The notes: generated by a model from the sequence alone, not told the origin. A DNA stretch of 64,000 nt from Vicinamibacterales bacterium (GCA_963665465.1 OY762226.1:5387986-5451985), one strand, 5' to 3'. Counted from the stretch's first letter, positions 1-64,000 are shown. A program made the numbers and translations.

Positions 1-279
1 GCCGAAGTGTTGTTCACGCTTCTGGCCGAGCGCTACGAGCGCCGCTCGGTGATGGTGACGAGCAACCTGATGTTCAGCCAGTGGGACCGCATCTTCCGCG
101 ACCAGATGGCCACGGCCGCGGCGATCGACCGGCTCGTACACCACGCGGTGGTGATCGAGTTCGACGTCCCGAGCTACCGCACGGACCGGTCGCGCCGGAA
201 ATCGCCGCCGTCACCTGCTCCCCGGGGACGCGCCCCGGGGCCGCTGCTGCCCCGAGCCCGCCGACGGTCGACCTCGTGA
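1..279 (+). CDS. istB: IS21-family IstB-like helper ATPase, C-terminal fragment (5' end outside window)
   Basis: The frame is open from base 1. LLAERYERRSVMVTSNLMFSQWDRIF...AAAIDRLVHHAVVIEF parallels the C-terminal third of the complete IstB at 7460..8233 (MRRYERASTMLTSNRPVDDW...ALLDRLLHHAHVL). Confidence 0.75.
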   Translation, partial: AEVLFTLLAERYERRSVMVTSNLMFSQWDRIFRDQMATAAAIDRLVHHAVVIEFDVPSYRTDRSRRKSPPSPAPRGRAPGPLLPRARRRSTS

Positions 280-334
280 ACGGCCGGCCGGTGCCGCTTC
301 GACCGTCGAGTGCTGCGCTCCGGACGGCGTAGCT

Positions 335-416
335 GCGGGGCGGGCGGCGTGTCAACGCGCTGGCGCGCGCCCTCCGCTTCGCTACGGCCCTTCGGGTGAC
401 ACACCGCCCGCCCCGC
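335..416. repeat. Long imperfect hairpin downstream of the istB fragment (20-bp arms, 19/20 complementary)
   Basis: GCGGGGCGGGCGGCGTGTCA (335..354) pairs with TGACACACCGCCCGCCCCGC (397..416). A related hairpin follows the other istB at 7382..7450. Confidence 0.6.
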
Positions 417-731
417 CACTCGGATTGCAGTTATGGGCCTTGCGGCCCAGCCTGGACGGGGCGTCCCGGCCGACCACGACCCTCGGTGGACACCGTGGAC
501 CGCGTTGACCTCGCCGACGAGTTGAGCCGGCAAGAATGGCTGTCGCGAACCGGCAAAAATAGTTGACGCTGAACACCTGTGCGAGGCGACGCGCAAGGCA
601 GCCGAGCAGCGCCGGCGGCAACGCGAGCCGCTCTCGCGGTTCAAGCGTCTCAAGCCGGGCGAGAAGAAGGGCTAGCCGCTGAGGCATCAGCCTTCGTGCT
701 TTGACTTCGTTGTGTCACGGCGGCAGCACCG

Positions 732-780
732 TGGAGTTGCCCCGACTATGTGGAGTTACCCCGTGAACGCAAAAGGTAAC
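732..780. repeat. Left terminal IR of serine-recombinase element copy A
   Basis: TGGAGTTGCCCCGACTATGTGGAGTTACCCCGTGAACGCAAAAGGTAAC. It matches 25631..25679 and the inverted 17866..17914. Confidence 0.7.
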
Positions 781-946
781 TTGGGGGGTCGGCGAGGTCG
801 CCGACTCGGCCATTGGGTCCGGAACTCGTTGGCGGCGGTCCCGAGGGAACGGGAATACAGTGGCGAATCACGAGCGCGTCGTCGCTGACGAGGACCTCCT
901 TGACGAGGAGCCGCACGATCCGTTGCCGCTCCACGATGTCGAGCGT
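746..946 (-). pseudogene. 3' fragment (last ~66 codons) of the copy-A serine recombinase gene
   Basis: TLDIVERQRIVRLLVKEVLVSDDALVIRHCIPVPSGPPPTSSGPNGRVGDLADPPSYLLRSRG is identical to the C-terminus of the intact copy at 25645..27318. Confidence 0.85.
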
Positions 947-982
947 TGGAGTTGCCCCGACTATGCGGAACTCCACATAGTC
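947..982. repeat. Left arm of split 48-bp IR-pair palindrome (includes a 24-bp direct repeat at 959..982)
   Basis: TGGAGTTGCCCCGACTATGCGGAACTCCACATAGTC. GACTATGCGGAACTCCACATAGTC recurs at 15792..15815. A CGT at 944..946 is repeated at 15828..15830. Confidence 0.8.
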
Positions 983-1069
983 GGGGCTATGCAGAGTTCC
1001 GGACTATGCGGAGTTCGCCCGGCGGCTTGCGTGAACGCGGGCGATTACATGGAGCGGTACTCCGCATAG

Positions 1070-2071
1070 TCAGAGGGCTTCCAGGAAGTCGAGGAGCCGA
1101 TCGGTGGCTGTGAACCGGAGTGGCTGAGGTGCGGGATCGTCGACGCACCGGAGTGCGGCCTCCTTCATGGCGAGGTCGGCTTCGACGTACTGATGGGTGG
1201 TGGCCGTGTCCTCGTGGCCGAGCCAGAGAGCAATGACGGTGATGTCGACTCCCGACTGGAGCAGATGCATCGCGGTCGTGTGGCGTAGCGTGTGAGGCGA
1301 GATCCGTCGGGTCGCAAGTGAGGGCTGGCTTTGCGAGGCCCTTCGGCAGGCGACGTGCAGTTGATGCTCGACCCCGGAGCGCGACAGGGGCTTGCCGGCG
1401 CGATTGGGAAACACGGGAGCACCGGGGCTTCTATCGATTCGAGGGAGCCACGCCCGGAGCTGCGCTGCGGTGCTCTTCCAGAGCGGGACGACACGCTCCT
1501 TGCGTCCCTTGCCGTGCAGGAGCAGGGACGACGCGCGATCGAGAAGCACGTCGGCGACGAGGAGTCGGATCATCTCGGAGACGCGGGCGCCGGTGTTGTA
1601 GAGCACGGCGAAGAGGACGGCGTCGCGCTGTCCGCTCCAGGTGGTTCGGTCGGGAGCGTCGATGATCGCGGTGATCTCGTCGCGAGACAGGTAGCCGAGG
1701 ACGGGCCGGTCGAAGCGCTTGACGGGAATCGCGAGAACGTGTTGCGCGATGGGCAGCAGGGTTGGCTCGCGCAGCGAGGCGTAGCGCATGAAGGACCGGA
1801 TGGCGGTGAGACGGAGGTTGCGCGAGCGGGGGGAATTGCCGCGCTCGGTCTCGAGATGGTCGAGGAAGTCGAGGACCATGGGCGCATCGAGATCCGAGAC
1901 GGTCAGTGCCGACGGGGTCCGTCCGATGCGCTGTGCGGCATACCCGAGGAACAACGTGAAGGTGTCGCGGTAGCTGGCGATCGTGTGGGCGCTGGCGCCG
2001 CGTTGGGCTACGAGGCGCCGATGAAAGAAGTCCTGCAGGAGTGCGGGAAACGCGCGCTCGACCGACGTCAT
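1070..2071 (-). CDS. ritC: Tyrosine recombinase, third gene of RIT trio
   Basis: 333 aa. It has the SAM-like N-terminal domain, ARVSEM (Arg), HTLRHTTAMHLL (HxxR) and LGHEDTATTHQY (His/Tyr). Its start overlaps the upstream stop by 4 bp. Confidence 0.8.
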   Translation of the reverse strand: MTSVERAFPALLQDFFHRRLVAQRGASAHTIASYRDTFTLFLGYAAQRIGRTPSALTVSDLDAPMVLDFLDHLETERGNSPRSRNLRLTAIRSFMRYASLREPTLLPIAQHVLAIPVKRFDRPVLGYLSRDEITAIIDAPDRTTWSGQRDAVLFAVLYNTGARVSEMIRLLVADVLLDRASSLLLHGKGRKERVVPLWKSTAAQLRAWLPRIDRSPGAPVFPNRAGKPLSRSGVEHQLHVACRRASQSQPSLATRRISPHTLRHTTAMHLLQSGVDITVIALWLGHEDTATTHQYVEADLAMKEAALRCVDDPAPQPLRFTATDRLLDFLEAL

Positions 2072-3021
2072 GACGAGCGCTCCGACGCTCGGAGCGCAAA
2101 GCGTTCGAAGCGCTGCGCGGTGTTGACGAGCAACTCAGGGACAGCGGTGCAGTACCAGTAGGTGTCGGTGACCTTGGCGTGGCCGAGATAGGTCGACAGG
2201 GCCAGGATCTTGTGCTCGACATCGGCGCCGTCTTGGTACCAGCGCAGCAGCCGTCGCGTGACGAAGGTGTGTCTCAGGTCGTGAATGCGCGGAGCGCGCG
2301 TGCGCCCGTGTCCGGTCCAGCCCAGACGCTGCTTGAGCCGGCTGAAGGCCTTCTCTACGGCGTCGCGCGTGAGTCGAGGCGAATGCTCGGTGCGGAAGAA
2401 GTGCTCCGACCGGGATGCAGCACGACACGCGTCGCGGCGATCGGCGTAGCGGATCAGTGCTCGGGTCGTGGTCGGATGGAGCGGTACGAGTCGTGATTTC
2501 CGGAACTTCGTCTCGCGGATGCTCAGGATGCCGTTGACGAGGTCGACGTCGTCGGTCGTCAGGCGGCAGGCTTCGGAGAGGCGCAGGCCGGTCGAGACCA
2601 GCAGGGCGAAGTAGGCGACATAAGTAGCGGGTCGCAACCCCTGTCGGGGCAGCAAGCGACTCGCCTCCTGCAGGAGCGCAGCCACCTCGGACTCGGTGTA
2701 GATGTGTGGCGGTGGGCGGCGCGAGATGCGTCCGAGCAGGCCGACCGGTGGAACTTCGGTGGCCGGGTCGAAGAGCGCACGGTGTCGCGCGAGTTGTCGC
2801 ACCACCGCCAGCCGGCGTACGGCCTGCTCCGGATTGCTCGATTGTGAGGCCTGCGCCCACTGGACCATCAACTCGATCGTCAGGGGGCCGCTGTGTCCGA
2901 TCCGGTCTGCATGGCTGGCGAAGTCGCGCAGCAGCCATTCCGGCGTTTCGAGGCTGAAGCCGAGCCCGCGGCGTGCGATCAGGTAATCGTCGACCAGGCG
3001 GTGGAAGCTGGGAGGCGTCAT
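2068..3021 (-). CDS. ritB: Tyrosine recombinase, second gene of RIT trio
   Basis: 317 aa with GLRLSEACRL, HDLRHTFVT and LGHAKVTDTYWY. It has 4-bp overlaps with both neighbours. Confidence 0.8.
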   Translation of the reverse strand: MTPPSFHRLVDDYLIARRGLGFSLETPEWLLRDFASHADRIGHSGPLTIELMVQWAQASQSSNPEQAVRRLAVVRQLARHRALFDPATEVPPVGLLGRISRRPPPHIYTESEVAALLQEASRLLPRQGLRPATYVAYFALLVSTGLRLSEACRLTTDDVDLVNGILSIRETKFRKSRLVPLHPTTTRALIRYADRRDACRAASRSEHFFRTEHSPRLTRDAVEKAFSRLKQRLGWTGHGRTRAPRIHDLRHTFVTRRLLRWYQDGADVEHKILALSTYLGHAKVTDTYWYCTAVPELLVNTAQRFERFALRASERSS

Positions 3022-3941
3022 CGGAGCACCTCCGGCCAGGGAAGCGCGACCTCACGTAGTCTCGGCAGATCGAGCTTGGCGTAGATCGTCGTGGTATCGA
3101 GGCTGCGATGACCGAGCACGTCAGCGACCTCTTTGAGGCTGGCTCCTTGCTGCACCATGCGGCTGGCCACGGTGTGCCGGAAGACGTAGGCGCCGGCGAG
3201 CGGCGCGTCGACCGCCGACCGCCGCAACGCGCGCGCCACGACACCGGAGACGGCAGTGCTTGAAATCGGCTTGCCGCAGCGAACTCCCAGGCGCTGCACG
3301 AACACCCGCCGCTCGACAGTGGCTGGACGCTCGCCGTTCAGATAGTCGACCAACGCCTGGCCCACGGCGCGAGGCAGCGGCAGCATGGCGCTACGACGGT
3401 TCTTCCGGATGCGCACCTCGATGGTGCCGCCGCGCCAGTCGATGTCGTCCAGGCGCAGGTCGGCCACCTCGCCGGGCCGCAGCCCCAAGGTCGACAGGCA
3501 CTGGACAATCGCATGGTCCCGTTGTCTGCACGGGGTCGGGGTATCGAACGATCCCAGCACCTGCTGGACCTGCTGCTCGGTCAGCGAACGAGGCAGCGTC
3601 GCAAGCCGCCAGTGAGCAACCGTCGGTAGGGCAGTCTCGAGCTCGTTGCCGCAGAAGCCCTCGAAACGCAGGAACCGGAAGAACGACCGCAGCGTCGACC
3701 GCACGGTCCGCATCGAGCCCGGAGAGAACCGTCCTCGTAGCGACGTGATGAACGTCACCACATCGGCCGGCGCAAGGCGAGCGGGGTCGACCGGGTCCGC
3801 GCCAAGGGCGGCCCGGACGAGCATCCGGACGAGGCGGGCGCGGCCACGCAAAGTCTGAGGACGCAGACCGCGCGTACGTCGTTGGTGCTGGGTGTACGCC
3901 TCGATCAGATCGTCGAGGGTCCACGAGCTGGGAACGGTCAT
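3018..3941 (-). CDS. ritA: Tyrosine recombinase, first gene of RIT trio
   Basis: 307 aa with GLRPGEVADL, YVFRHTVASRM and LGHRSLDTTTIYAKL. Confidence 0.8.
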   Translation of the reverse strand: MTVPSSWTLDDLIEAYTQHQRRTRGLRPQTLRGRARLVRMLVRAALGADPVDPARLAPADVVTFITSLRGRFSPGSMRTVRSTLRSFFRFLRFEGFCGNELETALPTVAHWRLATLPRSLTEQQVQQVLGSFDTPTPCRQRDHAIVQCLSTLGLRPGEVADLRLDDIDWRGGTIEVRIRKNRRSAMLPLPRAVGQALVDYLNGERPATVERRVFVQRLGVRCGKPISSTAVSGVVARALRRSAVDAPLAGAYVFRHTVASRMVQQGASLKEVADVLGHRSLDTTTIYAKLDLPRLREVALPWPEVLR

Positions 3942-4138
3942 GGAATGCTCCTTTCCGGCCCATCAGGCCGGAGAGAGCATCCCGACTATGCGGAGTCTCG
4001 GGAACCGAGCAACTGCCGCAAATCCTTGGTTCTACGGGTACTTGAGCACGCGGAACCCGGAGTTGCTCCGCATAGTCCCGAACTCTGCATAGCCCCGATT
4101 TCGTGGACACCTAACCTGTTGGTGAGGAGGAGTCCACG

Positions 4139-4447
4139 ATGCCGAAGTCGAGACCGCCGTACCCGGCGGCATTCCGGCAGCAGATGGTCGAGCTGGTTCG
4201 GTCCGGACGCACACCGGGCGAACTGGCTCGGGAGTTCGAGCCGTCGGCCGAGGCGATACGGAACTGGGTTGCGCAGGCTGACCGCGACGCGGGAGAGCGC
4301 GCCGACGGCCTGAACACCGAGGAGCGTGAAGAGATTCGCCGGCTGCGCCGTGAGGTGCGTCGGCTGCGCGAAGAACGGGAGATATTGGCAAAAGCAACTG
4401 CCTGGTTCGCACGGGAGACCGGACCCGGGAGGACTACCGGTTCATGA
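4139..4447 (+). CDS. IS3-family transposase OrfA (HTH / leucine-zipper protein)
   Basis: 102 aa. YPAAFRQQMVELVRSGRTPGELAREFEPSAEAIRNWV plus the EEIRRLRREVRRLREEREILAKA coiled coil are typical of IS3 OrfA. Confidence 0.85.
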   Translation: MPKSRPPYPAAFRQQMVELVRSGRTPGELAREFEPSAEAIRNWVAQADRDAGERADGLNTEEREEIRRLRREVRRLREEREILAKATAWFARETGPGRTTGS

Positions 4448-4902
4448 GTGCGAATCAGGCTCGGTTCCGCGTCGCCACGATGGCCCGCGTGCTCGGTGTC
4501 TCCCCGAGCGGGTACTACGCGTGGCGTCGACGCCCCTGTTCGGCTCGCGCCCGGGCCGATGCCGAGTTGACCACCCGCGTGCGGGAGATTCACGCTCGCA
4601 GCCGGGGCACGTACGGCGCGCCGCGGATTCACGCCGACCTGGCCGACGACGGCGTGTCGGTCGGCCGCAAGCGGGTCGCGCGGGTGATGCGCGCCGCGGG
4701 CATCGCCGGCGTGAGCCGGCGCCGCGGCCCCCGCACGACGCGCCGGGCGGTACGGGCCCGGCCGGCGCCGGATCGCGTCGAGCGCCGCTTCGAAGCCGAC
4801 GAGCCGAACCGCCTATGGGCAGCCGACATCACCTACGTGCCGACCTTGGCGGGCTTCCTTTACCTGGCCATCGTCCTCGACGTCTTCAGCCGGCGGGTCG
4901 TG
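4444..4902 (+). pseudogene. IS3-family transposase OrfB, 5' part (first 153 codons)
   Basis: ...RIHADLADDGVSVGRKRVARVMR...PNRLWAADITYVPTLAGFLYLAIVLDVFSRRVV, after which the similarity stops. The frame resumes at 12144. Confidence 0.85.
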
Positions 4903-4928
4903 GATCCATCGTCATACTGCCCCCGGAC

Positions 4929-7139
4929 TTATGAGGAGTGTCCAAACAGCGTGGCTTGGTCGTCGATCACCTTGATTCGCAGGCCTTTTCTCTTCCCGTG
5001 GTGGACATGCACGGCGTCGAGTTCGCCGCGCTTGACACGCTGCAACACCGTCTGGCGCGACACGCCGAGGAGTCGAGTCGCGTCCTGCATCGGCACGTAT
5101 CCCGCCGGCGTCTGTTCGACGAAGCGGGCGAGCAGCTCCGGGGTGATGCGGATTCGCCACGGCGCGCCGGGGGTGAGTTGTTCGCCCGCGATGAATCCAT
5201 CGTTGATCCAGCGGTGCAGCGTAGACGGCGCCATGTCCAGGCGCTTGGCCGCTTCCTGGATGCTGACCACTTCACCGTCGGTCGAGCGCGTCGCCGGGTC
5301 GAAGCGCCCGAGATTCCAGTTGCGGCGCAGGTTCCCGACATGCATGGCGGTGAAGGGGTGGCCGTAGGCAGTCTTCTTGCCTTGGCGGCTCAGGATACCG
5401 GCGATCACGGCATCGGGATAGTGCTGGGCCAGGCGGCGCACAAGTTCGAGGGTGTCCTCGTCGGTTCGGATCGGCGGCTGGCGCGTCTGGGGGCGATCGA
5501 TGTCGAGTTCGGTCAGCATACCCCCGCGCCAGCGCAGCGTCAGGTGGGCGGTCTGCCCGCCGCGCGGCGCGGCGACGATGACTTCGTCGAGCAATGTGCG
5601 CAGCAACTCCTTCTTGTCCCGCGCCGTGGTGGTGGGCGCCTCCCAGACCCGCGGCAGGTCCATGCCAAGTGCGAGCACGGCCTTGCGCTCGTCGGTCGTC
5701 AGTTCGCGCGGTCGGCGCCGCTCGCGGCGTTCGAGTTCGGACCGCGCTTGTTCGAGTTCGCTCAGGCGCTGTTCCCATTCCGTCTCGAGGCCGCGGGCGA
5801 CGAGGCGATTCTCGGGCTCGACGGCATGGTACCGGCGTTCGGCGCGCTCGGCTTCATAGCGCGCCCGTTCGAGGGCCAGACGCCACTGTTCGAGCGCGCC
5901 GTCGTGATCGGCTTCGATCCGTTTGGCGGCGCGCAACGCGGCCTCGAGACCGGCCGGCTGCGCCGCGTCGAGCACGGCCTCGGACACCGCCCGGTCGATC
6001 TGTACGCCGCCGATGTACAGGCAGTACACGCCGCTTGCCTGGACGATGTCCTGACCCGAACAGTGATAGCCCGGCGAGGCGTTTCGTCCCTGGTAGTGGA
6101 CATACAGCCGCCGCCCGCAGTGGCCGCACGTGGCGATGCCTTGCAGCAGCGCGCTTCCTTCTCTGACCGCGCCGCTCCCCGCCGCATGCGGTCGCGGCCG
6201 CGTGTTGCTGCCGATGCGGGCGAGGTTATCCTCGTAGGTCGGCCAGTCGATATAGCCCGGGTGGTGGTCGGGGATCAGCACCGGCCACTCCGAGCGCGGT
6301 ACTCGACGCACACGCTGTCGCACCACACCGTTTTCGTCGACGACGCGTTCCTGCCGCGATTTGCCGTACGTGTAGGCGCCGGCATAGGCCGGATTGGTGA
6401 GTACCTGATGAATCGCATGATACGACGGAGGAACCCAGCGGATGGCGTCGCCGTGGTTCAAGCGCAGCGGGAAGGTGAGCTTCTCGGAGACGAACCACAA
6501 CCAGACGCGGCGCACCGACCCGAATTCGGCGAACCGCTCGAAAATCGCGCGAACAGCCCCGGTGACCGCTTCGTCGGGATGCAGCCGGATCTCGCCGTCG
6601 CGCTCGCCCCAGACGAGCCCGACCGGCAGACCGCAACGCAGCTCTCCGCGGGCCGCCTTGTTGCGGATCCCACCGTCGAGGCGCGCATGCAGGACATGCA
6701 GTTCGGCCTCTGACATTGTCCCCTTCAGCCCGAGGATAAGCCTGTCGTTGAAGATGTTCGGATCGTACACCCCGTCGGCATCGCCAATCAGAGTGTCGGT
6801 GATGCCGCACAGGTCGAGCAGCCGGTACCAGTCGGCGTTGTTGCGGGCCAGCCGCGAGACCTCCAGGCCGAGGAGAATGCCGACGTGTCCGAGGGCGACC
6901 TGCGCGGTCATGCGGGCGAAGCCGCCACGCCCCTGCGTGGTCGCGCCGGACAACCCCAGGTCCTCGTCGAGCACCGTGATCTGATCGGCGCGCCACCCGA
7001 ACTGGCGCGCCCGTTCGGCCAAGTCATATTGCCGTCGCGTCGATTCGCGATTCTGCTCGACCTGGGCAACAGTGGACTGTCGCACGTACACGACGGCGGC
7101 GCGGCGCAGGTGGGTGGGCTGGACTTTCGTCTCACTCAT
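4929..7139 (-). CDS. Large serine recombinase (736 aa) with two C-terminal HTH modules
   Basis: The start is MSETKV (ATG at 7139). It has a resolvase-type N-terminus (AAVVYVRQSTVAQ), a recombinase domain, a zinc ribbon (CGHCGRRLYVHYQG..YHC) and a coiled coil. The C-terminal modules are IQEAAKRLDMAPSTLHRWINDG and MQDATRLLGVSRQTVLQRVKRG. Confidence 0.85.
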   Translation of the reverse strand: MSETKVQPTHLRRAAVVYVRQSTVAQVEQNRESTRRQYDLAERARQFGWRADQITVLDEDLGLSGATTQGRGGFARMTAQVALGHVGILLGLEVSRLARNNADWYRLLDLCGITDTLIGDADGVYDPNIFNDRLILGLKGTMSEAELHVLHARLDGGIRNKAARGELRCGLPVGLVWGERDGEIRLHPDEAVTGAVRAIFERFAEFGSVRRVWLWFVSEKLTFPLRLNHGDAIRWVPPSYHAIHQVLTNPAYAGAYTYGKSRQERVVDENGVVRQRVRRVPRSEWPVLIPDHHPGYIDWPTYEDNLARIGSNTRPRPHAAGSGAVREGSALLQGIATCGHCGRRLYVHYQGRNASPGYHCSGQDIVQASGVYCLYIGGVQIDRAVSEAVLDAAQPAGLEAALRAAKRIEADHDGALEQWRLALERARYEAERAERRYHAVEPENRLVARGLETEWEQRLSELEQARSELERRERRRPRELTTDERKAVLALGMDLPRVWEAPTTTARDKKELLRTLLDEVIVAAPRGGQTAHLTLRWRGGMLTELDIDRPQTRQPPIRTDEDTLELVRRLAQHYPDAVIAGILSRQGKKTAYGHPFTAMHVGNLRRNWNLGRFDPATRSTDGEVVSIQEAAKRLDMAPSTLHRWINDGFIAGEQLTPGAPWRIRITPELLARFVEQTPAGYVPMQDATRLLGVSRQTVLQRVKRGELDAVHVHHGKRKGLRIKVIDDQATLFGHSS

Positions 7140-7381
7140 CCTCGCCCTCCTTCTCCGGTTCGGGTCGCGCCGCTTGCACGATGAGTCTCTCCAGCACGCC
7201 GAGCACCGCGACCTCGGTGGACGGGTCAAATCCGGCCATTTGTGGACACCGCAAATCCGGCCATTTCCGGCATCCCGAGACGGCACGTGAGTTCTACTTC
7301 ATGGGTTCGCGTATGCGCAAGGATCTGAGTCTGGTGAAGCCGGGGCCGCCAGGCCCATAGCGGCTCTCTGAGCGGAGGGAC

Positions 7382-7450
7382 GGGCGGCGTGTCACCCGGC
7401 AGGGCCGGAGCGCACGCGGAGGACGCGCGCAGCGCGTTGACACGCCGGCC
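7382..7450. repeat. Hairpin immediately downstream of istB
   Basis: GGGCGGCGTGTCA (7382..7394) pairs with TGACACGCCGGCC (7438..7450), 12/13. The arm sequence is the same as in the hairpin at 335..416. Confidence 0.55.
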
Positions 7451-7459
7451 GTTCCGTAG

Positions 7460-8233
7460 CTACCCGTGTCGGAGCGCATCGATCGACCTCCCACCCGCGG
7501 CTGCCTGGACCTTGGTGCGCCAGCTGCGCGGCCCGCACTTGAGCACGTGCGCGTGATGGAGCAGGCGGTCGAGCAGCGCGGTGACGGCGGCGGTGTCTCC
7601 GAGCAGCTTCCCCCAGTCGTCGACCGGCCGGTTCGAGGTGAGCATCGTGGAGGCGCGTTCGTAGCGCCGCATGACCAGCTCGAGCAGGTCCTCGGCGGCA
7701 GTGTGGGGCAGCTTGCGCATGCCGAGGTCGTCGATGATGAGCAGGGGCACGCGGGTGAGCTCGACCAGGTAGGCCTTGCGGGTGTCGGCGAGCGTGGCCT
7801 CGGCGAGCTCCTCGAGGAAGGCGTGCGCCTCGCGGTAGATGACGCGGTAGCCCTGCTCGATGGCGGCGCGGCCGATGGCCTGGGCAAGATGGCTCTTGCC
7901 CGTACCGGGCGGCCCGATCAGCAGGACGTCCTCGCGCTGGGCGATGAAACGCGCGGTGGCGAGCTCGAAGACGAGGGCGCGGTTGATCTTCTTGTTGAAG
8001 GCGAAGTCGAAGCTGTCGAGCGCGCGGTCCGGGTCGCGGAATCGGGCCTGTTTGTGGCGCCGGGCGAGCAGCCGGTCCTGGCGCCGCTGCAGTTCGTCGT
8101 TGACGAGGGCGGCGACGAGGTCGATCGGGGCCATCTGCTCGACCTGGGCCTGCTGCAGGCGCGTGTCGAGGACATCGGCGATCCCGGAGAGGCGGAGCTT
8201 GCGCAGGGCCTGGTCGAGTTCGACGAGATTCAT
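7460..8233 (-). CDS. istB: IS21-family IstB helper ATPase
   Basis: 257 aa with Walker A GPPGTGKSH and Walker B LLIIDDLG. It overlaps the istA stop by 4 bp. Confidence 0.9.
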   Translation of the reverse strand: MNLVELDQALRKLRLSGIADVLDTRLQQAQVEQMAPIDLVAALVNDELQRRQDRLLARRHKQARFRDPDRALDSFDFAFNKKINRALVFELATARFIAQREDVLLIGPPGTGKSHLAQAIGRAAIEQGYRVIYREAHAFLEELAEATLADTRKAYLVELTRVPLLIIDDLGMRKLPHTAAEDLLELVMRRYERASTMLTSNRPVDDWGKLLGDTAAVTALLDRLLHHAHVLKCGPRSWRTKVQAAAGGRSIDALRHG

Positions 8234-9816
8234 GACGGGTCTCCTGTTCTGCGGTCGATCAGATCGCGGTAGACGGTCAGTTGCCGGATGAGCGGGTCGA
8301 CCTGGCGCAGCGAGAGGGGCGGCGCTGGCCGGCGGTCGAGGTAGCGCTTCAAGAAGCGGTAGGTGGGCATGCCGAGTTCGAGCGCGGCGGCGGCGGCCTG
8401 TTCGACGACGACGGGGCCGTGCTTCTTGGCGAGGGCGAGGACGCCGAGGATGCGGCGGACGCCGGCAGCCCCGTCGTGACGGTGGATGTGGTCGCAGATG
8501 GTGGCGGTCCCCGGGCCGGCCCGCTTGGCGGCCGCGAGCAGGGCGAGGGTCTTCGGCGGTGTGCGGGCGGGCCGGTCGTCGTCGGCGATGCGATGCCAGC
8601 CCCGGGGCGCGCGCAGGTGCTCGCGGAGGAGCTGGCCGGTGCTCGGGTCGAGCAGGCGGACGTGCAGGTCATTCCACTGGACGTGGACGCGGCGGCCGAT
8701 CCAGCCCGGCGGCGCGCTGTAGTAGGCGGAGGCGACCTCGACGCAGCCGTCGAGATGCACGGTGCGTTGGCCGTACTCGTAGTAGCGGAAGGGCTCGAGC
8801 GGCAACGGGCCGAGCGCCGGACGTTCCTCGGCGAACATGGCGGCGACCTGGCGTTTGGTCGTGCCGTGGATGCGGGTGTCGGCCCAGCGCCGGTCCCAGC
8901 GGTCCAGGTATGCCTGGCCGTCGTCGAGGTGCTCGAAGCGGAGGCCGCGCAGCGGCGTCTTCTGGGTGTGGCCGACGCTGGCTTCGACCTTGCCTTTCCG
9001 ATCGGGATCGCGGACGCGGCACGGCAGGGCGACGACACCGTAGTGGGCGAGCACGTCGCGGTAGAGCGGATTGAGCGTCGGGTCGTAGATGTCCGGGTGG
9101 AGGACGCCCTCCTTGAGATTGTCGAGCACGACGACGCGTACGGTGCCGCCCAGCCGGCGAAACGCCCGCTCGTGCAGCTCGGCCCAGACCTGGGCGCTGG
9201 AGCGGTGAACCAGCAGCCGGACGGCCTTGCGCGAGTAGCCCAGGGTGAGGACGAAGAGCCGTGTCCGCCGGTACTTGCCGGTGTCAGGGTCACGGACCAT
9301 CGGTCCCTCCCCGTAGTCGACCTGTGCTTCTTCGCCCGGGGCGGTGGCGATCACCGCTCGAGCCTCGACGGCGGGCTGCTGCCGGACGGTCGCGACGAAG
9401 CGCCGCACGCTCGCATAGCCCGCCGGGAAGCCGTGGTCGTCGACCAGGTCCTGCCAGATGGCCATGGCGTTGCGCCCGCGGCCGAGCGCGTCGACGACCA
9501 GCTCGCGGTAGGGCTCGCACGCGCTCGCCCGCGGCGCACGAGTGGGACGGTCTCCGGCCACGGCAGTGGCCGTTTCGGTGCCGGTCCCGGCCGCGGGCGC
9601 CGCCGAGTCGGTGGACACCTGCGCGGAAATGGCCGGATTTGACGGTCGGGTGCGAGGACGGCCGCGGCCCTGCACCACCAGCCCGGCGGCCTTGAGGTAG
9701 CCGCTGGCCGTCTCGCGCCGCACCCCAGTCGCCCGTTCGATACGACGAAGCGACCAGCCGAGGCGCCCCAGCGCCAGGACCTGCTGTCGTTTCTCTTCAG
9801 CCAAGACGTTGCTCAT
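8230..9816 (-). CDS. istA: IS21-family IstA transposase
   Basis: The start is MSNVLAEEKRQQVLALGRLGWSLRRIERATGV (HTH). The DDE core has QVDYGEG..., and the C-terminal region is typical of IstA. 528 aa. Confidence 0.9.
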   Translation of the reverse strand: MSNVLAEEKRQQVLALGRLGWSLRRIERATGVRRETASGYLKAAGLVVQGRGRPRTRPSNPAISAQVSTDSAAPAAGTGTETATAVAGDRPTRAPRASACEPYRELVVDALGRGRNAMAIWQDLVDDHGFPAGYASVRRFVATVRQQPAVEARAVIATAPGEEAQVDYGEGPMVRDPDTGKYRRTRLFVLTLGYSRKAVRLLVHRSSAQVWAELHERAFRRLGGTVRVVVLDNLKEGVLHPDIYDPTLNPLYRDVLAHYGVVALPCRVRDPDRKGKVEASVGHTQKTPLRGLRFEHLDDGQAYLDRWDRRWADTRIHGTTKRQVAAMFAEERPALGPLPLEPFRYYEYGQRTVHLDGCVEVASAYYSAPPGWIGRRVHVQWNDLHVRLLDPSTGQLLREHLRAPRGWHRIADDDRPARTPPKTLALLAAAKRAGPGTATICDHIHRHDGAAGVRRILGVLALAKKHGPVVVEQAAAAALELGMPTYRFLKRYLDRRPAPPLSLRQVDPLIRQLTVYRDLIDRRTGDPS

Positions 9817-10506
9817 GCCGGGCAGGAACGGTCTGTTCCCGACCGGCGTCAACGTCTCGGGGCGCTATCGGAAATGGCCTATGTGGACGCCCGTGCTGCT
9901 GTCAAGGTTCCGAGCCGCTTCCGGATTCTCGCGTGGGTCCCGGAGTTGGCCGAGTAGACGTCCGAACGCTCCGCCACCTCTCCGGGATGGACGGAGCCGC
10001 GTCGCGTAGCCGCCCCCGTTACGGCGCCTCCCTCAGGGTCGGCTTGGTCATCCGGCCAGTGTTTTCGGTGGCCGGACGAATCCGTCCGGCGACAACCAGC
10101 TCTGAGCCGGCGCGAGCGACGAGTCACCTGAAAGGCCGAAGCGCAAGCGGAGGAGACGCGAAGCGGCTTGACTCGACGGGAGCAGAGGCTACCTCTCCGC
10201 ATCACCACCTACCCACATGAATTCGTGAAGACCCGGTTCCGACTCGGCGAGCGTAGCGAACAGGTTGCGGCTCTATGTTCGGCCTATGAATCCAGGTCTC
10301 GTGCCTGGTGGCCCCGATGGAATCAGCCGATCCGCGCCTCATTCGGTTTGCGGGCTTGGTGCCCAGCCATTTCCTCAGGCTTGACGGATCGCGGTTTGGC
10401 CTGTTTGCCATCACACCTCGTCGTTGCTTACGCAACCTTCAACGAGCTGGTCGGTTTACTTCGCAGGTCGGACGAATGTCATCGACTCGAGAGTCGCCGG
10501 CGGTGT

Positions 10507-11550
10507 TCACTCCCTGCCTTGCGCCAGGCAGATTGACGGGCGAAAGTTCGGTTCGTACGCCCGGTCATGGGCCAGCAGCGCCCAGATCGTACGCGCCGTC
10601 TTGTTCGCCAGTGCGACGACGACGACGTTCGATGGGCGGCGTCTGACGAGTCCGAGCTGCCACGCTGAGGGCAGCTTCGCGTGCACGAGCGCGGAACGTG
10701 CGCCGTGGATCAGCAGCGTTCGAAGATAGGTGTCCCCACGCTTCGAGATTCCGAGCATGCGTACTCGCCCACCTGTGCCGGTGTGTCGAGGAACGAGACC
10801 GAGCCAGGCCGCGAATTCCCGTCCGGACCGGAACGCTGTCGGATCGCCCATCGTAGCGACCGCGGCGGTCGCGCTCAGCACTCCGACACCCGGGATCGCT
10901 GCGATCCGCCGGCTGGCCAGAGTCTGGCGGTGCCAGACCGTGAGACGACGCTCGATCCTGTCGATCTCGCCGTCGAGGTCGGTGACCCGAACCCACTGCT
11001 CGCGCAGCGTATCGACGACCAGTCCCGGCAACCGCTGCGAAACGCGCTCGAGGGCGGAGGCTATATCCCGCCGCATTCCGGCTCGGCCCTGAGGCATCAC
11101 TTCGCCGTGTTCGGCCAGCAGACCGCGCAGGCAGTTAATCTGGGCGGTACGGAACTTCACCAACTGCTGGCGCATGCGATGCAGGGCCAGGATCCCCTGC
11201 TGCTCCTCGCTCTTCACGGCAACCGTCTTGACCCCGGGTTGCTGAACCGCCGTCCAGATCGCCCGCGCGTCGTGCGCGTCATCCTTGTTGCCCGTCACGA
11301 ATGGCCGGACCATCTTCGCCGGTAGCAGGCGGACCTCGTGGCCCAACGCCAGAAGTCGGCGCGCCCAATGCTGCGCGCCGCCGCAGGCCTCCATGCCGAT
11401 GAGGCACGGCGCGCGATTGGCGAAGTGCTCGAGAAACTTCACCCGTGTCAGGCGCAGCCCGATGAGCTCGCCTGTCTCCGTCTCGACCCAGTGCACCTGG
11501 AACACCCGCTTCGCAATGTCCACGCCGACGACGGTTCTGCTACTCTGCAT
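10507..11550 (-). CDS. IS110-family (IS1111-group-like) transposase
   Basis: 347 aa from MQSSRTVVGVDIAK. The N-terminal DEDD-type motifs are VGVDIAK and GMEACGG. The C-terminal region reads IPGVGVLSATAAVATMGDPTAFRSGREFAAWLGLVPRHTGTGGRVRMLGISKRGDTYLR. The layout resembles IS4321/IS5075 (recalled from memory). Confidence 0.85.
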   Translation of the reverse strand: MQSSRTVVGVDIAKRVFQVHWVETETGELIGLRLTRVKFLEHFANRAPCLIGMEACGGAQHWARRLLALGHEVRLLPAKMVRPFVTGNKDDAHDARAIWTAVQQPGVKTVAVKSEEQQGILALHRMRQQLVKFRTAQINCLRGLLAEHGEVMPQGRAGMRRDIASALERVSQRLPGLVVDTLREQWVRVTDLDGEIDRIERRLTVWHRQTLASRRIAAIPGVGVLSATAAVATMGDPTAFRSGREFAAWLGLVPRHTGTGGRVRMLGISKRGDTYLRTLLIHGARSALVHAKLPSAWQLGLVRRRPSNVVVVALANKTARTIWALLAHDRAYEPNFRPSICLAQGRE

Positions 11551-11697
11551 GCTGGACCCTCCGGTTGCCCGGGAAGACCTTGCGTCTTCCCCCCTTGGCA
11601 CTCTGATGCCGTCGGCCCGTGGGGGTCCACTTCTTCAACCCCACGGCCCGACATCAAGAACGAAGGGCGTCCATTCCATTCGGTTTTCAACTGTCCA

Positions 11698-12130
11698 CTA
11701 TTGGCCGGTTTTGACCGTCGACCGAGGGCGATGCGCTGCTCGTCTTCCAGCACCGCCCATACGTTCGGGTCGAGGCGCGGGTCCGTCAAGGGGCGCAGGT
11801 CCTTCAGAAAGCCGAGGTTCAGTTGCATGCTCCTCCTCCGCTTCAAGGCGATGGAGAAGAGCGTCGACAATCGTCCGCATCCGCAACAAGTCGGCGATGC
11901 CGGCCAGAGCGTGTGCGGCGCGGGCGACACGGTCGTCCGCGCCGTCTGATGCGGCGTCGGTCCAGGCGACCGGCACCAACCGCCGGCCTCCATCTGGAAA
12001 CAGCAACAGGAGCTGGTGCCCACCTTGCCGCTGCATCCGCCTCAAGACAGCGAGACGTTGGCCTTGGAATGGATGCGCCTCACGAGTGATGGTCGCGAAG
12101 TCGGGAAGGTCGTCGAGATGGGTAGTGTGT
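11698..12130 (-). CDS. Small HPF...WTD-motif protein (DUF5372-like, from memory); start codon unresolved
   Basis: The frame reads ...TITREAHPFQGQRLAVLRRMQRQGGHQLLLLFPDGGRRLVPVAWTDAASDG...IADLLRMRTIVDALL. No canonical start lies upstream of the listed TTG. The 3' tail probably reads into the IS1111-type end. Confidence 0.4.
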
Positions 12131-12143
12131 CGGGTGTTCCGTC

Positions 12144-12647
12144 GGTTGGGCGATGGCCGCGCACCTGCGCACGGAGCTGGTCATCGACGCGTTGGAGATG
12201 GCCATCGCGCAGCGCCGACCCGAAGCGGTCGTGCATCACTCCGACCAGGGCTGCCAGTACACGTCGCTGGCCTTCGGCGCTCGCTGCCACGAATGGGGCG
12301 TGGCGCTGTCGATGGGCTCGGTGGGCGATTGTTTCGATAATGCGGTCGCCGAGAGCTTCTTCGCAACGCTCGAGTGCGAGCTGCTCGACCGCACGAGGTT
12401 GTCGACTCACGCCGCAGCGCGGGTAGCCGTGTTCGAGTTCATCGAAGGGTGGTATAACACGCGGCGGCGTCATTCCGCGCTGGGCTATCGATCGCCGCTT
12501 GAGTTCGAACGTCTCCACCCAGGCCCTGTGGACGGCGCCCGGCCTGTGGACGCCCTGCGGGCGCCCACAAGTCCGTTGGATCCCGCGCTGCGCGCGGGCT
12601 CCACACCGCCCACAGGGAACGATGTCGATGTACAGACCATGACGTGA
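12144..12647 (+). pseudogene. IS3-family transposase OrfB, 3' part (DDE catalytic region)
   Basis: GWAMAAHLRTELVIDALEMAI...HHSDQGCQYTS...SMGSVGDCFDNAVAESFFATLECE...YNTRRRHSALGYRSPLEFE continues the frame broken at 4902. Confidence 0.85.
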
Positions 12648-12764
12648 ACCCGGAAGCGTTAACCTGTCCACGAGATCGGGGCTATGCAGAGTTCCGGACT
12701 ATGCGGAGTTCGCCCGGCGGCTTGCGTGAACGCGGGCGATTACATGGAGCGGTACTCCGCATAG

Positions 12765-13766
12765 TCAGAGGGCTTCCAGGAAGTCGAGGAGCCGATCGGT
12801 GGCTGTGAACCGGAGTGGCTGAGGTGCGGGATCGTCGACGCACCGGAGTGCGGCCTCCTTCATGGCGAGGTCGGCTTCGACGTACTGATGGGTGGTGGCC
12901 GTGTCCTCGTGGCCGAGCCAGAGAGCAATGACGGTGATGTCGACTCCCGACTGGAGCAGATGCATCGCGGTCGTGTGGCGTAGCGTGTGAGGCGAGATCC
13001 GTCGGGTCGCAAGTGAGGGCTGGCTTTGCGAGGCCCTTCGGCAGGCGACGTGCAGTTGATGCTCGACCCCGGAGCGCGACAGGGGCTTGCCGGCGCGATT
13101 GGGAAACACGGGAGCACCGGGGCTTCTATCGATTCGAGGGAGCCACGCCCGGAGCTGCGCTGCGGTGCTCTTCCAGAGCGGGACGACACGCTCCTTGCGT
13201 CCCTTGCCGTGCAGGAGCAGGGACGACGCGCGATCGAGAAGCACGTCGGCGACGAGGAGTCGGATCATCTCGGAGACGCGGGCGCCGGTGTTGTAGAGCA
13301 CGGCGAAGAGGACGGCGTCGCGCTGTCCGCTCCAGGTGGTTCGGTCGGGAGCGTCGATGATCGCGGTGATCTCGTCGCGAGACAGGTAGCCGAGGACGGG
13401 CCGGTCGAAGCGCTTGACGGGAATCGCGAGAACGTGTTGCGCGATGGGCAGCAGGGTTGGCTCGCGCAGCGAGGCGTAGCGCATGAAGGACCGGATGGCG
13501 GTGAGACGGAGGTTGCGCGAGCGGGGGGAATTGCCGCGCTCGGTCTCGAGATGGTCGAGGAAGTCGAGGACCATGGGCGCATCGAGATCCGAGACGGTCA
13601 GTGCCGACGGGGTCCGTCCGATGCGCTGTGCGGCATACCCGAGGAACAACGTGAAGGTGTCGCGGTAGCTGGCGATCGTGTGGGCGCTGGCGCCGCGTTG
13701 GGCTACGAGGCGCCGATGAAAGAAGTCCTGCAGGAGTGCGGGAAACGCGCGCTCGACCGACGTCAT
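12765..13766 (-). CDS. ritC: Tyrosine recombinase, third gene of RIT trio (copy 2)
   Basis: The translation is identical to 1070..2071. Confidence 0.8.
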   Translation of the reverse strand: MTSVERAFPALLQDFFHRRLVAQRGASAHTIASYRDTFTLFLGYAAQRIGRTPSALTVSDLDAPMVLDFLDHLETERGNSPRSRNLRLTAIRSFMRYASLREPTLLPIAQHVLAIPVKRFDRPVLGYLSRDEITAIIDAPDRTTWSGQRDAVLFAVLYNTGARVSEMIRLLVADVLLDRASSLLLHGKGRKERVVPLWKSTAAQLRAWLPRIDRSPGAPVFPNRAGKPLSRSGVEHQLHVACRRASQSQPSLATRRISPHTLRHTTAMHLLQSGVDITVIALWLGHEDTATTHQYVEADLAMKEAALRCVDDPAPQPLRFTATDRLLDFLEAL

Positions 13767-14716
13767 GACGAGCGCTCCGACGCTCGGAGCGCAAAGCGTT
13801 CGAAGCGCTGCGCGGTGTTGACGAGCAACTCAGGGACAGCGGTGCAGTACCAGTAGGTGTCGGTGACCTTGGCGTGGCCGAGATAGGTCGACAGGGCCAG
13901 GATCTTGTGCTCGACATCGGCGCCGTCTTGGTACCAGCGCAGCAGCCGTCGCGTGACGAAGGTGTGTCTCAGGTCGTGAATGCGCGGAGCGCGCGTGCGC
14001 CCGTGTCCGGTCCAGCCCAGACGCTGCTTGAGCCGGCTGAAGGCCTTCTCTACGGCGTCGCGCGTGAGTCGAGGCGAATGCTCGGTGCGGAAGAAGTGCT
14101 CCGACCGGGATGCAGCACGACACGCGTCGCGGCGATCGGCGTAGCGGATCAGTGCTCGGGTCGTGGTCGGATGGAGCGGTACGAGTCGTGATTTCCGGAA
14201 CTTCGTCTCGCGGATGCTCAGGATGCCGTTGACGAGGTCGACGTCGTCGGTCGTCAGGCGGCAGGCTTCGGAGAGGCGCAGGCCGGTCGAGACCAGCAGG
14301 GCGAAGTAGGCGACATAAGTAGCGGGTCGCAACCCCTGTCGGGGCAGCAAGCGACTCGCCTCCTGCAGGAGCGCAGCCACCTCGGACTCGGTGTAGATGT
14401 GTGGCGGTGGGCGGCGCGAGATGCGTCCGAGCAGGCCGACCGGTGGAACTTCGGTGGCCGGGTCGAAGAGCGCACGGTGTCGCGCGAGTTGTCGCACCAC
14501 CGCCAGCCGGCGTACGGCCTGCTCCGGATTGCTCGATTGTGAGGCCTGCGCCCACTGGACCATCAACTCGATCGTCAGGGGGCCGCTGTGTCCGATCCGG
14601 TCTGCATGGCTGGCGAAGTCGCGCAGCAGCCATTCCGGCGTTTCGAGGCTGAAGCCGAGCCCGCGGCGTGCGATCAGGTAATCGTCGACCAGGCGGTGGA
14701 AGCTGGGAGGCGTCAT
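13763..14716 (-). CDS. ritB: Tyrosine recombinase, second gene of RIT trio (copy 2)
   Basis: The translation is identical to 2068..3021. Confidence 0.8.
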   Translation of the reverse strand: MTPPSFHRLVDDYLIARRGLGFSLETPEWLLRDFASHADRIGHSGPLTIELMVQWAQASQSSNPEQAVRRLAVVRQLARHRALFDPATEVPPVGLLGRISRRPPPHIYTESEVAALLQEASRLLPRQGLRPATYVAYFALLVSTGLRLSEACRLTTDDVDLVNGILSIRETKFRKSRLVPLHPTTTRALIRYADRRDACRAASRSEHFFRTEHSPRLTRDAVEKAFSRLKQRLGWTGHGRTRAPRIHDLRHTFVTRRLLRWYQDGADVEHKILALSTYLGHAKVTDTYWYCTAVPELLVNTAQRFERFALRASERSS

Positions 14717-15636
14717 CGGAGCACCTCCGGCCAGGGAAGCGCGACCTCACGTAGTCTCGGCAGATCGAGCTTGGCGTAGATCGTCGTGGTATCGAGGCTG
14801 CGATGACCGAGCACGTCAGCGACCTCTTTGAGGCTGGCTCCTTGCTGCACCATGCGGCTGGCCACGGTGTGCCGGAAGACGTAGGCGCCGGCGAGCGGCG
14901 CGTCGACCGCCGACCGCCGCAACGCGCGCGCCACGACACCGGAGACGGCAGTGCTTGAAATCGGCTTGCCGCAGCGAACTCCCAGGCGCTGCACGAACAC
15001 CCGCCGCTCGACAGTGGCTGGACGCTCGCCGTTCAGATAGTCGACCAACGCCTGGCCCACGGCGCGAGGCAGCGGCAGCATGGCGCTACGACGGTTCTTC
15101 CGGATGCGCACCTCGATGGTGCCGCCGCGCCAGTCGATGTCGTCCAGGCGCAGGTCGGCCACCTCGCCGGGCCGCAGCCCCAAGGTCGACAGGCACTGGA
15201 CAATCGCATGGTCCCGTTGTCTGCACGGGGTCGGGGTATCGAACGATCCCAGCACCTGCTGGACCTGCTGCTCGGTCAGCGAACGAGGCAGCGTCGCAAG
15301 CCGCCAGTGAGCAACCGTCGGTAGGGCAGTCTCGAGCTCGTTGCCGCAGAAGCCCTCGAAACGCAGGAACCGGAAGAACGACCGCAGCGTCGACCGCACG
15401 GTCCGCATCGAGCCCGGAGAGAACCGTCCTCGTAGCGACGTGATGAACGTCACCACATCGGCCGGCGCAAGGCGAGCGGGGTCGACCGGGTCCGCGCCAA
15501 GGGCGGCCCGGACGAGCATCCGGACGAGGCGGGCGCGGCCACGCAAAGTCTGAGGACGCAGACCGCGCGTACGTCGTTGGTGCTGGGTGTACGCCTCGAT
15601 CAGATCGTCGAGGGTCCACGAGCTGGGAACGGTCAT
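14713..15636 (-). CDS. ritA: Tyrosine recombinase, first gene of RIT trio (copy 2)
   Basis: The translation is identical to 3018..3941. Confidence 0.8.
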   Translation of the reverse strand: MTVPSSWTLDDLIEAYTQHQRRTRGLRPQTLRGRARLVRMLVRAALGADPVDPARLAPADVVTFITSLRGRFSPGSMRTVRSTLRSFFRFLRFEGFCGNELETALPTVAHWRLATLPRSLTEQQVQQVLGSFDTPTPCRQRDHAIVQCLSTLGLRPGEVADLRLDDIDWRGGTIEVRIRKNRRSAMLPLPRAVGQALVDYLNGERPATVERRVFVQRLGVRCGKPISSTAVSGVVARALRRSAVDAPLAGAYVFRHTVASRMVQQGASLKEVADVLGHRSLDTTTIYAKLDLPRLREVALPWPEVLR

Positions 15637-15791
15637 GGAATGCTCCTTTCCGGCCCATCAGGCCGGAGAGAGCATCCCGACTATGCGGAGTCTCGGGAAC
15701 CGAGCAACTGCCGCAAATCCTTGGTTCTACGGGTACTTGAGCACGCGGAACCCGGAGTTGCTCCGCATAGTCCCGAACTCTGCATAGCCCC

Positions 15792-15827
15792 GACTATGCG
15801 GAACTCCACATAGTCGGGGCAACCTCA
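15792..15827. repeat. Right arm of split 48-bp IR-pair palindrome
   Basis: GACTATGCGGAACTCCACATAGTCGGGGCAACCTCA, followed by the duplicated CGT (15828..15830). Confidence 0.8.
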
Positions 15828-17306
15828 CGTCTCGGCCGACGCCCGCAAGCGGGTCAGAAACGCCGAGAGCGTTTCGGCGAGACGCAGATGCGCGGCGCGG
15901 TCGCGAGTCTGTTCCACCAGCGCGTTCAGCTCCTGTCGCAGCGTCTGCTCGCGTTGACGCAGCAACGGCATCCGCTCGCGTAGTTGGTCGAGCGACAGCA
16001 AGTCCTCCTGGTAGGCGGTGAGCAACCGCTCAATGGTCTTGCCCACGCGTGCAAGGTCCCGCTCCACGGCCTGCGTCCGAGTCCGCTTGGGGTCGGCAGC
16101 CTGGGCGGCGGCCAGCCGGCGATCCAGTTCCTGTTGGATCAGGGCCGGCTCCTCGAGCAACCGCAGCACTTCGGTCCATACCACCTCGTCCAGCAGGTCC
16201 TGCCGGACCGGACGCGCATCGCACCGCGGACCCGCCAAGTGCCGCCACCGGTCGGACCCGATGCAGCGATAGTACTGAATCCTGCGCGCGGTCGACCGCG
16301 TCGAGATGCGCGAGAACGAGTAGCCGCACTTGCGGCAACTCACCAGTCCCTGCACCAGGCTCGGCTCGATCGTGCGGCGGCGGGCGTGCACCTTGTTCTC
16401 GTGCAGCAGCTCCTGCGCCCGCGCGAAGGTCGGCTCGTCGACGATCGCCGGTACCGGGATCTCGATCCACTCCTCGCGCGGCCGTTCGCGGGGCGCACTG
16501 TCGCGACGCGCAACGGCGCCGCCCATCCGCAGCGTCCGCGTTACGCGCTTCTGGCGGGCCACTCCCCGGACTATCCGAGTCTTCCCGAAGCAGGCCGTGC
16601 CGCGATAGGCGGGGTTGCGCAGCATCTGCCTCACCGTCGAGGGCCCCCAGCGGGCCCCGGCCTTCCGCGTGGCCACGCCCTGCTCGTTGAGCCACCGGCA
16701 GATTCCCTCGATGCTCCAGCCCGTGACGGTGTAGTGCTCGTAGATGTCGCGCACGACGCGCGCTTCGGCCTCGACGACGACGTACGAAGCCGGTGCATCG
16801 TCTCGCTTCCGAAGGTAACGATAGCCATACGGGGCGCCGCCCATGACACTGATCTCGCCCGCTCGCGCGCGGTGCCGCTTCCCCCGACGCGACCGCTCGA
16901 GGATCTGAGCGCGCTCGTATTCGGCGATCATGCCCTGAAACTGCACCAGCAGTTGGTCCTCGGCGGTGGCGCTCGACGGGGCATTGAGGAAACGGGTCTC
17001 GACCCCGTGACGTCCGAGTTCTTCGATCAACAGCACCTGGTACGCGTACTTTCGGCTCAGCCGATCCGGACTGTGAACGAGCACGACCTCGATGTCGCCG
17101 GCGGCCGCCAGGTCACGGACCCGTTCCAATCCCGGCCGTTCGAGCGTCGCTCCACTATACCCGTCGTCTTCGTAGATCCAGTCCCGCGGCACCTCGAGAT
17201 CGAGCGTCGTCGCCCACTCGACCAGTGCCGCCGTCTGACTCGCGATCGTGTGCGCTTCGCGTTGCCGCTCCGAGGACACGCGCGTGTAAATCGCCGCCAT
17301 CTGCAT
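15825..17306 (-). pseudogene. Serine recombinase of copy A, 5' part (493 codons), truncated by the insertion
   Basis: The start is MQMAAIYTRVSSERQ (ATG at 17306). It matches copy B up to ...RLRASAET, and the stop then comes from the inserted IR arm. The upstream part of the 664-aa ORF is read-through. Confidence 0.85.
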
Positions 17307-17449
17307 GTGGACGCTCCATTCCGTGGGTGGCAACCGGACGCGTGCGGGCCGGCACCAGCAACGCGTAGGCGTGGGCGAGCTTGCCGACGAGAAGTCGATC
17401 GAACGTGTAGTCGAGATGCACCTGCCGGAGAGTCTTCCGGGGTTGTCGT

Positions 17450-17782
17450 TCACCCACGTCGCTGACGGATACTGTCCAGCAACGCCGTCACCGCTTGGGT
17501 GACGACTTGCCCGAGGGAGAGCCCACTGCGTCGAGCGTACGCGCGGATTGCCCGTACCGTGCTGACAGGAAGCTTGAAGGTGATCGCGACGGTCGGCTCG
17601 ACCGCCGGGACAGGGTCGCTCAGCCCGGCCGCTTCCTGGAGGTAGCGGTAGGCCTGCCGGCGCGACAACGCGAACTGGCGGCCGAGATGCCGGGCCGCCT
17701 TGGCGCGCTCCATCCGCTGTCCGAGCAGACGGTACGCGGCGTTGAGCAACCGCGCCTTCTCGGCCTTGGTGGCCCGCGCCAT
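17450..17782 (-). CDS. Small DNA-binding protein (HTH plus ribbon-helix-helix-like C-terminus) of the serine-recombinase element
   Basis: 110 aa from MARATKAEKARLL. It contains LSRRQAYRYLQEA (HTH-like) and VAITFKLPVSTVRAIRAYARRSGLSLGQVVTQAVTALL (RHH-like). The C-terminal half is repeated in copy B. Confidence 0.55.
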   Translation of the reverse strand: MARATKAEKARLLNAAYRLLGQRMERAKAARHLGRQFALSRRQAYRYLQEAAGLSDPVPAVEPTVAITFKLPVSTVRAIRAYARRSGLSLGQVVTQAVTALLDSIRQRRG

Positions 17783-17865
17783 GAGGCATAAACATATTAC
17801 CTCTTGAGACACAAATCAAGTACCGGCCGGTCTCGCCAGCCGCCGATCACGCGGTTGAACTGAAA

Positions 17866-17914
17866 GTTGCCTTTTGCGTTCGTGGAGTAGTTCCGCATAG
17901 TCGGGGCAACCTCA
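17866..17914. repeat. Right terminal IR of serine-recombinase element copy A
   Basis: GTTGCCTTTTGCGTTCGTGGAGTAGTTCCGCATAGTCGGGGCAACCTCA. Its reverse complement matches 732..780 at 40/49 and 25631..25679 at 43/49. Confidence 0.7.
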
Positions 17915-17949
17915 ATAGCGGAAGCTGGCCGAGTGCCGGCGGGCGCTCT

Positions 17950-18128
17950 GCGCGCCGCCACCACCAGCGCCACAGCAGGACGCCCCGGTCACTGACTATC
18001 GGGATCGCTATGAGACGCTGACCGGCCGCTCGTTGCGCCAGTGTCCTCGCTGCCACGCAGGCAACATGCAACCGGCCGACCACCCCGCTGGCGCCTGGGC
18101 GTGTCCGGCCATTGTGGATTCATCGTGA
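17950..18128 (+). pseudogene. Possible IS91-family transposase C-terminal remnant
   Basis: ...DYRDRYETLTGRSLRQCPRCHAGNMQPADHP...stop resembles the Cys-rich C-terminal tail of IS91-type transposases (from memory). There is no upstream ORF body. Confidence 0.35.
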
Positions 18129-18371
18129 CTCGCGCCTCGACGTCCGCCAGGTGCGCCTCCGCTGCTCCCGGAGTCGCCGGGGTGGTCGACCCGCGTCTGC
18201 GATCCTCGCGGCGGGCTGCACGACCCCCTTCGCGGCCATCGCCGCTGGCCGCCGGCGGTCGCCAACCTCCTCGCACCGCCCCGGCAGATCCCTGCCCGTG
18301 CCGTCTGCCCACAATGCAACGCCCATAGAAGTCACCGGCGGGGCGGCGCTTTCGTCCAATCCATCTTTCGG

Positions 18372-19384
18372 TCACCGGCGCGGTGAACGCCTTGCCAGTG
18401 CCCGCCGGTCGCCGCCGCGCCGCCAACCGAAAGATGCTCTGCAGTATGACCAGCTGGACATACTGGCCGGAATTGGGTGTCCACCGAGGTCGAAGAAGCC
18501 CTGCTCCAGGCCGCCGGAGGGCTCGAAGACCGTCCCGCGTCCGCTGTCGTAGTCGCACCTCGCCGACCGTTGTCGCGCTGCCGAGGATCGCGCTCCAGGA
18601 TCCCTGGAAGTACTCCGGGAAGATCCAGTCGAGCTGAAACGCCAAGCCAATCCAGAACGCGAGGCCGACCACGAGGCGCGCCGCCACGCCGTCAGCTCGA
18701 CGATCGAGATCCCCGTGGCATACGTCGTGTTCGGCAGCGTGCCCGCCAGACCCGAAAGGAGGTTGCCGAGGCAGTCGGCCGACATTGCCCTGGATCGAAC
18801 GGAAGTCGATGGCGCGCGGCCGGCGCCACGACACCCGCTGGATGGCGACGCCGTCGCCGAGCGTGTCCATCGCGCCACGAGGGTCACCAGCAAAAACGCC
18901 GGCAGCAGGATCCAGAACTCGGGTCCGAAGCCGAGATCGAGTCCGGGATAGGCAAAGGCGGCAAGCCGACCCAGCCCGCCTCGCCAACGCTCGCCGTGTC
19001 GTAGAGTCCAAAGACGAGCCCCCCGTTCGCGGTGCCCGCGACCACGCCCACGACCGGCCCCCACAGCTGCCACAGACCCGAACCGCGGAGCACGGTCACG
19101 ACGATGACCAGCAGCGTCACGCTCACCGTGACCGGCGCCGCCGCCGGCGAGGCGCCCTCCGGCACATCGGCGAGCTTGGAGCTTGCGCCGCAGGACGTTT
19201 GCGGCACGAAATGAGTCCTCATCCCACGCGCTGAGCTCCGTGTCGGGGCGGCTTCGCCGGTCGGCAAGGCGGGATGGATGTTCGGTGGTTGGCGAACAGA
19301 GAGCAAAATTCGGTCCTCGCGGGCCGTAGTATGGCCCGTCAGAGACCGCGGTGCAGGTCGATTTGCCGCCGTTGCGAGCCTCAT
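18372..19384 (-). pseudogene. Decayed NCS2-type (xanthine/uracil) permease gene, multiple frameshifts
   Basis: Permease-like TM segments are spread over three minus-strand frames: VTLLVIVVTVLRGSGLWQLWGPVVGVVAG; GLDLGFGPEFWILLPAFLLVTLV; DCLGNLLSGLAGTLPNTTYATGISIVELT; VVGLAFWIGLAFQLDWIFPEYFQG. Confidence 0.5.
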
Positions 19385-19394
19385 TCCCCGTGTC

Positions 19395-20717
19395 CTACGC
19401 CGCCTTCAGCACGTGCAGGCGCTTGACGTTCAACGCCAGGCACACCAGGTCCCACTCGCAGCGCACCTTCGCCAGTCCGCGCAGGCTGAAGCGCCGGAAG
19501 CCCAGCGCGTGCTTGATCCAACCGTAGGGAGCCTCCGACAACCACTTGCGCTTCGCATACGCCTCCCGGCCCGCCGGCGTCGCCAGCTTCTCCACCATGC
19601 GACCCGTCGCCGGATGTTTCTCCAGATCGCGGGCGGCCGTCTGCTTGCCCTCCCGGCCCGGCGCCACATACCCGTCAACGCCCCGCTTTTCCAGGTCCTT
19701 CAGGTCCCGCTCGTTGCAGTACCCCGCATCGGCCAGCACCGTCTCCGGCTGCGCGTCGAACGTCTCCTGCACCGCGTCAAGCAACACCGGCAACTCACCC
19801 TGGTCACTCGCGTTCGCCGTCAGATCCGTCGCCACCACCAACTGGTGCTCCGCGTCCACCGCCGCCTGCGCGTTGTAGCACTGCTGGAACCCCTCACTGC
19901 TCGTCTTCATGATCGAGCTCTCAGGGTCCGTGAAGTTGCTCTGCGCCTTCTCGTCCGGCTCGCCATACGCCCGCTTGTACGGCGGTCCGCCCTTCGGGTT
20001 CCGGTCCTGACCCGGCTGCCGACCCCGCATGTCGTCCGCCGCCCGTTGCTTCGCTTCCAGGCGCGACTTCGCCGCGCGAATCGCGGCCAGACGCGCTTCC
20101 CGCCGGTGCAACTCCGCCGGCAGATCATCGCCCCGAATCTCCGCGCCCAAGCGTGCGTCCTCGGCCTCGTCAACCGCATCCGCCTGACGCAACAGCGCCT
20201 CGATCTCGCTTTCCAGCCGCTGTTCCTCTTCCTGCATCCGGTCGTAGCTCATCGCCTTGTGCTTGCTCGCGTTCGCACGCACCTTCGTCCCGTCGATAGA
20301 CAGCTTCCCCAAGCGCGCCAGACCCAACTCCTGCGCCAGACGGACCACCTCCACGAACAGCGCCTGGAAATCCTCAAGGTGCCGACGCCGAAACTCGCAC
20401 AGCGTCCGGTGTTGCGGAAAGTTCCCCGCCGCCAGCACCCGGAACGCCACGTCCTCTTCCAGTTTCCGGGCAACCCGGCGCGACGAGAACACCCCCGTCG
20501 CGTAGGCGTAGAGCAGAACCTTCACCATCATCCGGGGCTCATACGGCGCGTTGCGGCGCCCGTCTCCCTCATACGCCATGTAGAACGCCGTCAGGTCCAG
20601 ACCGTCCACCAGGTCGCTGACGTGGTGTGCCAAGTGGCCCTCGGGCAGCCACTCCCGCACGTCGGGCGGAAACAGCAGCGACTGATCCGGCGCGTAGGGG
20701 CGGAACGTAGTCGACAT
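19395..20717 (-). CDS. IS1182-family (IS5-related) transposase
   Basis: 440 aa from MSTTFRPYAPDQSLLFPPDVREWLPEGHLAHHVSDLVD, with a central coiled coil and the DDE region ...LADAGYCNE.... Confidence 0.85.
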   Translation of the reverse strand: MSTTFRPYAPDQSLLFPPDVREWLPEGHLAHHVSDLVDGLDLTAFYMAYEGDGRRNAPYEPRMMVKVLLYAYATGVFSSRRVARKLEEDVAFRVLAAGNFPQHRTLCEFRRRHLEDFQALFVEVVRLAQELGLARLGKLSIDGTKVRANASKHKAMSYDRMQEEEQRLESEIEALLRQADAVDEAEDARLGAEIRGDDLPAELHRREARLAAIRAAKSRLEAKQRAADDMRGRQPGQDRNPKGGPPYKRAYGEPDEKAQSNFTDPESSIMKTSSEGFQQCYNAQAAVDAEHQLVVATDLTANASDQGELPVLLDAVQETFDAQPETVLADAGYCNERDLKDLEKRGVDGYVAPGREGKQTAARDLEKHPATGRMVEKLATPAGREAYAKRKWLSEAPYGWIKHALGFRRFSLRGLAKVRCEWDLVCLALNVKRLHVLKAA

Positions 20718-21188
20718 CAAGTCCTTTCGTCGTCCGATCTCGCCTACGATTGTCGCATCTGGTTTTCTGCGGCGCAGACTCCTAGCCAATGATGACCGGC
20801 GCGAGGGTCACCGCAGACGGCTAGAAAGGCGCTGCTGCTCCCCATCAGTATCACGTAGCCGGCGCTGGGGCGCCGATGCGCCCGACGCGCATCGCTTGGA
20901 CCGCGGTCGTGGCGTGTGCTCGGCACCCTGAAAGTTGCTTTCTTCGGCTCCACTGTTCGCTTTTCGATCCTCTGACGCCTTTAAACCAATAGACGAGCTT
21001 GCGCGAACTCGCTTCGGGATGTCCGTGATCACTGCCGCTCGCGAAAGAGGAGGGCCCGGCCACACGCGGTATCGAGCCCCGTTGCCGTTTGGCGCAAGCA
21101 CGAACTGGCCGGCTCGCGTTCGTCCGTGACAGTTGAGTGCGTCGAGCGAGAACGGAGAGGTTGGATTCTGACCCGGGGGGAAAACAGT

Positions 21189-22030
21189 ATGAAGCCTGCG
21201 AGGTTGCTCGCCGGTGCGTTGCCGGCGTATGCGCTTGTCGCGCCGGTTTCGGCTTCGTCGGCGGTCGGGCGGCTGGCCCTTGATGTTGATTGCGTCGAGC
21301 GGGCCGGGATTCTGCGCGCGATCTCGCGCCGCCCGCTGGCGCGCTCCGTGCAGCGCACGGCCCTGGACACGGTGCCACCCGAGCTCGAACGGCTCGGCAA
21401 GGGCGCCGACAACGGAGACGCGACCGCGCAGACTGAGCTCACAGATACTTCGCCGGTCGAGGTGTGGTGCAGAACGACCGGGCCGCCGTGTCGTGGTACC
21501 GCGGCGCGGCCGAGCAGGAGGAGGCAGTCTGTTGAGGCGACGCTGGGCCTCGACCGGCCGCCGCGGCGGCTGATTCATCAGGCGCTCGCCGCCGAGGGCT
21601 TCGACCGGGGGGTGCCGGACGGCCTGTTCGGCCCGCGGACGCGGGCGGCCATCCGGGCCTGGCAGGCCGCGTGGGGGCGCGGCCGAGACGGGGTATCTCG
21701 ACGGAACGCAAGCCGAGTTGCTGATGGGAACCGGTGCGCCGCCAACCGGGGCGGTGGCCGAGCCGCCGGACACCTCGGCCGGGACAGAGGTCGACCCGGT
21801 CCAGGTTGCTGGCCCACCGGACCCTCCGGACTCCGATGCCACGACGGCAGCTTCGCCCCGGTGCCGGACGAATCCACCGGCCCGGCTCTGGCGGCAGTTG
21901 TTCGTGAGGGATGGAACAGCAGGATATGCGTGTTCTTCAGGGACACGACAGTTGAGGAGGTGACCGCCTCCCTGGCGGCCGGTGCCGACGTGGCGGCGCG
22001 GAATGACTACGGCGACACATCGCTCTCCTT
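21189..22030 (+). pseudogene. Secreted Sel1-repeat / peptidoglycan-binding / ankyrin-like protein gene, frameshifted
   Basis: There is a signal peptide MKPARLLAGALPAYALVAPVSASSA. Sel1-like YFAGRGVVQNDRAAVSWYRGAAEQ lies in a second frame. PG-binding-like LIHQALAAEGFDRGVPDGLFGPRTRAAIRAWQ and ANK-like LAAGADVAARNDYGDTSL are also present. The domains are split over frames. Confidence 0.45.
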
Positions 22031-22117
22031 CCCAGTGTGGATGGCAATTGCGGCGCAGCTACCAAGGCCAAGTACGGGAACGTTCCAGATTCGTTTTGTG
22101 CACCGGAGGGACCGAAG

Positions 22118-24676
22118 ATGGCGACCTATAACGGCACAGCCGACGATGACGTGATCCTGGGCGGCATGGACGACGACACCCTACTGGGTGGACCCGGGAA
22201 TGACAACCTCAGCGGCATGGACGGCGATGACCGACTCGAGGGCGGGCCGGGCAACGACACGCTGGAGGGCGGGGCCGGGGCGGACGAGATCGACGGCGGC
22301 GAGGACGCAGGGCGCGGCGAATTCTTCGGCAGCTCCCGTAGCTTGATTTGGGGCGATACGGCCACGTATGTGGATTCCGATGCGGGCGTGACGATCAACT
22401 TGGCGACCGGCACCGCGGAGGGCGGGCACGCCGAAGGTGACACGCTCACGGGTATCGAGAGCGTCCGCGCGTCCGACCACGCAGACGTGCTCGTGGCGCG
22501 CAACGATGATCCGGCCACCGGGGATGGGGAAGGCAGCACGCTGTACGGGCAAGGGGGCGATGACTTGCTGACCGGTGGCGATGGGCAGGACTACCTCTGG
22601 GGCGGCAAGGGCGACGACACGCTCATGGGCGGAGCCTCCAACTCTGACTACCTGGAGGGTGGCGCTGGCGCGGACGTGCTCGACGGCGGCGAGGGGTTTG
22701 GTGACTATGCGAAGTATGAGCTGTCTGATGCCGGCGTGACGGTCAACCTAGCGACGGGCGAGGCGGAGGGTGGACACGCCGAGGGCGACACGCTCACAGG
22801 CATTGAGTCTGTTTGGGGATCCAGCCACGCCGACCGCCTCATCGGCGACAGTGGATTCAACTTCTTCGTTGGAGGTGCCGGCGCGGACACAATCGACGGC
22901 GGGGCGGGCTCCGACCTCATCTTATACGTGTCCTCACATGCCGGCGTGACAGTCAACATGGCGACGGGCATGGGGGACGGCGGGAACGCCGAGGGTGACC
23001 TGCTCACGGGCATCGAAAGGGTCTTTGGGTCCCGCCATGCCGACCACCTCATCGGCGGCGACGACGATGCCCGACTGTTCGGCTGGTTTGGCGACGACAC
23101 CTTGGAGGGCGGTGCGGGGAACGACTGGTTTGAAGGCAATGCTGGCGCGGACGTGATAGACGGGGGTGGGGGCGATTGGAATTTCGCCGCGTACTGGAAC
23201 TCCGATGCGGGGGTGACGATCAACCTGGCGGAGGGCGAGGCGGCAGGCGGCCACGCCGAGGGCGACACGCTCACGGGCATCATCGGCGTCGTTGGCTCAA
23301 ACCATGCGGACCACCTGGTCGGCGACGCCGTGCACAACAACCTCCACGGCGGAGATGGCAACGACACCTTGGACGGCGGCGCGGGCGACGACCACCTGCA
23401 AGGCGACGCGGGCAACGACATGCTCGACGGCGGCGCGGGTAACGACTATCTGGTGGGCGGCGAGGGCGCAGACGTGCTCGACGGCGGCGCAGGTTACGAC
23501 ATCGCCGACTACGGTGCATCGGATGCAGGCGTCAGCGTCAACCTGACGAGCACCAGACAGGAGGGCGGACATGCTGGGGGCGACCGCCTGACCGGGATCG
23601 AGCAGCTCGGGGGATCTAGCCACGCCGACCGGCTCATCGGCAACGGTCGGGACAACGACCTCCAGGGTCGAGAGGGCGACGACACCCTGATCAGCGGCGC
23701 AGGGAACGACCAGCTGCATGGCGGCGCCGGCGCGGACAGGCTCGACGGCGGTGACGGTGGTGACGATTGGGCTCGGTACTGGGGCTCAGATGCCGGCGTG
23801 ACAGTCAACTTGGCCACGGGTACGGGCCAGGGCGGGCACGCCGAAGGCGATACGCTCATCCGGATCGAGGGCGTCCAGGGGTCGGACCACGCCGACCACC
23901 TCACCGGCGACGACGGGGACAACGGCTTTGAGGGCGGTGCGGGCGCGGACTTGATCGACGGCGGGGAGGGGGACGATTTCGCCGGCTACTGGGGTTCCGA
24001 TGCGGGCGTCACCGTCAACCTGGCGACGGGCACGAGGCAGGGCGGGCACGCCGAGGGCGACACGCTCATCGGGATTGAGAACATCGACGGGTCGGACCAC
24101 GCTGACCACCTCACCGGCGACGACGGGAACAACTACCTCACCGGCAATGCGGGCGCGGACTTGATCGACGGCGGGGAGGGGGACGATTTCGCCGGCTACT
24201 GGGGTTCCGATGCGGGCGTCACCGTCAACCTGGTGACGGGCACGGGGCAGGGCGGGCACGCCGAGGGCGACACGCTCACCGGGATTGAGAACATCGACGG
24301 GTCGTACGGCCATGGCGACCACCTCATCGGCGACGACGGGGACAACGGGCTCAATGGCAACGGCGGCAACGACACCCTCGAGGGTGGCGACGGCGACGAC
24401 TGGCTGAACGGCGAGGACGGTGAAGATCTGCTCACCGGCGGCGAGGGTGCCGACATGTTCGTCTTCGGGGACGGCGACACGGTCACGGACTTCGAGGACG
24501 GCAGCGACCTGATCAACATCCACGACATGGGTCACATCAACGCCGACAATTTCGAGACGAACGTCACGATCCGGCAGAGCGGCGACGACGTGGAAGTCCA
24601 GATCGGGGATGCCGTGCTGACGTTGACGGGAGTCAGCGCTTCCGACGTCACCCTGGACGACTTCGCCCTCGCGTAG
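22118..24676 (+). CDS. RTX-type calcium-binding repeat protein (852 aa)
   Basis: The ATG is preceded by GGAGGG. There are dozens of GGxGxD nonapeptide repeats. About eight ~70-100-aa modules carry SDAGVTVNLATGxxxGGHAEGDTLTGIE. The C-terminus is acidic, as in T1SS substrates. Confidence 0.85.
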   Translation: MATYNGTADDDVILGGMDDDTLLGGPGNDNLSGMDGDDRLEGGPGNDTLEGGAGADEIDGGEDAGRGEFFGSSRSLIWGDTATYVDSDAGVTINLATGTAEGGHAEGDTLTGIESVRASDHADVLVARNDDPATGDGEGSTLYGQGGDDLLTGGDGQDYLWGGKGDDTLMGGASNSDYLEGGAGADVLDGGEGFGDYAKYELSDAGVTVNLATGEAEGGHAEGDTLTGIESVWGSSHADRLIGDSGFNFFVGGAGADTIDGGAGSDLILYVSSHAGVTVNMATGMGDGGNAEGDLLTGIERVFGSRHADHLIGGDDDARLFGWFGDDTLEGGAGNDWFEGNAGADVIDGGGGDWNFAAYWNSDAGVTINLAEGEAAGGHAEGDTLTGIIGVVGSNHADHLVGDAVHNNLHGGDGNDTLDGGAGDDHLQGDAGNDMLDGGAGNDYLVGGEGADVLDGGAGYDIADYGASDAGVSVNLTSTRQEGGHAGGDRLTGIEQLGGSSHADRLIGNGRDNDLQGREGDDTLISGAGNDQLHGGAGADRLDGGDGGDDWARYWGSDAGVTVNLATGTGQGGHAEGDTLIRIEGVQGSDHADHLTGDDGDNGFEGGAGADLIDGGEGDDFAGYWGSDAGVTVNLATGTRQGGHAEGDTLIGIENIDGSDHADHLTGDDGNNYLTGNAGADLIDGGEGDDFAGYWGSDAGVTVNLVTGTGQGGHAEGDTLTGIENIDGSYGHGDHLIGDDGDNGLNGNGGNDTLEGGDGDDWLNGEDGEDLLTGGEGADMFVFGDGDTVTDFEDGSDLINIHDMGHINADNFETNVTIRQSGDDVEVQIGDAVLTLTGVSASDVTLDDFALA

Positions 24677-24796
24677 CGGGTTCGTGGGTGTTTGCATGAC
24701 CGTGGAAGGGCACCGGCGGGGCGTGCGACACCACGCTCCACCCGGGAGCGATTGGTGGCCAGCACGCCCAACGCGGCGCCCGCGTCTGGCAACTGC

Positions 24797-25066
24797 ATGA
24801 CCGAACGAGACGATGCGGGGGCCCTGACCGAGGTCGGCGAACGATACGAGCGTGGTCGCGGCGTGGGCCAAGACTGCGAAGTAGCTGTAGCGCTGTACCG
24901 CTGCGCCGCCAAGCAGGGCGACGCCGCCGCCCGGTACCACCTGGGCCTCATGTATGCGAGTGGTCGTGGCGTGCGACGTGACCGTGTGGAAGCTGCCCGG
25001 TGGCTCCGTTTTGCAGCTGAGCGGGGATATACCAAGGCACAGAGTGTCCCCGACCGCGGGGGGTGA
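24797..25066 (+). CDS. Sel1-repeat protein (short, possibly truncated)
   Basis: GRGVGQDCEVAVALYRCAAKQGDAAARYHLGLMYASGRGVRRDRVEAARWLRFAAERGYTKAQ gives two Sel1/TPR-like repeats. It ends mid-repeat. Confidence 0.45.
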   Translation: MTERDDAGALTEVGERYERGRGVGQDCEVAVALYRCAAKQGDAAARYHLGLMYASGRGVRRDRVEAARWLRFAAERGYTKAQSVPDRGG

Positions 25067-25338
25067 GCTGGGCGAGGACCTCGAGTCGTGCGTTTCTTGT
25101 CTGCCTTCCGCTCGCTTCGCAGCGAGCATGGTCATCCAGTAACGCGGGGCGGGACGGATCAACACTTTTTAGTGTGTTTGTCCAGCCTGAGTCAATGTCG
25201 AGTAGCACAAGACGCTACGGATCCTTCTGGCGAGTAGCGAAGAGTTGTGGCCGGCTGGTGTCGCCGGTGTCAAGAGGACGCCCAATAGTGGGCTCCTTCG
25301 GGAAGCGCCGGCCGGCCACTTTAGTCGAGGTACCCAGA

Positions 25339-25515
25339 ATGGCTGAGTGGATCATCGCGGGGTTGCTTGGAGCGATTCTGTTGATTCTGTATGTGGAACT
25401 CCGGGTTCTGATTCGCGAAATGGAGAAGCTGGACAGGAGGATGGAGCGGTGTATGGACCGGGTGGCGGAGGACGTTCGCGCGTTGCGTCGAATCGTTGAG
25501 GGTGAGGGGACTTGA
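25339..25515 (+). CDS. Hypothetical small membrane/coiled-coil protein
   Basis: 58 aa: MAEWIIAGLLGAILLILYV (TM) followed by a charged helix. The local GC is lower. No homology was recognised. Confidence 0.3.
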   Translation: MAEWIIAGLLGAILLILYVELRVLIREMEKLDRRMERCMDRVAEDVRALRRIVEGEGT

Positions 25516-25644
25516 AGGGAAGGGCCACCCCATTTGGCGGCCCCGACCGAGTCACGAAATCTACGGTCGCCTCAACACGGTGGTCCGCGCGGCCGCGTGG
25601 GCGCGCTCGGTCAACGTAGCCCGCAGGGAGTGGAGTTGCCCCGA

Positions 25645-27318
25645 CTATGCGGAACTACCCCGTGAACGCAAAAGGTAACTTGGGGGGTCGGCGAGGTCGC
25701 CGACTCGGCCATTGGGTCCGGAACTCGTTGGCGGCGGTCCCGAGGGAACGGGAATACAGTGGCGAATCACGAGCGCGTCGTCGCTGACGAGGACCTCCTT
25801 GACGAGGAGCCGCACGATCCGTTGCCGCTCCACGATGTCGAGCGTCTCGGCCGACGCCCGCAAGCGGGTCAGAAACGCCGAGAGCGTTTCGGCGAGACGC
25901 AGATGCGCGGCGCGGTCGCGAGTCTGTTCCACCAGCGCGTTCAGCTCCTGTCGCAGCGTCTGCTCGCGTTGACGCAGCAACGGCATCCGCTCGCGTAGTT
26001 GGTCGAGCGACAGCAAGTCCTCCTGGTAGGCGGTGAGCAACCGCTCAATGGTCTTGCCCACGCGTGCAAGGTCCCGCTCCACGGCCTGCGTCCGAGTCCG
26101 CTTGGGGTCGGCAGCCTGGGCGGCGGCCAGCCGGCGATCCAGTTCCTGTTGGATCAGGGCCGGCTCCTCGAGCAACCGCAGCACTTCGGTCCATACCACC
26201 TCGTCCAGCAGGTCCTGCCGGACCGGACGCGCATCGCACCGCGGACCCGCCAAGTGCCGCCACCGGTCGGACCCGATGCAGCGATAGTACTGAATCCTGC
26301 GCGCGGTCGACCGCGTCGAGATGCGCGAGAACGAGTAGCCGCACTTGCGGCAACTCACCAGTCCCTGCACCAGGCTCGGCTCGATCGTGCGGCGGCGGGC
26401 GTGCACCTTGTTCTCGTGCAGCAGCTCCTGCGCCCGCGCGAAGGTCGGCTCGTCGACGATCGCCGGTACCGGGATCTCGATCCACTCCTCGCGCGGCCGT
26501 TCGCGGGGCGCACTGTCGCGACGCGCAACGGCGCCGCCCATCCGCAGCGTCCGCGTTACGCGCTTCTGGCGGGCCACTCCCCGGACTATCCGAGTCTTCC
26601 CGAAGCAGGCCGTGCCGCGATAGGCGGGGTTGCGCAGCATCTGCCTCACCGTCGAGGGCCCCCAGCGGGCCCCGGCCTTCCGCGTGGCCACGCCCTGCTC
26701 GTTGAGCCACCGGCAGATTCCCTCGATGCTCCAGCCCGTGACGGTGTAGTGCTCGTAGATGTCGCGCACGACGCGCGCTTCGGCCTCGACGACGACGTAC
26801 GAAGCCGGTGCATCGTCTCGCTTCCGAAGGTAACGATAGCCATACGGGGCGCCGCCCATGACACTGATCTCGCCCGCTCGCGCGCGGTGCCGCTTCCCCC
26901 GACGCGACCGCTCGAGGATCTGAGCGCGCTCGTATTCGGCGATCATGCCCTGAAACTGCACCAGCAGTTGGTCCTCGGCGGTGGCGCTCGACGGGGCATT
27001 GAGGAAACGGGTCTCGACCCCGTGACGTCCGAGTTCTTCGATCAACAGCACCTGGTACGCGTACTTTCGGCTCAGCCGATCCGGACTGTGAACGAGCACG
27101 ACCTCGATGTCGCCGGCGGCCGCCAGGTCACGGACCCGTTCCAATCCCGGCCGTTCGAGCGTCGCTCCACTATACCCGTCGTCTTCGTAGATCCAGTCCC
27201 GCGGCACCTCGAGATCGAGCGTCGTCGCCCACTCGACCAGTGCCGCCTGAGTCGCGATCGTGTGCGCTTCGCGTTGCCGCTCCGAGGACACGCGCGTGTA
27301 AATCGCCGCCATCTGCAT
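25645..27318 (-). CDS. Large serine recombinase (557 aa), intact copy
   Basis: MQMAAIYTRVSSERQ (catalytic Ser motif), a recombinase domain, the zinc ribbon CRKCGYSF...YYRC and a coiled coil. The stop codon lies inside the left IR. The 802-aa ORF in the track is an upstream read-through. Confidence 0.85.
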   Translation of the reverse strand: MQMAAIYTRVSSERQREAHTIATQAALVEWATTLDLEVPRDWIYEDDGYSGATLERPGLERVRDLAAAGDIEVVLVHSPDRLSRKYAYQVLLIEELGRHGVETRFLNAPSSATAEDQLLVQFQGMIAEYERAQILERSRRGKRHRARAGEISVMGGAPYGYRYLRKRDDAPASYVVVEAEARVVRDIYEHYTVTGWSIEGICRWLNEQGVATRKAGARWGPSTVRQMLRNPAYRGTACFGKTRIVRGVARQKRVTRTLRMGGAVARRDSAPRERPREEWIEIPVPAIVDEPTFARAQELLHENKVHARRRTIEPSLVQGLVSCRKCGYSFSRISTRSTARRIQYYRCIGSDRWRHLAGPRCDARPVRQDLLDEVVWTEVLRLLEEPALIQQELDRRLAAAQAADPKRTRTQAVERDLARVGKTIERLLTAYQEDLLSLDQLRERMPLLRQREQTLRQELNALVEQTRDRAAHLRLAETLSAFLTRLRASAETLDIVERQRIVRLLVKEVLVSDDALVIRHCIPVPSGPPPTSSGPNGRVGDLADPPSYLLRSRGSSA

Positions 27319-27461
27319 GTGGACGCTCCATTCCGTGGGTGGCAACCGGACGCGTGCGGGCCGGCACCAGCAACGCGTAGGCGTGGGCGAGCTTGCCGAC
27401 GAGAAGTCGATCGAACGTGTAGTCGAGATGCACCTGCCGGAGAGTCTTCCGGGGTTGTCGT

Positions 27462-27644
27462 TCACCCACGTCGCTGACGGATACTGTCCAGCAACGCCGT
27501 CACCGCTTGGGTGACGACTTGCCCGAGGGAGAGCCCACTGCGTCGAGCGTACGCGCGGATTGCCCGTACCGTGCTGACAGGAAGCTTGAAGGTGATCGCG
27601 ACGGTCGGCTCGACCGCCGGGACAGGGTCGCTCAGCCCGGCCGC
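27462..27644 (-). pseudogene. 3' half of the small RHH-like gene (copy B), fused to IS1634-derived sequence
   Basis: AAGLSDPVPAVEPTVAITFKLPVSTVRAIRAYARRSGLSLGQVVTQAVTALLDSIRQRRG is identical to copy A. The N-terminal 54 aa of ORF 27462..27803 are IS1634 transposase sequence. Confidence 0.7.
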
Positions 27645-28256
27645 CGGGATCTCGAAGTCGACGCCGAGCAACTCGCCGAGGCCGCTGCGCTGCTGCAGCC
27701 AGCGGTGCGTCTCGCGCTCGGAGGCCGGGTGGGCTATGCGCCCGACGATGACGCCGGCCGCCGCTGTGCGCAGCGCGCCGTTGACACCCAGGCGGGCCAA
27801 CAAGTCCGGCAGGCCGACCTGATCGAGCGCCTACAGACCCAACTGCTCGACGCCGATGCTGCGGGGGCGGACCAGGCGCAACGAGTCGACGTCGACCCGC
27901 TGGATGTCGGCCGCTGCGCCGGTCGGCCTGCTCGCCTCGGCGCCGCGGGCGAGCAACTGCGCGGCGATGCGCTGCGCTTCCTCTTCGACGGCGGGCGGGC
28001 AATCGGCCATCAGCGGCACCTGGCCGCCCAGCACGTCGGCGATGCGGGTGCACAGCAGCGGCCAGTCAGCCTGGGCAATGTCGAAGTGGCGCCCGAGGTT
28101 GAGCAGCGTGCGCTGACGCACGGTGTGACCGAGGCGTTCGGTGTGGACCAGGCGGTGCGAGAAATAGGGCTTGCCGTCAGCGGTCCGGCGGGTCTGGGTG
28201 CGCCGAATGAACACGCTGCCACGATAGCGGGGTGTGCTACCGCCGGGCAAGGTCAC
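27645..28256 (-). pseudogene. IS1634-family (IS4-related) transposase, N-terminal fragment with in-frame TAG
   Basis: GSVFIRRTQTRRTADGKPYFSHRLVHTERLGHTVRQRTLLNLGRHF... then ...GRIAHPASERETHRWLQQRSGLGELLGVDFE. There is an in-frame stop at 27831..27833. The fragment is truncated at 27645. Confidence 0.55.
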
Positions 28257-28383
28257 TAATACGATTATGGCACTACATTGCGTTCTGCCAAATCCCGATC
28301 ATTTAGAATCAACAAGTTGCAGGCGCACACGCCTCAAAATACCGCCCAAAAGGGCAGAATCGCCCGTCAACCTGGTAAACATG

Positions 28384-28674
28384 GGCCAGCACCCGGAACG
28401 CCACGTCCTCTTCCAGCTTCTTCGCTACCCCCCGCGACGAACACACCCCCGTCGAGTACGCGTAGAGCAGCACCTTCACCATCATCCGAGGGTCATACGG
28501 CGCGTTGCGCCGACCGTCCCCCTCATACGGCGCGTAGAACGCCGTCAGATCCAGACCGTCCACCAGATCGCTGATGTGGTGCGCCAAATGACCGTCTGGC
28601 AGCCACTCCCGTACATCCGGCGGCAACAGCAGCGACTGGTCGGGTGCGTAGCGGCGAAGAGTCGTCGACATCAA
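28384..28674 (-). pseudogene. IS1182-family transposase, N-terminal ~97-codon fragment
   Basis: MSTTLRRYAPDQSLLLPPDVREWLPDGHLAHHISDLVDGLDLTAFY...KKLEEDVAFRVLA parallels the N-terminus of 19395..20717. Similarity ends near 28384, where the low-GC IS1634 end begins. Confidence 0.75.
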
Positions 28675-28697
28675 GTCCTTCCTCTGGGACAGGCGCG

Positions 28698-31600
28698 TCA
28701 GTCGAGCACGCCGACGCTACCGCCGACCAGGAAGCGGCGGCCGAAGGGCGAGTGGTTCAAGGAACCGAACCAGGTCACGAGCCGGCCGCTCGCCAACCGC
28801 AGCCCGTATTCGCTTCGGGCATCCAGCACCCACTCGTCCGGATCCGCCTCGGGCAGGTAGCGGCGGTGGACCTGGTCCTGCCACAGCGCCCCGCCGCCGA
28901 TGGCCGAGTCGCCCCAGCGCGGCGACACCGACAGCGACAGCCCCTCCTGGTCCTGGTTGCCCACGCTGAGCGTCACCCCCACGCCCCGCTCGCGGTAGCC
29001 CGCCGCCGAGTGCACCGCCAGCACCCGGCCCTGCGCATCGACGCGCACCCTGCCGGCTGCCGCCCGCAGCCCGCCGGCCACCTCGAGGCCGCCGCCCGGC
29101 TGGCCCGCCCCTCCGTCGCGACGCACGTGCGCCTCGCCGAACGGAGCCAGCGAGACCCCGCCCAGCCGGAGCGGCCGCGACACCTCGGCCCCCACCCGCA
29201 CCTGGTTCACCGCCGCCGTCTGGTCGTCTATGGACTCCTCGCCCGCCGCGGTCCGCAACTGTGCCCACGCCCCGTCGGCCCGCACGCCGAACCGCCAGCC
29301 GCCGGCCGCCGCGCCCAGCCGCCGCCGCAGCTCGACGAGGCCCAGCCGCAATCCCAGTCCGCTCGCTCCCCGCCGGCCGCTCCGGCGCACGTTCTCCGCC
29401 GCGCCCCAGCCGCCGCCCGCCGTCGCCCACACCGACGTCGCCCCGTCCGCCCACTGCACGTAGGGATGCACGGCCGTCAGCGTCGTCGCCAGCGCGCCCT
29501 GCGACCCGCCCGCGCGCCAGTCGCCGCGGCCGCGGCTGCGCGCCACCGCCAGGCCGGCCAGCCAGCGCTCCGTCACCCAGGTGTCCACGCCCGCGTAGCC
29601 GGTCAGCAGCGAGCCGTCGTAGCCGGCGGCTGCCGACGGCTCGCCCTGGAACGCCTGGACGTCGCCCTGGCCCCACACCTGCCAGCGCCGCCCCGGCCCA
29701 CGCCCTTCGTCGGCATCCTGCCCGCCGCCCAGCGACAGCAGGAACTCCGAGCCGCGCAGCGGGTCCGCGCCGCCGCCGAAGCCGCCGAGGCCGCCGAGGC
29801 CGCCGAAGCTCCCGAAGCCTCCAGGGCCGCCCGTGACGCCGGCGACCCCGCCCCGCCCGGCGGCGGCCACGCCGTGCAGTCCGGCAGCCGCTGGCATCTC
29901 GCCCGTTGCCGGACCTCGGGCCGCCGGCACGCCGGACCCTCCGCCGCCCGCGCCGAATCCCGGCCTGCCGGCCGGGCTGCCATAGGGGGTCGTCCAGGAC
30001 GACAGCCAGCTCGCCAGCATCTGCTCACCCGCCGCCCGCGCCGCAGCCTGTCCCAACGGTATCCCGCGCCCCAGCAAGGTGAGACGGGACCCTTCCGCGC
30101 GGCCTGCCGTCACCCGCCGGCCCAGGGTCATCCGCGCGCTTGCCAGGTGCGAGCGGGCCATGCCTGCCAGCGTGTCCCGCACCACCCCGCGGACGAACCG
30201 ATCGCTCACCCCTACCGCGAACGTCTGCGTCGCCGTCAGGCCGCCCTCGTCCTCGGCCGTCACCGTTACCGCCGCCGACCCGTAGTCCGCCGGCGCCAGC
30301 GTCAGCACCGCTCCGGTGACCGCCGCCGCCGCCACCGACGGGTCCGACGACGACGCGCGGTACGCTAGCGCGTCCCCGTCGATGTCCTCGAAGAACGGCG
30401 TCAGCTCCACCGTCGCCGCGTCGCCGCCCTCGTCGAGCACCTGGTCCGGGATCACGCCGACCGCCACCGGCGAGTCGTTCACCGCCCGCACGGTCACCTC
30501 GACCGCCGCCTCCGTCGTCGCGCCGTTTCCGTCCGCGACCACGTAGGTGAACCGGTCCACGCCGTGGTAGTTCACAGCGGGCGTGTAGCGCACCGCGCCA
30601 CCCGTGACCGCGGTCGCCCCGTGCGCCGGCGCCGACAGCGATGCCACTCGCAGCTCATCCCCATCCGGGTCGGTGTCGTTCGCCAGCACGTCGACCGTGA
30701 CCCCTTGGTCTTCGTCGGTGGCCGCCTCGTCGTCGTTCGCCTCCGGCGGCTCGTTCATGTCGGTGATGGTTACGAGGACGCCCACATCCGCCTCCACCCC
30801 GTACGGGTCGCGGACGCGCACCGTCAGCTCGTAGCGCTTCGCCTCCGATTCGAAGTCCTCGCCGGGACCGATGTACCGCAGCGCCCCGTCTCGCGCCCCG
30901 ACCTCGAAGCGCGACCGGTCGCCGGACGCCAGCTCGTACGTCAGCTCGTCGCCGTCGAGGTCTGTGGCCGTCACCTCGCCGAGGGCGACCGGCCGCCGGC
31001 TGCCGTCGATGTTCTCGCCGAGCTCGAAGGCATACTCCGACGACTCGAACGCGGGCGGCTCGTTCATGTTGGTGATGGTTACGGCGACGCCCACTTCCGC
31101 CTCCGCCCCGTACGGGTCGCGGACGCGCACCGTCAACTCGTAGCGCTTCGCCTCCGATTCGAAGTCCTCGCCGGGACCGATGTACCGCAGCGCCCCGTCT
31201 CGCGCCCCGACCTCGAAGCGCGACCGGTCGCCGGACGCCAGCTCGTACGTCAGCTCGTCGCCGTCGAGGTCTGTGGCCGCCACCTCGCCGAGGGCGACCG
31301 GCCGCCGGCTGCCGTCGATGTTCTCGCCGAGCTCGAAGACATACTCCGACGACTCGAACTCGGGCGGCTCGTTCGCGACCTCGACGATCACCGTCGCCGA
31401 CGCCGAGGCGCCGTGCTCGTCGGAGACCCGCACGCGGAACCTGACCCGGCCGGTCGCCTCCGGCGCCGTCCAGCGTGCCGTCGCGGCGTCCGTCTCCTCG
31501 CCGAAGACGCCCTCCGGTGCACTCCACGCGTACGTCAGGTCGTCGCCGTCCGGATCGGACGCCGTGGCGGTCAGTTGCACCTCGCCGCCCGGGGGCACCG

Positions 31601-32105
31601 TGCACGGGTCGCATGACACCGACACGCGGGGCCGCAGGTTCGGCGGGGGCTCGGGGGGCTCTGATGGCTCTGAGGGCTCGGGGGGCTCGGGGGGCCGCGG
31701 CACGTCAATGGTCGCGGGGGCTCCCGTTCCTTCCGCATTGCGCGCTCGAACCCTTACCGTGTAGGCGTCGCCCGCGCCCACCCCGGAGATCTCGAAGCTG
31801 GTCGTGGTGGTTGTGGCTTGCGTCCACGTGGAGCTGCCCTGCAGCCGGTACTCGTAGTCGTAGCCGGCTACCGCCGTGCCGGCGGCTCCGCTGCCCGACA
31901 TGCGCGCGGTGTCGAACGGAACGACGACGCTGCTGTCGCTCCCGTCCAGGAAGCCGGCGGGGGGAGCCCAGTTGACGGAGAGGATCCCCGTGTCGCTGTC
32001 GAGGCTTCCCGTGAGCGAGCGCACCGGCGCCGGTGGACCCGCATCCTTCACCACGACCGTCAACTCCAGGCCGAACCGTCGCAGCCGGTCCTCTGGCCCT
32101 CTCCC
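28698..32105 (-). CDS. Autotransporter adhesin, main part (FN3, PKD-like, cadherin repeats, beta-barrel); N-terminus lies in another frame
   Basis: The C-terminal ~300 aa is an autotransporter beta-domain-like region. Two near-identical 103-aa cadherin-type repeats are present (NEPPxFESSEY.FELGENIDGSRRPVALGEV.ATDLDGDELTYEL). DPDGD motifs and an FN3-like domain follow LELTVVVKDAGPPAPV. Upstream of ~32105 this frame is Arg-rich nonsense. Confidence 0.7.
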   Translation of the reverse strand, partial: GRGPEDRLRRFGLELTVVVKDAGPPAPVRSLTGSLDSDTGILSVNWAPPAGFLDGSDSSVVVPFDTARMSGSGAAGTAVAGYDYEYRLQGSSTWTQATTTTTSFEISGVGAGDAYTVRVRARNAEGTGAPATIDVPRPPEPPEPSEPSEPPEPPPNLRPRVSVSCDPCTVPPGGEVQLTATASDPDGDDLTYAWSAPEGVFGEETDAATARWTAPEATGRVRFRVRVSDEHGASASATVIVEVANEPPEFESSEYVFELGENIDGSRRPVALGEVAATDLDGDELTYELASGDRSRFEVGARDGALRYIGPGEDFESEAKRYELTVRVRDPYGAEAEVGVAVTITNMNEPPAFESSEYAFELGENIDGSRRPVALGEVTATDLDGDELTYELASGDRSRFEVGARDGALRYIGPGEDFESEAKRYELTVRVRDPYGVEADVGVLVTITDMNEPPEANDDEAATDEDQGVTVDVLANDTDPDGDELRVASLSAPAHGATAVTGGAVRYTPAVNYHGVDRFTYVVADGNGATTEAAVEVTVRAVNDSPVAVGVIPDQVLDEGGDAATVELTPFFEDIDGDALAYRASSSDPSVAAAAVTGAVLTLAPADYGSAAVTVTAEDEGGLTATQTFAVGVSDRFVRGVVRDTLAGMARSHLASARMTLGRRVTAGRAEGSRLTLLGRGIPLGQAAARAAGEQMLASWLSSWTTPYGSPAGRPGFGAGGGGSGVPAARGPATGEMPAAAGLHGVAAAGRGGVAGVTGGPGGFGSFGGLGGLGGFGGGADPLRGSEFLLSLGGGQDADEGRGPGRRWQVWGQGDVQAFQGEPSAAAGYDGSLLTGYAGVDTWVTERWLAGLAVARSRGRGDWRAGGSQGALATTLTAVHPYVQWADGATSVWATAGGGWGAAENVRRSGRRGASGLGLRLGLVELRRRLGAAAGGWRFGVRADGAWAQLRTAAGEESIDDQTAAVNQVRVGAEVSRPLRLGGVSLAPFGEAHVRRDGGAGQPGGGLEVAGGLRAAAGRVRVDAQGRVLAVHSAAGYRERGVGVTLSVGNQDQEGLSLSVSPRWGDSAIGGGALWQDQVHRRYLPEADPDEWVLDARSEYGLRLASGRLVTWFGSLNHSPFGRRFLVGGSVGVLD

Positions 32106-32994
32106 GGAAGGTTGTTGAGACTGTGCCCGCTGCTGACGCGGACCTTGTAGAGGTTGTCGCCGCCGCTGTCGGTCGGGGTCTCGTAGTCGGGCGCGGCCGT
32201 GAGATTCAAGCGGCCGGTCCCGGAACTGGCGGATGTGGAGGTGGGTGTCACCGCAAAGAGGGTGCTGTCCTCGCCGGCGGAGGACGGCCATGCCGAGAAC
32301 GTCACCGCGTCGCCGGCCACCAGGCACCTGTAGGTCATGACGGGATCGCCGGTCCCCCAGGTGCGCGTACCCGTGCCGTGGGCCGACCAGGCGAAGGCCA
32401 GGGCCGGGTCTACGGTTGCACCCTCGTAGATCTCGATCCGCGGAGTGCCCCAACGCAGGTCGCCGATGGACTGTGCGTCCGTGAACTGGGCCGACGCGTC
32501 GTACCTCACCCGGATAATGAACGCGGCCTGGCTTGTCGCGCCCTCGAAGATCCCCCCGTCCACCTGCACGTCGGCGCCGACCGCCCCGGAGGCGCCGTAT
32601 ACCGCGGCGAAAGCAGCGGGAGACACGGACTGCGGCGTGATCCGGATCTTCGTGTTGCCCTCGAGAAAAGTGGCGTCCAGCAGCAAATCCGTTATGGGCA
32701 CGACGCTGCCGCCGACCAGCTCCCCCCTGAGCTCGTAGGTGGAGGAGGAGGAACCCGCGGAAAACGTGATCTCGTTCTTCGGAGTAGCGGGCTGGTGGCC
32801 GGCAGGGAAGAGCACGTAGCTCGGGGTCTGCGCGCGGCCAGGTGCGACGGACGTCGCAGCGAACGCGAGGGCCGCGATGACCACCGCCGGCCGGGGCAAC
32901 GGGCGATGGCGAACGCCTCCGCCCCACGCCGGCCGCCGGCGGTCGCGTACCCGTTCCTCCACCCCTGCATGAACCATTGGATGCATCTCGTACA
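32060..32994 (-). CDS. N-terminal part of the same adhesin (signal peptide plus passenger start), separated by an apparent frameshift
   Basis: RPAVVIAALAFAATSVAPGRAQT is signal-like, followed by a beta-rich passenger ending ...DYETPTDSGGDNLYKVRVSS. The frame stops at 32060 while the downstream domain continues in another frame. The start codon is uncertain (33037 / 32995 / 32986). Confidence 0.55.
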
Positions 32995-33423
32995 TGACAC
33001 GTCTCGCGCTCAGCGGCGCCGCCGTCCGCCGCCGCATACTCTGTCGGCGTCTCGCTGCTCTGCGGATCCTCGTCAGGTCTACTGGTGCGGCCTCACCAGG
33101 CCAACAACTCGCCGCACGCGGTGCTATTGGTTGACCGCCGCGTCGCCAAGGCGCCTACGACCTCCAAAGGATGTTCGTTTCCCGGTAAGACACCCTTCGG
33201 TTATTACTGGCGTCGCGAGGACGGAAACCGAACGCACGTCGGCAACTTTTTCTTCACGAGCCGGCTCTCCACTGCCCGATCCTGCGGTTGGGAGGTCGGG
33301 GTGGTCGTCGACGGCGCGTAATCTTTCGCCCGGCCGTTCGGTTTCCGGATCCCATCCGCCTATAGAAACAAGAGCTTTGCGTCGAGGGGTCTCGCCGTCG
33401 TCACCGCACCGCGGCGGCGGGTC

Positions 33424-33690
33424 TTGCTGGCCGACCGGAGCACCGAGATTGCGAATCTCGACGCGCGGCTCTGGACCCGGATCGCCGGCGTACGGACCGA
33501 GATTGCGAATCTGCACACCAGGCTCATCCGGTGGATGGTCGGGGCGGTGATCACGACCGCCACGTTGACCGTCGGGATCCTGCACCTCAATCGGGCAGGC
33601 GCGGGCGATCTCGGCTGGCAGGGGGGGAATGCGGCGACACTTGCTACGGGTGGAGCGACTGCTCGCCGCGGATGGTCACGCTGCGGATGA
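33424..33690 (+). CDS. Hypothetical small coiled-coil/TM protein
   Basis: It has a TTG start. RSTEIANLDARLWTRIAGVRTEIANLHTRLIRWMVGAVITTATLTVGILHL is a heptad-like repeat followed by a TM helix. Support is weak. Confidence 0.25.
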   Translation: MLADRSTEIANLDARLWTRIAGVRTEIANLHTRLIRWMVGAVITTATLTVGILHLNRAGAGDLGWQGGNAATLATGGATARRGWSRCG

Positions 33691-35486
33691 TCACAAGGAT
33701 GCGTCCAGATCGACGATTGTCAATTGCATCGACGACCTCGCTCGGCAACCGGGTACGGTTCGATGCCCTTGCCGTTCTGGTTCTTGGCCTGCTTGGGTTG
33801 ACCGCCGGCAGTCCCGGGGCGCAGGGTCCCGTCTGGACGGATGATCCGCTGGTGCCGGGCGTGACAACGATCAAGACGGCGCACTTCACGGAGCTGCGGA
33901 CTCGCATCAACGACCTGCTCGCTGGTTGCGGTAGTCCGGCCTTCGCGTTCACCGACGCCACGTTGAAAGCCGGTGAGACACCCGTCCGGGCCGTGCACGT
34001 CATCGAGCTGCGGGCGGCGTTGGGCCGCGCCTACGATGCCTGCGACGGCATCCGCCCGACCTGGTCCGACCCGTCGCCGGCACGGGGCTCAGCGATCCGG
34101 GCCCGCCACCTGACCGAGCTGCGCGATGTGATCGGCGCTCTCTCGGCTCGATCTCCATCGCTGGAGTCGTACTACGCATACATCCCCCTCAACGTCGTCG
34201 ACCCGAGCTATCCGCTCCAAGGATCCCTTAACGCATCCGCGGATCTCGACGGCGACGGGAATGAAGACTTGATCATCTTGGGCAACGACTATCCCGACGG
34301 CGAATCGACAAGCTACAGCCCCCAGCCGGGACGCGTCCTCTTGGGTGACGGCGACGGCGGATTCACGGTGGCACCGAGTGAGCTGTATCCCGTTGACACG
34401 TTGAATACCGTCCACCCTCGAAACGTGCCCTTCGGCGACCTGAACGGGGATGGGCGACTGGACATGTTCGTCGCCGACCACGGTTGGGACGCCGATCCAT
34501 GGCCGGGTGAACAGAATCGCTTGTATCTGTCGCGGCCGGGTGGCGGCTGGCGTGACGCCACCGACGAGCTGCCGCAGCTCAGCGACTTCTCTCATTCAGC
34601 GGCCATCGGCGACGTCCGCGGCCGTGGCGTGATTGACATCATCGTCGGTAACGGCTACCCCGGGCAGAACGGGATTCTGCCGTACGCGCTTCTGAACGAT
34701 GGTCATGGGTCGTTCGAGCTCGAGCGAGCCATCCTGCCCGTCGGCCCCGGCGAGACGATGGACGCCAACAGCGCGCACGTCTTCCCGGGGACCGTACTGA
34801 CGGACCTCGATAGCGACGGGCTGCCGGAGTTGATCGTGACAGCCGACGCCGGCCATCCTTATCCTCACCACAAGAACCACAACTCAACCATCTTCTGGAA
34901 CCGCTCGGGAGCATTCAGCGAAACGTACAAGACAGTCCTGCCCAAGCCCGCGCCGCTCGTCGATTCCCACATCGACCTCCATGCTGCCAGCATCGACGTT
35001 GATGGCGACGGCGTGCAGGATCTGATCGTTGTGGGAACCCAAGGCGATCCCTTCTATGACGGCTGGTTCGTCCAGTTGTTGATGAACCGGGGCGACGGCA
35101 CGTTCATCGACGAGACGTCCAGTCGACTGCGAGCAGCCGAGTGGTTCGGCGGCAGCGCCGGAGAGGAGACCGGTGCGCCGTGGGCGCGGTGGGTAGAGGT
35201 TCTGGACTTCAATGGCGACGGGGTGTCGGACTTCGCGGTGGCACCCGTTTCGGGCGGACAAGGGCGGCTGCCCCAGAATCATCCGCTCATTTGGTTGAAT
35301 GATGGCAGCGGGCGGTTCGCGGCGCTCAAGGTGCAAGACTTCGTGCCGCCGGAAGACGAATGGCGGGTTGCCGGGTCGCAGCTCATGAAGACGCGCCACG
35401 GATACAGCTTCATTGACGCCGCGTCCTATGCGGGTAGCGGCGGTCTCATCGTCACGGGATTGCTGGCGACCCGGCCGTATCCCTAG
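33672..35486 (+). CDS. Secreted FG-GAP/VCBS-repeat protein with N-terminal triple TDP..H..ELR module
   Basis: Signal-like LAVLVLGLLGLTAGSPGAQG. Repeated DLDGDGxxDL / DLNGDGRLD / DVDGDGVQDL / DFNGDGVSD motifs are FG-GAP calcium loops. The start could be 33672, 33687 or 33699. Confidence 0.7.
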   Translation: MVTLRMITRMRPDRRLSIASTTSLGNRVRFDALAVLVLGLLGLTAGSPGAQGPVWTDDPLVPGVTTIKTAHFTELRTRINDLLAGCGSPAFAFTDATLKAGETPVRAVHVIELRAALGRAYDACDGIRPTWSDPSPARGSAIRARHLTELRDVIGALSARSPSLESYYAYIPLNVVDPSYPLQGSLNASADLDGDGNEDLIILGNDYPDGESTSYSPQPGRVLLGDGDGGFTVAPSELYPVDTLNTVHPRNVPFGDLNGDGRLDMFVADHGWDADPWPGEQNRLYLSRPGGGWRDATDELPQLSDFSHSAAIGDVRGRGVIDIIVGNGYPGQNGILPYALLNDGHGSFELERAILPVGPGETMDANSAHVFPGTVLTDLDSDGLPELIVTADAGHPYPHHKNHNSTIFWNRSGAFSETYKTVLPKPAPLVDSHIDLHAASIDVDGDGVQDLIVVGTQGDPFYDGWFVQLLMNRGDGTFIDETSSRLRAAEWFGGSAGEETGAPWARWVEVLDFNGDGVSDFAVAPVSGGQGRLPQNHPLIWLNDGSGRFAALKVQDFVPPEDEWRVAGSQLMKTRHGYSFIDAASYAGSGGLIVTGLLATRPYP

Positions 35487-35723
35487 CCCGCGCTTGGAAC
35501 TCCAGGCGAAGGCCGGCCCGGAAGACCCGCGGATTCAGAATCGCGATGATCTGGTGGTAGCGAGGCCCCGAGATGGTCCGGAAGTTCAGCACCGCCGCGT
35601 CGCAACAGACTGTGCTCCGTCACGCAAGAGCCTCCGTCGTGCCGAGAACGTCTCTCGTCAAGGCCGAGCGGGCGGCGGCCTGGCGAGGGCGAACGGCCAA
35701 CTTCTGGTGTCGGTGAATACATC

Positions 35724-36806
35724 GTGATCCTGTTTCTGGTGATGCCGGGCGGGTGGCGGAGGACGGCCCTGGCCCTCTTCACGATCGGGTGGGCGGTCGT
35801 GCTGGCGTGCCCGGCGGCGGCGCAGGAGTATCGGGTGTCGATCGAACGGAGCGGCGACGCCGAGCCGCGGTTCAGTGCGCCCGGCCGCCGCTCGTCGTAC
35901 TGGTTCGGGGTCAGCGTGAGCCGGGCCGACGAGCTCGAGTGCCTGACGCTGAAGGCGAGCAACACGGGCGTGTCGAAGCCCCGGCCGTTCGTCGGCCGGG
36001 TCGAGTTGAACGTCCCGCCGTGCTCGCTGCCGCCCCGCCCCGGCGCCGAACGCGGCGGTCGCGATCCGGAGCGCGTCAGCCTGCCGGTGCGGGCGCGCGA
36101 CTCGTTCTACTGGATCGCGCCGGAGTGCTCGGAGGGCGACCGCGCACGCCTGCAGTTCAACGTCATGGCCGAGTGGCGCGGGTCGGCCGGCGCACCCGTC
36201 AGGTGGGCGAACGCCGAGATCGACTTCTCGACGCTGCCGTCCTGCACGACGCCGCGCTCGTCCGGCGGCGGCGGTGGCAGCGGCAGCGCTGGAGGCGGCG
36301 GTGGTGGCAGCGCTGGAGGCGGCAGCGCCGGCCGCGGCGGTGGTGGCCGCACGGACGGGCGGCTGACTGCGTCTCCGGATCCTGTAACGGCGGGAGCCTC
36401 AGTCACGGTCACGGCGAGGCTGGGCGATGAGCACCGGGCGTGGGGACGTGTGTCGGGGGCAAACAGGCGGTCAGCCTGGTGGGGCCAGTCGTTCATTGCC
36501 ACGCCAGGGATGCAGAACGAGCTGGCGGGACGCGGGGCGCGGCTGGATCTGTCGGAGCTCTGCCCGACGCACAGGCCCGGCCGCGCGCATGAGCTCCGTA
36601 TCGATCCGCTGCTGAAGACCTGCACGTTCACCGTACCGGGTCATTCCTGCCGGAGCGGCACGCTGGGCAGGAAGTGCTGGCCCCTGCTCGTGGTGCTGTT
36701 CACCAGCGTCCCGTCGAGTGGCGGGCCGATCTTCTACAATCACCGGCTCTGCATCAGAGTCCGGCATCCGAGCGACAGCGGGATTGTCAGCCATGCCGAC
36801 TGCTGA
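35724..36806 (+). CDS. Hypothetical secreted protein with Gly/Ser-rich linker
   Basis: Signal peptide-like LALFTIGWAVVLACPAAAQE, a central GGGGGSGSAGGGGGGSAGGGSAGRGGGG linker, and Cys-rich flanks. No family was recognised. Confidence 0.4.
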   Translation: MILFLVMPGGWRRTALALFTIGWAVVLACPAAAQEYRVSIERSGDAEPRFSAPGRRSSYWFGVSVSRADELECLTLKASNTGVSKPRPFVGRVELNVPPCSLPPRPGAERGGRDPERVSLPVRARDSFYWIAPECSEGDRARLQFNVMAEWRGSAGAPVRWANAEIDFSTLPSCTTPRSSGGGGGSGSAGGGGGGSAGGGSAGRGGGGRTDGRLTASPDPVTAGASVTVTARLGDEHRAWGRVSGANRRSAWWGQSFIATPGMQNELAGRGARLDLSELCPTHRPGRAHELRIDPLLKTCTFTVPGHSCRSGTLGRKCWPLLVVLFTSVPSSGGPIFYNHRLCIRVRHPSDSGIVSHADC

Positions 36807-36846
36807 CGAGTTCATGGAGAGCTGACAGGCAGACGGCGGTTGGAGC

Positions 36847-39594
36847 TCAGGCCGGGAGGTCTCCGCGGCGAACGCCGCGAAGCGCGTCGGCGAAGGCGTT
36901 CGCGGTTGCCGGGCGGGCCGACCGGCGAGCCGTCAGCATCATCGCCGCGAACGCGACCACGGCCGCCGACGGGCCGGAGCCCGCCGCCGCCGGGGCGCCG
37001 CGCTCGAGTCGCTGACGTCGAATGCGCTCCTTCACCTCGCCGACGTCGCCCCCCGCGAACGGATGCTCCCCTGAAGCCATCTCGTACAACATCACGCACA
37101 ACGACCAGAGGTCGTCGGCTTCGGAGGCGGGGCGGCCGGACAGCACCTCGGGCGACAGGTAGCGCGCGGTGCCGCCCCCGCTGGTCGCGTCGTTCGCCTC
37201 GCGGGCCAGGCCGAAGTCGAGCAGCTTCGGCGACCCGTCGGCCGCGAACCCGACGTTGCTCGGCTTGACGTCCCCGTGCAGGTAGCCGGCCTCGTGCAAG
37301 GCCGCCAGGGCGTCGGCCAGCAGGACGACGATGTCGAGCGCGCGCGCCGCCTGCATCGGTCCGTGCCGAAGCCGGTCCGCGAGCGTGCCGCCTGACAGGA
37401 ACTCGACGACGAGGAACGGACGGCCCCGCCACGACTCGATGCCGTGGATCTGCGCCACAGCCGGATGCGTGACCGTGGCCATGGCCCAGGCCTCCGGCTT
37501 CGAGCCCATCAGACGGAAGACGGACGCGCCGGTCAGCGTCTTGATGGCGACGTCCCGCTCGAGCCGGAGGTCGCGCGCCAGGTAGACCGCCCCCATTCCT
37601 CCCTTTCCCAGACACCGCGTCAGCCGGTACTTGCCCGCCAGCAGCTTCGGTCCTTCCGTCTCGACGTACGCGGTCCCGCAGTCGCACGCTGCCGGCTCAC
37701 CGGCCTCCGACATGCATCCGCAGGCCGGGCACTCCACGGCCGGCGGCGCGTCCGCCGGCCGGGCTCCCTCCGTGCGCATCGCAAGCACGCGTTCGCCCGC
37801 CAGCCCGGCCACCGCCGCCAGCGCCTCCAGAAACGGAAGGTCCACCGGCCGCGCGAGCCGGCCGTCCAGGCGCCGGCCCGCCACCAGAACCCCCAACAGC
37901 TCAGCGCCGGGGCCCGGGATCGGCACCATGGCGTCGGCGTCCGACTCGACGACCCACCGCCTGTCGTCATGCAGCAGCAGGTCGAAGTACGACGCTTCGT
38001 CCTGTGGATGGACCCGCAGCGTGCCGCCGGCCGTCTCCAGCATGCTGACCATGGGGGACGCACTCGCCAGGGGCGCCATCTCGCCGTCCGGATCGGTGAA
38101 GTCGTCGGCTTCCGCCGCGGCAGCGGTCCGCAGCAGCAAGGTAACCGGGGTGCCGCAGCCTCGTTTCGCCGTCCGTTGCACGATTCGGCTGACCGCCGCG
38201 ACACGCCCCACCTTGGCCAGTGCCGCCGTCGCATCCGCCAGGGCCTGTCGTTGGTCGGCGGTGTCGGGATAGAGCCACGCATCGAGGCGGACCAGCATTC
38301 GCCCGCGGGCCGCGGCGGCCAGCAGCAGGACCGCCGAAACCGCGCCCAGCAACTGCACCGCCGGGTCGGCGGCGACCGTGCCCAGCGTCTGCTCCCGGCG
38401 GTTGGCCAGCAGCCATGCCAGGACCGCCGCCGGCCCGGCGGCCCCAATGCCGAACAGCCACCCGTGCGTCAGCAGCCGGCCCACCGATGCCCGCACCACT
38501 TCGCGCACGTGCGGCACGCGGGCGGCGAGCACCGAGCACCAGAGCAGACCGATTCCCGGAAATCGCAACGCATGCAACGCCGCGATGGTGGGTGACCATT
38601 GGTAGTTGGACAGAGTGTCCCCCGCAGTGAACGCCTCGGCGACGTTGTGCGCCGCCTGCAACCCGATGTACATCAGGAACCCGACGCTGAACAGAACGAC
38701 GCGCCGGGTCTCCTCGGCCGGCGCCGTGTGCGCGCGCAGCACGACCACCACGACCGCTCCGAGCGACAAGATGTTCAAGACGACGAAGATCCCGTCGAAC
38801 ACCACCCAGGAAACAGCGAGGGGTACGCGGCCTGCCCGGACGAGCACCAACCACGTCACGATCCCGACCCACGTGAGGCAGCCGACCAGCACGCTGATCG
38901 GCACCATCCGGCGCGCCAGGCCGTCGAGCCGGGTTCCGCGACGGACCCGTGGGCACTCTCGAGCGAACGCCCACAGGAACGCCGGCGCGAACAGGAACGG
39001 GTACACGTACGGGAAGGCGAAGTCGGGATAGCCGAACGGCTCGGCTGGAGGAGCCCCCCGGAGGATGCCGAGGAGCGCGAACGGATTGATCGTTGCGGCC
39101 GTCAGGAGGAAGTACACGCCCAGCAGCCACGTCCGGTGGTCGCGGCGCCCCGCGAACAGGAGCAGGCACGCGTTCGCCACGGGCGCGGCCGTCAGGAGCG
39201 TGAGGTACGAGGCGAGATCGCCGTACTCGCGCCGGAAGTCGTTCCAACCCCACAGGCCCAGCGCCACCAGGGCAGCCACCCAGAGCGCGGCGAAGGCGAT
39301 CAGAGCTTGCACGGCGAGGCGGACGAAGACGCCGCCGGGCAGCCGGGAGCCCATCGCCGTCTCGCCCGCCGCCTCCTCTTCCTGCACGCGGAAGCTGGCA
39401 AGCACATCGGCGACGACGCGCAGGTTCTCGAGCGTCCGGTGACTGGCCGGTGTGGCCTCCCGCGCGCACCGGTCCCAATCCACGTCCTGGTTCAGCGTCA
39501 GCGCGTCCGCCACGTCGACGACCAGACGGTCGCGCTCCTCCTCACCCATCCGACATGCTTTCGCTCGGCCGTGTTCAGACACCGACAGCCGCAC
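36847..39594 (-). CDS. Multi-pass membrane Ser/Thr protein kinase (kinase domain C-terminal)
   Basis: The kinase motifs are GKGGMGAVYLA, VAIK, HGDVKPSNV, DFGLA and YLSPE. The kinase is preceded by the zinc-ribbon-like CPACGC...CDCG, a GAF-like region and about 10 TM helices. An alternative start lies at 39549. Confidence 0.85.
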   Translation of the reverse strand: MRLSVSEHGRAKACRMGEEERDRLVVDVADALTLNQDVDWDRCAREATPASHRTLENLRVVADVLASFRVQEEEAAGETAMGSRLPGGVFVRLAVQALIAFAALWVAALVALGLWGWNDFRREYGDLASYLTLLTAAPVANACLLLFAGRRDHRTWLLGVYFLLTAATINPFALLGILRGAPPAEPFGYPDFAFPYVYPFLFAPAFLWAFARECPRVRRGTRLDGLARRMVPISVLVGCLTWVGIVTWLVLVRAGRVPLAVSWVVFDGIFVVLNILSLGAVVVVVLRAHTAPAEETRRVVLFSVGFLMYIGLQAAHNVAEAFTAGDTLSNYQWSPTIAALHALRFPGIGLLWCSVLAARVPHVREVVRASVGRLLTHGWLFGIGAAGPAAVLAWLLANRREQTLGTVAADPAVQLLGAVSAVLLLAAAARGRMLVRLDAWLYPDTADQRQALADATAALAKVGRVAAVSRIVQRTAKRGCGTPVTLLLRTAAAAEADDFTDPDGEMAPLASASPMVSMLETAGGTLRVHPQDEASYFDLLLHDDRRWVVESDADAMVPIPGPGAELLGVLVAGRRLDGRLARPVDLPFLEALAAVAGLAGERVLAMRTEGARPADAPPAVECPACGCMSEAGEPAACDCGTAYVETEGPKLLAGKYRLTRCLGKGGMGAVYLARDLRLERDVAIKTLTGASVFRLMGSKPEAWAMATVTHPAVAQIHGIESWRGRPFLVVEFLSGGTLADRLRHGPMQAARALDIVVLLADALAALHEAGYLHGDVKPSNVGFAADGSPKLLDFGLAREANDATSGGGTARYLSPEVLSGRPASEADDLWSLCVMLYEMASGEHPFAGGDVGEVKERIRRQRLERGAPAAAGSGPSAAVVAFAAMMLTARRSARPATANAFADALRGVRRGDLPA

Positions 39595-39663
39595 TGCGCG
39601 GGCCGTGTGCCTTCTAATTGAACCGGCGTTCGCGAAGCGGAAACCGAACAGGCGGGTCGTGCG

Positions 39664-40251
39664 TCAGCGATCCGCCATGACGTCGCCCAGCCGAATCAAC
39701 GCCCGCCTTAGCGCCATGCGCGCCGCATCCGGACTCGGCATCCGTTCGGCGAGCGCGAGCTGCCGGTAGTTGTAGCCGAGCTCGACGCGGCCGGCGATCA
39801 GCCGTCGGTCCCGGGAGGTCAGACGCTGCAGGCCATCGACGTAGCGTCTCCAGGCATCGTCGTCGACGAGCCGCCGCAGTTGAGGCGCGCCGTCCTCGGA
39901 CATCCGAACCCGTTGCTCCGGCGCAATGGCGTGACGGCGCCGCGTCGCCCGCCGCAGCTCGTCGCGGATGCGGTTCTCGGTAACCCGCCGCAGGTAGGCC
40001 CGCAGTGAGCTCGCGCGCTTCGACTCGAACCAGTCGAGACGCGCGAACGTGTAGCCCAGCACTTCCTGCACGACGTCGCTGGTGTCGAGAGAGCCCCGTG
40101 CCCGATGCGGCAGGCGGCCCCGTGTCCATCTACGGAGCCAGGATCCGTACCGCTTGAACAGCGCCTCGGCCGCCCCGCGGCTGCCCCGCCGGACCTGCTC
40201 CAGGAGGCGCGACTCGGACGAGGACGTGGAGGCCGGATCGCCGGGCGCCAT
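39664..40251 (-). CDS. ECF-type sigma-70 factor
   Basis: Region 2 is LLEQVRRGSRGAAEALFKRYGSWLRRW...DVVQEVL. Region 4 is LTSRDRRLIAGRVELGYNYRQLALAERMPSPDAARMALRRAL. Alternative starts lie at 40278 and 40296. Confidence 0.8.
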   Translation of the reverse strand: MAPGDPASTSSSESRLLEQVRRGSRGAAEALFKRYGSWLRRWTRGRLPHRARGSLDTSDVVQEVLGYTFARLDWFESKRASSLRAYLRRVTENRIRDELRRATRRRHAIAPEQRVRMSEDGAPQLRRLVDDDAWRRYVDGLQRLTSRDRRLIAGRVELGYNYRQLALAERMPSPDAARMALRRALIRLGDVMADR

Positions 40252-40549
40252 CGACGACGGTTCGGGCTTCAACACCATGATTCCACGCGAGATCATGTGC
40301 GACGCCGCCCGAGCAGGCAAGGGGCCGGGCGGGGTTTGCCCGCGAGCGCCGACTGGACGGCCGTCCGAAGGAGCCCGTAGCGGTCCGCGCGCAGAACACT
40401 CTGGGGCAGCGTCGGGGCGTGCGAGCAGGGACGTGTGTCGCAACCGGGCTCCGATCGTCACTCGGATCCGCCCCCCGGTCCGGTACCGCCGCGAGGGCCC
40501 AGGTCGCGCTTGACCTCCCTCAAGTCCGAATCATACTGTTGACCACGAC

Positions 40550-40771
40550 ATGCGCAGTTACACGGCCGTCGTGGAACGTTGTCCGGATACGCGCCTCTAC
40601 GTCGGTTACGTGCCGGGGTTTCCCGGAGCGCACAGCCAGGGCGAGACCCTCGAGGAGCTCAACGTGGAGCTCAACGAGAATCTCCGGGAGGTCATTGCGA
40701 TGCTGCTCGATGATGGGGAACCAGTACTGGACGGCGAGTACGTAGGTACCCAGGTTATCGTCGTAGCCTGA
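40550..40771 (+). CDS. hicB: HicB-like antitoxin (UPF0150 fold)
   Basis: 73 aa. YTAVVERCPDTRLYVGYVPGFPGAHSQGETLEELNVELNENLREVIAMLL matches the HicB N-terminal domain pattern. Confidence 0.6.
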   Translation: MRSYTAVVERCPDTRLYVGYVPGFPGAHSQGETLEELNVELNENLREVIAMLLDDGEPVLDGEYVGTQVIVVA

Positions 40772-40810
40772 TCGCGTGCCGCCCATTCCAGTCCTCAAGC
40801 CTGTTGCGCA

Positions 40811-40864
40811 GCGCGAGAAACTGATCAGTATGTCCAGCTGGACATACTGATCAGTTTCTCGCGC
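40811..40864. repeat. Perfect 54-bp palindrome (27-bp arms)
   Basis: GCGCGAGAAACTGATCAGTATGTCCAG|CTGGACATACTGATCAGTTTCTCGCGC lies between convergent genes. Confidence 0.9.
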
Positions 40865-40933
40865 TCGCCAACACCCGCTCGAGCATGCGCGATTCGCACG
40901 CAAGCGTCGCTCGTTGGGCGATCGCACACTGGG

Positions 40934-42886
40934 TCAGTTCGTCAGGACCAGGATCGCGGCTCGCAGCTGCTCCAAGTGATCCGCCTTGATCTCGGTCACG
41001 CCCACGATGATGGTGCCATCCATGTAAGCCGGCCGACGCCGCCCGACGGTGTCGTACACGTCGTCGAGGGCGTCACGCAATTCGGTCAGATGCACCCGCT
41101 TGACCGGCGTGGCGCCCACCGTCAGCACCGGGTCGGTCCACTGAGCCGTAGGCAGGTTCTCTGCCGCGCGCAGCGCATCTACCTGCGTCCGAAGCGCCAG
41201 GAAGTGGATCGCCCTGATCGCAGTGCCGGCTTGGACGTCGCCGGCCGGGCGTTCCACCGGCCGCACCCGCACGGTGAAGCGGTGCGTGATGCCCGCCGCC
41301 GTGACCGTGATGGTCGTGGAGCCCTCGGACAGGGGGGTGAGGATGACCCGTGAGCCGTCCACGGCGACCGTGACGTGCGGCGCTGACGAGGAAGCCTGAA
41401 CCGGCCCAGTAAACGGCAGGCCGGCGGCAACCGCGCCGGAGCCGGTGACGTACAGGTCCACGGGCAGGCGCCATGCGGTCGTGCGAAGCCTGTCGTACCA
41501 TTCCCCGACCGTGTGTTCTGACAGCTTCCCCTTGAAGGAGTAGGCGCGATAACGCGACAGCGCCTCCCACTGGCCTTCGTAGACTGTGATCCAGGTGTCC
41601 CAGAAGAAGGCGCCGTACATCAGGCCGGGGTGCGCGTTCATGACCTCGAACAGCGCTCGGTACATGTTGTCCTGAACCTCGGCGCCGTCCTCGAGCCCGT
41701 TCTCGTTGGTGTCGACGAACACGATGTGCTCGTTCTCCGGAAAGCGTGCCGGGTCTGCGGGGGCCTGCACGATGTCGGGCGCACCGTATTCGAGAAAGAC
41801 CATCGGGCGGCCCGGGTTGCGTTCCGCCATGGGAATCAGGTGGTCGCGGAAGATTCGTTCGTACGCGCGCCGCAGGCTGTCGACGCTCGTTACGGTCGTG
41901 GGCAGCTCGTCTACCAGGGGGAACCACGCGCTGACGCCGATGACGTCCAGGTCGAGGTCGTCCCATAGGCGCCACGAGCCCGGCGCGAACCAGTCCCTCC
42001 AGTAGGCCTTGTACGACATGTCGTAGGTCAGCAGGCCGGTGTACACGGCACGAACGCGATCCACCATCGACCGGAGCTGCGGGCCGAAGTCGTTGACCCA
42101 GTAGTCGCCGCCCGAGCGTGTGCGGAAGAGCCGTTCGGTTTCGGTTCCGAGCGAGTACATCGCCGCGCCCTCTTCCTGTGCGATGCGGGCGAAGTGGATC
42201 GCCTGCTGCGCGTAGCTCTCCCAGAACTCGGCGACGAACCGCTCGTGGTCGGGGTGGTTCGGCCGCCATGGCCAGAAGTCGGGGTGAATCTGACGCGCGC
42301 AGGTGCAGTAGAGGTGGTCATCAGGGACGCCGGTGTCGGGATAGCCCGGGTCTCCGAGCTGAAATCGCGGCGCGGGGTGCTCGACGGCGTCGAGTTCATC
42401 CTCCGTCTCGAAGCTCTCGATGGCCAGGGTCATGTAGACGTTGAATCCGTGCGCCCTGAACTCGCGGATGACCTCCCGGATCGCGTCGTCGGAGAACGTG
42501 GGGACGCGTACGCCGGAGTACGTACGCTCCAGGCTGCTGTCCATGCTGTGCTCGACGTGCAGGGCGACCGAGAATCCAACCCAGTCCACATGCACGCTCC
42601 GGAGGTACTCGATGTAGCGCAGCGGAACCAACGGCTGCGTTCGATCCGTTTCCCAGAGAGCGACGGCATCGGCAGTGTGTGCCCAATTGCCGGAGAGATG
42701 GATGGCACGCAGCGGCCGGTCGAGTTGCTGGGCGTGCAGCCCTGCACCGACGCACCAGAACAACGCCAGCGCGGCCTGTAGTCGCAGCAGCGCCCGGCTC
42801 CATGGGCGCTTGGCGGAAGGGTATCCCACAGGTAGTAGCAGACTCGCCGCCGACAGGACACTCACGCTATGCACCTTCCCTTGCAT
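40934..42886 (-). CDS. Secreted TIM-barrel glycoside-hydrolase-like protein (clan GH-A-like) with Big_2-like domain and C-terminal TDP..H..ELR repeats
   Basis: 650 aa from MQGKVHSV. It has a signal region, candidate catalytic Glu motifs YSLGTETE and VFLEYG, and an Ig-like VTVAVDGSRVILTPLSEGSTTITVTA. It is a paralogue of 43344..45014. The family assignment is tentative. Confidence 0.55.
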   Translation of the reverse strand: MQGKVHSVSVLSAASLLLPVGYPSAKRPWSRALLRLQAALALFWCVGAGLHAQQLDRPLRAIHLSGNWAHTADAVALWETDRTQPLVPLRYIEYLRSVHVDWVGFSVALHVEHSMDSSLERTYSGVRVPTFSDDAIREVIREFRAHGFNVYMTLAIESFETEDELDAVEHPAPRFQLGDPGYPDTGVPDDHLYCTCARQIHPDFWPWRPNHPDHERFVAEFWESYAQQAIHFARIAQEEGAAMYSLGTETERLFRTRSGGDYWVNDFGPQLRSMVDRVRAVYTGLLTYDMSYKAYWRDWFAPGSWRLWDDLDLDVIGVSAWFPLVDELPTTVTSVDSLRRAYERIFRDHLIPMAERNPGRPMVFLEYGAPDIVQAPADPARFPENEHIVFVDTNENGLEDGAEVQDNMYRALFEVMNAHPGLMYGAFFWDTWITVYEGQWEALSRYRAYSFKGKLSEHTVGEWYDRLRTTAWRLPVDLYVTGSGAVAAGLPFTGPVQASSSAPHVTVAVDGSRVILTPLSEGSTTITVTAAGITHRFTVRVRPVERPAGDVQAGTAIRAIHFLALRTQVDALRAAENLPTAQWTDPVLTVGATPVKRVHLTELRDALDDVYDTVGRRRPAYMDGTIIVGVTEIKADHLEQLRAAILVLTN

Positions 42887-42954
42887 CGCCTGAGATGGGT
42901 ACCGTCCACTCACCGGTTGCCCGCTGTACTCGCACCGGTCAAGACGGGTGGTCT

Positions 42955-43167
42955 CTAGATCACGATGCGCTCGATCTCGACGAAGCCGATTGCATCGGCC
43001 GTCTGGTCGTAGCGCTTCGTCGTTCTCGACGAAGCGTGCCCGGTGATCCGCTGCGAGTGCTCGCCCGTCCCCCTGTTCGACAGATACGCCGTGGTCCTTG
43101 TCGCCCGACACGTGTGGCAGCACGTCGAGGGCGGCGATTCGGCGGCCGCCTCGCGCTGCTTGATCAT
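42955..43167 (-). pseudogene. Tyrosine integrase C-terminal remnant
   Basis: CHTCRATRTTAYLSNRGTGEHSQRITGHASSRTTKRYDQTADAIGFVEIERIVI is the HxxR...GH...Y tail of an integrase family ending ...ERI.I. There is no N-terminal body. Confidence 0.55.
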
Positions 43168-43343
43168 GGTTAGCGCCAGACGCCGCGGCAGCGCCCGGCC
43201 TGTTACCCGTCGACCGCGAACGCGCGCACCGGTGTCGGCGCCGCGGCCAACGGCGCCGCGCGCACGAAGGCGCACAAGACGAGCCCCGGACCAGCAACGG
43301 TCTGCATGGTGCTGTTCCTTCTGTGACAGGAAACGCATGACAG

Positions 43344-45014
43344 TCACGTGCCGGGCTCTCGCCCTCGCAGCGCCTCGATCTGCCGCCGCAATTCCAGGAG
43401 GCGGGTCGGTCTGCGCGGCGTCGACGCCACCACCGTCACGTTGAACTGCTGCGTGGCCGAGAAGCCGTCCGGCCCGCTCGCCGTCACCGTGACGGTCGCC
43501 ACGCCCTCGGCCACCGACGTTACCGTGACCGTGGAACCCGACACGCTGACCGAGGCCACTCCGGGCTGCGACGACGATGCCGCGTACGTGGCCGCGTTCC
43601 GAAACGCGCCGGCAACTGGAACCACCACGGCGGTCGCCACCGCGCCTACATACAATGTCCGCTCCGGCAGCCGTCCCACCGCCCTCGCTTGTGAGGTTTC
43701 CGTCGACCGCCATCTCTCGTACTGTGCGCGGACGACCTCCCCGGCCGGCTTGTCGCGGATGTCGTAGTTGCGCTCGGCCGTCCAATGCCGCTCCCAGTCC
43801 TCGTTGCTCGCGATCCAGTTGTCCCAGAAGAAGGCGCCAAGGACCACATCCGGGTATCGATCCATGGTCTCGAACAGCGCCTGGAAGATGTTCGCCTGGG
43901 TCTCGCGGCCGTCGTCGACGCCGTTGCCGTTCAGGTCGGAGAACACGAACTCGGCTGTCTCCGGAAAACCGGACGGCTCCGTGGGTCCTTCGACCGTGTC
44001 GATGGCTCCGTACTCAGTGAACACGATCGGCCGGCCGGGATTGTCGGCGGCAAGGGGAACGAGGTGGTCCTGGAATATGCGTTCGTACTCCTGCCGCAGA
44101 TGGTCGACGCTCATGACCATGGAGGGCGGCGTCTCGGCCAGGTTGAACCACGCGCTGACGCCGACGACATCGAGGTCGAGATCGTCCCACAGCGAGTCCG
44201 ACATGCCTGCGTAGAACTCATCGGTGATGGTGAAGTAGTGCATGTCGTAGGTCAACAGTCCGTGGTACTCCGAGCGCACGCTGTCGACCATGGTTCTGAG
44301 CTCCGGTCCGAAGTCGTTCGCGAAGTAGGAACTCGTCGGCCGCGTTCTGAAGAGGACGTCGGTTTCCGTTCCCAACGAGTACATCCCGACGCCTTCCTGC
44401 TGGGCGATCTTGGCGAAGTGGACAGCCTCCCGCGTATACGTTTCCCAGAATTCCCGGACGAAACGGTCGTGATCCGGGTGGCTGGGCCGCCACGGCCAGT
44501 GCTCGGGTCGGATTGGCGGTGCGTGCAGGGGATCGTGGAACGGCACGCCCGTATCGGGCTCGCCGGGGTCGCCGAGCTGCCACCGCTGCGCGGGCCGCTG
44601 CGCCGCGTAGGCCTCGTGGCTCTCGAAGGCCAGCGTTAGATATACCTCGAAGTCGTGCGCCCGGAATTCGCGAATCAGTTGCCTCAGCGCGGCGTCCGAG
44701 AAGGTCGGCACGTTGAGGCCAGGCGAGTACGCGCGCTCGACGGTGCTGTCCATGCTGTCTTCGTAGTGGAGCGCCACGGAGATGCCGACCCAGTTGACGT
44801 GCAGGTCCTCGAGATACTGGATGTAGTCGAGCGGAATGAGCGGCTCGGTCCCGTCCGGGTCCCAGGCGTTGACCGCCGCCCATCGGTTCGCGCCCCAGTT
44901 TCCGGCGATGTGAATGGCGCGCAGCGGCCCGTCCGCCGGAAGCGTCTGGGCGCACAGGCCGCCGGCCGATGCGAGGCAGGACAAAAGCACCGGAACGAGC
45001 AGCAGGTATCTCAT
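43344..45014 (-). CDS. Secreted TIM-barrel glycoside-hydrolase-like protein, paralogue
   Basis: 556 aa with the signal peptide MRYLLLVPVLLSCLASAGGLCAQ. It is co-linear with 40934..42886 (YSLGTETD, VFTEYG, Ig-like SVSGSTVTVTSVAEGVATVTVTA). Confidence 0.55.
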   Translation of the reverse strand: MRYLLLVPVLLSCLASAGGLCAQTLPADGPLRAIHIAGNWGANRWAAVNAWDPDGTEPLIPLDYIQYLEDLHVNWVGISVALHYEDSMDSTVERAYSPGLNVPTFSDAALRQLIREFRAHDFEVYLTLAFESHEAYAAQRPAQRWQLGDPGEPDTGVPFHDPLHAPPIRPEHWPWRPSHPDHDRFVREFWETYTREAVHFAKIAQQEGVGMYSLGTETDVLFRTRPTSSYFANDFGPELRTMVDSVRSEYHGLLTYDMHYFTITDEFYAGMSDSLWDDLDLDVVGVSAWFNLAETPPSMVMSVDHLRQEYERIFQDHLVPLAADNPGRPIVFTEYGAIDTVEGPTEPSGFPETAEFVFSDLNGNGVDDGRETQANIFQALFETMDRYPDVVLGAFFWDNWIASNEDWERHWTAERNYDIRDKPAGEVVRAQYERWRSTETSQARAVGRLPERTLYVGAVATAVVVPVAGAFRNAATYAASSSQPGVASVSVSGSTVTVTSVAEGVATVTVTASGPDGFSATQQFNVTVVASTPRRPTRLLELRRQIEALRGREPGT

Positions 45015-45017
45015 TGC

Positions 45018-45974
45018 TCAGGGAATGACGAAGTCGGAGGCGCCCAGCGTGGCGACGGGCACGTTGAGCGTGATGTCCCCGAAATCCTCGAATCCGGCCC
45101 CGAGCAGGCTGAGGTCCAGGACGTTCCCCGTGCTGTTGCGCAGCAGGTTGGCCAGGTCGGCTGCGCTCAGGTCGGCGTGAGCGAAGGCGAGCTCGATCGT
45201 GTCTTCGCCCTTCGTGAAGTCCCGGATCTCACCCCCGGAGAACTCGCTGCCGGCACACACGAAAGCGTCGTCGCCCGGGCCGCCGACCAGCACGCCGCCG
45301 TGGGTCAGCACCAGGAGGCGGTCGTCGCCGATGCCGCCGTCCAGGTGATCGGGGGCGTCGCCGCCGCCGCGCAGCGTGTCGTTACCGGCGCCGCCCTCGA
45401 GTCCGTCGATGCTCCCGTTGCCGGCGGCGTCCAGATGGTCGCTGCCCGCCGACCCGATGACGCCCTCGATTCCGACCAGGATGTCCCCGGCCGCGTGCCC
45501 ACCGCTGCCCGGCACGAGCAGGTCGGTGGCGAGCGACACGGTGACGCCCGCGCCGGCCGGGCCGACCGGGGAATCGCCGTAGGAGACGATATCGATGCCG
45601 TCGCCGCCATTGAGATAGTCCGCTCCGGTGCCGCCCTCGAGCCCGTCGTCGCCGGGCCCGCCCAGCAGGACATCGCTGCTCTCGCCCCCGAACAGGAAGT
45701 CGTCGTCGCGGTCGCCGAACAGCACGTCGACGCCGAGGTCGCCGAAGATGGTGTCGCTGCCGCGCCCGCCCCGCACGACGTCGTCGCCGTCTCCGCCGTG
45801 AATCTCGTCGTCGTCTAGATCGCCGTAGAGCGAGTCGGGGCCGTTACCCCCGCGGATGGTGTCCTTCCCGCTGCCGCCCCGCAGTTGATCCTGCCCGTCG
45901 CCGCCGCCTATCTCGTCAGCCTCCGGCGTCCCGAAGTACTGGTCGTTACCCGGTGTTCCGTCGAATACGGCCAT
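45018..45974 (-). CDS. RTX-type calcium-binding repeat protein (318 aa)
   Basis: From MAVFDGTPGNDQYFG, with tandem GGxGxD repeats, one SxxGVTVSLA...GGHAAGDILVGIE module and a T1SS-like C-terminus. Confidence 0.8.
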   Translation of the reverse strand: MAVFDGTPGNDQYFGTPEADEIGGGDGQDQLRGGSGKDTIRGGNGPDSLYGDLDDDEIHGGDGDDVVRGGRGSDTIFGDLGVDVLFGDRDDDFLFGGESSDVLLGGPGDDGLEGGTGADYLNGGDGIDIVSYGDSPVGPAGAGVTVSLATDLLVPGSGGHAAGDILVGIEGVIGSAGSDHLDAAGNGSIDGLEGGAGNDTLRGGGDAPDHLDGGIGDDRLLVLTHGGVLVGGPGDDAFVCAGSEFSGGEIRDFTKGEDTIELAFAHADLSAADLANLLRNSTGNVLDLSLLGAGFEDFGDITLNVPVATLGASDFVIP

Positions 45975-46575
45975 GGTCTGTTCACTCTGTTCGGTTGGTC
46001 TCCCGCTGTCGGCGTTCGATCTTCCGGTTTTCGCCATTCAATCCTACAGGGCGTGCTTGCCCGGCCACGCTACCATCAACAGGTGCCCGTCGAGTTGCGA
46101 GCGAACGTTTCGCCACACACTGGCTGGGCCGCCATGCCGGCCTGGCGGTCTGCCGTCACAGCGGTCGCGTGTCGCGGGACGTCCACGGCGTCGGAGCGCG
46201 CAGGGCGATCTCCGACTGGACAACGCGGTCGCCCTCAAGCGGGCGGTGGTCGCCCAGGCCTACGCGATCCACGTCGAGAAGGGCACGGTGGCGGCCGACC
46301 GGCGCATCCTGGAAGGTGCCGGCGCCGTCTACGACTACATCGAGGGCGCCGGCGCCGAGCACCGCACGGTGCAGGTCAAGGTGCTCAACTCCGGCTCGCT
46401 GCTGGTCACGGTGGGCGACCTGCTGGAGTGGTGGGGCAGCGAGGGCTGGTCCGGGGCCGTTTCTGCTCGCCGCGGGGCTCGTCGCCGGCGGCGGGACCGC
46501 GTATCTGCGCCGCGTTCGGAGATAGACCGGGTCGATCCAGCTGCGCCTCGCTGCAACCGCCACCGCCGAGGATGA

Positions 46576-47340
46576 CGACGCCGGCCCCGAGTTCACGGCG
46601 GCCGATGCGTCGAGCGGCACGACGCGGCGCTCAAGTTCGAGGCAGACGGCAACAGCGTCACGCTCAAGGACTCCGGGCATCCCGACAACACGTACCCCGA
46701 CCCAACCGAGCCCTACTACTGGACGCTGGACAACTCTGAGGCGTGGCGGGTGTGGGAGAAGGGACTGGGCGGCGGCGACGTCACCCTCGCGATCAGCAGC
46801 GCAGAAGCCAATCTCTCCGGCATCGCCCGCGCGGCGGTCCGAACCCGCGGCAACTTGGTCGCCGGCCTCGAATTGCGAGCCTTCACGCCGCCGGCCGGCT
46901 TCGTCGTCGGCGCGGCCGCGGTGCTCGTGGCGAGCGGCTCGGCGGTTCTCTACGCCGACGAGGACCGCGGTGGCAGCGACGTCCCGCTCGCGGGCGAGCT
47001 CGGTCTCGGGGGCGGCGAGACGGTCATCAGCCGGATTCGTTGGGACGGCTCCCGCCTGCGGCTGAATGACAACGACAACCTTGAAGCGCTCACGCTCGAT
47101 GACTACTTCCTCGCGCCTGGGCGGCGGGACCACGTCCAGACCCTCGCCGGCGGAGTGGCCAGCTTCCCCGCTGCGGACCACACCAGCGCGCGGGCTGCCG
47201 GCGGGGGCTTCGTCAACTTCAGCAACCTCCCGGCCGACGTGGTGGCCGTCCTCGACGGCATCAGCGTCGGGGACCGGTTCATCTTCGCGGTCGCTCACGA
47301 GGCGCCCGCTCAGCTCAGCTCGCGGGTGTCGCGCGCGCAC
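46576..47340 (+). pseudogene. Phage-like structural protein remnant (no start codon in frame; upstream frames broken)
   Basis: Protein-like composition (FEADGNSVTLKDSGHPDNTYPDPTEPYYWTLDNSEAWRVWEKG...RIRWDGSRLRLNDNDNLEALTLDDYF). It lies just upstream of a tail-protein-X homologue. No family was recognised. Confidence 0.3.
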
Positions 47341-47621
47341 CGATCAGGACGCGCGGCGGGCTTGAGGTCTCGCTGCAACTGCAACTGTCCGGCCTCGTCA
47401 GCGCGGCCGCCCGGACGCGCGGCGCGCTCGAGGCTTCGACGCGCCTCGCGGGCATTGCTCGCGCGAACGTTCGGGTTCGCGGCGGCCTCGGTGTCTCGAG
47501 GCGCATCGCTGCAGGTGTCGCACGTGCGGGCATCCGGACGCACGCAACGCTTGCAAGCAGGGCCCGGCTGGCCGGCGCGCCGCACGCAGCTATCCGGCTC
47601 CGGTCAGGCCCGCGGCTGCGG

Positions 47622-47924
47622 GTGGATCCCCGCGTGGTCTACACTGCGGGGGGCGACGTGCTGGATGAGCTCTCCTGGCGTCGCTACGGTCGCGCCGACA
47701 CTGTCCCGATGGTGCTGGCCGTGAATCCGGGGTTGGCTGACGTTGCCCCGGTGCTGCTGGCGAACACCCCGATCGTGCTCCCAGACCTGCCGCCAGCGGC
47801 CCGGGGTCCGCCTGCCGGTCGGCTGTGGGATGTCGCGCCTGCGTGGATCGTGCTGCCAGAGAGTCTCGGCGCCTACGTGCGGCTCCGTGGGGCCCTCCGC
47901 ATCGCCGTTCGAGTAGGCGGATGA
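47622..47924 (+). CDS. Phage tail protein X (P2 gpX-like); homology covers the first 70 codons
   Basis: VVYTAGGDVLDELSWRRYGRADTVPMVLAVNPGLADVAPVLLANTPIVLPDL......RLWD parallels P2 gpX (GDTLDAICVRYYGR...VLAANPGLAE...LPD...LWE, from memory). The ORF reads on past the expected end at 47831. Confidence 0.55.
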   Translation: MDPRVVYTAGGDVLDELSWRRYGRADTVPMVLAVNPGLADVAPVLLANTPIVLPDLPPAARGPPAGRLWDVAPAWIVLPESLGAYVRLRGALRIAVRVGG

Positions 47925-48019
47925 ACGACCCTGCGCCAGCGTCTCTCGCACAACATGCAGGGCCGGGTTTCGGGACCACCGAGTGTGCGACTATTCGAGC
48001 GAGCGGATAAAGCGCTGTG

Positions 48020-48601
48020 GTCGTCTTCCAGGCGGATGTTGAAGTGGATCCCGTCGACCCACACGTAGACGAAGTCGCACCCCGACAGGTCCCGGCGCCG
48101 GAACGCCTGATACTCGGTGTCCCAAGTGCCCGTCAGCCGCGCGATGTTCGTCGCGCTCAGACCCGCCGCGTCCTCACCGAGCAGCACCGGCAACGCCTCG
48201 CGGAAGTCGCCCGTCGACAAGCCGCGCAGATACAGCAGCGGCAGAACCTCGGCCACCTGCGGCGACCGCCGCATGTACGGCGGCAGGATCCGGCTCGTGA
48301 ACCGCTGCCGCGCGCCGTCGTCGTCAACCCGCTGGTCGTTCACCCGCGGCGCACAAACCTGCATCGTCCCTGCACCGCAGGTCACCGTGCGGGATTGCCC
48401 ACGGCCGTTGCGCACGACCAGCCGCCGGCCGGCTGCGTCGCGCGCGTCGGCATGCGCCTCGATGTAGTGCGCAACCTCTTCCTCCAACGCCGTCGCCAGC
48501 ATCCGTCGCGCGCCCTCTCGGGCCACCTCATCGAGGGTCGGAGCGACACTCTCGGTCGTGCCGGCGTTGTCTTCGCGCGCTGGGTCGAGTACCTTCAGCA
48601 T
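48020..48601 (-). pseudogene. IS256-family transposase, N-terminal 194-codon fragment
   Basis: MLKVLDPA...LDEVAREGARRMLATALEEEVAHYIE...RILPPYMRRSPQVAEVLPLLYLRGLSTGDF...FVYVWVDGIHFNIRLEDD, after which similarity is lost. Confidence 0.8.
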
Positions 48602-48861
48602 TGGGTGGTGTCTCCTTCCCCCCGGCCCGCCAGCCAGGGTGGTTTTCGTGTTCACGTGGAAGGATACGCCACCTGTTTCACGCCGCCCGATCCACAACTT
48701 TCGGTTATATCTCCGCTGTGGTCAGCGGATCCGCTGCGAGTTTCGCATGGTGAACAGATCCAGTACTCTCTTCCAGTACTCTCTTGCTCTTGCGACTGGC
48801 TCTTGCGACTGCGGTCTGGTGTCGACGTCGATGGCGCAGGCACGGGGAAACAAAACTGGCG

Positions 48862-49647
48862 ATGTGTGCTCCGCAAACCGAACGCGATCCATTCCGCGTC
48901 TTGATGGGACTTCTTCGCGCCCACAAAGACGCCGATAAACTGTTGGTGGCTGCCGAAGCAGCGGGACTGCATTTCGCAGCCGACCCAGGCGAGGAGCAAG
49001 GCGGAACACACAAGACTCGAATCCGAGTGCTCGCGCCCCGGATCCTGGCCGCATACGATGATCTATCCGGTGACGAGCGACTGGTGGCGGGGCAGGCGGC
49101 CCTGCGGGCGCTTCGCGATGACGGCTTTGATATGGAGGCGGTGAGCCAGAGTTTCAACGCCGCCGGGTGGGAACTGCGGGATACCGGCTTCGTCGTCCGA
49201 TCGCCCGAAACTCGGGAGTTGTTCTTTCCGAAGGGTTCGCAGTGGGACGCGTTCGTGGTGCTGAGAGACTTGATGGCACGGGCGGGGGAACGCATTATCG
49301 TGGTCGATCCCTACTGCGACGACACCGTATTCGAGATGCTCGCACAGCCGCGGGACGGACTCACGCTGGAGATCTTGTGCTCGAGGACCTCCGCCGGTCC
49401 GTTAGTCGGGGCCGCCCGACGCTTTCGTGAGCAGTACCCGGGCGTGACGGTGCGGGTGCGTGCAACGCGCGACTTCCATGATCGCTTCGTCGTGTTGGAC
49501 GACGACACGTGCATACACGTCGGGGCGTCGATCAATCACGCTGGGAGAACGGCGTTCATGGTTAGCGTGGTTGAAGACCACGCCAATCGCGATGCACTTC
49601 TCCAGCAGATCCGCGCGAGCTGGCAGAATGCGACCGAGGCAACCTGA
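48862..49647 (+). CDS. Hypothetical protein with PLD-like (HxD variant) C-terminal module
   Basis: IIVVDPYCDDTVFEML...TLEILCS... and RDFHDRFVVLDDDTCIHVGASINHAGRTAFMVS resemble the non-canonical PLD/MIT_C-like fold (from memory). The start is uncertain (48862 or 48904). Confidence 0.4.
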   Translation: MCAPQTERDPFRVLMGLLRAHKDADKLLVAAEAAGLHFAADPGEEQGGTHKTRIRVLAPRILAAYDDLSGDERLVAGQAALRALRDDGFDMEAVSQSFNAAGWELRDTGFVVRSPETRELFFPKGSQWDAFVVLRDLMARAGERIIVVDPYCDDTVFEMLAQPRDGLTLEILCSRTSAGPLVGAARRFREQYPGVTVRVRATRDFHDRFVVLDDDTCIHVGASINHAGRTAFMVSVVEDHANRDALLQQIRASWQNATEAT

Positions 49648-49924
49648 CCGCGCTCTTCGCATAGCTTCCATGCCGACCTCGAGCTCGCCGGACGGCGGAA
49701 GATGGCCGGTCACCCGAGGAGCCGCTCGATGGCTGGCGCCGGGCGGGCAACCATCGCCGGGGGCGCACGCGACGTCGCCGCCAGCCGTTCCGGGCGCGCC
49801 ACTCCCGGGCGCTGGCCACGCATGGACCAGGCCGCTTCACCGAGGAAGGATGCTGCCACCCCAAGCCCAACACCCCTTCCGAGTCCCATCTCAGACTGAT
49901 CACGGATTGCCACCGACGCGGGGA

Positions 49925-50506
49925 ATGCACCACACTGTAGGTTCCTTGATGACGCTCCTAGAACACGTGGTCGACAATTGGCGGGTGGTCCTGAAATACC
50001 CGCTCTTGGCCGTCGCCCTAGTCGTCCTCGGAGCGGTGCCCGCATGGTTCTCGAGGGGGGTTGTGGTATCGAACCTGGAGAGCGAGGTTGCCCTACTGAA
50101 GAGCCAGCTGGAAGCTGCTGGCCGGGCCCCCCAGGGTCCATTGCCGTCGTACTCCCTCGGTGGATCGGCCATCTTGTTCCGTAGCAGTCCGGAGTGGGCG
50201 ACTCCGAGTACTGCCAGGAGGGTCGAACTCGACTGGGGCCGGCTGGAGGGCATTGACGTCAACGCTGTGTTGCAGATCCGTTCCAGAGGGGAGTCCAGCT
50301 GGGTCCAAGGTCGGATCCTGAACGTCACCGACGGCGCGGTTGTCGCAACCAGCGGGCGGCACAGTGGCGATCAGCTCCTGAGGCGCTTCACGCTACCGCG
50401 GGCTACCGGCGTCAAGACCTACGAAGTGCAGATACGGGGGCACAGAGCAGGGTTCTTCGCAGACCTTGAACTGCGGCCGCCCTCCGCCCCGTCAACACGC
50501 CGTTGA
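49925..50506 (+). CDS. Hypothetical N-terminally anchored membrane protein
   Basis: MHHTVGSLMTLLEHVVDNWRVVLKYPLLAVALVVLGAVPAWF (TM), then a coiled coil and a beta-rich domain. No family was recognised. Confidence 0.35.
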   Translation: MHHTVGSLMTLLEHVVDNWRVVLKYPLLAVALVVLGAVPAWFSRGVVVSNLESEVALLKSQLEAAGRAPQGPLPSYSLGGSAILFRSSPEWATPSTARRVELDWGRLEGIDVNAVLQIRSRGESSWVQGRILNVTDGAVVATSGRHSGDQLLRRFTLPRATGVKTYEVQIRGHRAGFFADLELRPPSAPSTRR

Positions 50507-50871
50507 CATAGTCAACGCTTGGATCAACTGTTTTCGCGCGCCTTTAGTCACGAGGAAAACGGGCAGTGTCACACGTCTCGCGGGTGCCCCCGCAACGGGC
50601 CGATCGCCGCCTCGGCGACCGGCAATAGTAGTTGTCGTTGATCAGTAGCGCACGAGATCGACCTGGACGACTGGTCTCGCGCGCGCACAGAGCTGCCCCC
50701 GATCGCGCAAACGGCTGCCGATCGCGATGGTGCGTACGTGGCGCGGAAGGTCCTCGAGGACGCGGTGGAAGTGAGTCGTACCGCACGCGGGCGCCTGGCG
50801 TAGCTCATAAGGGTTGCCGTCCGCCACGCGAGCTGGTTGGAGGGGTGCGAGAGCGGGACCGCGCCGGGAGT

Positions 50872-52020
50872 CTAGATGTCCCTCTCGACATACGCCGCCC
50901 ACTGGTCCATCAGCGGACGGCGTTTCTCTAGCAGATCGGACCTCGCGTAGGATGCCTCCGTCTGGTTCCTCACTACGTGAGCGAGCGCGGCTTCGATGAC
51001 CTCGCGCGGGTGGTTCGTTCGCTCCGACGCCCAGTCCCGGAACGACGAGCGGAACCCGTGCGGCACGGCTGCGACCCGTTGCTCCTTGAGCAGCTTCGAC
51101 AGCGTCATGTCGGACAGCGGCTTGCCGCGCGCACTGGGGAAAACGAGGCCGGCACGATCGCCGAGCGACGTCGCGTCGTGCAGGATCTCGACGGTGCGGC
51201 GGCTCAGCGGCACGCGATGCTCGCGCTCGGCCTTCATCCGTTCGGCAGGCACGGTCCATACGGCGGAGGTAAGATTGATCTCGTTCCACGTCGCCAGCCG
51301 CACCTCGCCAGACCGTGCCGCCGTGAGGACCAGGAATTCGAACGCCAGCTTGGTCCCGAGCCACGCGCGGGAGCCGTGCACTACAGCGACCGCAGCCGCT
51401 ACCTCGCCATGAGGCAGTGCCGGCATATGGCGGACGTGTTTCGAACGTTTGGGGAGAGCTGCCGTGATGGCCTCGCCGGCCGGATTGTCCTGGCGGTATC
51501 CTTGCGCGACGGCCCATTTCATGACCGTGCCGATTCGCCGTCGCACCTTGCGCGCGGTCTCGTGCTTGCATGTCCAGATCGGCACGAGGACAGCCATCAC
51601 GTCCGCGGTCGTGATTTGGTCGACGCTCGTGCGGCCGATCTGCGGGTAGGCGTAAGCCCGGAGCGTCGACCGCCAGAGGGAAGCCGTCTTGCCCCCGTCC
51701 TTCCATGCTTCGCGATGGAGTGCGATGACCTTGTCGACCGCCGTCTCGAACGTCGGCGTCCTGGCCTTGCGTCGTTCCGTCAACAGGTCTCGACCGTCAG
51801 CGATGGCGCGGCGGTTCGTGAAGGCCCGGTCGCGGGCCATCGCCAGCGAGACGACCGGCCAGCCGCCGAGGCCGAGATCGTGCCGGCGGCCGTCGATCGT
51901 GATCCGCTGGACCCAGTTCTTCGTTCCGCGAGGAGAGACGACGAGATGCAGCGTGCCGCCGTCGCCGTACCGGCCCGGCATCGTCAACGCGCGCACCTTG
52001 CCGACGGTCAGTTTGCCCAA
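50872..52020 (-). CDS. int: P4-type tyrosine integrase (DUF4102 N-terminal domain)
   Basis: 382 aa. The N-terminus GKLTVGKVRAL..PGRYGDGGTLHLVVSPRGTKNWVQR is DUF4102-like. Catalytic motifs are AARSGEV, HGFRSSFRDW and ALAHVVRNQTEASYARSD. Confidence 0.85.
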   Translation of the reverse strand: MGKLTVGKVRALTMPGRYGDGGTLHLVVSPRGTKNWVQRITIDGRRHDLGLGGWPVVSLAMARDRAFTNRRAIADGRDLLTERRKARTPTFETAVDKVIALHREAWKDGGKTASLWRSTLRAYAYPQIGRTSVDQITTADVMAVLVPIWTCKHETARKVRRRIGTVMKWAVAQGYRQDNPAGEAITAALPKRSKHVRHMPALPHGEVAAAVAVVHGSRAWLGTKLAFEFLVLTAARSGEVRLATWNEINLTSAVWTVPAERMKAEREHRVPLSRRTVEILHDATSLGDRAGLVFPSARGKPLSDMTLSKLLKEQRVAAVPHGFRSSFRDWASERTNHPREVIEAALAHVVRNQTEASYARSDLLEKRRPLMDQWAAYVERDI

Positions 52021-52182
52021 GCAGCCTCTCGTTCAGCCCTCATCGTAATCCCACCAATTATACCACTCCAAATGTGGGATTCACTGAAACCGTCTGCGAG
52101 CTCATGAAACACAGAATCCGCAGGACCGGTCAATGATTACGGGCCAGCGTGGAACGTCCTGGGTGGGGGCGGAACAGGCAGG

Positions 52183-52216
52183 TGGCGTCCCCAACGGGAG
52201 TCGAACCCGTCCCGCA
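52183..52216 (-). other. tRNA-Glu-like 3' fragment (T-arm, acceptor 3' strand, CCA); probable att remnant
   Basis: The minus strand reads ...ACGGGTTCGACTCCCGTTGGGGACGCCA. The T-stem/loop is canonical and GGGGACG-CCA is the tRNA-Glu acceptor end. The upstream 60 nt do not fold into D and anticodon arms. Confidence 0.4.
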
Positions 52217-52295
52217 GAAGAAGATCCCCGGGACTGCCTTCTTCCCGGGCGGTTGTGGCCTGTGGCGAGAGAGACCCGGCGCGGACTTGCTTCCC

Positions 52296-52883
52296 ATGCC
52301 ACTCGGGAAGGTCATGGTTCTCGGGCAGGACTTCAACAACAAGAAGGGGTACTCGAAAGCCCTCGAGGTGGGGCACGAGCTGGGTACCCCCACATGGCGG
52401 GGGTCGGGGCGGGGGCGGGGCCTGCTTGGGCTCCTGAGAGACGCCAACATCTCGCCGACGGACTGCTTCTTCACGAACGCGTACATGGGGTTGCGCTCCG
52501 CCGAGTCCAGCAACAATGGTCCGTTTCCGGGAAGGACGGACAAGGAATTCGTGGAACGATGCCAGTCGTTCCTGCAGAAGCAGATCGCTGTGCAGCAACC
52601 GAGACTCCTCCTGGTACTAGGGTTGGAGGTCGTGAGGTTCATCGCACCGCTCTCGCCTCAGTTGGACGTGTGGCTCGACGCGTCCAACTGGGGGAGCGTG
52701 GACGCCGCTGGCCCCGTGAAGCATCAGGTGCGCTTCGGTGACGGTACGGCGCGGATGATCGTCGTCACCCTGCTGCACCCCAGCTACCGGGAGCTGAACT
52801 TGAAGCTCCGCAGCTACCGCGGCCGGACAGGGGACGAGGCGGAGCTGACCATGCTGCGGGAGAGCGCGACGGCGCTGTTCTGA
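52296..52883 (+). CDS. Uracil-DNA-glycosylase-superfamily-like protein
   Basis: VMVLGQDF (compare GQDPY), FFTNAYMG and LLHPSY (compare HPS) occur in UDG-fold order. 195 aa. The family is not assigned. Confidence 0.45.
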   Translation: MPLGKVMVLGQDFNNKKGYSKALEVGHELGTPTWRGSGRGRGLLGLLRDANISPTDCFFTNAYMGLRSAESSNNGPFPGRTDKEFVERCQSFLQKQIAVQQPRLLLVLGLEVVRFIAPLSPQLDVWLDASNWGSVDAAGPVKHQVRFGDGTARMIVVTLLHPSYRELNLKLRSYRGRTGDEAELTMLRESATALF

Positions 52884-54057
52884 GGCTTCGGTGCCGACAG
52901 GCGTTCGGCCATGCGTTGCGTCAGCAACGTCCGGGCCTTATCGACAACGTGCTGCTGGCCGACCGCGACCGCGCGCGGGCGAGCTGATCGCCGCGCGCCG
53001 TACGGTCGAGGGCGGGCGAGCAGCCGTCGGCGGCGGCCCCCGCCGGGACCGCGTGCCGGCGTCGAGCTCGCCGACGAAGTTCCTCGCGATCGACGTCGCC
53101 CTGGTCGGCCGCCCAGCGGTCGGCCGCGGCGGATCGTGCTGCCGCAGCGGCATAACGCCGCCGGCGGCGGCGCCGCGGGCGGCGGTCCGGTCAATGATCC
53201 CAGTGGTTTTCTGGCCGATCGGCGGGAGGCCGAGCCGGTCTACGTAACGCCTGTTATCGGACGCCGGCCCGACCTCGGGCCGGCCCCGTTGGCGTACACC
53301 CCATACGATCAACGGATATATTTCTCGTCGGGCGTCCGCTGAACCACGGTCTTCAGCGCCCGGCCGAGCTCCCGCGACTCGGCAGTCGTTCACGAGCGCA
53401 TGCGCCAACGCGTAGAGCTCCACGGCGTTCTTCGCCCCATCGAACCGCACCTCGATCCGATTCCGTTCGACGGTGACGCCCTCGGGCAGGCTCACCAGCT
53501 TCGCGCCGAGCGACTCGACGGGCAGCTTCACGCGGATCCCGGTCAACCGCGCCTTCCGGAGCTCGCCGACCAGGTGCTGCCGACGTTCCTCCTCGACACG
53601 GAACGCCGCAGGGGGACGCACGCCTCGCCCCTGCGCGCGCTGCGCGAGGCGGTGCTCGAACGCAACCGCGAAGGACGGACGGCATGATCGCTGACTGTCT
53701 ACCACCGGCTCACCGCGGCCGTCAGCGACGTCGAATCAGCGGACCGTTCGCGCACGACAGCCGCACCGCCGCCCTCGCCGGCGGACGCCCTGCGGGGCAG
53801 CCCTGGAGTCCGCCCCCGAACTCCCGCTTACGCCTGCCGGAGCATTCCGCGCACCGGTCTGGACCCGACCCGCTCCCCTTGGGTCGTGCGAGCATGTCAC
53901 CATGCAGATGAAGGCGCGGGTCGCGACGGCCTCGACAAGTCCCGCTCCCTCGCCGAGTCAACCGCGTCTGGGAGGCGCGCCGAACGGTTCCGTCACCCCC
54001 CAGGCCCTGGGAGTTGCCCGACACAACGTCCACGCTCTTTGAGTTAGGTTCCCAACC

Positions 54058-54930
54058 GTGATCTATTGCCCCTACAGCAATCGTGACCTCCCGGAGAATG
54101 CGACGAACCGCGAACATATCCTGCCGCTATCGCTCGGCGGTGTTGATGGTTTCGAGATACGTGTCGACACGGCGGTCAATTCGTATCTCGGTACAGCTCT
54201 CGACGCGCCGCTCGCCAGTGAACTCCTCTTCGCGTTGCGTCGAACGAAGTACAACGTTCGTGGACACAGTGGTAAGGAGCCTTTGGCGACGATCAGGAAG
54301 GCGCGCTATGGATCTAACAACCGACCGGCGCAGGTATCCTTCCATTCTAAGAGAGGATTGTGCGTTTGGGACGCGCGGGACCGCAAAGAGGTTACGGAGA
54401 GCGTCGGTGCTTTCTGCATCAACACCTCGCTAAATATCGATTTGCCCGTGCGCTTCACCGCAAAAGTCGCACTTGCCGCCGGATACTACGTCTACGGCAA
54501 CCTATTCCGCGAGCATGTTGATCATCACCAACTGCGAGACGTGATGAACACCGATCCAGCCAAACTCGCTCTGCGCGCTTCCCGGGCCGTGCCCACACCT
54601 GAGCGCCTCACACTGCAAGTTGATAGCTACTTGCACACGCCTCCCTCTGATAACGACATAACTCTCCCAGCCCTTCGGGCATTCTGCTCGACAGTGAGAG
54701 GGTCGGTCGTCGTGCTTATGCCGGGTCCAGACTGTTTCGGGGTTGGGGTTGGAATCCTTGGACAATACCTTGGGACGATAATCGCGCCCGCCAAGACCGA
54801 TTCATTTCCCAACGCTGGCGACTATGCATGGGGGCACGTCGTAGCCAGCGTTGACGGCAAGCTTCGGCGATGGTCTTGGGTGCACGCGCTCACACAGTGG
54901 ACAGGGATTTTGTCGAGCGAAGAACCGTGA
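54058..54930 (+). CDS. HNH-endonuclease-domain protein (290 aa)
   Basis: N-terminal CPYSNRDLPENATNREHILPLSLGG is an HNH-type motif. The C-terminal ~200 aa is unassigned. GC is visibly lower than in the neighbours. Confidence 0.55.
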   Translation: MIYCPYSNRDLPENATNREHILPLSLGGVDGFEIRVDTAVNSYLGTALDAPLASELLFALRRTKYNVRGHSGKEPLATIRKARYGSNNRPAQVSFHSKRGLCVWDARDRKEVTESVGAFCINTSLNIDLPVRFTAKVALAAGYYVYGNLFREHVDHHQLRDVMNTDPAKLALRASRAVPTPERLTLQVDSYLHTPPSDNDITLPALRAFCSTVRGSVVVLMPGPDCFGVGVGILGQYLGTIIAPAKTDSFPNAGDYAWGHVVASVDGKLRRWSWVHALTQWTGILSSEEP

Positions 54931-55128
54931 CTACTCCGCGCCGGCGGCGCGCTCCGCGACGCGGCGCTCCTCCGCCCAAACGGATCACTGATTCCGGTCC
55001 AAGCCGATCGCCGATTCCGGTCCAGACCGATCACCCCCGGTGGGAGCCGAGCGGCGCGGGACGACCCGCCGGGTGCGCGCCTTGGGTCGGATAACGCAGA
55101 CTGACTCGGCGGACGGGCGGCCTGCTGC

Positions 55129-55165
55129 GGGTTGTTTGCGGGAGGGGGCGCATTCCTACGTTTAG
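55129..55165 (+). repeat. Tn3-family terminal inverted repeat (copy 1)
   Basis: GGGTTGTTTGCGGGAGGGGGCGCATTCCTACGTTTAG. It has the GGG...ACG.TAAG-type architecture and 33/37 identity to 56273..56309. Confidence 0.65.
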
Positions 55166-55189
55166 CTCGCGCGTCACGGTCCTGCGGCT

Positions 55190-55411
55190 TCAGGACGCAA
55201 GGACCTTCTGGCCCTGCTCGCGTAGCTCGCCCTGCGGGCCGACGTACCGGTAGAGCGTCACCGGCCTGATGCCGAGCTCCCGGCACAGCGCGGACACCGA
55301 CGTGTCGCGGTGCGCCATCGCGGCCTGGGCGAGCCGCATCTGAGCTTTCGTCAGCGCGAACTTCCTCCCACCCCTGCGCCCGCGTGCCCGTGCGGCTTTG
55401 AGCCCGGCCAC
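55190..55411 (-). pseudogene. tnpR: Resolvase/invertase C-terminal HTH fragment
   Basis: AGLKAARARGRRGGRKFALTKAQMRLAQAAMAHRDTSVSALCRELGIRPVTLYRYV is the linker plus HTH of a small serine recombinase. The catalytic domain is absent. Confidence 0.6.
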
Positions 55412-55912
55412 GGTTGCGTTCGCGGATCAGCTCCCGCTCGCTCGGGCCAGCCCATCACCCGCTGCCCCGCATCGATGCGCCGGCCCCACTCCGCGAGCCC
55501 GGGCGCGCTCCTCCTCCTCGGCCTCGCGCCGCAGGCGGGTCCAGGTAGCGCTCGTGCCGGCCGCCGCGACACCGCGAGCCGGCGACGCCCGCTCCGCCTC
55601 GTTCCACACTCGCATCACAGCCACTCCATCCTGACCGCCGTTCAGTCGCGTCCCGAACCCCCGCGGGAGCTCGACGTCGAGGGCGTCGAGGTCGACGTCG
55701 TAGACGCCTTCGAGGAGCTCGGCGGTCCGGGAGTCGGCCAAGGACTCGGGCAGCTGATCGCGCCAGGCTTCGTACTCGGCCTGCAGGGTCCGGAGCTCGG
55801 CCAGGGCCGCAGCCCATCGCCTCGGCCGCGGCGGCGTCCGGGGCGGTGGGACGCCGGCGTTGCGGCGCTCGCGCCAGCGAGGGTACCGACACCATTCGTG
55901 TTCTGGTGCACG

Positions 55913-56272
55913 CTAACGGCTCGGCCTGAGCCCTCTGGTGGTCATGAAGCTGTACAGGGCGGTCCGGGACACGCCCGTGAGCTTGGCGATGGCGGTCTTC
56001 GAGACGCCGAGCCGAGCTCGAGGAAGCGCCGGATCTCGTCCTCCTTGCCGTCGAGCCGTGAGACGCCCAGCGACCCCTTCGGGCGACCGAGCTTCCGGCC
56101 CGAGGGCCTCGCCCGGGCGAGGCCCTCGCGGGTGCGCTCGGAGATCCCGCGGTGTTCGGGTGCGACGACCTGGGGTGCGGGCTGACGGGCCTGGACGTGG
56201 CGCATGTTGGCCGTCGCTGGCTTGGTCATCGCGGCCGTCCCGGCTGATCGGCTGACACCCGAGCCCTCCACC
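55913..56272 (-). pseudogene. tnpR: Second resolvase C-terminal fragment, frameshifted
   Basis: ISERTREGLARARPSGRKLGRPKG...DEIRRFLELG, then in the next frame VSKTAIAKLTGVSRTALYSFM. It is cut upstream by the Tn3-type IR at 56273. Confidence 0.5.
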
Positions 56273-56309
56273 GGGTTGTTTGCGGGAGGGGGCGAAATCC
56301 TACGCTAAG
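56273..56309 (+). repeat. Tn3-family terminal inverted repeat (copy 2), adjacent to the tnpA 3' end
   Basis: GGGTTGTTTGCGGGAGGGGGCGAAATCCTACGCTAAG. It overlaps the tnpA stop codon (56300..56302), as in Tn3-family elements. Confidence 0.7.
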
Positions 56310-57290
56310 GATTTCGGGCTGCCTGTGGAGCCGGTGCGTGGCCAGCGGTATTCTCCGGTCAGGTTGATGTGCTCCCAGCCGAGCGGCGAGACGTGGGCCG
56401 GGAACTCGGGCGGGATCTCGAGGCCGGCCTTGCGCCCGGCGGAGACGGCCTCGCCGAGCTTCAACGTGTTCCAGTAGATGATGATCGCGGCCAGCAGGTT
56501 GAGGCCGGCGACCCGGTAGTGCTGCCCTTCGCCGGTTCGGTCCCGCAGCTCGCCGCGTTGATGGAAGTTGATGGCGCGCTTGAGGGCGTGGTGCGCCTCG
56601 CCCTTGTTCAATCCGACCTGGACCCGACGTCGCATCCCGGGGTCCGTGGTCCAGTCGATCATGAACAGGGAGCGTTCGACGCGGCCGACCTCCCGCAGGG
56701 CAGCCGCCAGCTCGTTCTGGCGCGGGTACGCGGCGAGCTTGCGCAGGATCTGGCTGGGCCGCAGCGTCCCGGCGGCCATGGTGGCCGCGACGCGCAGGAT
56801 GTCCGCCCAGTTCCGGTCGATCAGGTCGACGTTCACCTTGCCGCCGACCAGCGGGCGCAGGAGCTTCGGGACGCCCGCGCGATCGAACACGTAGAGGCGC
56901 TTCGACGGCAGGTCCCGGATGCGCGGGACGAACGCGTAGCCGAGGATCGAGCACGCGGCGAAGACGTGGTCGGTGAATCCGCCCGTGTCGGCGTGCGGGG
57001 AAGAACTGGCCGTCGCTGGAGGCGGTCCGTCCCGTGCCCCAGGCGGCGGCCATCGGAAGCGCGGCCTGGGCCTCGACGATGATGGCCAGGGCTCGGTCGA
57101 ACGCATCGCCTTCCACGTGCCAGCGGGCGATGCGCATCAACTCCCAGAAGCCGTGCGTGGTCGTGGCCTCACCATCCTGCCGGCCACGACCACGGTCGAG
57201 CGGCTCTGCGCCGATGCGCTCGTCGACGCCAAGGCCTTGCTGATGGCGGGGACGGCGCGCGCGGTCGGCGGCCCGCGCGAAACCAGCCAG
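56300..57290 (-). pseudogene. tnpA: Tn3-family transposase, C-terminal third with internal out-of-frame deletion
   Basis: ...AALPMAAAWGTGRTASSDGQFF | HADTGGFTDHVFAACSILGYAFVPRIRDL...QVGLNKGEAHHALKRAINFHQRGELRDR..GEGQ...AAIIIYWNT...LSPLGWEHINLTGEYRW. The frame changes near 56990 and the N-terminal ~650 aa are missing. Confidence 0.8.
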
Positions 57291-57334
57291 ATCTTCCTCT
57301 TGACGCACAACGGTCCGTCGTTTAAACGTAGTGC

Positions 57335-57637
57335 ATGAGGACCATCGCTTCACGAACGCTGGCGGCGAGCCCCGGGCAAGTGTGGGCCGCGCTCGAAAAA
57401 GAGGGCGCCCTCGTGGTGACCAAGGATGGGGTGCCGCGAAGCATCATGGTGCCGACCAGCGACGCCACGCTGCTCGAAGACATTCAGGAGATCGTGTTCG
57501 CACGCGCCCGCAAGGCGGTTCGGGAAATCCGGAGGCACGCCGCGGAGACCGGAGCCGCCGACGTGACGCACGCCGACATCGAGCGGGAGATCAAGGCGGC
57601 GAGGCAGGCGCGCAAGCAGAGGGTCCGGCGTGGATGA
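57335..57637 (+). CDS. Type II antitoxin (Phd/YefM-like N-terminus)
   Basis: 100 aa. SPGQVWAALEKEGALVVTKDGVPRSIMV is the Phd-like beta-hairpin region. It overlaps the downstream PIN gene by 8 bp. Confidence 0.6.
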   Translation: MRTIASRTLAASPGQVWAALEKEGALVVTKDGVPRSIMVPTSDATLLEDIQEIVFARARKAVREIRRHAAETGAADVTHADIEREIKAARQARKQRVRRG

Positions 57638-58058
57638 CCCTCCCGTCTGGGTCGTGGACACCAACGTACTGGTTTCCGGCCTGCTCTCGCCCTTCGGGCC
57701 ACCCGGACGGCTCGTTGACGTGCTGCAGGCGGGAGGATTGAGGCTGGCCGTCGACGACCGGATCGAGGCGGAGTACCGCGAGGTTCTGGCCCGTCCCCGG
57801 TTTGGCATCGAGCGATTCCGGCAGGACGCCTTCCTGGCCATCCTCCAGTTTCAGGAACACGTCGCCGCTCTACCCTGGACGCACGGCCCGCCGCCGGACG
57901 AGGACGACGTCATGTTCCTGGAAGTCGCTCTTCAGACAGCCGCGCGCACCCTCGTCACCGGTAACGTCAGGCACTTCCCTCCTCGCTGCCGGGGTTCCGT
58001 GACCGTGTGGTCACCCCGCACGGCCTGGGAGCACTTCGTCGACCCGCAGCCCGAATAG
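57630..58058 (+). CDS. PIN-domain toxin (PIN_3 / TIGR00305-like)
   Basis: VWVVDTNVLVSGLLSPFGPPGRLV...DDVMFLEVALQTAARTLVTGNVRHF carries the conserved acidic PIN residues. Confidence 0.7.
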   Translation: MDDPPVWVVDTNVLVSGLLSPFGPPGRLVDVLQAGGLRLAVDDRIEAEYREVLARPRFGIERFRQDAFLAILQFQEHVAALPWTHGPPPDEDDVMFLEVALQTAARTLVTGNVRHFPPRCRGSVTVWSPRTAWEHFVDPQPE

Positions 58059-58283
58059 ACCGCGAGGCGGCCGTGGAGGTGATACTGCTCGCACAAGAGC
58101 GGAAAGCGCGGCGCAGGCATGTCCCTGATACTGAGCGTCGCTCGTACCCAGGAACCGTTCGTCAGCGCGTGGGCCAGCCCGCACCGCGCCGGACGCCGGA
58201 GCTGCCTCTCTGCCAGAATTGGCTGAGAGGCGTCCGTAGCTGCTGAACGCGCTGTTACGGACTGACGTAACCGTCCCATACCG

Positions 58284-61253
58284 ATGCACCCCATTCATCG
58301 TCGTTACCACGCGGAGGAACTGGTCCGCCTTCGGCCCGCCAGCGCACGTCGGCGGCAAGTGGCGTCACAACGCCGCGGGCGAATCGACCCCAACCCGCAC
58401 CAGGTCGATGCGGTCATGTTCGCGCTGCGCCGCATCCCGGAAGGCGGCTGCATCCTCGCTGACGAAGTCGGCCTGGGCAAGACTATCGAAGCCGGCCTCG
58501 TCGTCGCTCAACTGCTGGCGGAGGGGGCCACGCGGGTGCTCATCGTCGTGCCGCGCCCCCTGCTCGGACAGTGGCAGCACGAGCTCTACACGCTGTTCGG
58601 CATCGAGGCCGTCGAGGCGGCGGACGCTGCTATCGACGTCGGTGGCGCGGGCATCTTCCTCGCCGGGCGCGAGTACGTCGGAGCGAACACGGGGTTCGCA
58701 CGCCTGAGCGGGTCGCCGCCCTTCGATCTGTGCCTGATCGACGAAGCCCATGAGGTCTTCGCCGGCATTCACCGCCGCTTCGACCGCGACGGCGTGTACG
58801 ACGAGGACAGCCGGTTCGCGCGGACCGCGCATCGGATGCGCAAGGTCATCGGGGCATCGCCGGTCGTGCTGCTGACCGCGACGCCGATCCAGAACTCGCT
58901 CGCCGAGTTGTGGGGGCTCGTCCAGTACGTCGACCCGACGGGCACGCTGCTCGGGGCGAAGCCGGTGTTCGAGGACGTCTTCTGCGCCGGCGGCGACGGC
59001 CGCGGGGTCGCCGCGGAACAAGCCCGGGAACTCCGGCGCCGACTCGGGACCGTCATTCAGCGCACGCTCCGCCGTCAGGCCCAGGAGTTCCTCGACAAGC
59101 CGTTCGTCGGCCGCCGCGCCCAGCTCTTCGAGTACCGCATGAGCTCGGCCGAGCGCACCCTCTACGACGACGTCACCGACTACCTGTTGCGGCCGCAGCT
59201 CCATGCGTTCCAGGGCCGCTCGCGGCAGCTGTTGCTGCTCGGCTTCCACCGCCGCATGGCGTCCTCGACCGCGGCGCTGGCCGCCAGCCTCGATCGGGTT
59301 GCGAGCCGTCTGCGGGCGCGGCTGGCGGGCGACAGGGATCCGGAGGCAGCCACCGCGTTTACAGGGGACCTCGAAGACGATCCGCCGGATGTCGCGCCGG
59401 CGACCGACGACGCCGCTTCACCGGCCGAAACCGCGGGCGGGCCGGAGCTGGACAGCGCTGCCGCGCGGGAGGAGCTGTCGCTCGTGGAGGACTTCGCGCG
59501 GCGCGCGCGAGCCTTGCCCCACGACGGCAAGGCGGACAGCCTGGTCAAGGCGGTGCGGCTCGTCATGGCTCGGCCCGAAGACCGCCGCAAGGTCGTGATC
59601 TTCACCGAATCGCTCACCACGCAGGACTACCTGCGCAAGCTCCTGCTCGATCAGACGGCACTCGTGGACGCCGACATCACGCTCTTCCGCGGAGTCAACG
59701 ACTCCTCCCGCGCACACGGGGCGTTGGGCGTCTGGCGGGAAGAGGTGGAGCCCGACATCGCTCCGCACCTGCGGCCGAGCGCCACCGTCGCCGTGCGCCT
59801 GGCCCTGGTGCACGAGTTCCGGACGCGGTCCGTGGTGCTGATCTCGTCGGAGGCGGGGGCGAAGGGCCTCAACCTGCAGTTCTGCGACACCGTCGTCAAC
59901 TACGACCTGCCCTGGAACCCCCAGCGCATCGAGCAGCGCATCGGCCGCTGCCACCGCTACGGCCAGAAGCGGGACGTCACGGTGATCAACTTCCTCGCCA
60001 AGGACAACGAGGCGCAGCGCCTCACGTTCGAGATACTCAGCACCAAGCTCGACCTGTTCGGCAAGGTGCTCGATACCTCCGACGTGGTGTTGCAGACCCC
60101 GCGCTCCGATGCGTCGGAGGAACTCGTCTCGGCGCTGGGCCCGGACTTCGAGACCGAGGTGCGCCGTATCTGGGACCGGGCGCGGTCGGCGCAAGAGGTC
60201 GAAGACGAGCTGCGCCGGCTGCGCGACACCCTGGAGGAACGCCGGCAGGAACTCGAGCGCGTACGGGGGCGGACGATCGGGCTCATCGAGACGAGCCTCG
60301 ACGAATCGGTCCGCGACGTCTTCCGCCGGATCCAATCCGACCTGCCGGCGACGCTGGCCGCACTCGATGGAGATCTCGAGCGCGTGCTGACGACCTGGCT
60401 CGATACGGCCGGCATCCCCTGGGGCGCGGCGGAACGCGACGGCCGCCGGGTGTTCCACATCGGCGCCTCGCCGCGCCTTCCGGCCAGCGCGGCCAGCGGC
60501 TTGACCGTGGCCCTCGGCCCGGCCCGCGACCTCGCCGACATCGAGTCGCTGCACCTCGCCCACCCGTTGATCGAGGCAGCGGTCGCCGAGGCGCGGCAGA
60601 CCGGGGCGGGCCCCTTCCGCGTTCGGTTCCGTCTCGGCAGGGATGTTCCCGAGGTGCTGCGGCGTCGTCACGGCGACCGCGGCCGGCTGGCGCTGACGCG
60701 GACCGCCCACCGCGGCTTCGAGCGCGAAGACCGGCTGCGCGTGACGGCCGTCTTCGAAGACGAGGAAGTCCTGCGTCCGGCGGAGGCGGCGCTCGACCTC
60801 CTGCGACAGGGCTGCGAAGACGTCGGCTGCTTCGATCCGTCCCTAGCGGTGACGGCCGAACACCTGGACGAGGCGGTCGCCGAAGAGATGTTCCTCGACC
60901 AGAGTGCCGCTGCGGCCGCCGACCGGTCCGGCTTCGAAGGCGCCCTGGACCAGCTCGACCAGTTCCTCGCCGACAAGACGCTCGTGTTGCGCCGTGCCCG
61001 CGACGAGCGCGCCAAGCGCCTCGCCGCCGCCGAACGGCACCGGGATCAGGCGCTCGGCGCCGACAAGCGGGCGAAGGCCATGGCGCGCGTGGGCGCGCTC
61101 GAGGCCGAGATCGCGGACCTCGACGAGCGGCTCGCGCAACTGGCCGCCCGCGAGGACGACACCTATCGCCGCTGGCACGAAGACGCGCACCACCGCCGCT
61201 TCCAGCGCCCGGAGATCGAGCGGTTGCTCACGGCGGAGTTCGTGATCGAATGA
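58284..61253 (+). CDS. SNF2-family helicase with ~350-aa uncharacterised C-terminal extension (989 aa)
   Basis: PHQVDAV, motif I DEVGLGKT, motif II LIDEAHEV, LLTATPIQNSLAELW, and motif VI WNPQRIEQRIGRCHRYGQ. The C-terminal coiled-coil-rich region is unassigned. Confidence 0.85.
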   Translation: MHPIHRRYHAEELVRLRPASARRRQVASQRRGRIDPNPHQVDAVMFALRRIPEGGCILADEVGLGKTIEAGLVVAQLLAEGATRVLIVVPRPLLGQWQHELYTLFGIEAVEAADAAIDVGGAGIFLAGREYVGANTGFARLSGSPPFDLCLIDEAHEVFAGIHRRFDRDGVYDEDSRFARTAHRMRKVIGASPVVLLTATPIQNSLAELWGLVQYVDPTGTLLGAKPVFEDVFCAGGDGRGVAAEQARELRRRLGTVIQRTLRRQAQEFLDKPFVGRRAQLFEYRMSSAERTLYDDVTDYLLRPQLHAFQGRSRQLLLLGFHRRMASSTAALAASLDRVASRLRARLAGDRDPEAATAFTGDLEDDPPDVAPATDDAASPAETAGGPELDSAAAREELSLVEDFARRARALPHDGKADSLVKAVRLVMARPEDRRKVVIFTESLTTQDYLRKLLLDQTALVDADITLFRGVNDSSRAHGALGVWREEVEPDIAPHLRPSATVAVRLALVHEFRTRSVVLISSEAGAKGLNLQFCDTVVNYDLPWNPQRIEQRIGRCHRYGQKRDVTVINFLAKDNEAQRLTFEILSTKLDLFGKVLDTSDVVLQTPRSDASEELVSALGPDFETEVRRIWDRARSAQEVEDELRRLRDTLEERRQELERVRGRTIGLIETSLDESVRDVFRRIQSDLPATLAALDGDLERVLTTWLDTAGIPWGAAERDGRRVFHIGASPRLPASAASGLTVALGPARDLADIESLHLAHPLIEAAVAEARQTGAGPFRVRFRLGRDVPEVLRRRHGDRGRLALTRTAHRGFEREDRLRVTAVFEDEEVLRPAEAALDLLRQGCEDVGCFDPSLAVTAEHLDEAVAEEMFLDQSAAAAADRSGFEGALDQLDQFLADKTLVLRRARDERAKRLAAAERHRDQALGADKRAKAMARVGALEAEIADLDERLAQLAAREDDTYRRWHEDAHHRRFQRPEIERLLTAEFVIE

Positions 61254-62413
61254 CCCGGCGCGGCACCGGCATGGAGAACGACGTGGCGCTGACGTTGCTG
61301 CACACCGCCGACTGGCACCTGGGCCGGCGCTTCCCCGCGTTCGGGCTCGACCAGGAGCTGCGCCTGACCCGGGCACGCCTCGAGGTCGTAGGCCGCATTC
61401 TGGATCTGGCCCACAGCCGCGCCGTCGACGCCGTCCTCTGCGCGGGCGACCTCTTCGATCAGCCGGCGCCGGACGCGCAGTGGTGGGAAGGCGTCCTCAA
61501 GGAGTTCCAGCGCCGCGACTGGCAGCGCCCGGTCGTGCTGCTGCCCGGCAATCACGACCCGCTCCAGCCGGGGTCCGTCTACTACCGAGAGCACCCGTTC
61601 CGATCCGGGCTGCCCGGCTACGTGCATGTCGTGGACCGGCCGGGATGGCAACTGCCGCTCGGCGAGGGCGCCGTGGTGTACGCGAGTCCGTGCACGTCCC
61701 ATGCCGGTCAGACGCAACTGGCGGAAACGCTGCCGGCCCGCGGGCCAGACGATCAGCGCATCCGCATCGGGCTGGTGCACGGCCAGACCTTCGACATCGA
61801 CGGCCACCAGACGAACTTCCCCGTCGCCCGGGGCAGCGCCGCGGCGCGCGGCCTCGACTACCTCGCCATCGGGGACACGCACGCCTTCCGTGAGGTCGAG
61901 CCGAACGCGCCCGCGCCCACGGTCTACCCTGGCGCGCCGGAGGCCACCAACTTCGGCGAGCGGGACACGGGGAACGTGGCCATCGCGTTCTTCCCGCTCG
62001 ACCGCCGACGCCGCGCCATCGTGCGGCCCGAGGCCGTCGGCTCTTGGGCCTGGCGCGACGCGACCTGCCGGTCGATGCCGGAACTGCGTGCGCTCGCCTC
62101 CGAACCCAACCTGCGCAAGACCGTGCTGCGCCTGAGCCTCGACATGGCCGTGCCCATGGCCGAGTACGACGAGGCGGAGCGCATCGTGAGCGAGCTCAGC
62201 GGGTCCATGGCGGCGACGCCGCGGGCCGGCGTTCTCCTCGTGGACCGCGGCGCCCTGCGCCTTGCCGCCGCGAGTCCCGTCGAGTTCGGCACCGAACTGC
62301 CGCCCGTGCTGCTATCGGCAGCGCACCGCCTCCAGGACCGCGCCGAGAGCGAGCCGGAGCTTGTCGAGCGGGCCCTGCATCACTTGTACCGGATGGTTCG
62401 GCAGTCGGATTGA
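61250..62413 (+). CDS. SbcD/Mre11-like calcineurin-type metallophosphoesterase (387 aa)
   Basis: The ATG overlaps the SNF2 stop (ATGA). The phosphoesterase motifs are LLHTADWHLG, CAGDLFD, LLPGNHD, LVHG and AIGDTH. An alternative start lies at 61271. Confidence 0.75.
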   Translation: MTRRGTGMENDVALTLLHTADWHLGRRFPAFGLDQELRLTRARLEVVGRILDLAHSRAVDAVLCAGDLFDQPAPDAQWWEGVLKEFQRRDWQRPVVLLPGNHDPLQPGSVYYREHPFRSGLPGYVHVVDRPGWQLPLGEGAVVYASPCTSHAGQTQLAETLPARGPDDQRIRIGLVHGQTFDIDGHQTNFPVARGSAAARGLDYLAIGDTHAFREVEPNAPAPTVYPGAPEATNFGERDTGNVAIAFFPLDRRRRAIVRPEAVGSWAWRDATCRSMPELRALASEPNLRKTVLRLSLDMAVPMAEYDEAERIVSELSGSMAATPRAGVLLVDRGALRLAAASPVEFGTELPPVLLSAAHRLQDRAESEPELVERALHHLYRMVRQSD

Positions 62414-62421
62414 CGGCAACG

Positions 62422-64000
62422 ATGTGGATCAAGCGCCTTCAGGTGAACGATTGGGCGGGCATCGCCGCCGCGGCCATCGACCTCGAACCCGGCCTGAATG
62501 TTCTGCACGGCCCCAACGAGCTCGGCAAGTCGAGCCTGGTGAACGCGATCCGCGCCGCGTTGCTGCTGCAGTCGACGTCAGCCGCCGCCGCTCCCATGCG
62601 CGACTGGCACGCCGACGCGCCGCCGGGCGTGGCTCTCACCTTGGAACAGGAAGCGCAGCGCGTCTGGCGGGTGCGCAAGAGCTTCGGCAGCAGCGGCCAC
62701 GCGTACCTCGAGCTCTCCCGCGACGGCAGCGAGTTCACGCAGGAAGGCAAGGGGCGCGAGGTGGACGGCACGCTGCGGCGCATTCTGCGCTGGGGCCTCA
62801 AGGGTCCCGGGCTGCCCGGCGGCAAGCACGGCATGGCCGAGTCGTTCATCACCACGGCCCTTCTCGGCGAGCAGAGCGACGTCGTGGCCATCCTGCGCAC
62901 CAGCCTCGCCGGCGACGGCGACGATTCCGGCCGCGAACACCTCAGCGAGGCACTGCAGGCCCTGGCCGAGGACCCCCGCTTCAAGCGCGTCCTGGCGGCC
63001 GTGCAGGAGAAGGTGGACGAAGCGTTCACGGCGAGCGGGAGGAAGCGGACAGGCCAGGCCTCGCCGTGGGCCCAGATCCGCGGGCAACGTGTCGCGGCCG
63101 AGGCCAACGAGCGCGACGTGCGCCAGCAGCTGGAGGAGAGCGAGAGCGCCCGCCTGCGCACGAAGGGGCTGCACGAGCAGTTGCTCGCGGCGGAATCGGC
63201 GAGGCAGCGCGCGGACCGCGTTCTCGCAGCGCTTGAATCTGCTCTCGCCCGCCGCAAGGCGCGCGACGCGGCCGAGGCCGCCCTCGCTACCGCCGAGGCC
63301 GAGTGCAGCCGGGTTCAGGGGCTGTTCGACCGTCGCGACAAGAACAGCGCCGCCATTGCCGCCGGCGGCGAGCGGGTTTCCGAGCTCGAGAAAGCGCGTG
63401 CTGAAGCCGAGGCTGCAGCCGAGAGCCGGAAACTCCGGGTCGGGGCCGCTCGAGAACAGGTGCGCCGTCTTGAGACCGGCGCCGGCGAGCAGCAACGGCG
63501 GCTGCGCGAGGAGGAGGCGAAGAACCGGCGCCTGGAGCTGGAGCGCAGCCAACAGGGACACGAACAAAAGGTCGCGTGGGCGCAGGCACTGGCCAAGCGG
63601 GAAGAGGAGATCGCGGCGCTCGCAGCCGATGTCGACAAGCGGGAGACGGAGCTCAAGGAGCGAGAAGGACTCCTGCGCGATGCGGTGGCCGCCGCCGCCC
63701 GGGACCGCGACGAAATCGGAGCCCTCGAGGTGGAGCGCCAGTGCGCCCGCTACCTCGGGACGTTGAGCGCGGCACGGGCATCCACCGCGGCGCTCGACGC
63801 TGCCCGCGAGCACGCTCGGCAGGCGGCCGCGCTGGAACGCAAGGCCGCCGCGACGCGGGAAGAGGCCGCCGACCTCCACGCGCCGGCGGGTGCCGAGCTC
63901 GACCAGCTCCGGTCCCTGGAGACGGATTGGCGCATCGCGCGGGAGAAGCTCGCCGTTGGCCTCGCCGTGGAGGTCGCACTGGAGCGAGGCGGCACGGCCG
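62422..64000 (+). CDS. SbcC/Rad50-like SMC-type ATPase, N-terminal part (continues beyond window)
   Basis: The ATG lies 8 nt after the upstream stop. It has Walker A HGPNELGKSS and a long Ala/Glu/Arg-rich coiled coil from ~63100 to the window end. There is no stop in frame. Confidence 0.75.
   Translation, partial: MWIKRLQVNDWAGIAAAAIDLEPGLNVLHGPNELGKSSLVNAIRAALLLQSTSAAAAPMRDWHADAPPGVALTLEQEAQRVWRVRKSFGSSGHAYLELSRDGSEFTQEGKGREVDGTLRRILRWGLKGPGLPGGKHGMAESFITTALLGEQSDVVAILRTSLAGDGDDSGREHLSEALQALAEDPRFKRVLAAVQEKVDEAFTASGRKRTGQASPWAQIRGQRVAAEANERDVRQQLEESESARLRTKGLHEQLLAAESARQRADRVLAALESALARRKARDAAEAALATAEAECSRVQGLFDRRDKNSAAIAAGGERVSELEKARAEAEAAAESRKLRVGAAREQVRRLETGAGEQQRRLREEEAKNRRLELERSQQGHEQKVAWAQALAKREEEIAALAADVDKRETELKEREGLLRDAVAAAARDRDEIGALEVERQCARYLGTLSAARASTAALDAAREHARQAAALERKAAATREEAADLHAPAGAELDQLRSLETDWRIAREKLAVGLAVEVALERGGTA

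Follow-up and report, generated by a model that had tools for sequence, protein, structure and literature searches.

Two RIT insertions into one IS3-family element as a probable source of a repeated 32-bp palindrome in a Vicinamibacterales genome

The presence of an identical 32-bp near-palindrome on both sides of a pair of RIT elements raises the question of whether the whole structure entered its site in a single site-specific event or in several. The structure lies in a 64,000-nucleotide stretch of DNA from a Vicinamibacterales bacterium (GCA_963665465.1 OY762226.1:5387986-5451985), referred to here as the window, from the first letter of which all positions are counted. A preliminary description read the two palindromes as the attL and attR of an att-type integration, with a direct repeat of 24-32 bp per insertion.

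The repeated palindrome and its surroundings

The palindrome pair itself was borne out by the analysis. The 64-kb window contains exactly two copies of CCCCGACTATGCGGAACTCCACATAGTCGGGG, at 955-986 and 15788-15819 on the plus strand, the left copy running into RIT-1 and the right copy out of RIT-2 as originally described, and no match to the 32-mer was found in 100 dinucleotide-preserving shuffles. Identity between the copies reaches exactly 34 bp (954-987 versus 15787-15820). Four positions at the palindrome centre are asymmetric (CGGAACTCCA versus the reverse complement TGGAGTTCCG) and have the same polarity in both copies; thus the repeat is direct rather than inverted. Half palindromes are found in the window at 732-756, 17891-17914 and 25631-25655. 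The features of the region are as follows.

732..782, plus strand: left end of a serine-recombinase element; half of a solo palindrome (TGGAGTTG CCCCGA CTATGTGGA), GT, then the element's own inverted repeat (TACCCCGTGAACGCAAAAGGTAACTT)
944..946, no strand: left copy of the CGT target duplication, in the serine-recombinase gene (paralogue 25837-25850 uninterrupted)
947..954, plus strand: IS3-family left inverted repeat, outer 8 bp (TGGAGTTG)
955..986, plus strand: palindrome P1 of RIT-1, made up of 6-mer CCCCGA (955-960; also nt 9-14 of the IS inverted repeat), L10 CTATGCGGAA (961-970), R10 CTCCACATAG (971-980) and 6-mer TCGGGG (981-986)
987..4092, minus strand: RIT-1 core, 3106 bp, ends CTATGCAGAG...CTCTGCATAG; genes ritC 1070-2071, ritB 2068-3021 and ritA 3018-3941, minus strand
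4093..4098, plus strand: 6-mer CCCCGA at the palindrome-free end of RIT-1, direct repeat of 955-960
4099..12675, plus strand: IS3-family IS body, separating the two RIT cores; it holds the left inverted-repeat remainder TTTCGTGGACACC..., followed by orfA (4139-4447), the orfB 5' part (4444 onward), a nested insertion of ~7.2 kb, the orfB 3' part and, at its end, the right inverted-repeat remainder ...GTCCACGAGA
4929-7286, minus strand: second large serine recombinase, in the nested insertion
7460-9852, minus strand: IS21 istB/istA, in the nested insertion
10507-11601, minus strand: IS110, in the nested insertion
12676..12681, plus strand: 6-mer TCGGGG at the palindrome-free end of RIT-2; nt 14-9 of the IS right inverted repeat and direct repeat of 15814-15819
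12682..15787, minus strand: RIT-2 core, identical to the RIT-1 core; genes ritC 12765-13766, ritB 13763-14716 and ritA 14713-15636, minus strand
15788..15819, plus strand: palindrome P2 of RIT-2, same sequence and polarity as P1
15820..15827, plus strand: IS3-family right inverted repeat, outer 8 bp (CAACCTCA)
15828..15830, no strand: right copy of the CGT duplication
17864..17914, plus strand: right end of the serine-recombinase element; own inverted repeat, GT, then the other palindrome half (TCCGCATAG TCGGGG CAACCTCA)
25630..27644, minus strand: serine-recombinase element, second copy (98.6-99.8% identity to the first), gene uninterrupted

Both elements belong to the RIT group, of which they are a Vicinamibacterales-like acidobacterial member. 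Each carries the three adjacent overlapping tyrosine recombinase genes (ritA-ritB-ritC) by which RITs are recognized, as three minus-strand ORFs (3018-3941, 2068-3021 and 1070-2071) that overlap by 4 bp, in an arrangement repeated at 12765-15636; all three match Pfam Phage_integrase, with E-values of 1e-24 to 4e-34. Terminal inverted repeats are formed by arms at 972-1013/4066-4107 and 12676-12708/15761-15793, which are 90-97% complementary and contain repeated subterminal ACTATGCGGA motifs. RIT-1 and RIT-2 are direct repeats with 100% identity over 3118 bp (981-4098 versus 12676-15793), a length that spans the core and both bounding 6-mers, and the occurrence of two identical copies at different places is taken as a sign of mobility. 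In RITs the three proteins belong to separate RitA, RitB and RitC subfamilies, RitA having two core-binding domains and RitC an additional helix at its C-terminus. The putative RitC exhibits 54-57% identity to the third recombinase of the Cupriavidus, Paraburkholderia and Sphingobium trios, and relatives with 91-98% RitC identity are found at many sites across Vicinamibacterales genomes.

A single IS3-family insertion sequence makes up the whole segment from 947 to 15827; its ends are TG...CA, and it is flanked by a duplication of 3 bp, CGT. It possesses the HTH_Tnp_1 and HTH_21 domains and a truncated rve domain in an orfA/orfB arrangement, along with TGGAGTTG...CAACCTCA termini and inverted repeats. 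Intact copies of this IS in related genomes are contiguous (TGAGGTTG-CCCCGA-TCCCGTGGAC). More specifically, uninterrupted inverted repeats free of any RIT are found at loci L006 (position 8784), L010 (11485), L024 (4939) and L032 (8381), with the consensus TGRGGTTG-CCCCGA-TYCCGTGGAC; L006 and L010 also exhibit continuity of the IS and intact right inverted repeats (...GATCGGGGCAACCTCA). In the window, the remaining halves of these repeats instead adjoin the inner ends of both RIT cores. The gene in the second serine-recombinase copy is uninterrupted and therefore serves as the empty site for the IS insertion; at 25837-25850 it reads gtcgagCGTctcggcc, without a palindrome. Logan unitigs (k=31) of four runs confirm this empty site and contain further palindrome contexts; too short to bridge the 32-bp palindrome, they yielded no read of a circle junction or an excision. 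Because RIT-free contiguous IS3 inverted repeats exist, the TGGAGTTG...CAACCTCA sequences were rejected both as outer ends of the RITs and as a 48-bp miniature element. A DDE-type target duplication of the 32-mer was likewise rejected, as the 32-bp repeat is not target sequence and only CGT qualifies. The IS inverted repeat beside the 6-mer (GTCCACGAGA-TCGGGG) resembles the RIT's own CTCCACATAG-TCGGGG.

Palindromes and 6-mers in related elements

A palindrome of the form N6-YTATGN5|N5CATAR-N6' adjoins the RIT core in ~35 loci, the hosts of which range from Acidobacteriota to Pseudomonas and Cupriavidus. Most RITs have a single palindrome, which may stand to the left or the right of the core; palindromes at both ends are found at L009, L082, L074 and L056. 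Its arms match the 10-mers at the ends of the RIT and co-vary with them across phyla; in the window, L10 and R10 each agree with the core tips at 8 of 10 positions, whereas the match is perfect in most relatives. Most of the palindromes are perfect through their centre (GAGCTC, AAGCTT, CCGCGG). The 32-mer of the window was found at only two loci in a metagenome scan.

Among 26 related RITs with a single palindrome, the six bases at the opposite end match the outer 6-mer of the palindrome at 137 of 156 positions. The 6-mers themselves vary widely between close relatives. Where the two ends differ, it is almost always the palindrome-free one that bears the target-type 6-mer (L018, L031, L033, L062, L065, L067, L077); a simple heteroduplex model, which predicts a 50:50 split, does not fit this bias and was rejected. 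In proteobacterial relatives, full-length IS66-family transposase ORFs (524-551 aa) reappear once the core, 26 bp and one 6-mer are taken out; these ORFs read ...GRKNWLFAG... over the junction and align to positions 1-283 of 284 of Pfam DDE_Tnp_IS66. The 14-bp conserved flank of the proteobacterial palindromes (CAACTGGCTGTTCG) was considered as an IS tip and rejected; it represents the NWLFAG codons of IS66 transposase genes. The target side of the palindrome is constant (towards the IS tip, or downstream in IS66), and the core can lie in either orientation, as revealed by pairs with the same flanks and opposite cores (L007/L011, L035/L036, L064/L065).

Thus, the 6-mer matches and the restored ORFs place the repeat created by each event at 6 bp, with the 32-bp repeat resulting from two events, and the claim of 24-32 bp per insertion does not hold: the sequence actually shared is 6 bp, and each RIT owns one palindrome. 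An att core shared with the empty target is found for these 6 bp only, as CCCCGA/TCGGGG is present in the intact IS inverted repeats; the 24-32-bp palindrome is absent from the empty sites, and most related RITs are one-ended. The preliminary description had named unrelated flanks lacking a long repeat as evidence against its reading. This is partly what was found, since most related RITs have a palindrome at one end and unrelated flanks, yet those flanks still share the 6-mer.

The uninterrupted 48-bp site, for which a search elsewhere had been proposed, is present in other genomes (L002, L004 and L085). These solo palindromes with IS tips look like deletion relics, and they may serve as the attachment site of the serine-recombinase element. 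The large serine recombinase contains Resolvase, Recombinase and Zn_ribbon_recom domains. The first copy of its element has GT at both junctions; the left junction of the second has AC, and no right end was found for it. Relatives of this element at L087, L097 and L155 occupy the centres of RIT-type palindromes.

Origin of the direct repeat

Halves of the IS inverted repeats flank the RIT cores, which implies that the structure first arose through two insertions into one IS. The palindromes are probably the end palindromes of two identical RITs that inserted at the same six bases in the inverted ends of the IS. The IS3-family IS would first have entered the large serine recombinase gene, giving rise to the CGT duplication, and two copies of one RIT would later have integrated at CCCCGA, nt 9-14 of both inverted repeats; this order of events is one that we infer. 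An integrated RIT consists of the 3106-bp core (CTATGCAGAG...CTCTGCATAG) and 26 element-borne bases, with a 6-bp direct repeat framing the unit. These 26 bases comprise a 6-mer followed by an abutted copy of both end 10-mers, and together with the outer 6-mer make up the 32-bp palindrome. Because the IS inverted repeats are mirror images, the palindrome comes to lie on the IS-tip side twice, hence the 32-bp direct repeat around the apparent composite.

The 6-bp repeat is of the kind expected for a tyrosine-recombinase overlap. The Rit recombinases would exchange strands over this overlap between a site on a circular RIT (palindrome 10-mer, 6-mer, core 10-mer) and a target with the same or almost the same 6-mer. 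Both core ends would be joined through one palindrome, so that the circular RIT is predicted to carry the palindrome at its end joint. With two inverted core-type sites back to back, the core could enter or flip either way while the palindrome always remained on the same target side. To the observed anatomy, empty sites, 6-bp rule and fixed palindrome side we would add, by inference, the circle itself, the cleavage positions and a division of roles among the Rit proteins. Among the observations that count against this explanation, the three 6-mers of a RIT differ in concert from one lineage to another, mismatched target-type 6-mers favour the palindrome-free end, and the centre of the window palindrome is an imperfect GAACTC in place of the GAGCTC of most relatives.

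The att reading survives in part, in that the palindrome is a recombination-related RIT sequence, but one integration at a host site that left the two copies as attL and attR is not supported. On that reading, a composite circle with one palindrome would have integrated palindrome-by-palindrome into a pre-existing 48-bp site, in a single event. Solo sites of exactly that form and double-palindrome RITs both exist, and the two window palindromes are identical in sequence and polarity. However, the 8-bp flanks and CCCCGA are the inverted-repeat tips of an IS3 element, the body of which lies between the RIT cores with its repeat remainders against their inner ends; the solo 48-mer is itself derived from such an IS, and the empty site in the paralogue is palindrome-free. 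This alternative is thus unlikely, although the whole composite may have re-integrated at a solo palindrome. A cointegrate, or homologous recombination of a chromosomal RIT with an IS-carrying circle, was set aside as unnecessary, though still conceivable, once the halves of the IS inverted repeats were recognized.

Hairpin-forming ends have been suggested for the RITs of Sphingobium, and the palindromes could accordingly be hairpin ends of a linear or single-stranded intermediate, duplicated by hairpin processing or replication. Perfection through the centre, as in most of the palindromes, is unusual for tyrosine-recombinase core sites, and Nielsen et al. (2017) reported exonuclease-protected RIT DNA and no circle junctions (PMC5737581). 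Replication of a hairpin would nevertheless give the opposite of what is seen, as the end 10-mers of the palindrome face each other in the manner of a zero-length element; moreover, most RITs have a palindrome at one end only, and precise ORF restoration with a 6-bp repeat fits conservative exchange. We regard the hairpin reading as quite improbable. That a repetitive extragenic palindrome or terminator of the host flanks the elements by chance would account for a stem-loop-forming sequence with half copies at several window sites, but every copy in the window and the first 86 loci is attached to a RIT core, an IS3 tip or a serine-recombinase element, and across phyla the arms vary in step with the end 10-mers of the RIT, which they match. 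Along with the RIT-free IS inverted repeats and the 6-mer matches, this co-variation effectively refutes a host origin, the chance of which is very slight.

The explanation by two RIT insertions can be extended to a general picture, which we hold to be evenly balanced between true and false. RITs would be conservative tyrosine-recombinase transposons that carry two back-to-back core sites on their circle, use a target-tracking 6-bp overlap and are specialised parasites of other mobile elements, leaving relic palindromes at which a small serine-integrase element then attaches. Their targets would include nt 9-14 of IS3-family inverted repeats, IS66 transposase genes at the GRKNWLF codons and one further transposase gene. 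The window would then hold at least four nested layers: a palindrome entered by a serine-recombinase element, whose gene was entered by the IS3 element, which in turn took up RITs at its ends and further IS elements in its body.

Comparison with known systems

RITs were described in 2009, and the question of how they move has stood open ever since. The table of a 2023 review marks their choice of target, their empty site and their mode of movement as untested, and RIT transposition had not been reproduced by that time (PMC10214605). Comparative anatomy predicts the ends of the mobile unit, the 6-bp crossover region, the circle-junction sequence, natural empty and filled sites and preferred targets. 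It corrects a tempting misreading as well, since a long direct repeat around an apparent composite need not signify att duplication, and it reveals mobile elements that target the conserved sequences of other mobile elements.

Like the RITs already described (Van Houdt 2009/2012, PMC3414803; Nielsen 2017, PMC5737581), the elements have three tyrosine recombinase genes that overlap, inverted repeats at their termini and several identical copies. Direct repeats of 42 bp (perfect) and 51 bp (imperfect), with palindromes of 47 and 51 bp, were reported at both ends of two Sphingobium RITs (Nielsen 2017, PMC5737581). In contrast, the palindrome here is resolved into a 6-mer, two 10-mers and a 6-mer and is normally single, each insertion has a 6-bp repeat and empty sites, and the targets are inside other mobile elements. 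Some of these points may already stand in Ricker 2013.

The tyrosine-recombinase core sites of Xer/dif and Cre/loxP type, used also by integrating elements, likewise have inverted arms of ~10 bp around a 6-bp overlap that sets polarity, with conservative exchange of the kind proposed here. RITs differ in that two such sites stand back to back and form a palindrome, three recombinases are encoded, and the 6-mer varies between lineages while matching or nearly matching the target. Tn554, SE and GInt also combine several tyrosine recombinase genes with 6-bp junctions and site-specific insertion; however, Tn554 and SE bring a copy of a 6-bp flank along when they insert elsewhere and have no terminal inverted repeats, whereas RITs possess inverted repeats and a palindrome at the end, and their core can invert freely. 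The solo 48-bp palindrome (23 + 2 + 23) resembles the imperfect palindromes with a central dinucleotide that are used by large serine integrases (phiC31-like, TnpX/TndX-like), as does the 54-bp attP reconstructed for the neighbouring serine-recombinase element. This likeness belongs to that neighbouring element, the window copies of which differ in their central dinucleotide (GT versus AC), and not to the RIT.

The 32-bp repeat and its carrier insertion

Two copies of the 32-mer CCCCGACTATGCGGAACTCCACATAGTCGGGG are present, at 955-986 and at 15788-15819, each on the + strand, and the preliminary description was right to treat this repeat as real: the match is exact, no further copy with up to 3 mismatches is present in the window, and shuffled windows yielded no matches (0/100). 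Exact identity between the two copies covers 34 bp. The 32-mer is almost palindromic: only four positions, at its centre, are asymmetric. Their polarity does not differ between the copies, which makes the repeat direct. RIT-1 adjoins the left copy and RIT-2 the right one. These two recombinase-in-trio (RIT) elements form direct repeats, are identical across 3118 bp and each contain, on the - strand, three Phage_integrase genes that overlap.

The palindrome consists, in order, of the 6-mer CCCCGA, two 10-mers, L10 (CTATGCGGAA) and R10 (CTCCACATAG), and the complementary 6-mer TCGGGG (6-mer'). The RIT core itself ends in the 10-mers CTATGCAGAG...CTCTGCATAG, which agree with L10/R10 at 8/10 positions in the window and perfectly in most relatives, and subterminal ACTATGCGGA repeats are also present. 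Taken singly, each window RIT has one palindrome.

Features of the insertion and of the serine recombinase element that carries it
732-782 and 17864-17914: ends of serine element copy 1, each combining one half of a solo palindrome with a dinucleotide and the element's own 26-bp inverted repeat
955 and 4093: CCCCGA, the 6-bp direct repeat bounding RIT-1
RIT-1 (core 987-4092): 6-mer, L10, R10, 6-mer', core, 6-mer
7460-9852, - strand: IS21 (istA/istB), nested in IS3 orfB
10507-11601, - strand: IS110-family transposase, nested in IS3 orfB
12676 and 15814: TCGGGG, the 6-bp direct repeat bounding RIT-2
RIT-2 (core 12682-15787): 6-mer', core, 6-mer, L10, R10, 6-mer'

Self-comparison of the window identifies 731-946 and 15828-17632 as separated halves of a single sequence, which is continuous at 25630-27644 (98.6% and 99.8% identity). 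The sequence is that of a large serine recombinase gene, whose product has Resolvase, Recombinase and Zn_ribbon_recom domains; the gene comprises 15825-17819 and 780-946 in the interrupted copy and 25645-28053 in the intact one. Where the halves meet, the intact gene reads gtcgagCGTctcggcc and the interrupted one gtcgagCGT/TGGAGTTG...CAACCTCA/CGTctcggcc; thus, the segment 947-15827 was inserted, has TG...CA termini and is flanked by a 3-bp duplication. The stretch between the RITs contains an orfA of IS3 type (HTH_Tnp_1) and an orfB (HTH_21, rve) that is truncated; a second large serine recombinase, the IS21 and the IS110 are nested within this orfB. This second recombinase (4929-7286, - strand; 785 aa, C-terminal HTH_17) is unlike the first. 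In L006, one of the loci fetched from other genomes for comparison (L-numbers), orfB is uninterrupted between the equivalents of window positions ~4900 and ~12140. An inverted match (82% identity) pairs 305-448, upstream of the serine element, with 7343-7487, where the istB region of the IS21 ends, and may represent a fragment of an IS21 end.

The uninterrupted inverted repeat of the same IS reads TGAGGTTG-CCCCGA-TCCCGTGGACGGGTTAA... in L006 and L010 and TGGACTTG-ACCCGG-TTCCGTGGACAC... in L024. In the window it is split on the left as TGGAGTTG-CCCCGA-(RIT-1)-TTTCGTGGACACC and on the right as GTCCACGAGA-TCGGGG-(RIT-2)-CAACCTCA, which places both RITs at the 6-mer that occupies nucleotides 9-14 of each inverted repeat. 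At least 10 related RITs share this position next to IS3 inverted repeats (L005, L006, L010, L016, L017, L024, L032, L033 and the two window RITs). Beside the 6-mer, the inverted repeat (GTCCACGAGA-TCGGGG) resembles the RIT site (CTCCACATAG-TCGGGG), and because of this likeness the self-alignment runs 9 bp past the core with only 3 mismatches.

The repeat had been attributed to the att duplication of a single RIT integration, a reading that is contradicted by the empty site, the intact serine gene copy, in which no palindrome is present at the join. Instead, the 32-bp repeat is the product of two integrations, each with a 6-bp overlap, into both ends of one IS. The palindromes lie on the outer side at both ends because the two IS inverted repeats mirror each other, and it is this outer placement that creates an apparent 32-bp direct repeat. 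That the two RITs agree in palindrome polarity as well as in core orientation is consistent with one predicted circle having integrated twice, once via each of its two sites.

The window contains several other repeats. Many diverged tandem and dispersed repeats (~85-460 bp, 72-87% identity) occupy 22361-24448 within an ORF (22037-24676, 879 aa) that looks like a repetitive protein. A tandem duplication at 30745-31374 (97% identity, period ~309 bp) lies within a 1409-aa ORF (28698-32927, - strand), and diverged paralogous segments pair 41588-42627 with 43812-44836 (71% identity) and 20431-20726 with 28385-28680 (86% identity).

Palindrome, overlap and orientation among RIT relatives

Of 80 fetched loci with genes for relatives of the third recombinase, approximately 35 have a 32-bp palindrome, N6-YTATGN5/N5CATAR-N6', that immediately adjoins the RIT core; these loci range from Vicinamibacterales to Pseudomonas, Cupriavidus and Desulforhopalus and down to ~55% protein identity. 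The usual number is one palindrome per RIT, on either the ritA or the ritC side; two are found in L009, L082, L074 and L056. Close relatives vary greatly in their 6-mers and conserve the 10-mers, and the three 6-mers of any one element vary in concert. In 26 single-palindrome elements, including the two window RITs, the 6 bases flanking the palindrome-free end agree with the outer palindrome 6-mer at 137 of 156 positions, whereas the following 6 bases are unrelated.

Proteobacterial RITs, and some others, sit inside IS66-family transposase genes at the conserved GRKNWLFAG codons (GRKN(W/Y)LFAG in L048, L049, L058, L062, L067, L069, L076, L077 and L079); those of L064 and L065 lie near a DNN motif in such genes. 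Removal of the core, 26 bp and one 6-mer regains ORFs of 524-551 aa that match DDE_Tnp_IS66 over its full length together with the IS66 C-terminal domain, and the same removal in L019 regains a 699-aa ORF. By this restoration, what moves is the core together with 26 bp, and a further 6 bp are common to element and target. The L019 ORF contains ...RLKPGEKKHSKRMATVAAVY... and has no Pfam match; a stretch homologous to it, cgtctcaagccgggcgagaagaag, occurs at ~640-665 of the window, and a unitig joint (669 to 947) in three runs ties this gene (~640-680) to the IS tip.

The 6-mers of the IS66-inserted elements are synonymous-codon variants of the R-K codons (in L077, AAGGAA in the element versus CCGAAA in the target), which suggests that RITs hop among IS66 copies with overlap mismatches tolerated. 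Where the 6-mers mismatch, the palindrome itself remains perfect and the odd 6-mer lies at the palindrome-free flank, a placement that hints at biased or single-strand-exchange resolution.

If an insertion is written as X, 6-mer, core, palindrome, Y, the side of the palindrome is constant for a given target (the tip side in IS3 inverted repeats, the downstream side in IS66 genes), while the core is found in both orientations. Three comparisons have equal flanks and palindrome position with the core reversed (L007 versus L011/L014, L035 versus L036, L064 versus L065), and these indicate that the core either inverted in place or was inserted independently in each orientation. A canonical tyrosine-recombinase exchange whose 6-bp overlap is asymmetric would produce a fixed palindrome side with free core orientation, provided that the circle carries core end, 6-mer, L10, R10, 6-mer' and core end. 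Such a circle would comprise two inverted core-type sites with the palindrome in common, and its predicted junction is ...CTCTGCATAG-CCCCGA-CTATGCGGAA-CTCCACATAG-TCGGGG-CTATGCAGAG...; the circle, like the cleavage points and the roles of the Rit proteins, is an inference.

Solo palindromes and the serine recombinase element

The uninterrupted 48-bp site that the att-type reading called for is present in L002, L004 and L085, each consisting of the 8-nucleotide IS tip, the palindrome and the IS tip again, with nothing more; in L002 a CGG duplication flanks it on both sides. Such solo palindromes are best read as relics of an IS with RITs in both inverted repeats, as in the window. They could arise by recombination between both palindromes or through loss of the entire composite, excised at its 6-mer sites, and this part of the earlier idea is mechanistically plausible. 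The att-type reading holds insofar as the palindrome belongs to a RIT recombination site and the 48-bp site exists, but not in its particulars. Double-palindrome RIT forms have been reported in Sphingobium (PMC5737581), and these might result from a RIT integrating beside a solo-palindrome relic.

The serine element itself (2.3 kb) comprises one large serine recombinase gene and inverted repeats of ~26 bp, and its insertion point is exactly central in a solo palindrome of RIT type. Its closest relatives (L087, L097, L155) likewise occupy the exact centre of RIT-type palindromes with other 6-mers, and a public-run unitig contains another copy, lying in a palindrome whose 6-mer is CCAACG. The palindrome therefore appears to be used as an attachment site, as had been proposed, but by the serine recombinase and not by the RIT. 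More distant relatives (57-83% identity) use another conserved target, ...CGCATGTAGACGTTGCTGAACAGCGG... / ...CCCCGCAAGGGG.... The junction dinucleotide is AC at the left of copy 2 versus GT in copy 1; copy 2 diverges from copy 1 past 27644, and its right end was not found. Reconstruction gives, for attB, a 48-bp palindrome like those of L002/L004 and, for attP, a 54-bp imperfect palindrome, the usual form for large serine integrases.

Comparison with described RIT elements

Palindromic direct repeats at RIT ends have been noted once (PMC5737581), and the mechanism, target choice and empty sites of RITs were listed as untested in 2023 (PMC10214605). As far as the accessible literature shows, the single element-borne palindrome, the 6-bp overlap, the fixed palindrome side with free core orientation and the location of RIT targets within other mobile elements are undescribed. 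RIT elements are a known kind, of which the window locus is a new acidobacterial member.

Follow-up and report, generated by a model that had tools for sequence, protein, structure and literature searches.

Three adjacent genes encoding an SNF2 ATPase, an SbcD-like nuclease and an SbcC-like ATPase were found to form a real cassette that ends with the SbcC-like gene, and to make up a self-contained, horizontally mobile operon that is inherited, transferred and lost as a whole. The cassette lies at the end of the window, that is, the whole 64,000-nucleotide stretch of DNA that was analysed. About an even chance is given here to the reading that the trio is an innate defence module against mobile elements, built from repair parts as a defence-type variant of SbcCD.

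The sequence-only reading had described three same-strand genes in this part of the window, and their coordinates (Table 1) were found to be exact to the base by ORFs and Pfam. It had named the first a 989-aa SNF2 ATPase with helicase motifs, the second a 387-aa Mre11/SbcD-type phosphoesterase with an ATGA overlap and the third an SMC/Rad50-like gene. These assignments were borne out by Pfam SNF2-rel_dom and Helicase_C together with motifs I, II and VI for the first, by the ORF and Pfam Metallophos for the second, and by the Walker A sequence GPNELGKSS and Pfam AAA_23, AAA_27 and SMC_N for the third, which leaves the window at 64000. The ATGA at 61250-61253 was found to hold the SNF2 stop overlapping the nuclease ATG, followed by the ATG of gene 3 at 62422, 8 nt past the nuclease stop, with the frame open to 64000. 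Stop/start overlaps or gaps of 1-8 nt were present across loci, which points to a single transcription and translation unit. The expectation that the operon might hold further genes past 64000 did not stand: the homologous loci were found to stop at the SbcC-like gene (about 1076 aa) without any conserved gene after it, and a fourth operon gene was rejected.

Table 1. Features located in the window and the basis of each assignment
Feature	Position	Strand	Details
Gene 1, RapA/DrmD-like SNF2 ATPase	58284..61253	+	989 aa; ORF, Pfam, PADLOC, NCBIfam
Gene 2, predicted Mre11/SbcD-type Mn-phosphoesterase nuclease	61250..62413	+	387 aa; stop TGA 62411-62413
Gene 3, Rad50/SbcC-superfamily ABC ATPase, 5' part	62422..64000	+	526 of about 1076 codons
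Leader upstream of gene 1	58114..58283	+	blastn: common to the closest relative L002 only
Antitoxin-like ORF and PIN-domain toxin	57335..58058	+	directly upstream of the trio; outside the conserved cassette
Island/transposon debris	50872..57106		integrase, UDG-superfamily gene, HNH-like ORF, resolvase HTH fragment, Tn3 fragment (Pfam)
P4-type tyrosine integrase	50872-52020	minus	Pfam
Tn3 transposase, C-terminal fragment	56300-57106	minus	Pfam

The leader was found to contain a perfect palindrome, GTTACG-N6-CGTAAC, at 58254-58271, and in all loci except L002 the similarity to the window begins 0-15 nt 5' of the SNF2 ATG. No sigma-70-like promoter was called in the leader by the promoter scan of this high-GC DNA, and the promoter and terminator scans of the window were uninformative at such GC content. 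Exact-protein look-ups for the SNF2 and SbcD-like proteins of the window gave zero matches, and a 40-mer taken from the window had no exact match in the genome and metagenome collections. The loci L002 and L146, which are 94-95% identical, were used as proxies for the complete operon of the window copy, with the intact cassette at 7035-14403 in L002 and at 8389-15739 in L146.

The SNF2 protein was found to contain an ATPase core at residues ~30-640, in which ~345-395 form a variable acidic linker, followed by a RapA-like C-terminal module of long helices at ~640-989. The Pfam matches were SNF2-rel_dom (1.9e-22), Helicase_C (1e-15) and ResIII. Motifs I (DEVGLGKT, K66), II (DEAH, D153/E154) and VI (QRIGRCHRYGQ) were kept in 51 sequences, so that the family-defining motifs GxGKT, DExH and QxxGRxxR and the two RecA-like lobes are all present. 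The PADLOC DrmD model (1.9e-115) and the NCBIfam model DrmD_b NF038318 (386 bits, cut-off 950) were both matched over residues 32-660 only, and the DrmD model NF038317 was matched at 221 bits with a cut-off of 610. The best PDB sequence match was RapA. The C-terminal region of ~350 aa, which the sequence-only reading had left unassigned, proved assignable, and the AF2 model of residues 601-989 (pLDDT 85) is predicted to adopt the fold seen at the C-terminal end of E. coli RapA, with RapA 8t0l_F as the sole significant fold match (E 7e-6). RapA proper was not indicated by NF003426 (129 bits, cut-off 576), and the N-terminal RNAP-binding domain of RapA is absent, since query residues 24-218 align to RapA 141-333. 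The C-terminal module was found to be a small family of its own, with 246 clusters among 1.84 billion representatives, and the nearest plasmid relatives of the protein adjoin DNA methyltransferase and helicase genes. By these profile relationships the SNF2 protein is placed in a DrmD-like, defence-linked branch and not in a repair helicase family.

The nuclease scored 64.1 bits with TIGR00619 sbcd (cut-off 77.65) and 36 bits with NF008206 (cut-off 450), and its PDB sequence matches were T. maritima Mre11 and E. coli SbcD; from its sequence it is classed as a divergent branch of Mre11/SbcD. The five phosphoesterase motifs D21/H23, D67, N101/H102, H177 and H211 were found to be invariant in 18 and in 50 sequences, and H18 and D209 were invariant as well. 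The AF2 model (pLDDT 88, pTM 0.83) gave Mre11:Rad50 3qg5 and SbcD 4m0v as top fold matches (E ~1e-12), and 366-429 columns were aligned with the Mre11/SbcD chains of MR/SbcCD complexes (E 5e-13 to 1e-11). In the model the terminal helices occupy residues 352-363 and 369-386. The nuclease is predicted on this basis to have the full Mre11 fold, with an intact di-metal site, a capping domain and a putative Rad50-binding two-helix tail. A search of PADLOC-DB v2 gave zero matches for the nuclease, and no specific phage family was found in PHROGs for the nuclease or the ATPase.

The window ATPase was found to be 93.5% identical to the L002 protein, whose full length is 1076 aa. Its AAA_27 match was barely above the cut-off (24.7 vs 22), and K36 of the Walker A sequence was conserved across about 50 homologues. 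The full-length homologues contained N-terminal GPNxxGKS and, ~900 residues apart, C-terminal LSVGTxEQ (signature), hhLDD (Walker B), TQSD and TCH. A split ABC head parted by a long antiparallel coiled coil, the arrangement that defines Rad50/SbcC, was thus present, and the best PDB profile matches were Rad50 head lobes and coiled-coil proteins. The CxxC zinc hook was not found, as none of the 52 full-length homologues has C-x-x-C centrally; the centre was occupied by a conserved block outside the coil, in which G513, D531 and G568 are invariant. In PADLOC-DB v2 only the first ~50-60 residues were matched by LmuB/GajA (LmuB residues 3-50, 5e-11).

The three-gene neighbourhood was found to be conserved in other genomes: more than 65 loci, spread over at least 8 phyla, contain the same three genes in the same order, and every one of these loci is on a MAG or metagenome contig of an uncultured organism. 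An intact, tightly spaced trio was present in 42 of the 61 fetched loci, a frequency that puts the gene order far beyond chance, and in 8 more loci. The flanks vary from locus to locus, and conservation is limited to the trio. As far as the fetched DNA extends, all SbcD-like relatives of at least about 49% identity were found to lie between an upstream SNF2 gene and a downstream SbcC-like gene, the exceptions being copies that are plainly broken; those with 35% identity or less were without SNF2. In the profile search, distant relatives were crowded out by canonical SbcD of Bacteroidota, which shares the generic HTADWHLG motif. The distant two-gene relatives occupy ordinary chromosomal or chromid contexts and are annotated 'DNA repair exonuclease'. 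A helicase near an SbcD/AAA pair of Tsukamurella was rejected as a member; it is an SNF2-type helicase of only distant similarity with other genes intervening, and the arrangement was taken to be a different cassette. The dN/dS values of the trio proteins were 0.08-0.41, which indicates strong purifying selection, and together with the kept catalytic motifs these values suggest that the proteins are functional. Bacteria of sponges and sediments were found to be rich in the trio; all of these are uncultured, which may explain how it escaped notice.

An alphaproteobacterial MAG and an acidobacteriotal (Vicinamibacterales) MAG were found to share 90.75% nucleotide identity over 7034-14406, a block that comprises exactly the three genes, with unrelated flanks in both MAGs. 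The similarity of the window to other loci was likewise gene-tight, beginning at 58270-58287 by blastn. In L181 the gltX-like and glnS genes were adjacent, which makes an empty site, and in its relative L157 they were parted by 8.6 kb consisting of the trio and HEPN/MNT genes; the same slot contained different cargo elsewhere, namely RES-Xre and PDDEXK_4 in L167, and MTase, GmrSD_N and SIR2_2 in L159. Second copies of the trio were found within a genome, and decay was frequent through IS insertions, truncations and SNF2 loss. Variable flanks, the cross-phylum nucleotide identity and the empty site show that the trio is not a core-genome housekeeping operon, in keeping with the sequence-only reading.

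Two sources of the mobile trio were rejected. An integron cassette as the origin of the gene-tight borders fails because the similarity stops 3 nt past the stop codon, leaving no space for attC. A phage-borne or plasmid-borne origin was set aside because no close relative was found in the corresponding collections, namely none at useful identity in 72,556 plasmids, 50,697 phages and 2.9 million viral contigs.

The PIN toxin-antitoxin pair and Tn3 remnants that had been reported beside the trio were both confirmed by Pfam, together with a resolvase HTH fragment and the P4-type integrase. The PIN domain (57630-58058; PIN_3, 4e-19) was absent as a conserved neighbour in other loci. The mobile, defence-island context proposed earlier recurs elsewhere with Zorya, GmrSD/SIR2, toxin-antitoxin pairs and IS elements, and defence is suggested by this context. 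A complete type I Zorya system was found 3 kb upstream of the trio in L147-152, and in L147 a Y-family polymerase adjoins it. The flanks contained RT genes, ADP-ribosylglycohydrolase, PIN and IS elements in L146, PIN, a NucS-like gene and IS elements in L177, and Schlafen-AlbA_2 in L179. The 103 nearest neighbours were found to contain 144 Pfam families with no dominant defence family and many ordinary metabolic genes; this tally aggregates counts from a reduced protein set and shows heterogeneity. A plain context surrounds the trio in L171, and in most loci the nearest genes included neither an integrase nor a transposase. Within the operon, the Pfam-annotated contexts contained no partner of the DUF1998, PLD or MTase kind. 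Toxin-antitoxin pairs are common in the genomes of such hosts, which counts against the defence reading.

The defence reading draws on several lines of evidence. One, which is contextual, is that the trio stands beside Zorya, GmrSD/SIR2, toxin-antitoxin pairs, integrases and IS elements. Another is its mobility, seen in the gene-tight borders, the copy shared across phyla, the empty site and the frequent decay. The conserved order and spacing of the trio and the signs that its proteins are functional also count in favour, as does the company of methyltransferase and helicase genes around the nearest plasmid relatives of the SNF2 protein. There is precedent as well, as the SNF2 protein falls in the DrmD branch whose members are required by ARMADA and ietHAS, and Lamassu is given as derived from SbcCD. 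Among the points that stand on the other side are the repair role of SbcE/SbcF, the ordinary contexts of the distant two-gene relatives, the ordinary neighbours, the plain context of L171, the lack of plasmid or phage relatives in the collections searched and the occurrence in uncultured hosts only.

As a defence module, the nuclease and the ATPase would form an ATP-gated nuclease of the SbcCD type, whose targets may be ends, hairpins or replication intermediates in DNA that enters from phages, from plasmids or by transformation. The SNF2 protein, a putative dsDNA translocase, would be an added specificity or processivity factor, either pushing the complex along the target or clearing away proteins that protect the ends or are bound to the DNA, which would let the nuclease cut. 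The operon structure is what suggests that the SNF2 protein may enter a complex with the other two proteins. As a methyltransferase is absent, self and non-self are proposed to be told apart by DNA structure and not by modification. A more specific version is put forward tentatively and is doubtful at present: a single machine in which a hook-less Rad50/Mre11 nuclease, physically driven by a RapA/DrmD-like SNF2 translocase, would destroy invading DNA without self-marking by modification. It would make up a new family of SMC-type immunity, distinct from both Lamassu and Wadjet, and a bacterial counterpart of the remodeller-assisted end resection by Mre11-Rad50 in eukaryotes.

The main rival reading, and a serious one, is that the trio is an accessory module of DNA repair or recombination, an end-processing nuclease of the SbcEF type with its own motor that acts on the cell's own DNA and spreads horizontally like other optional repair cassettes, which is possible though on the whole unlikely. 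Protein-blocked or hairpin-capped breaks, DNA-protein crosslinks and stalled forks are examples of the substrates that it might serve. Such a role is consistent with the SbcD/Mre11 fold and Rad50-like head of the core pair, with the hook-less ATPase and its central block, which mirror SbcE of B. subtilis, and with the ordinary contexts and repair annotation of the distant two-gene relatives. The Y-family polymerase beside the trio in L147, the strong purifying selection, the absence of a modification gene and the archaeal HerA-NurA-Mre11-Rad50 operon fit it as well. However, near-identical gene-tight copies across phyla, an empty site in a close relative and frequent pseudogenisation and IS disruption argue against it, and so do the repeated company of Zorya, GmrSD/SIR2 and toxin-antitoxin pairs and an SNF2 partner from the DrmD branch in place of a repair helicase family.

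It is improbable that the trio has a name already, given to it since 2023, in closed-access papers or in the 2020 ABC-ATPase classification, for instance, although the literature covered was open-access and the PADLOC copy dates from 2023. The sequence-only reading had been unable to match the trio to a named system, and no match was obtained here from PADLOC-DB v2, from NCBIfam (all below curated cut-offs) or from literature searches. Full-text searches of the open-access literature gave no paper on a defence operon in which a DrmD/SNF2 helicase accompanies SbcCD/Mre11-Rad50, and recent papers on DrmD-like partners give only DISARM, ARMADA and ietHAS. In the 2025 paper on Lamassu and SbcCD evolution (PMC12663957), the passages on SbcD, helicase, Mre11 and clades do not describe such a trio. 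That the trio is cargo serving a mobile element, through DNA-end processing or protection in transfer or integration or by excluding rival elements, and hence maintenance and not immunity, is very improbable. In its favour, recombinases and IS elements crowd the window, and integrases or IS elements stand beside some copies. Against it, most loci have no integrase or transposase nearby, relatives at useful identity were not found in the plasmid, phage and viral-contig collections searched, and the three genes travel alone without a larger element.

If the trio is a defence module, it would be a third use of Rad50/SMC-type machines against foreign DNA, beside Lamassu and Wadjet, and the first to keep a complete Mre11 nuclease coupled to an SNF2 motor. 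It would also offer a tractable bacterial model of a remodeller-type translocase aiding Mre11-Rad50 at DNA ends, which is studied mainly in eukaryotes, and would add to the emerging picture, drawn from DISARM, ARMADA and ietHAS, in which SNF2 proteins of the DrmD-like sort serve as interchangeable front ends for different effectors. If it serves repair instead, it would still be a new and widely transferred combination of helicase, nuclease and ATPase.

With SbcCD/Mre11-Rad50 the core pair shares the nuclease-then-ATPase order. In the nuclease the predicted Mre11 fold, the full set of phosphoesterase motifs and the C-terminal two-helix tail are common to both, and in the ATPase the long coiled coils and a head of the Rad50 type, complete with Walker A/B and a signature-like motif. 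Unlike SbcCD, the trio scores below the family cut-offs, contains a conserved central block in place of the zinc hook, has LDD and not DE at Walker B and has an SNF2 gene built into the operon; the trio is accessory, mobile and patchy, whereas SbcCD is core. By architecture, the closest characterised relative with two genes is SbcE/SbcF of B. subtilis. SbcE (YhaN), whose gene follows that of an SbcD-like nuclease, is an SbcC-like ATPase that lacks the hook and has a central domain peculiar to its family; SbcE/SbcF are reported to be conserved in Gram-positive bacteria and take part in double-strand-break repair and transformation/competence (PMC2811018). The trio is a candidate relative of SbcE/SbcF (YhaN/YhaO), similar in layout with its hook-less ATPase, central block and SbcD-like neighbour and with the weak AAA_27 match of the ATPase, but differs in its SNF2 partner, its Gram-negative-type MAG lineages and its mobility.

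The known SMC-type and SNF2 defence systems had been said to have different partner sets, and the trio was indeed found to be without LmuA/LmuC matches or DISARM partners. The models nearest to the SNF2 core are those for DrmD of class 1 DISARM, within a RapA-like architecture that lacks the RapA N-terminal domain. DrmD-like SNF2 proteins are required as ArmA in the DISARM-related ARMADA (PMC13463889) and as ietH in ietHAS (PMC13069673); as in the trio, the SNF2 gene stands first in those operons, where it is needed for defence. Unlike DISARM, ARMADA and ietHAS, the trio is without DrmA/B/C, methyltransferase and ietAS genes. Lamassu (LmuA-LmuB-LmuC) is proposed to derive from SbcCD and to sense DNA ends (PMC12663957). 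The ATPase of the trio belongs to the same SMC/Rad50 superfamily as those that Lamassu and Wadjet (JetABCD) use against foreign DNA, but only its ~50 first residues are LmuB-like, it has ~1076 aa against 600-800 aa in LmuB, and its partner is a complete Mre11 and not an LmuA effector with LmuC. In contrast to Wadjet, kleisin, KITE and Toprim subunits are absent. Helicases also accompany Mre11/Rad50 in housekeeping repair, as in the archaeal HerA-NurA-Mre11-Rad50 operon, where HerA is an FtsK-type hexamer, and the eukaryotic SNF2 remodellers Fun30 and INO80 act with MRX/MRN, also in housekeeping repair. The motor families differ, but the logic is the same as that of the trio, with a motor ATPase coupled to Mre11-Rad50 end processing.

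The three cassette genes at the end of the window were re-found exactly where the sequence-only reading had placed them, with the ATGA overlap and the 8-nt gap, and the PIN gene with its partner and the Tn3 debris were found beside them as it had described.

Coordinates of features found in the window
Feature	Position	Strand	Description
SNF2 gene	58284-61253	+	ORF, 989 aa; Pfam SNF2-rel_dom, Helicase_C
Nuclease gene (SbcD-like)	61250-62413 (TGA 62411-62413)	+	ORF, 387 aa; ATG overlaps SNF2 stop as ATGA 61250-61253; Pfam Metallophos
ATPase gene (SbcC-like), 5′ part	ATG 62422, open to 64000	+	526 aa; starts eight nt after nuclease stop; Pfam AAA_23/AAA_27/SMC_N
PIN-domain gene and small partner ORF	57630-58058 (PIN)		Upstream of trio; Pfam
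Tn3 transposase C-terminal fragment and resolvase HTH fragment			Upstream of trio; Pfam
HNH-like ORF and UDG-superfamily gene			Upstream of trio; Pfam
P4-type integrase	50872-52020		Upstream of trio; Pfam
Palindrome GTTACG-N6-CGTAAC	58254-58271		Perfect; 13 nt 5′ of SNF2 start; also in L002 (closest relative)
3.1-kb copies	972-4098; 12667-15793		99.9% identical; each with three consecutive tyrosine recombinases (333, 317, 307 aa; Phage_integrase)
1.8-kb duplication	15828-17632; 25843-27644		99.8% identity; also 731-946 vs 25630-25845; spans large serine recombinase genes (Resolvase, Recombinase, Zn_ribbon_recom)
Third serine recombinase	4929-7286
Transposase genes	7460-11601; 19395-20789; 47873-48697		IS21-like (rve, Mu-transposase C-terminal), IS110-family, IS5/DDE_Tnp_1, Mutator-family
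Cadherin/Ig autotransporter	28698-32927

The nuclease was found to contain every phosphoesterase motif, invariant in its homologues. Its predicted model (pLDDT 88, pTM 0.83) superposed on T. maritima Mre11 (Mre11:Rad50 complex) and E. coli SbcD (E ~1e-12), and the match covered the capping domain and the two terminal helices where the Rad50-binding motif sits. The nuclease scored below the curated SbcD cut-offs and matched no PADLOC model. The ATPase, whose full length is ~1076 aa in L001, L002 and L146, the closest relatives, was found to contain a conserved Walker A (K36) followed ~900 residues away by a signature-like LSVGTxEQ, a Walker B hhLDD and downstream loops, and the top matches of its family profile were Rad50 head lobes. 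The CxxC hook was found in none of the 52 ATPase homologues, a conserved non-coil block being present mid-protein in its place. In the SNF2 protein, motifs I (K66), II (D153/E154) and VI were conserved among homologues. Judged by these motifs, all three enzyme classes that the cassette encodes have their active sites intact. Purifying selection was found on all three genes (dN/dS 0.08-0.41), the ATPase evolving fastest. In three related loci (L004, L005 and L007) the flanks were 93-98%, the SNF2 and nuclease genes 88-95% and the ATPase gene (~11175-14525) merely 72-76% identical. Because the ATPase in this lineage has a synonymous divergence (dS 0.72-0.90) threefold that of SNF2, recombination inside the cassette seems to have swapped its ATPase gene.

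The best models for the SNF2 protein were those of DISARM DrmD (PADLOC 1.9e-115, residues 32-660), and the NCBIfam DrmD score of 386 bits lay below the cut-off of 950. The closest solved structure was RapA, whose N-terminal RNA-polymerase-binding domain is absent from the SNF2 protein because the alignment begins at RapA residue ~141. The C-terminal region (601-989), previously called unassigned, was found to have a RapA-like fold in its predicted model (pLDDT 85), the sole significant PDB fold match being the C-terminal part of RapA (8t0l_F, E 7e-6, 345 columns). This module was rare by sequence (246 clusters in 1.84 billion representatives), with full-length members of ~965-1027 aa. The nearest plasmid relatives shared 33-37% identity over the core and were found beside DNA methyltransferase and DEAD-helicase genes. 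A Cupriavidus plasmid (L144, 11780-23911) and a Salmonella IncFIB plasmid (L145, 11709-21724) contained HTH - SNF2 - DNA methyltransferase - DEAD/DEAH helicase arrays, the former with an additional N-6 methylase after the helicase; these arrays, whose annotation is generic, look DISARM/ARMADA-like or type III-like. DrmD-like SNF2 proteins are required partners in ARMADA II (ArmA; PMC13463889) and in ietHAS (ietH; PMC13069673).

With the nuclease as query against one genome per species, 61 loci were found, followed by eight more in a profile search. The SNF2 gene lay directly 5′ and the SbcC-like gene directly 3′ of the nuclease in nearly all loci (tblastn), and the trio was full-length and tightly spaced in 42 of the 61, the SNF2 and nuclease genes overlapping by up to 4 nt or standing up to a few tens of nt apart, with nuclease-ATPase spacing mostly of 1-8 nt. 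The three-gene neighbourhood was thus seen to hold in other genomes: wherever the fetched DNA extended far enough, nuclease relatives of at least ~49% identity were accompanied by both partners, except in visibly broken copies. At identities of 35% or below, the relatives comprised just the nuclease and ATPase genes, SNF2 being absent, for instance in a Methanobacteriaceae MAG, Atribacter, Isosphaeraceae, Rhizobium pRL12 and Tsukamurella. Because the closer relatives keep SNF2 and these are without it, the trio is, on the identities, placed as one clade within SbcD/SbcC-like diversity that gained an SNF2 gene. When all ORFs were clustered, the trio genes were the sole conserved genes in the 61 loci, any flanking family occurring in at most eight. 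The ATPase gene is therefore the last of the operon; the further genes suggested as possible beyond 64000 had no counterpart, as no fourth conserved gene follows the ATPase in these loci.

DNA similarity between the window and the loci was found to set in around the SNF2 start codon (58270-58287), with 170 nt more only in L002; the rest of the 64-kb window matched no locus. L001 (Alphaproteobacteria MAG) and L002 (Vicinamibacterales MAG) were 90.75% identical in nucleotides over 7034-14406, a span opening 1 nt ahead of the SNF2 ATG and closing 3 nt past the ATPase stop, with unrelated flanks. The carriers belonged to Pseudomonadales/Azotimanducaceae (many sponge-associated), Acidobacteriota, Latescibacterota, Myxococcota, Planctomycetota, Gemmatimonadota, Spirochaetia and Alphaproteobacteria; all were MAGs or metagenome contigs, with no cultured carrier among them. 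Two genomes contained two copies each, the second decayed in both, and about a dozen loci were damaged: genes were separated by IS-sized insertions, the ATPase gene was truncated or the SNF2 gene was lost. The three genes are shown to be transferred and lost jointly, as an operon unit. In one lineage (L157-L170 set) the trio and a HEPN/MNT pair were found between a gltX-like gene and glnS; in sister contigs RES-Xre and a PDDEXK_4 nuclease accompanied the trio in the slot, to which one arrangement adds MTase, GmrSD_N and SIR2_2 immediately past glnS. In a related Holophagales MAG (L181) the gltX-like gene and glnS were adjacent, ~60 bp apart, both encoding 92% identical proteins, and this junction is the empty site. 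The gap between these two class I tRNA-synthetase genes is an insertion hot spot with changing cargo.

Among other copies, L147-155 contained (Pfam) a complete type I Zorya (ZorA, ZorB, EH_Signature ZorC, SNF2-Mrr ZorD) 3 kb 5′ of the trio and a Y-family polymerase with RelB/ParE 3′ of it. In L147-L152 (1-9583) a MerR regulator and a 776-aa VIT/VWA protein were encoded between the Zorya operon and the trio, immediately 5′ of the latter; this pair may be another accessory module. Pfam neighbours were reverse transcriptases, ADP-ribosylglycohydrolase, DUF5131, PIN and an IS element in L146, IS elements, a NucS-like gene and PIN in L177, an AAA-ATPase_like/PDDEXK_9 gene in L178 and Schlafen-AlbA_2 in L179, with none recognisable in L171. 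The 103 nearest neighbours in genome loci, scanned in aggregate, were heterogeneous: among their 144 Pfam families were tRNA synthetases, sulfatases and hydratases, with a few MkoA-like, AbiEii-like and kinase matches. The picture is of an accessory gene set, often but not always amid defence, toxin-antitoxin and mobile genes.

The 58254-58271 palindrome could be a candidate operator. A TAnAnT-like hexamer (TATACT, TAGACT, TAAACT, TACACT, TACAAT) was found ~20-35 nt 5′ of the SNF2 start in many loci (including L004-L009, L015, L019, L023, L026, L033 and L052); its recurrence in otherwise unrelated upstream DNA suggests that the cassette brings its own minimal -10 element. Many loci contained an extra in-frame ATG two codons before the SNF2 start (ATGCCCATGCAC...), and L012 (~6890-6960) contained a tandemly repeated GCCATC hexamer just 5′ of the SNF2 gene. 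The three-recombinase layout of the 3.1-kb copies is that of a 'recombinase in trio' element. Because IS and transposase genes occur together with RTX, autotransporter, GH113 and Ser/Thr kinase genes, the entire window looks like a highly plastic accessory region.

Mre11-Rad50/SbcCD is an ATP-gated complex cutting DNA ends, hairpins and protein-blocked ends, and SNF2 enzymes move along duplex DNA, stripping off the proteins bound to it. By analogy, the nuclease and ATPase would form such an ATP-gated complex with the same substrates, and the SNF2 motor would most likely bring DNA to it or clear DNA for it. The target would be foreign DNA, incoming or replicating, told apart by its structure, since the cassette is without a modification enzyme. 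The reading of an SNF2 motor serving the complex against structurally recognised foreign DNA is held with evenly balanced confidence. The main rival, in which the cassette is an optional module for repair or recombination resembling SbcEF, is rather unlikely. B. subtilis SbcE (YhaN) was described as 'most similar to SbcC but with a unique central domain' and lies beside the SbcD-like SbcF (PMC2811018); judged by that description, the arrangement agrees (hook-less ATPase, central block, SbcD-like neighbour), and the nuclease and ATPase are possible members of the SbcE/SbcF family. That the cassette already has a name is improbable: open-access full-text literature searched for SNF2/DrmD combined with SbcC/SbcD/Mre11/Rad50 in a defence context gave nothing relevant. 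Service to a mobile element itself is the least probable reading; close relatives were found in none of 72,556 plasmids, 50,697 phage records and 2.9 million viral contigs.

Compared with known systems, the cassette differs from canonical SbcC in its hook-less ATPase and in not being core, from DrmD/DISARM in score and partners, from RapA in lacking the N-terminal domain, and from Lamassu and Wadjet in partner genes. The earlier view that the trio fits no named system is borne out by these PADLOC/NCBIfam comparisons and by the literature searched, on which ground the cassette, a putative SbcCD-type nuclease that is mobile and paired with a DrmD/RapA-like SNF2 protein, is rated new as a combination. 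It would be relevant to specialists in phage defence and Mre11-Rad50 mechanism. A 2025 study describes Lamassu as derived from SbcCD (PMC12663957); the cassette would work like SbcCD and possibly like Lamassu.
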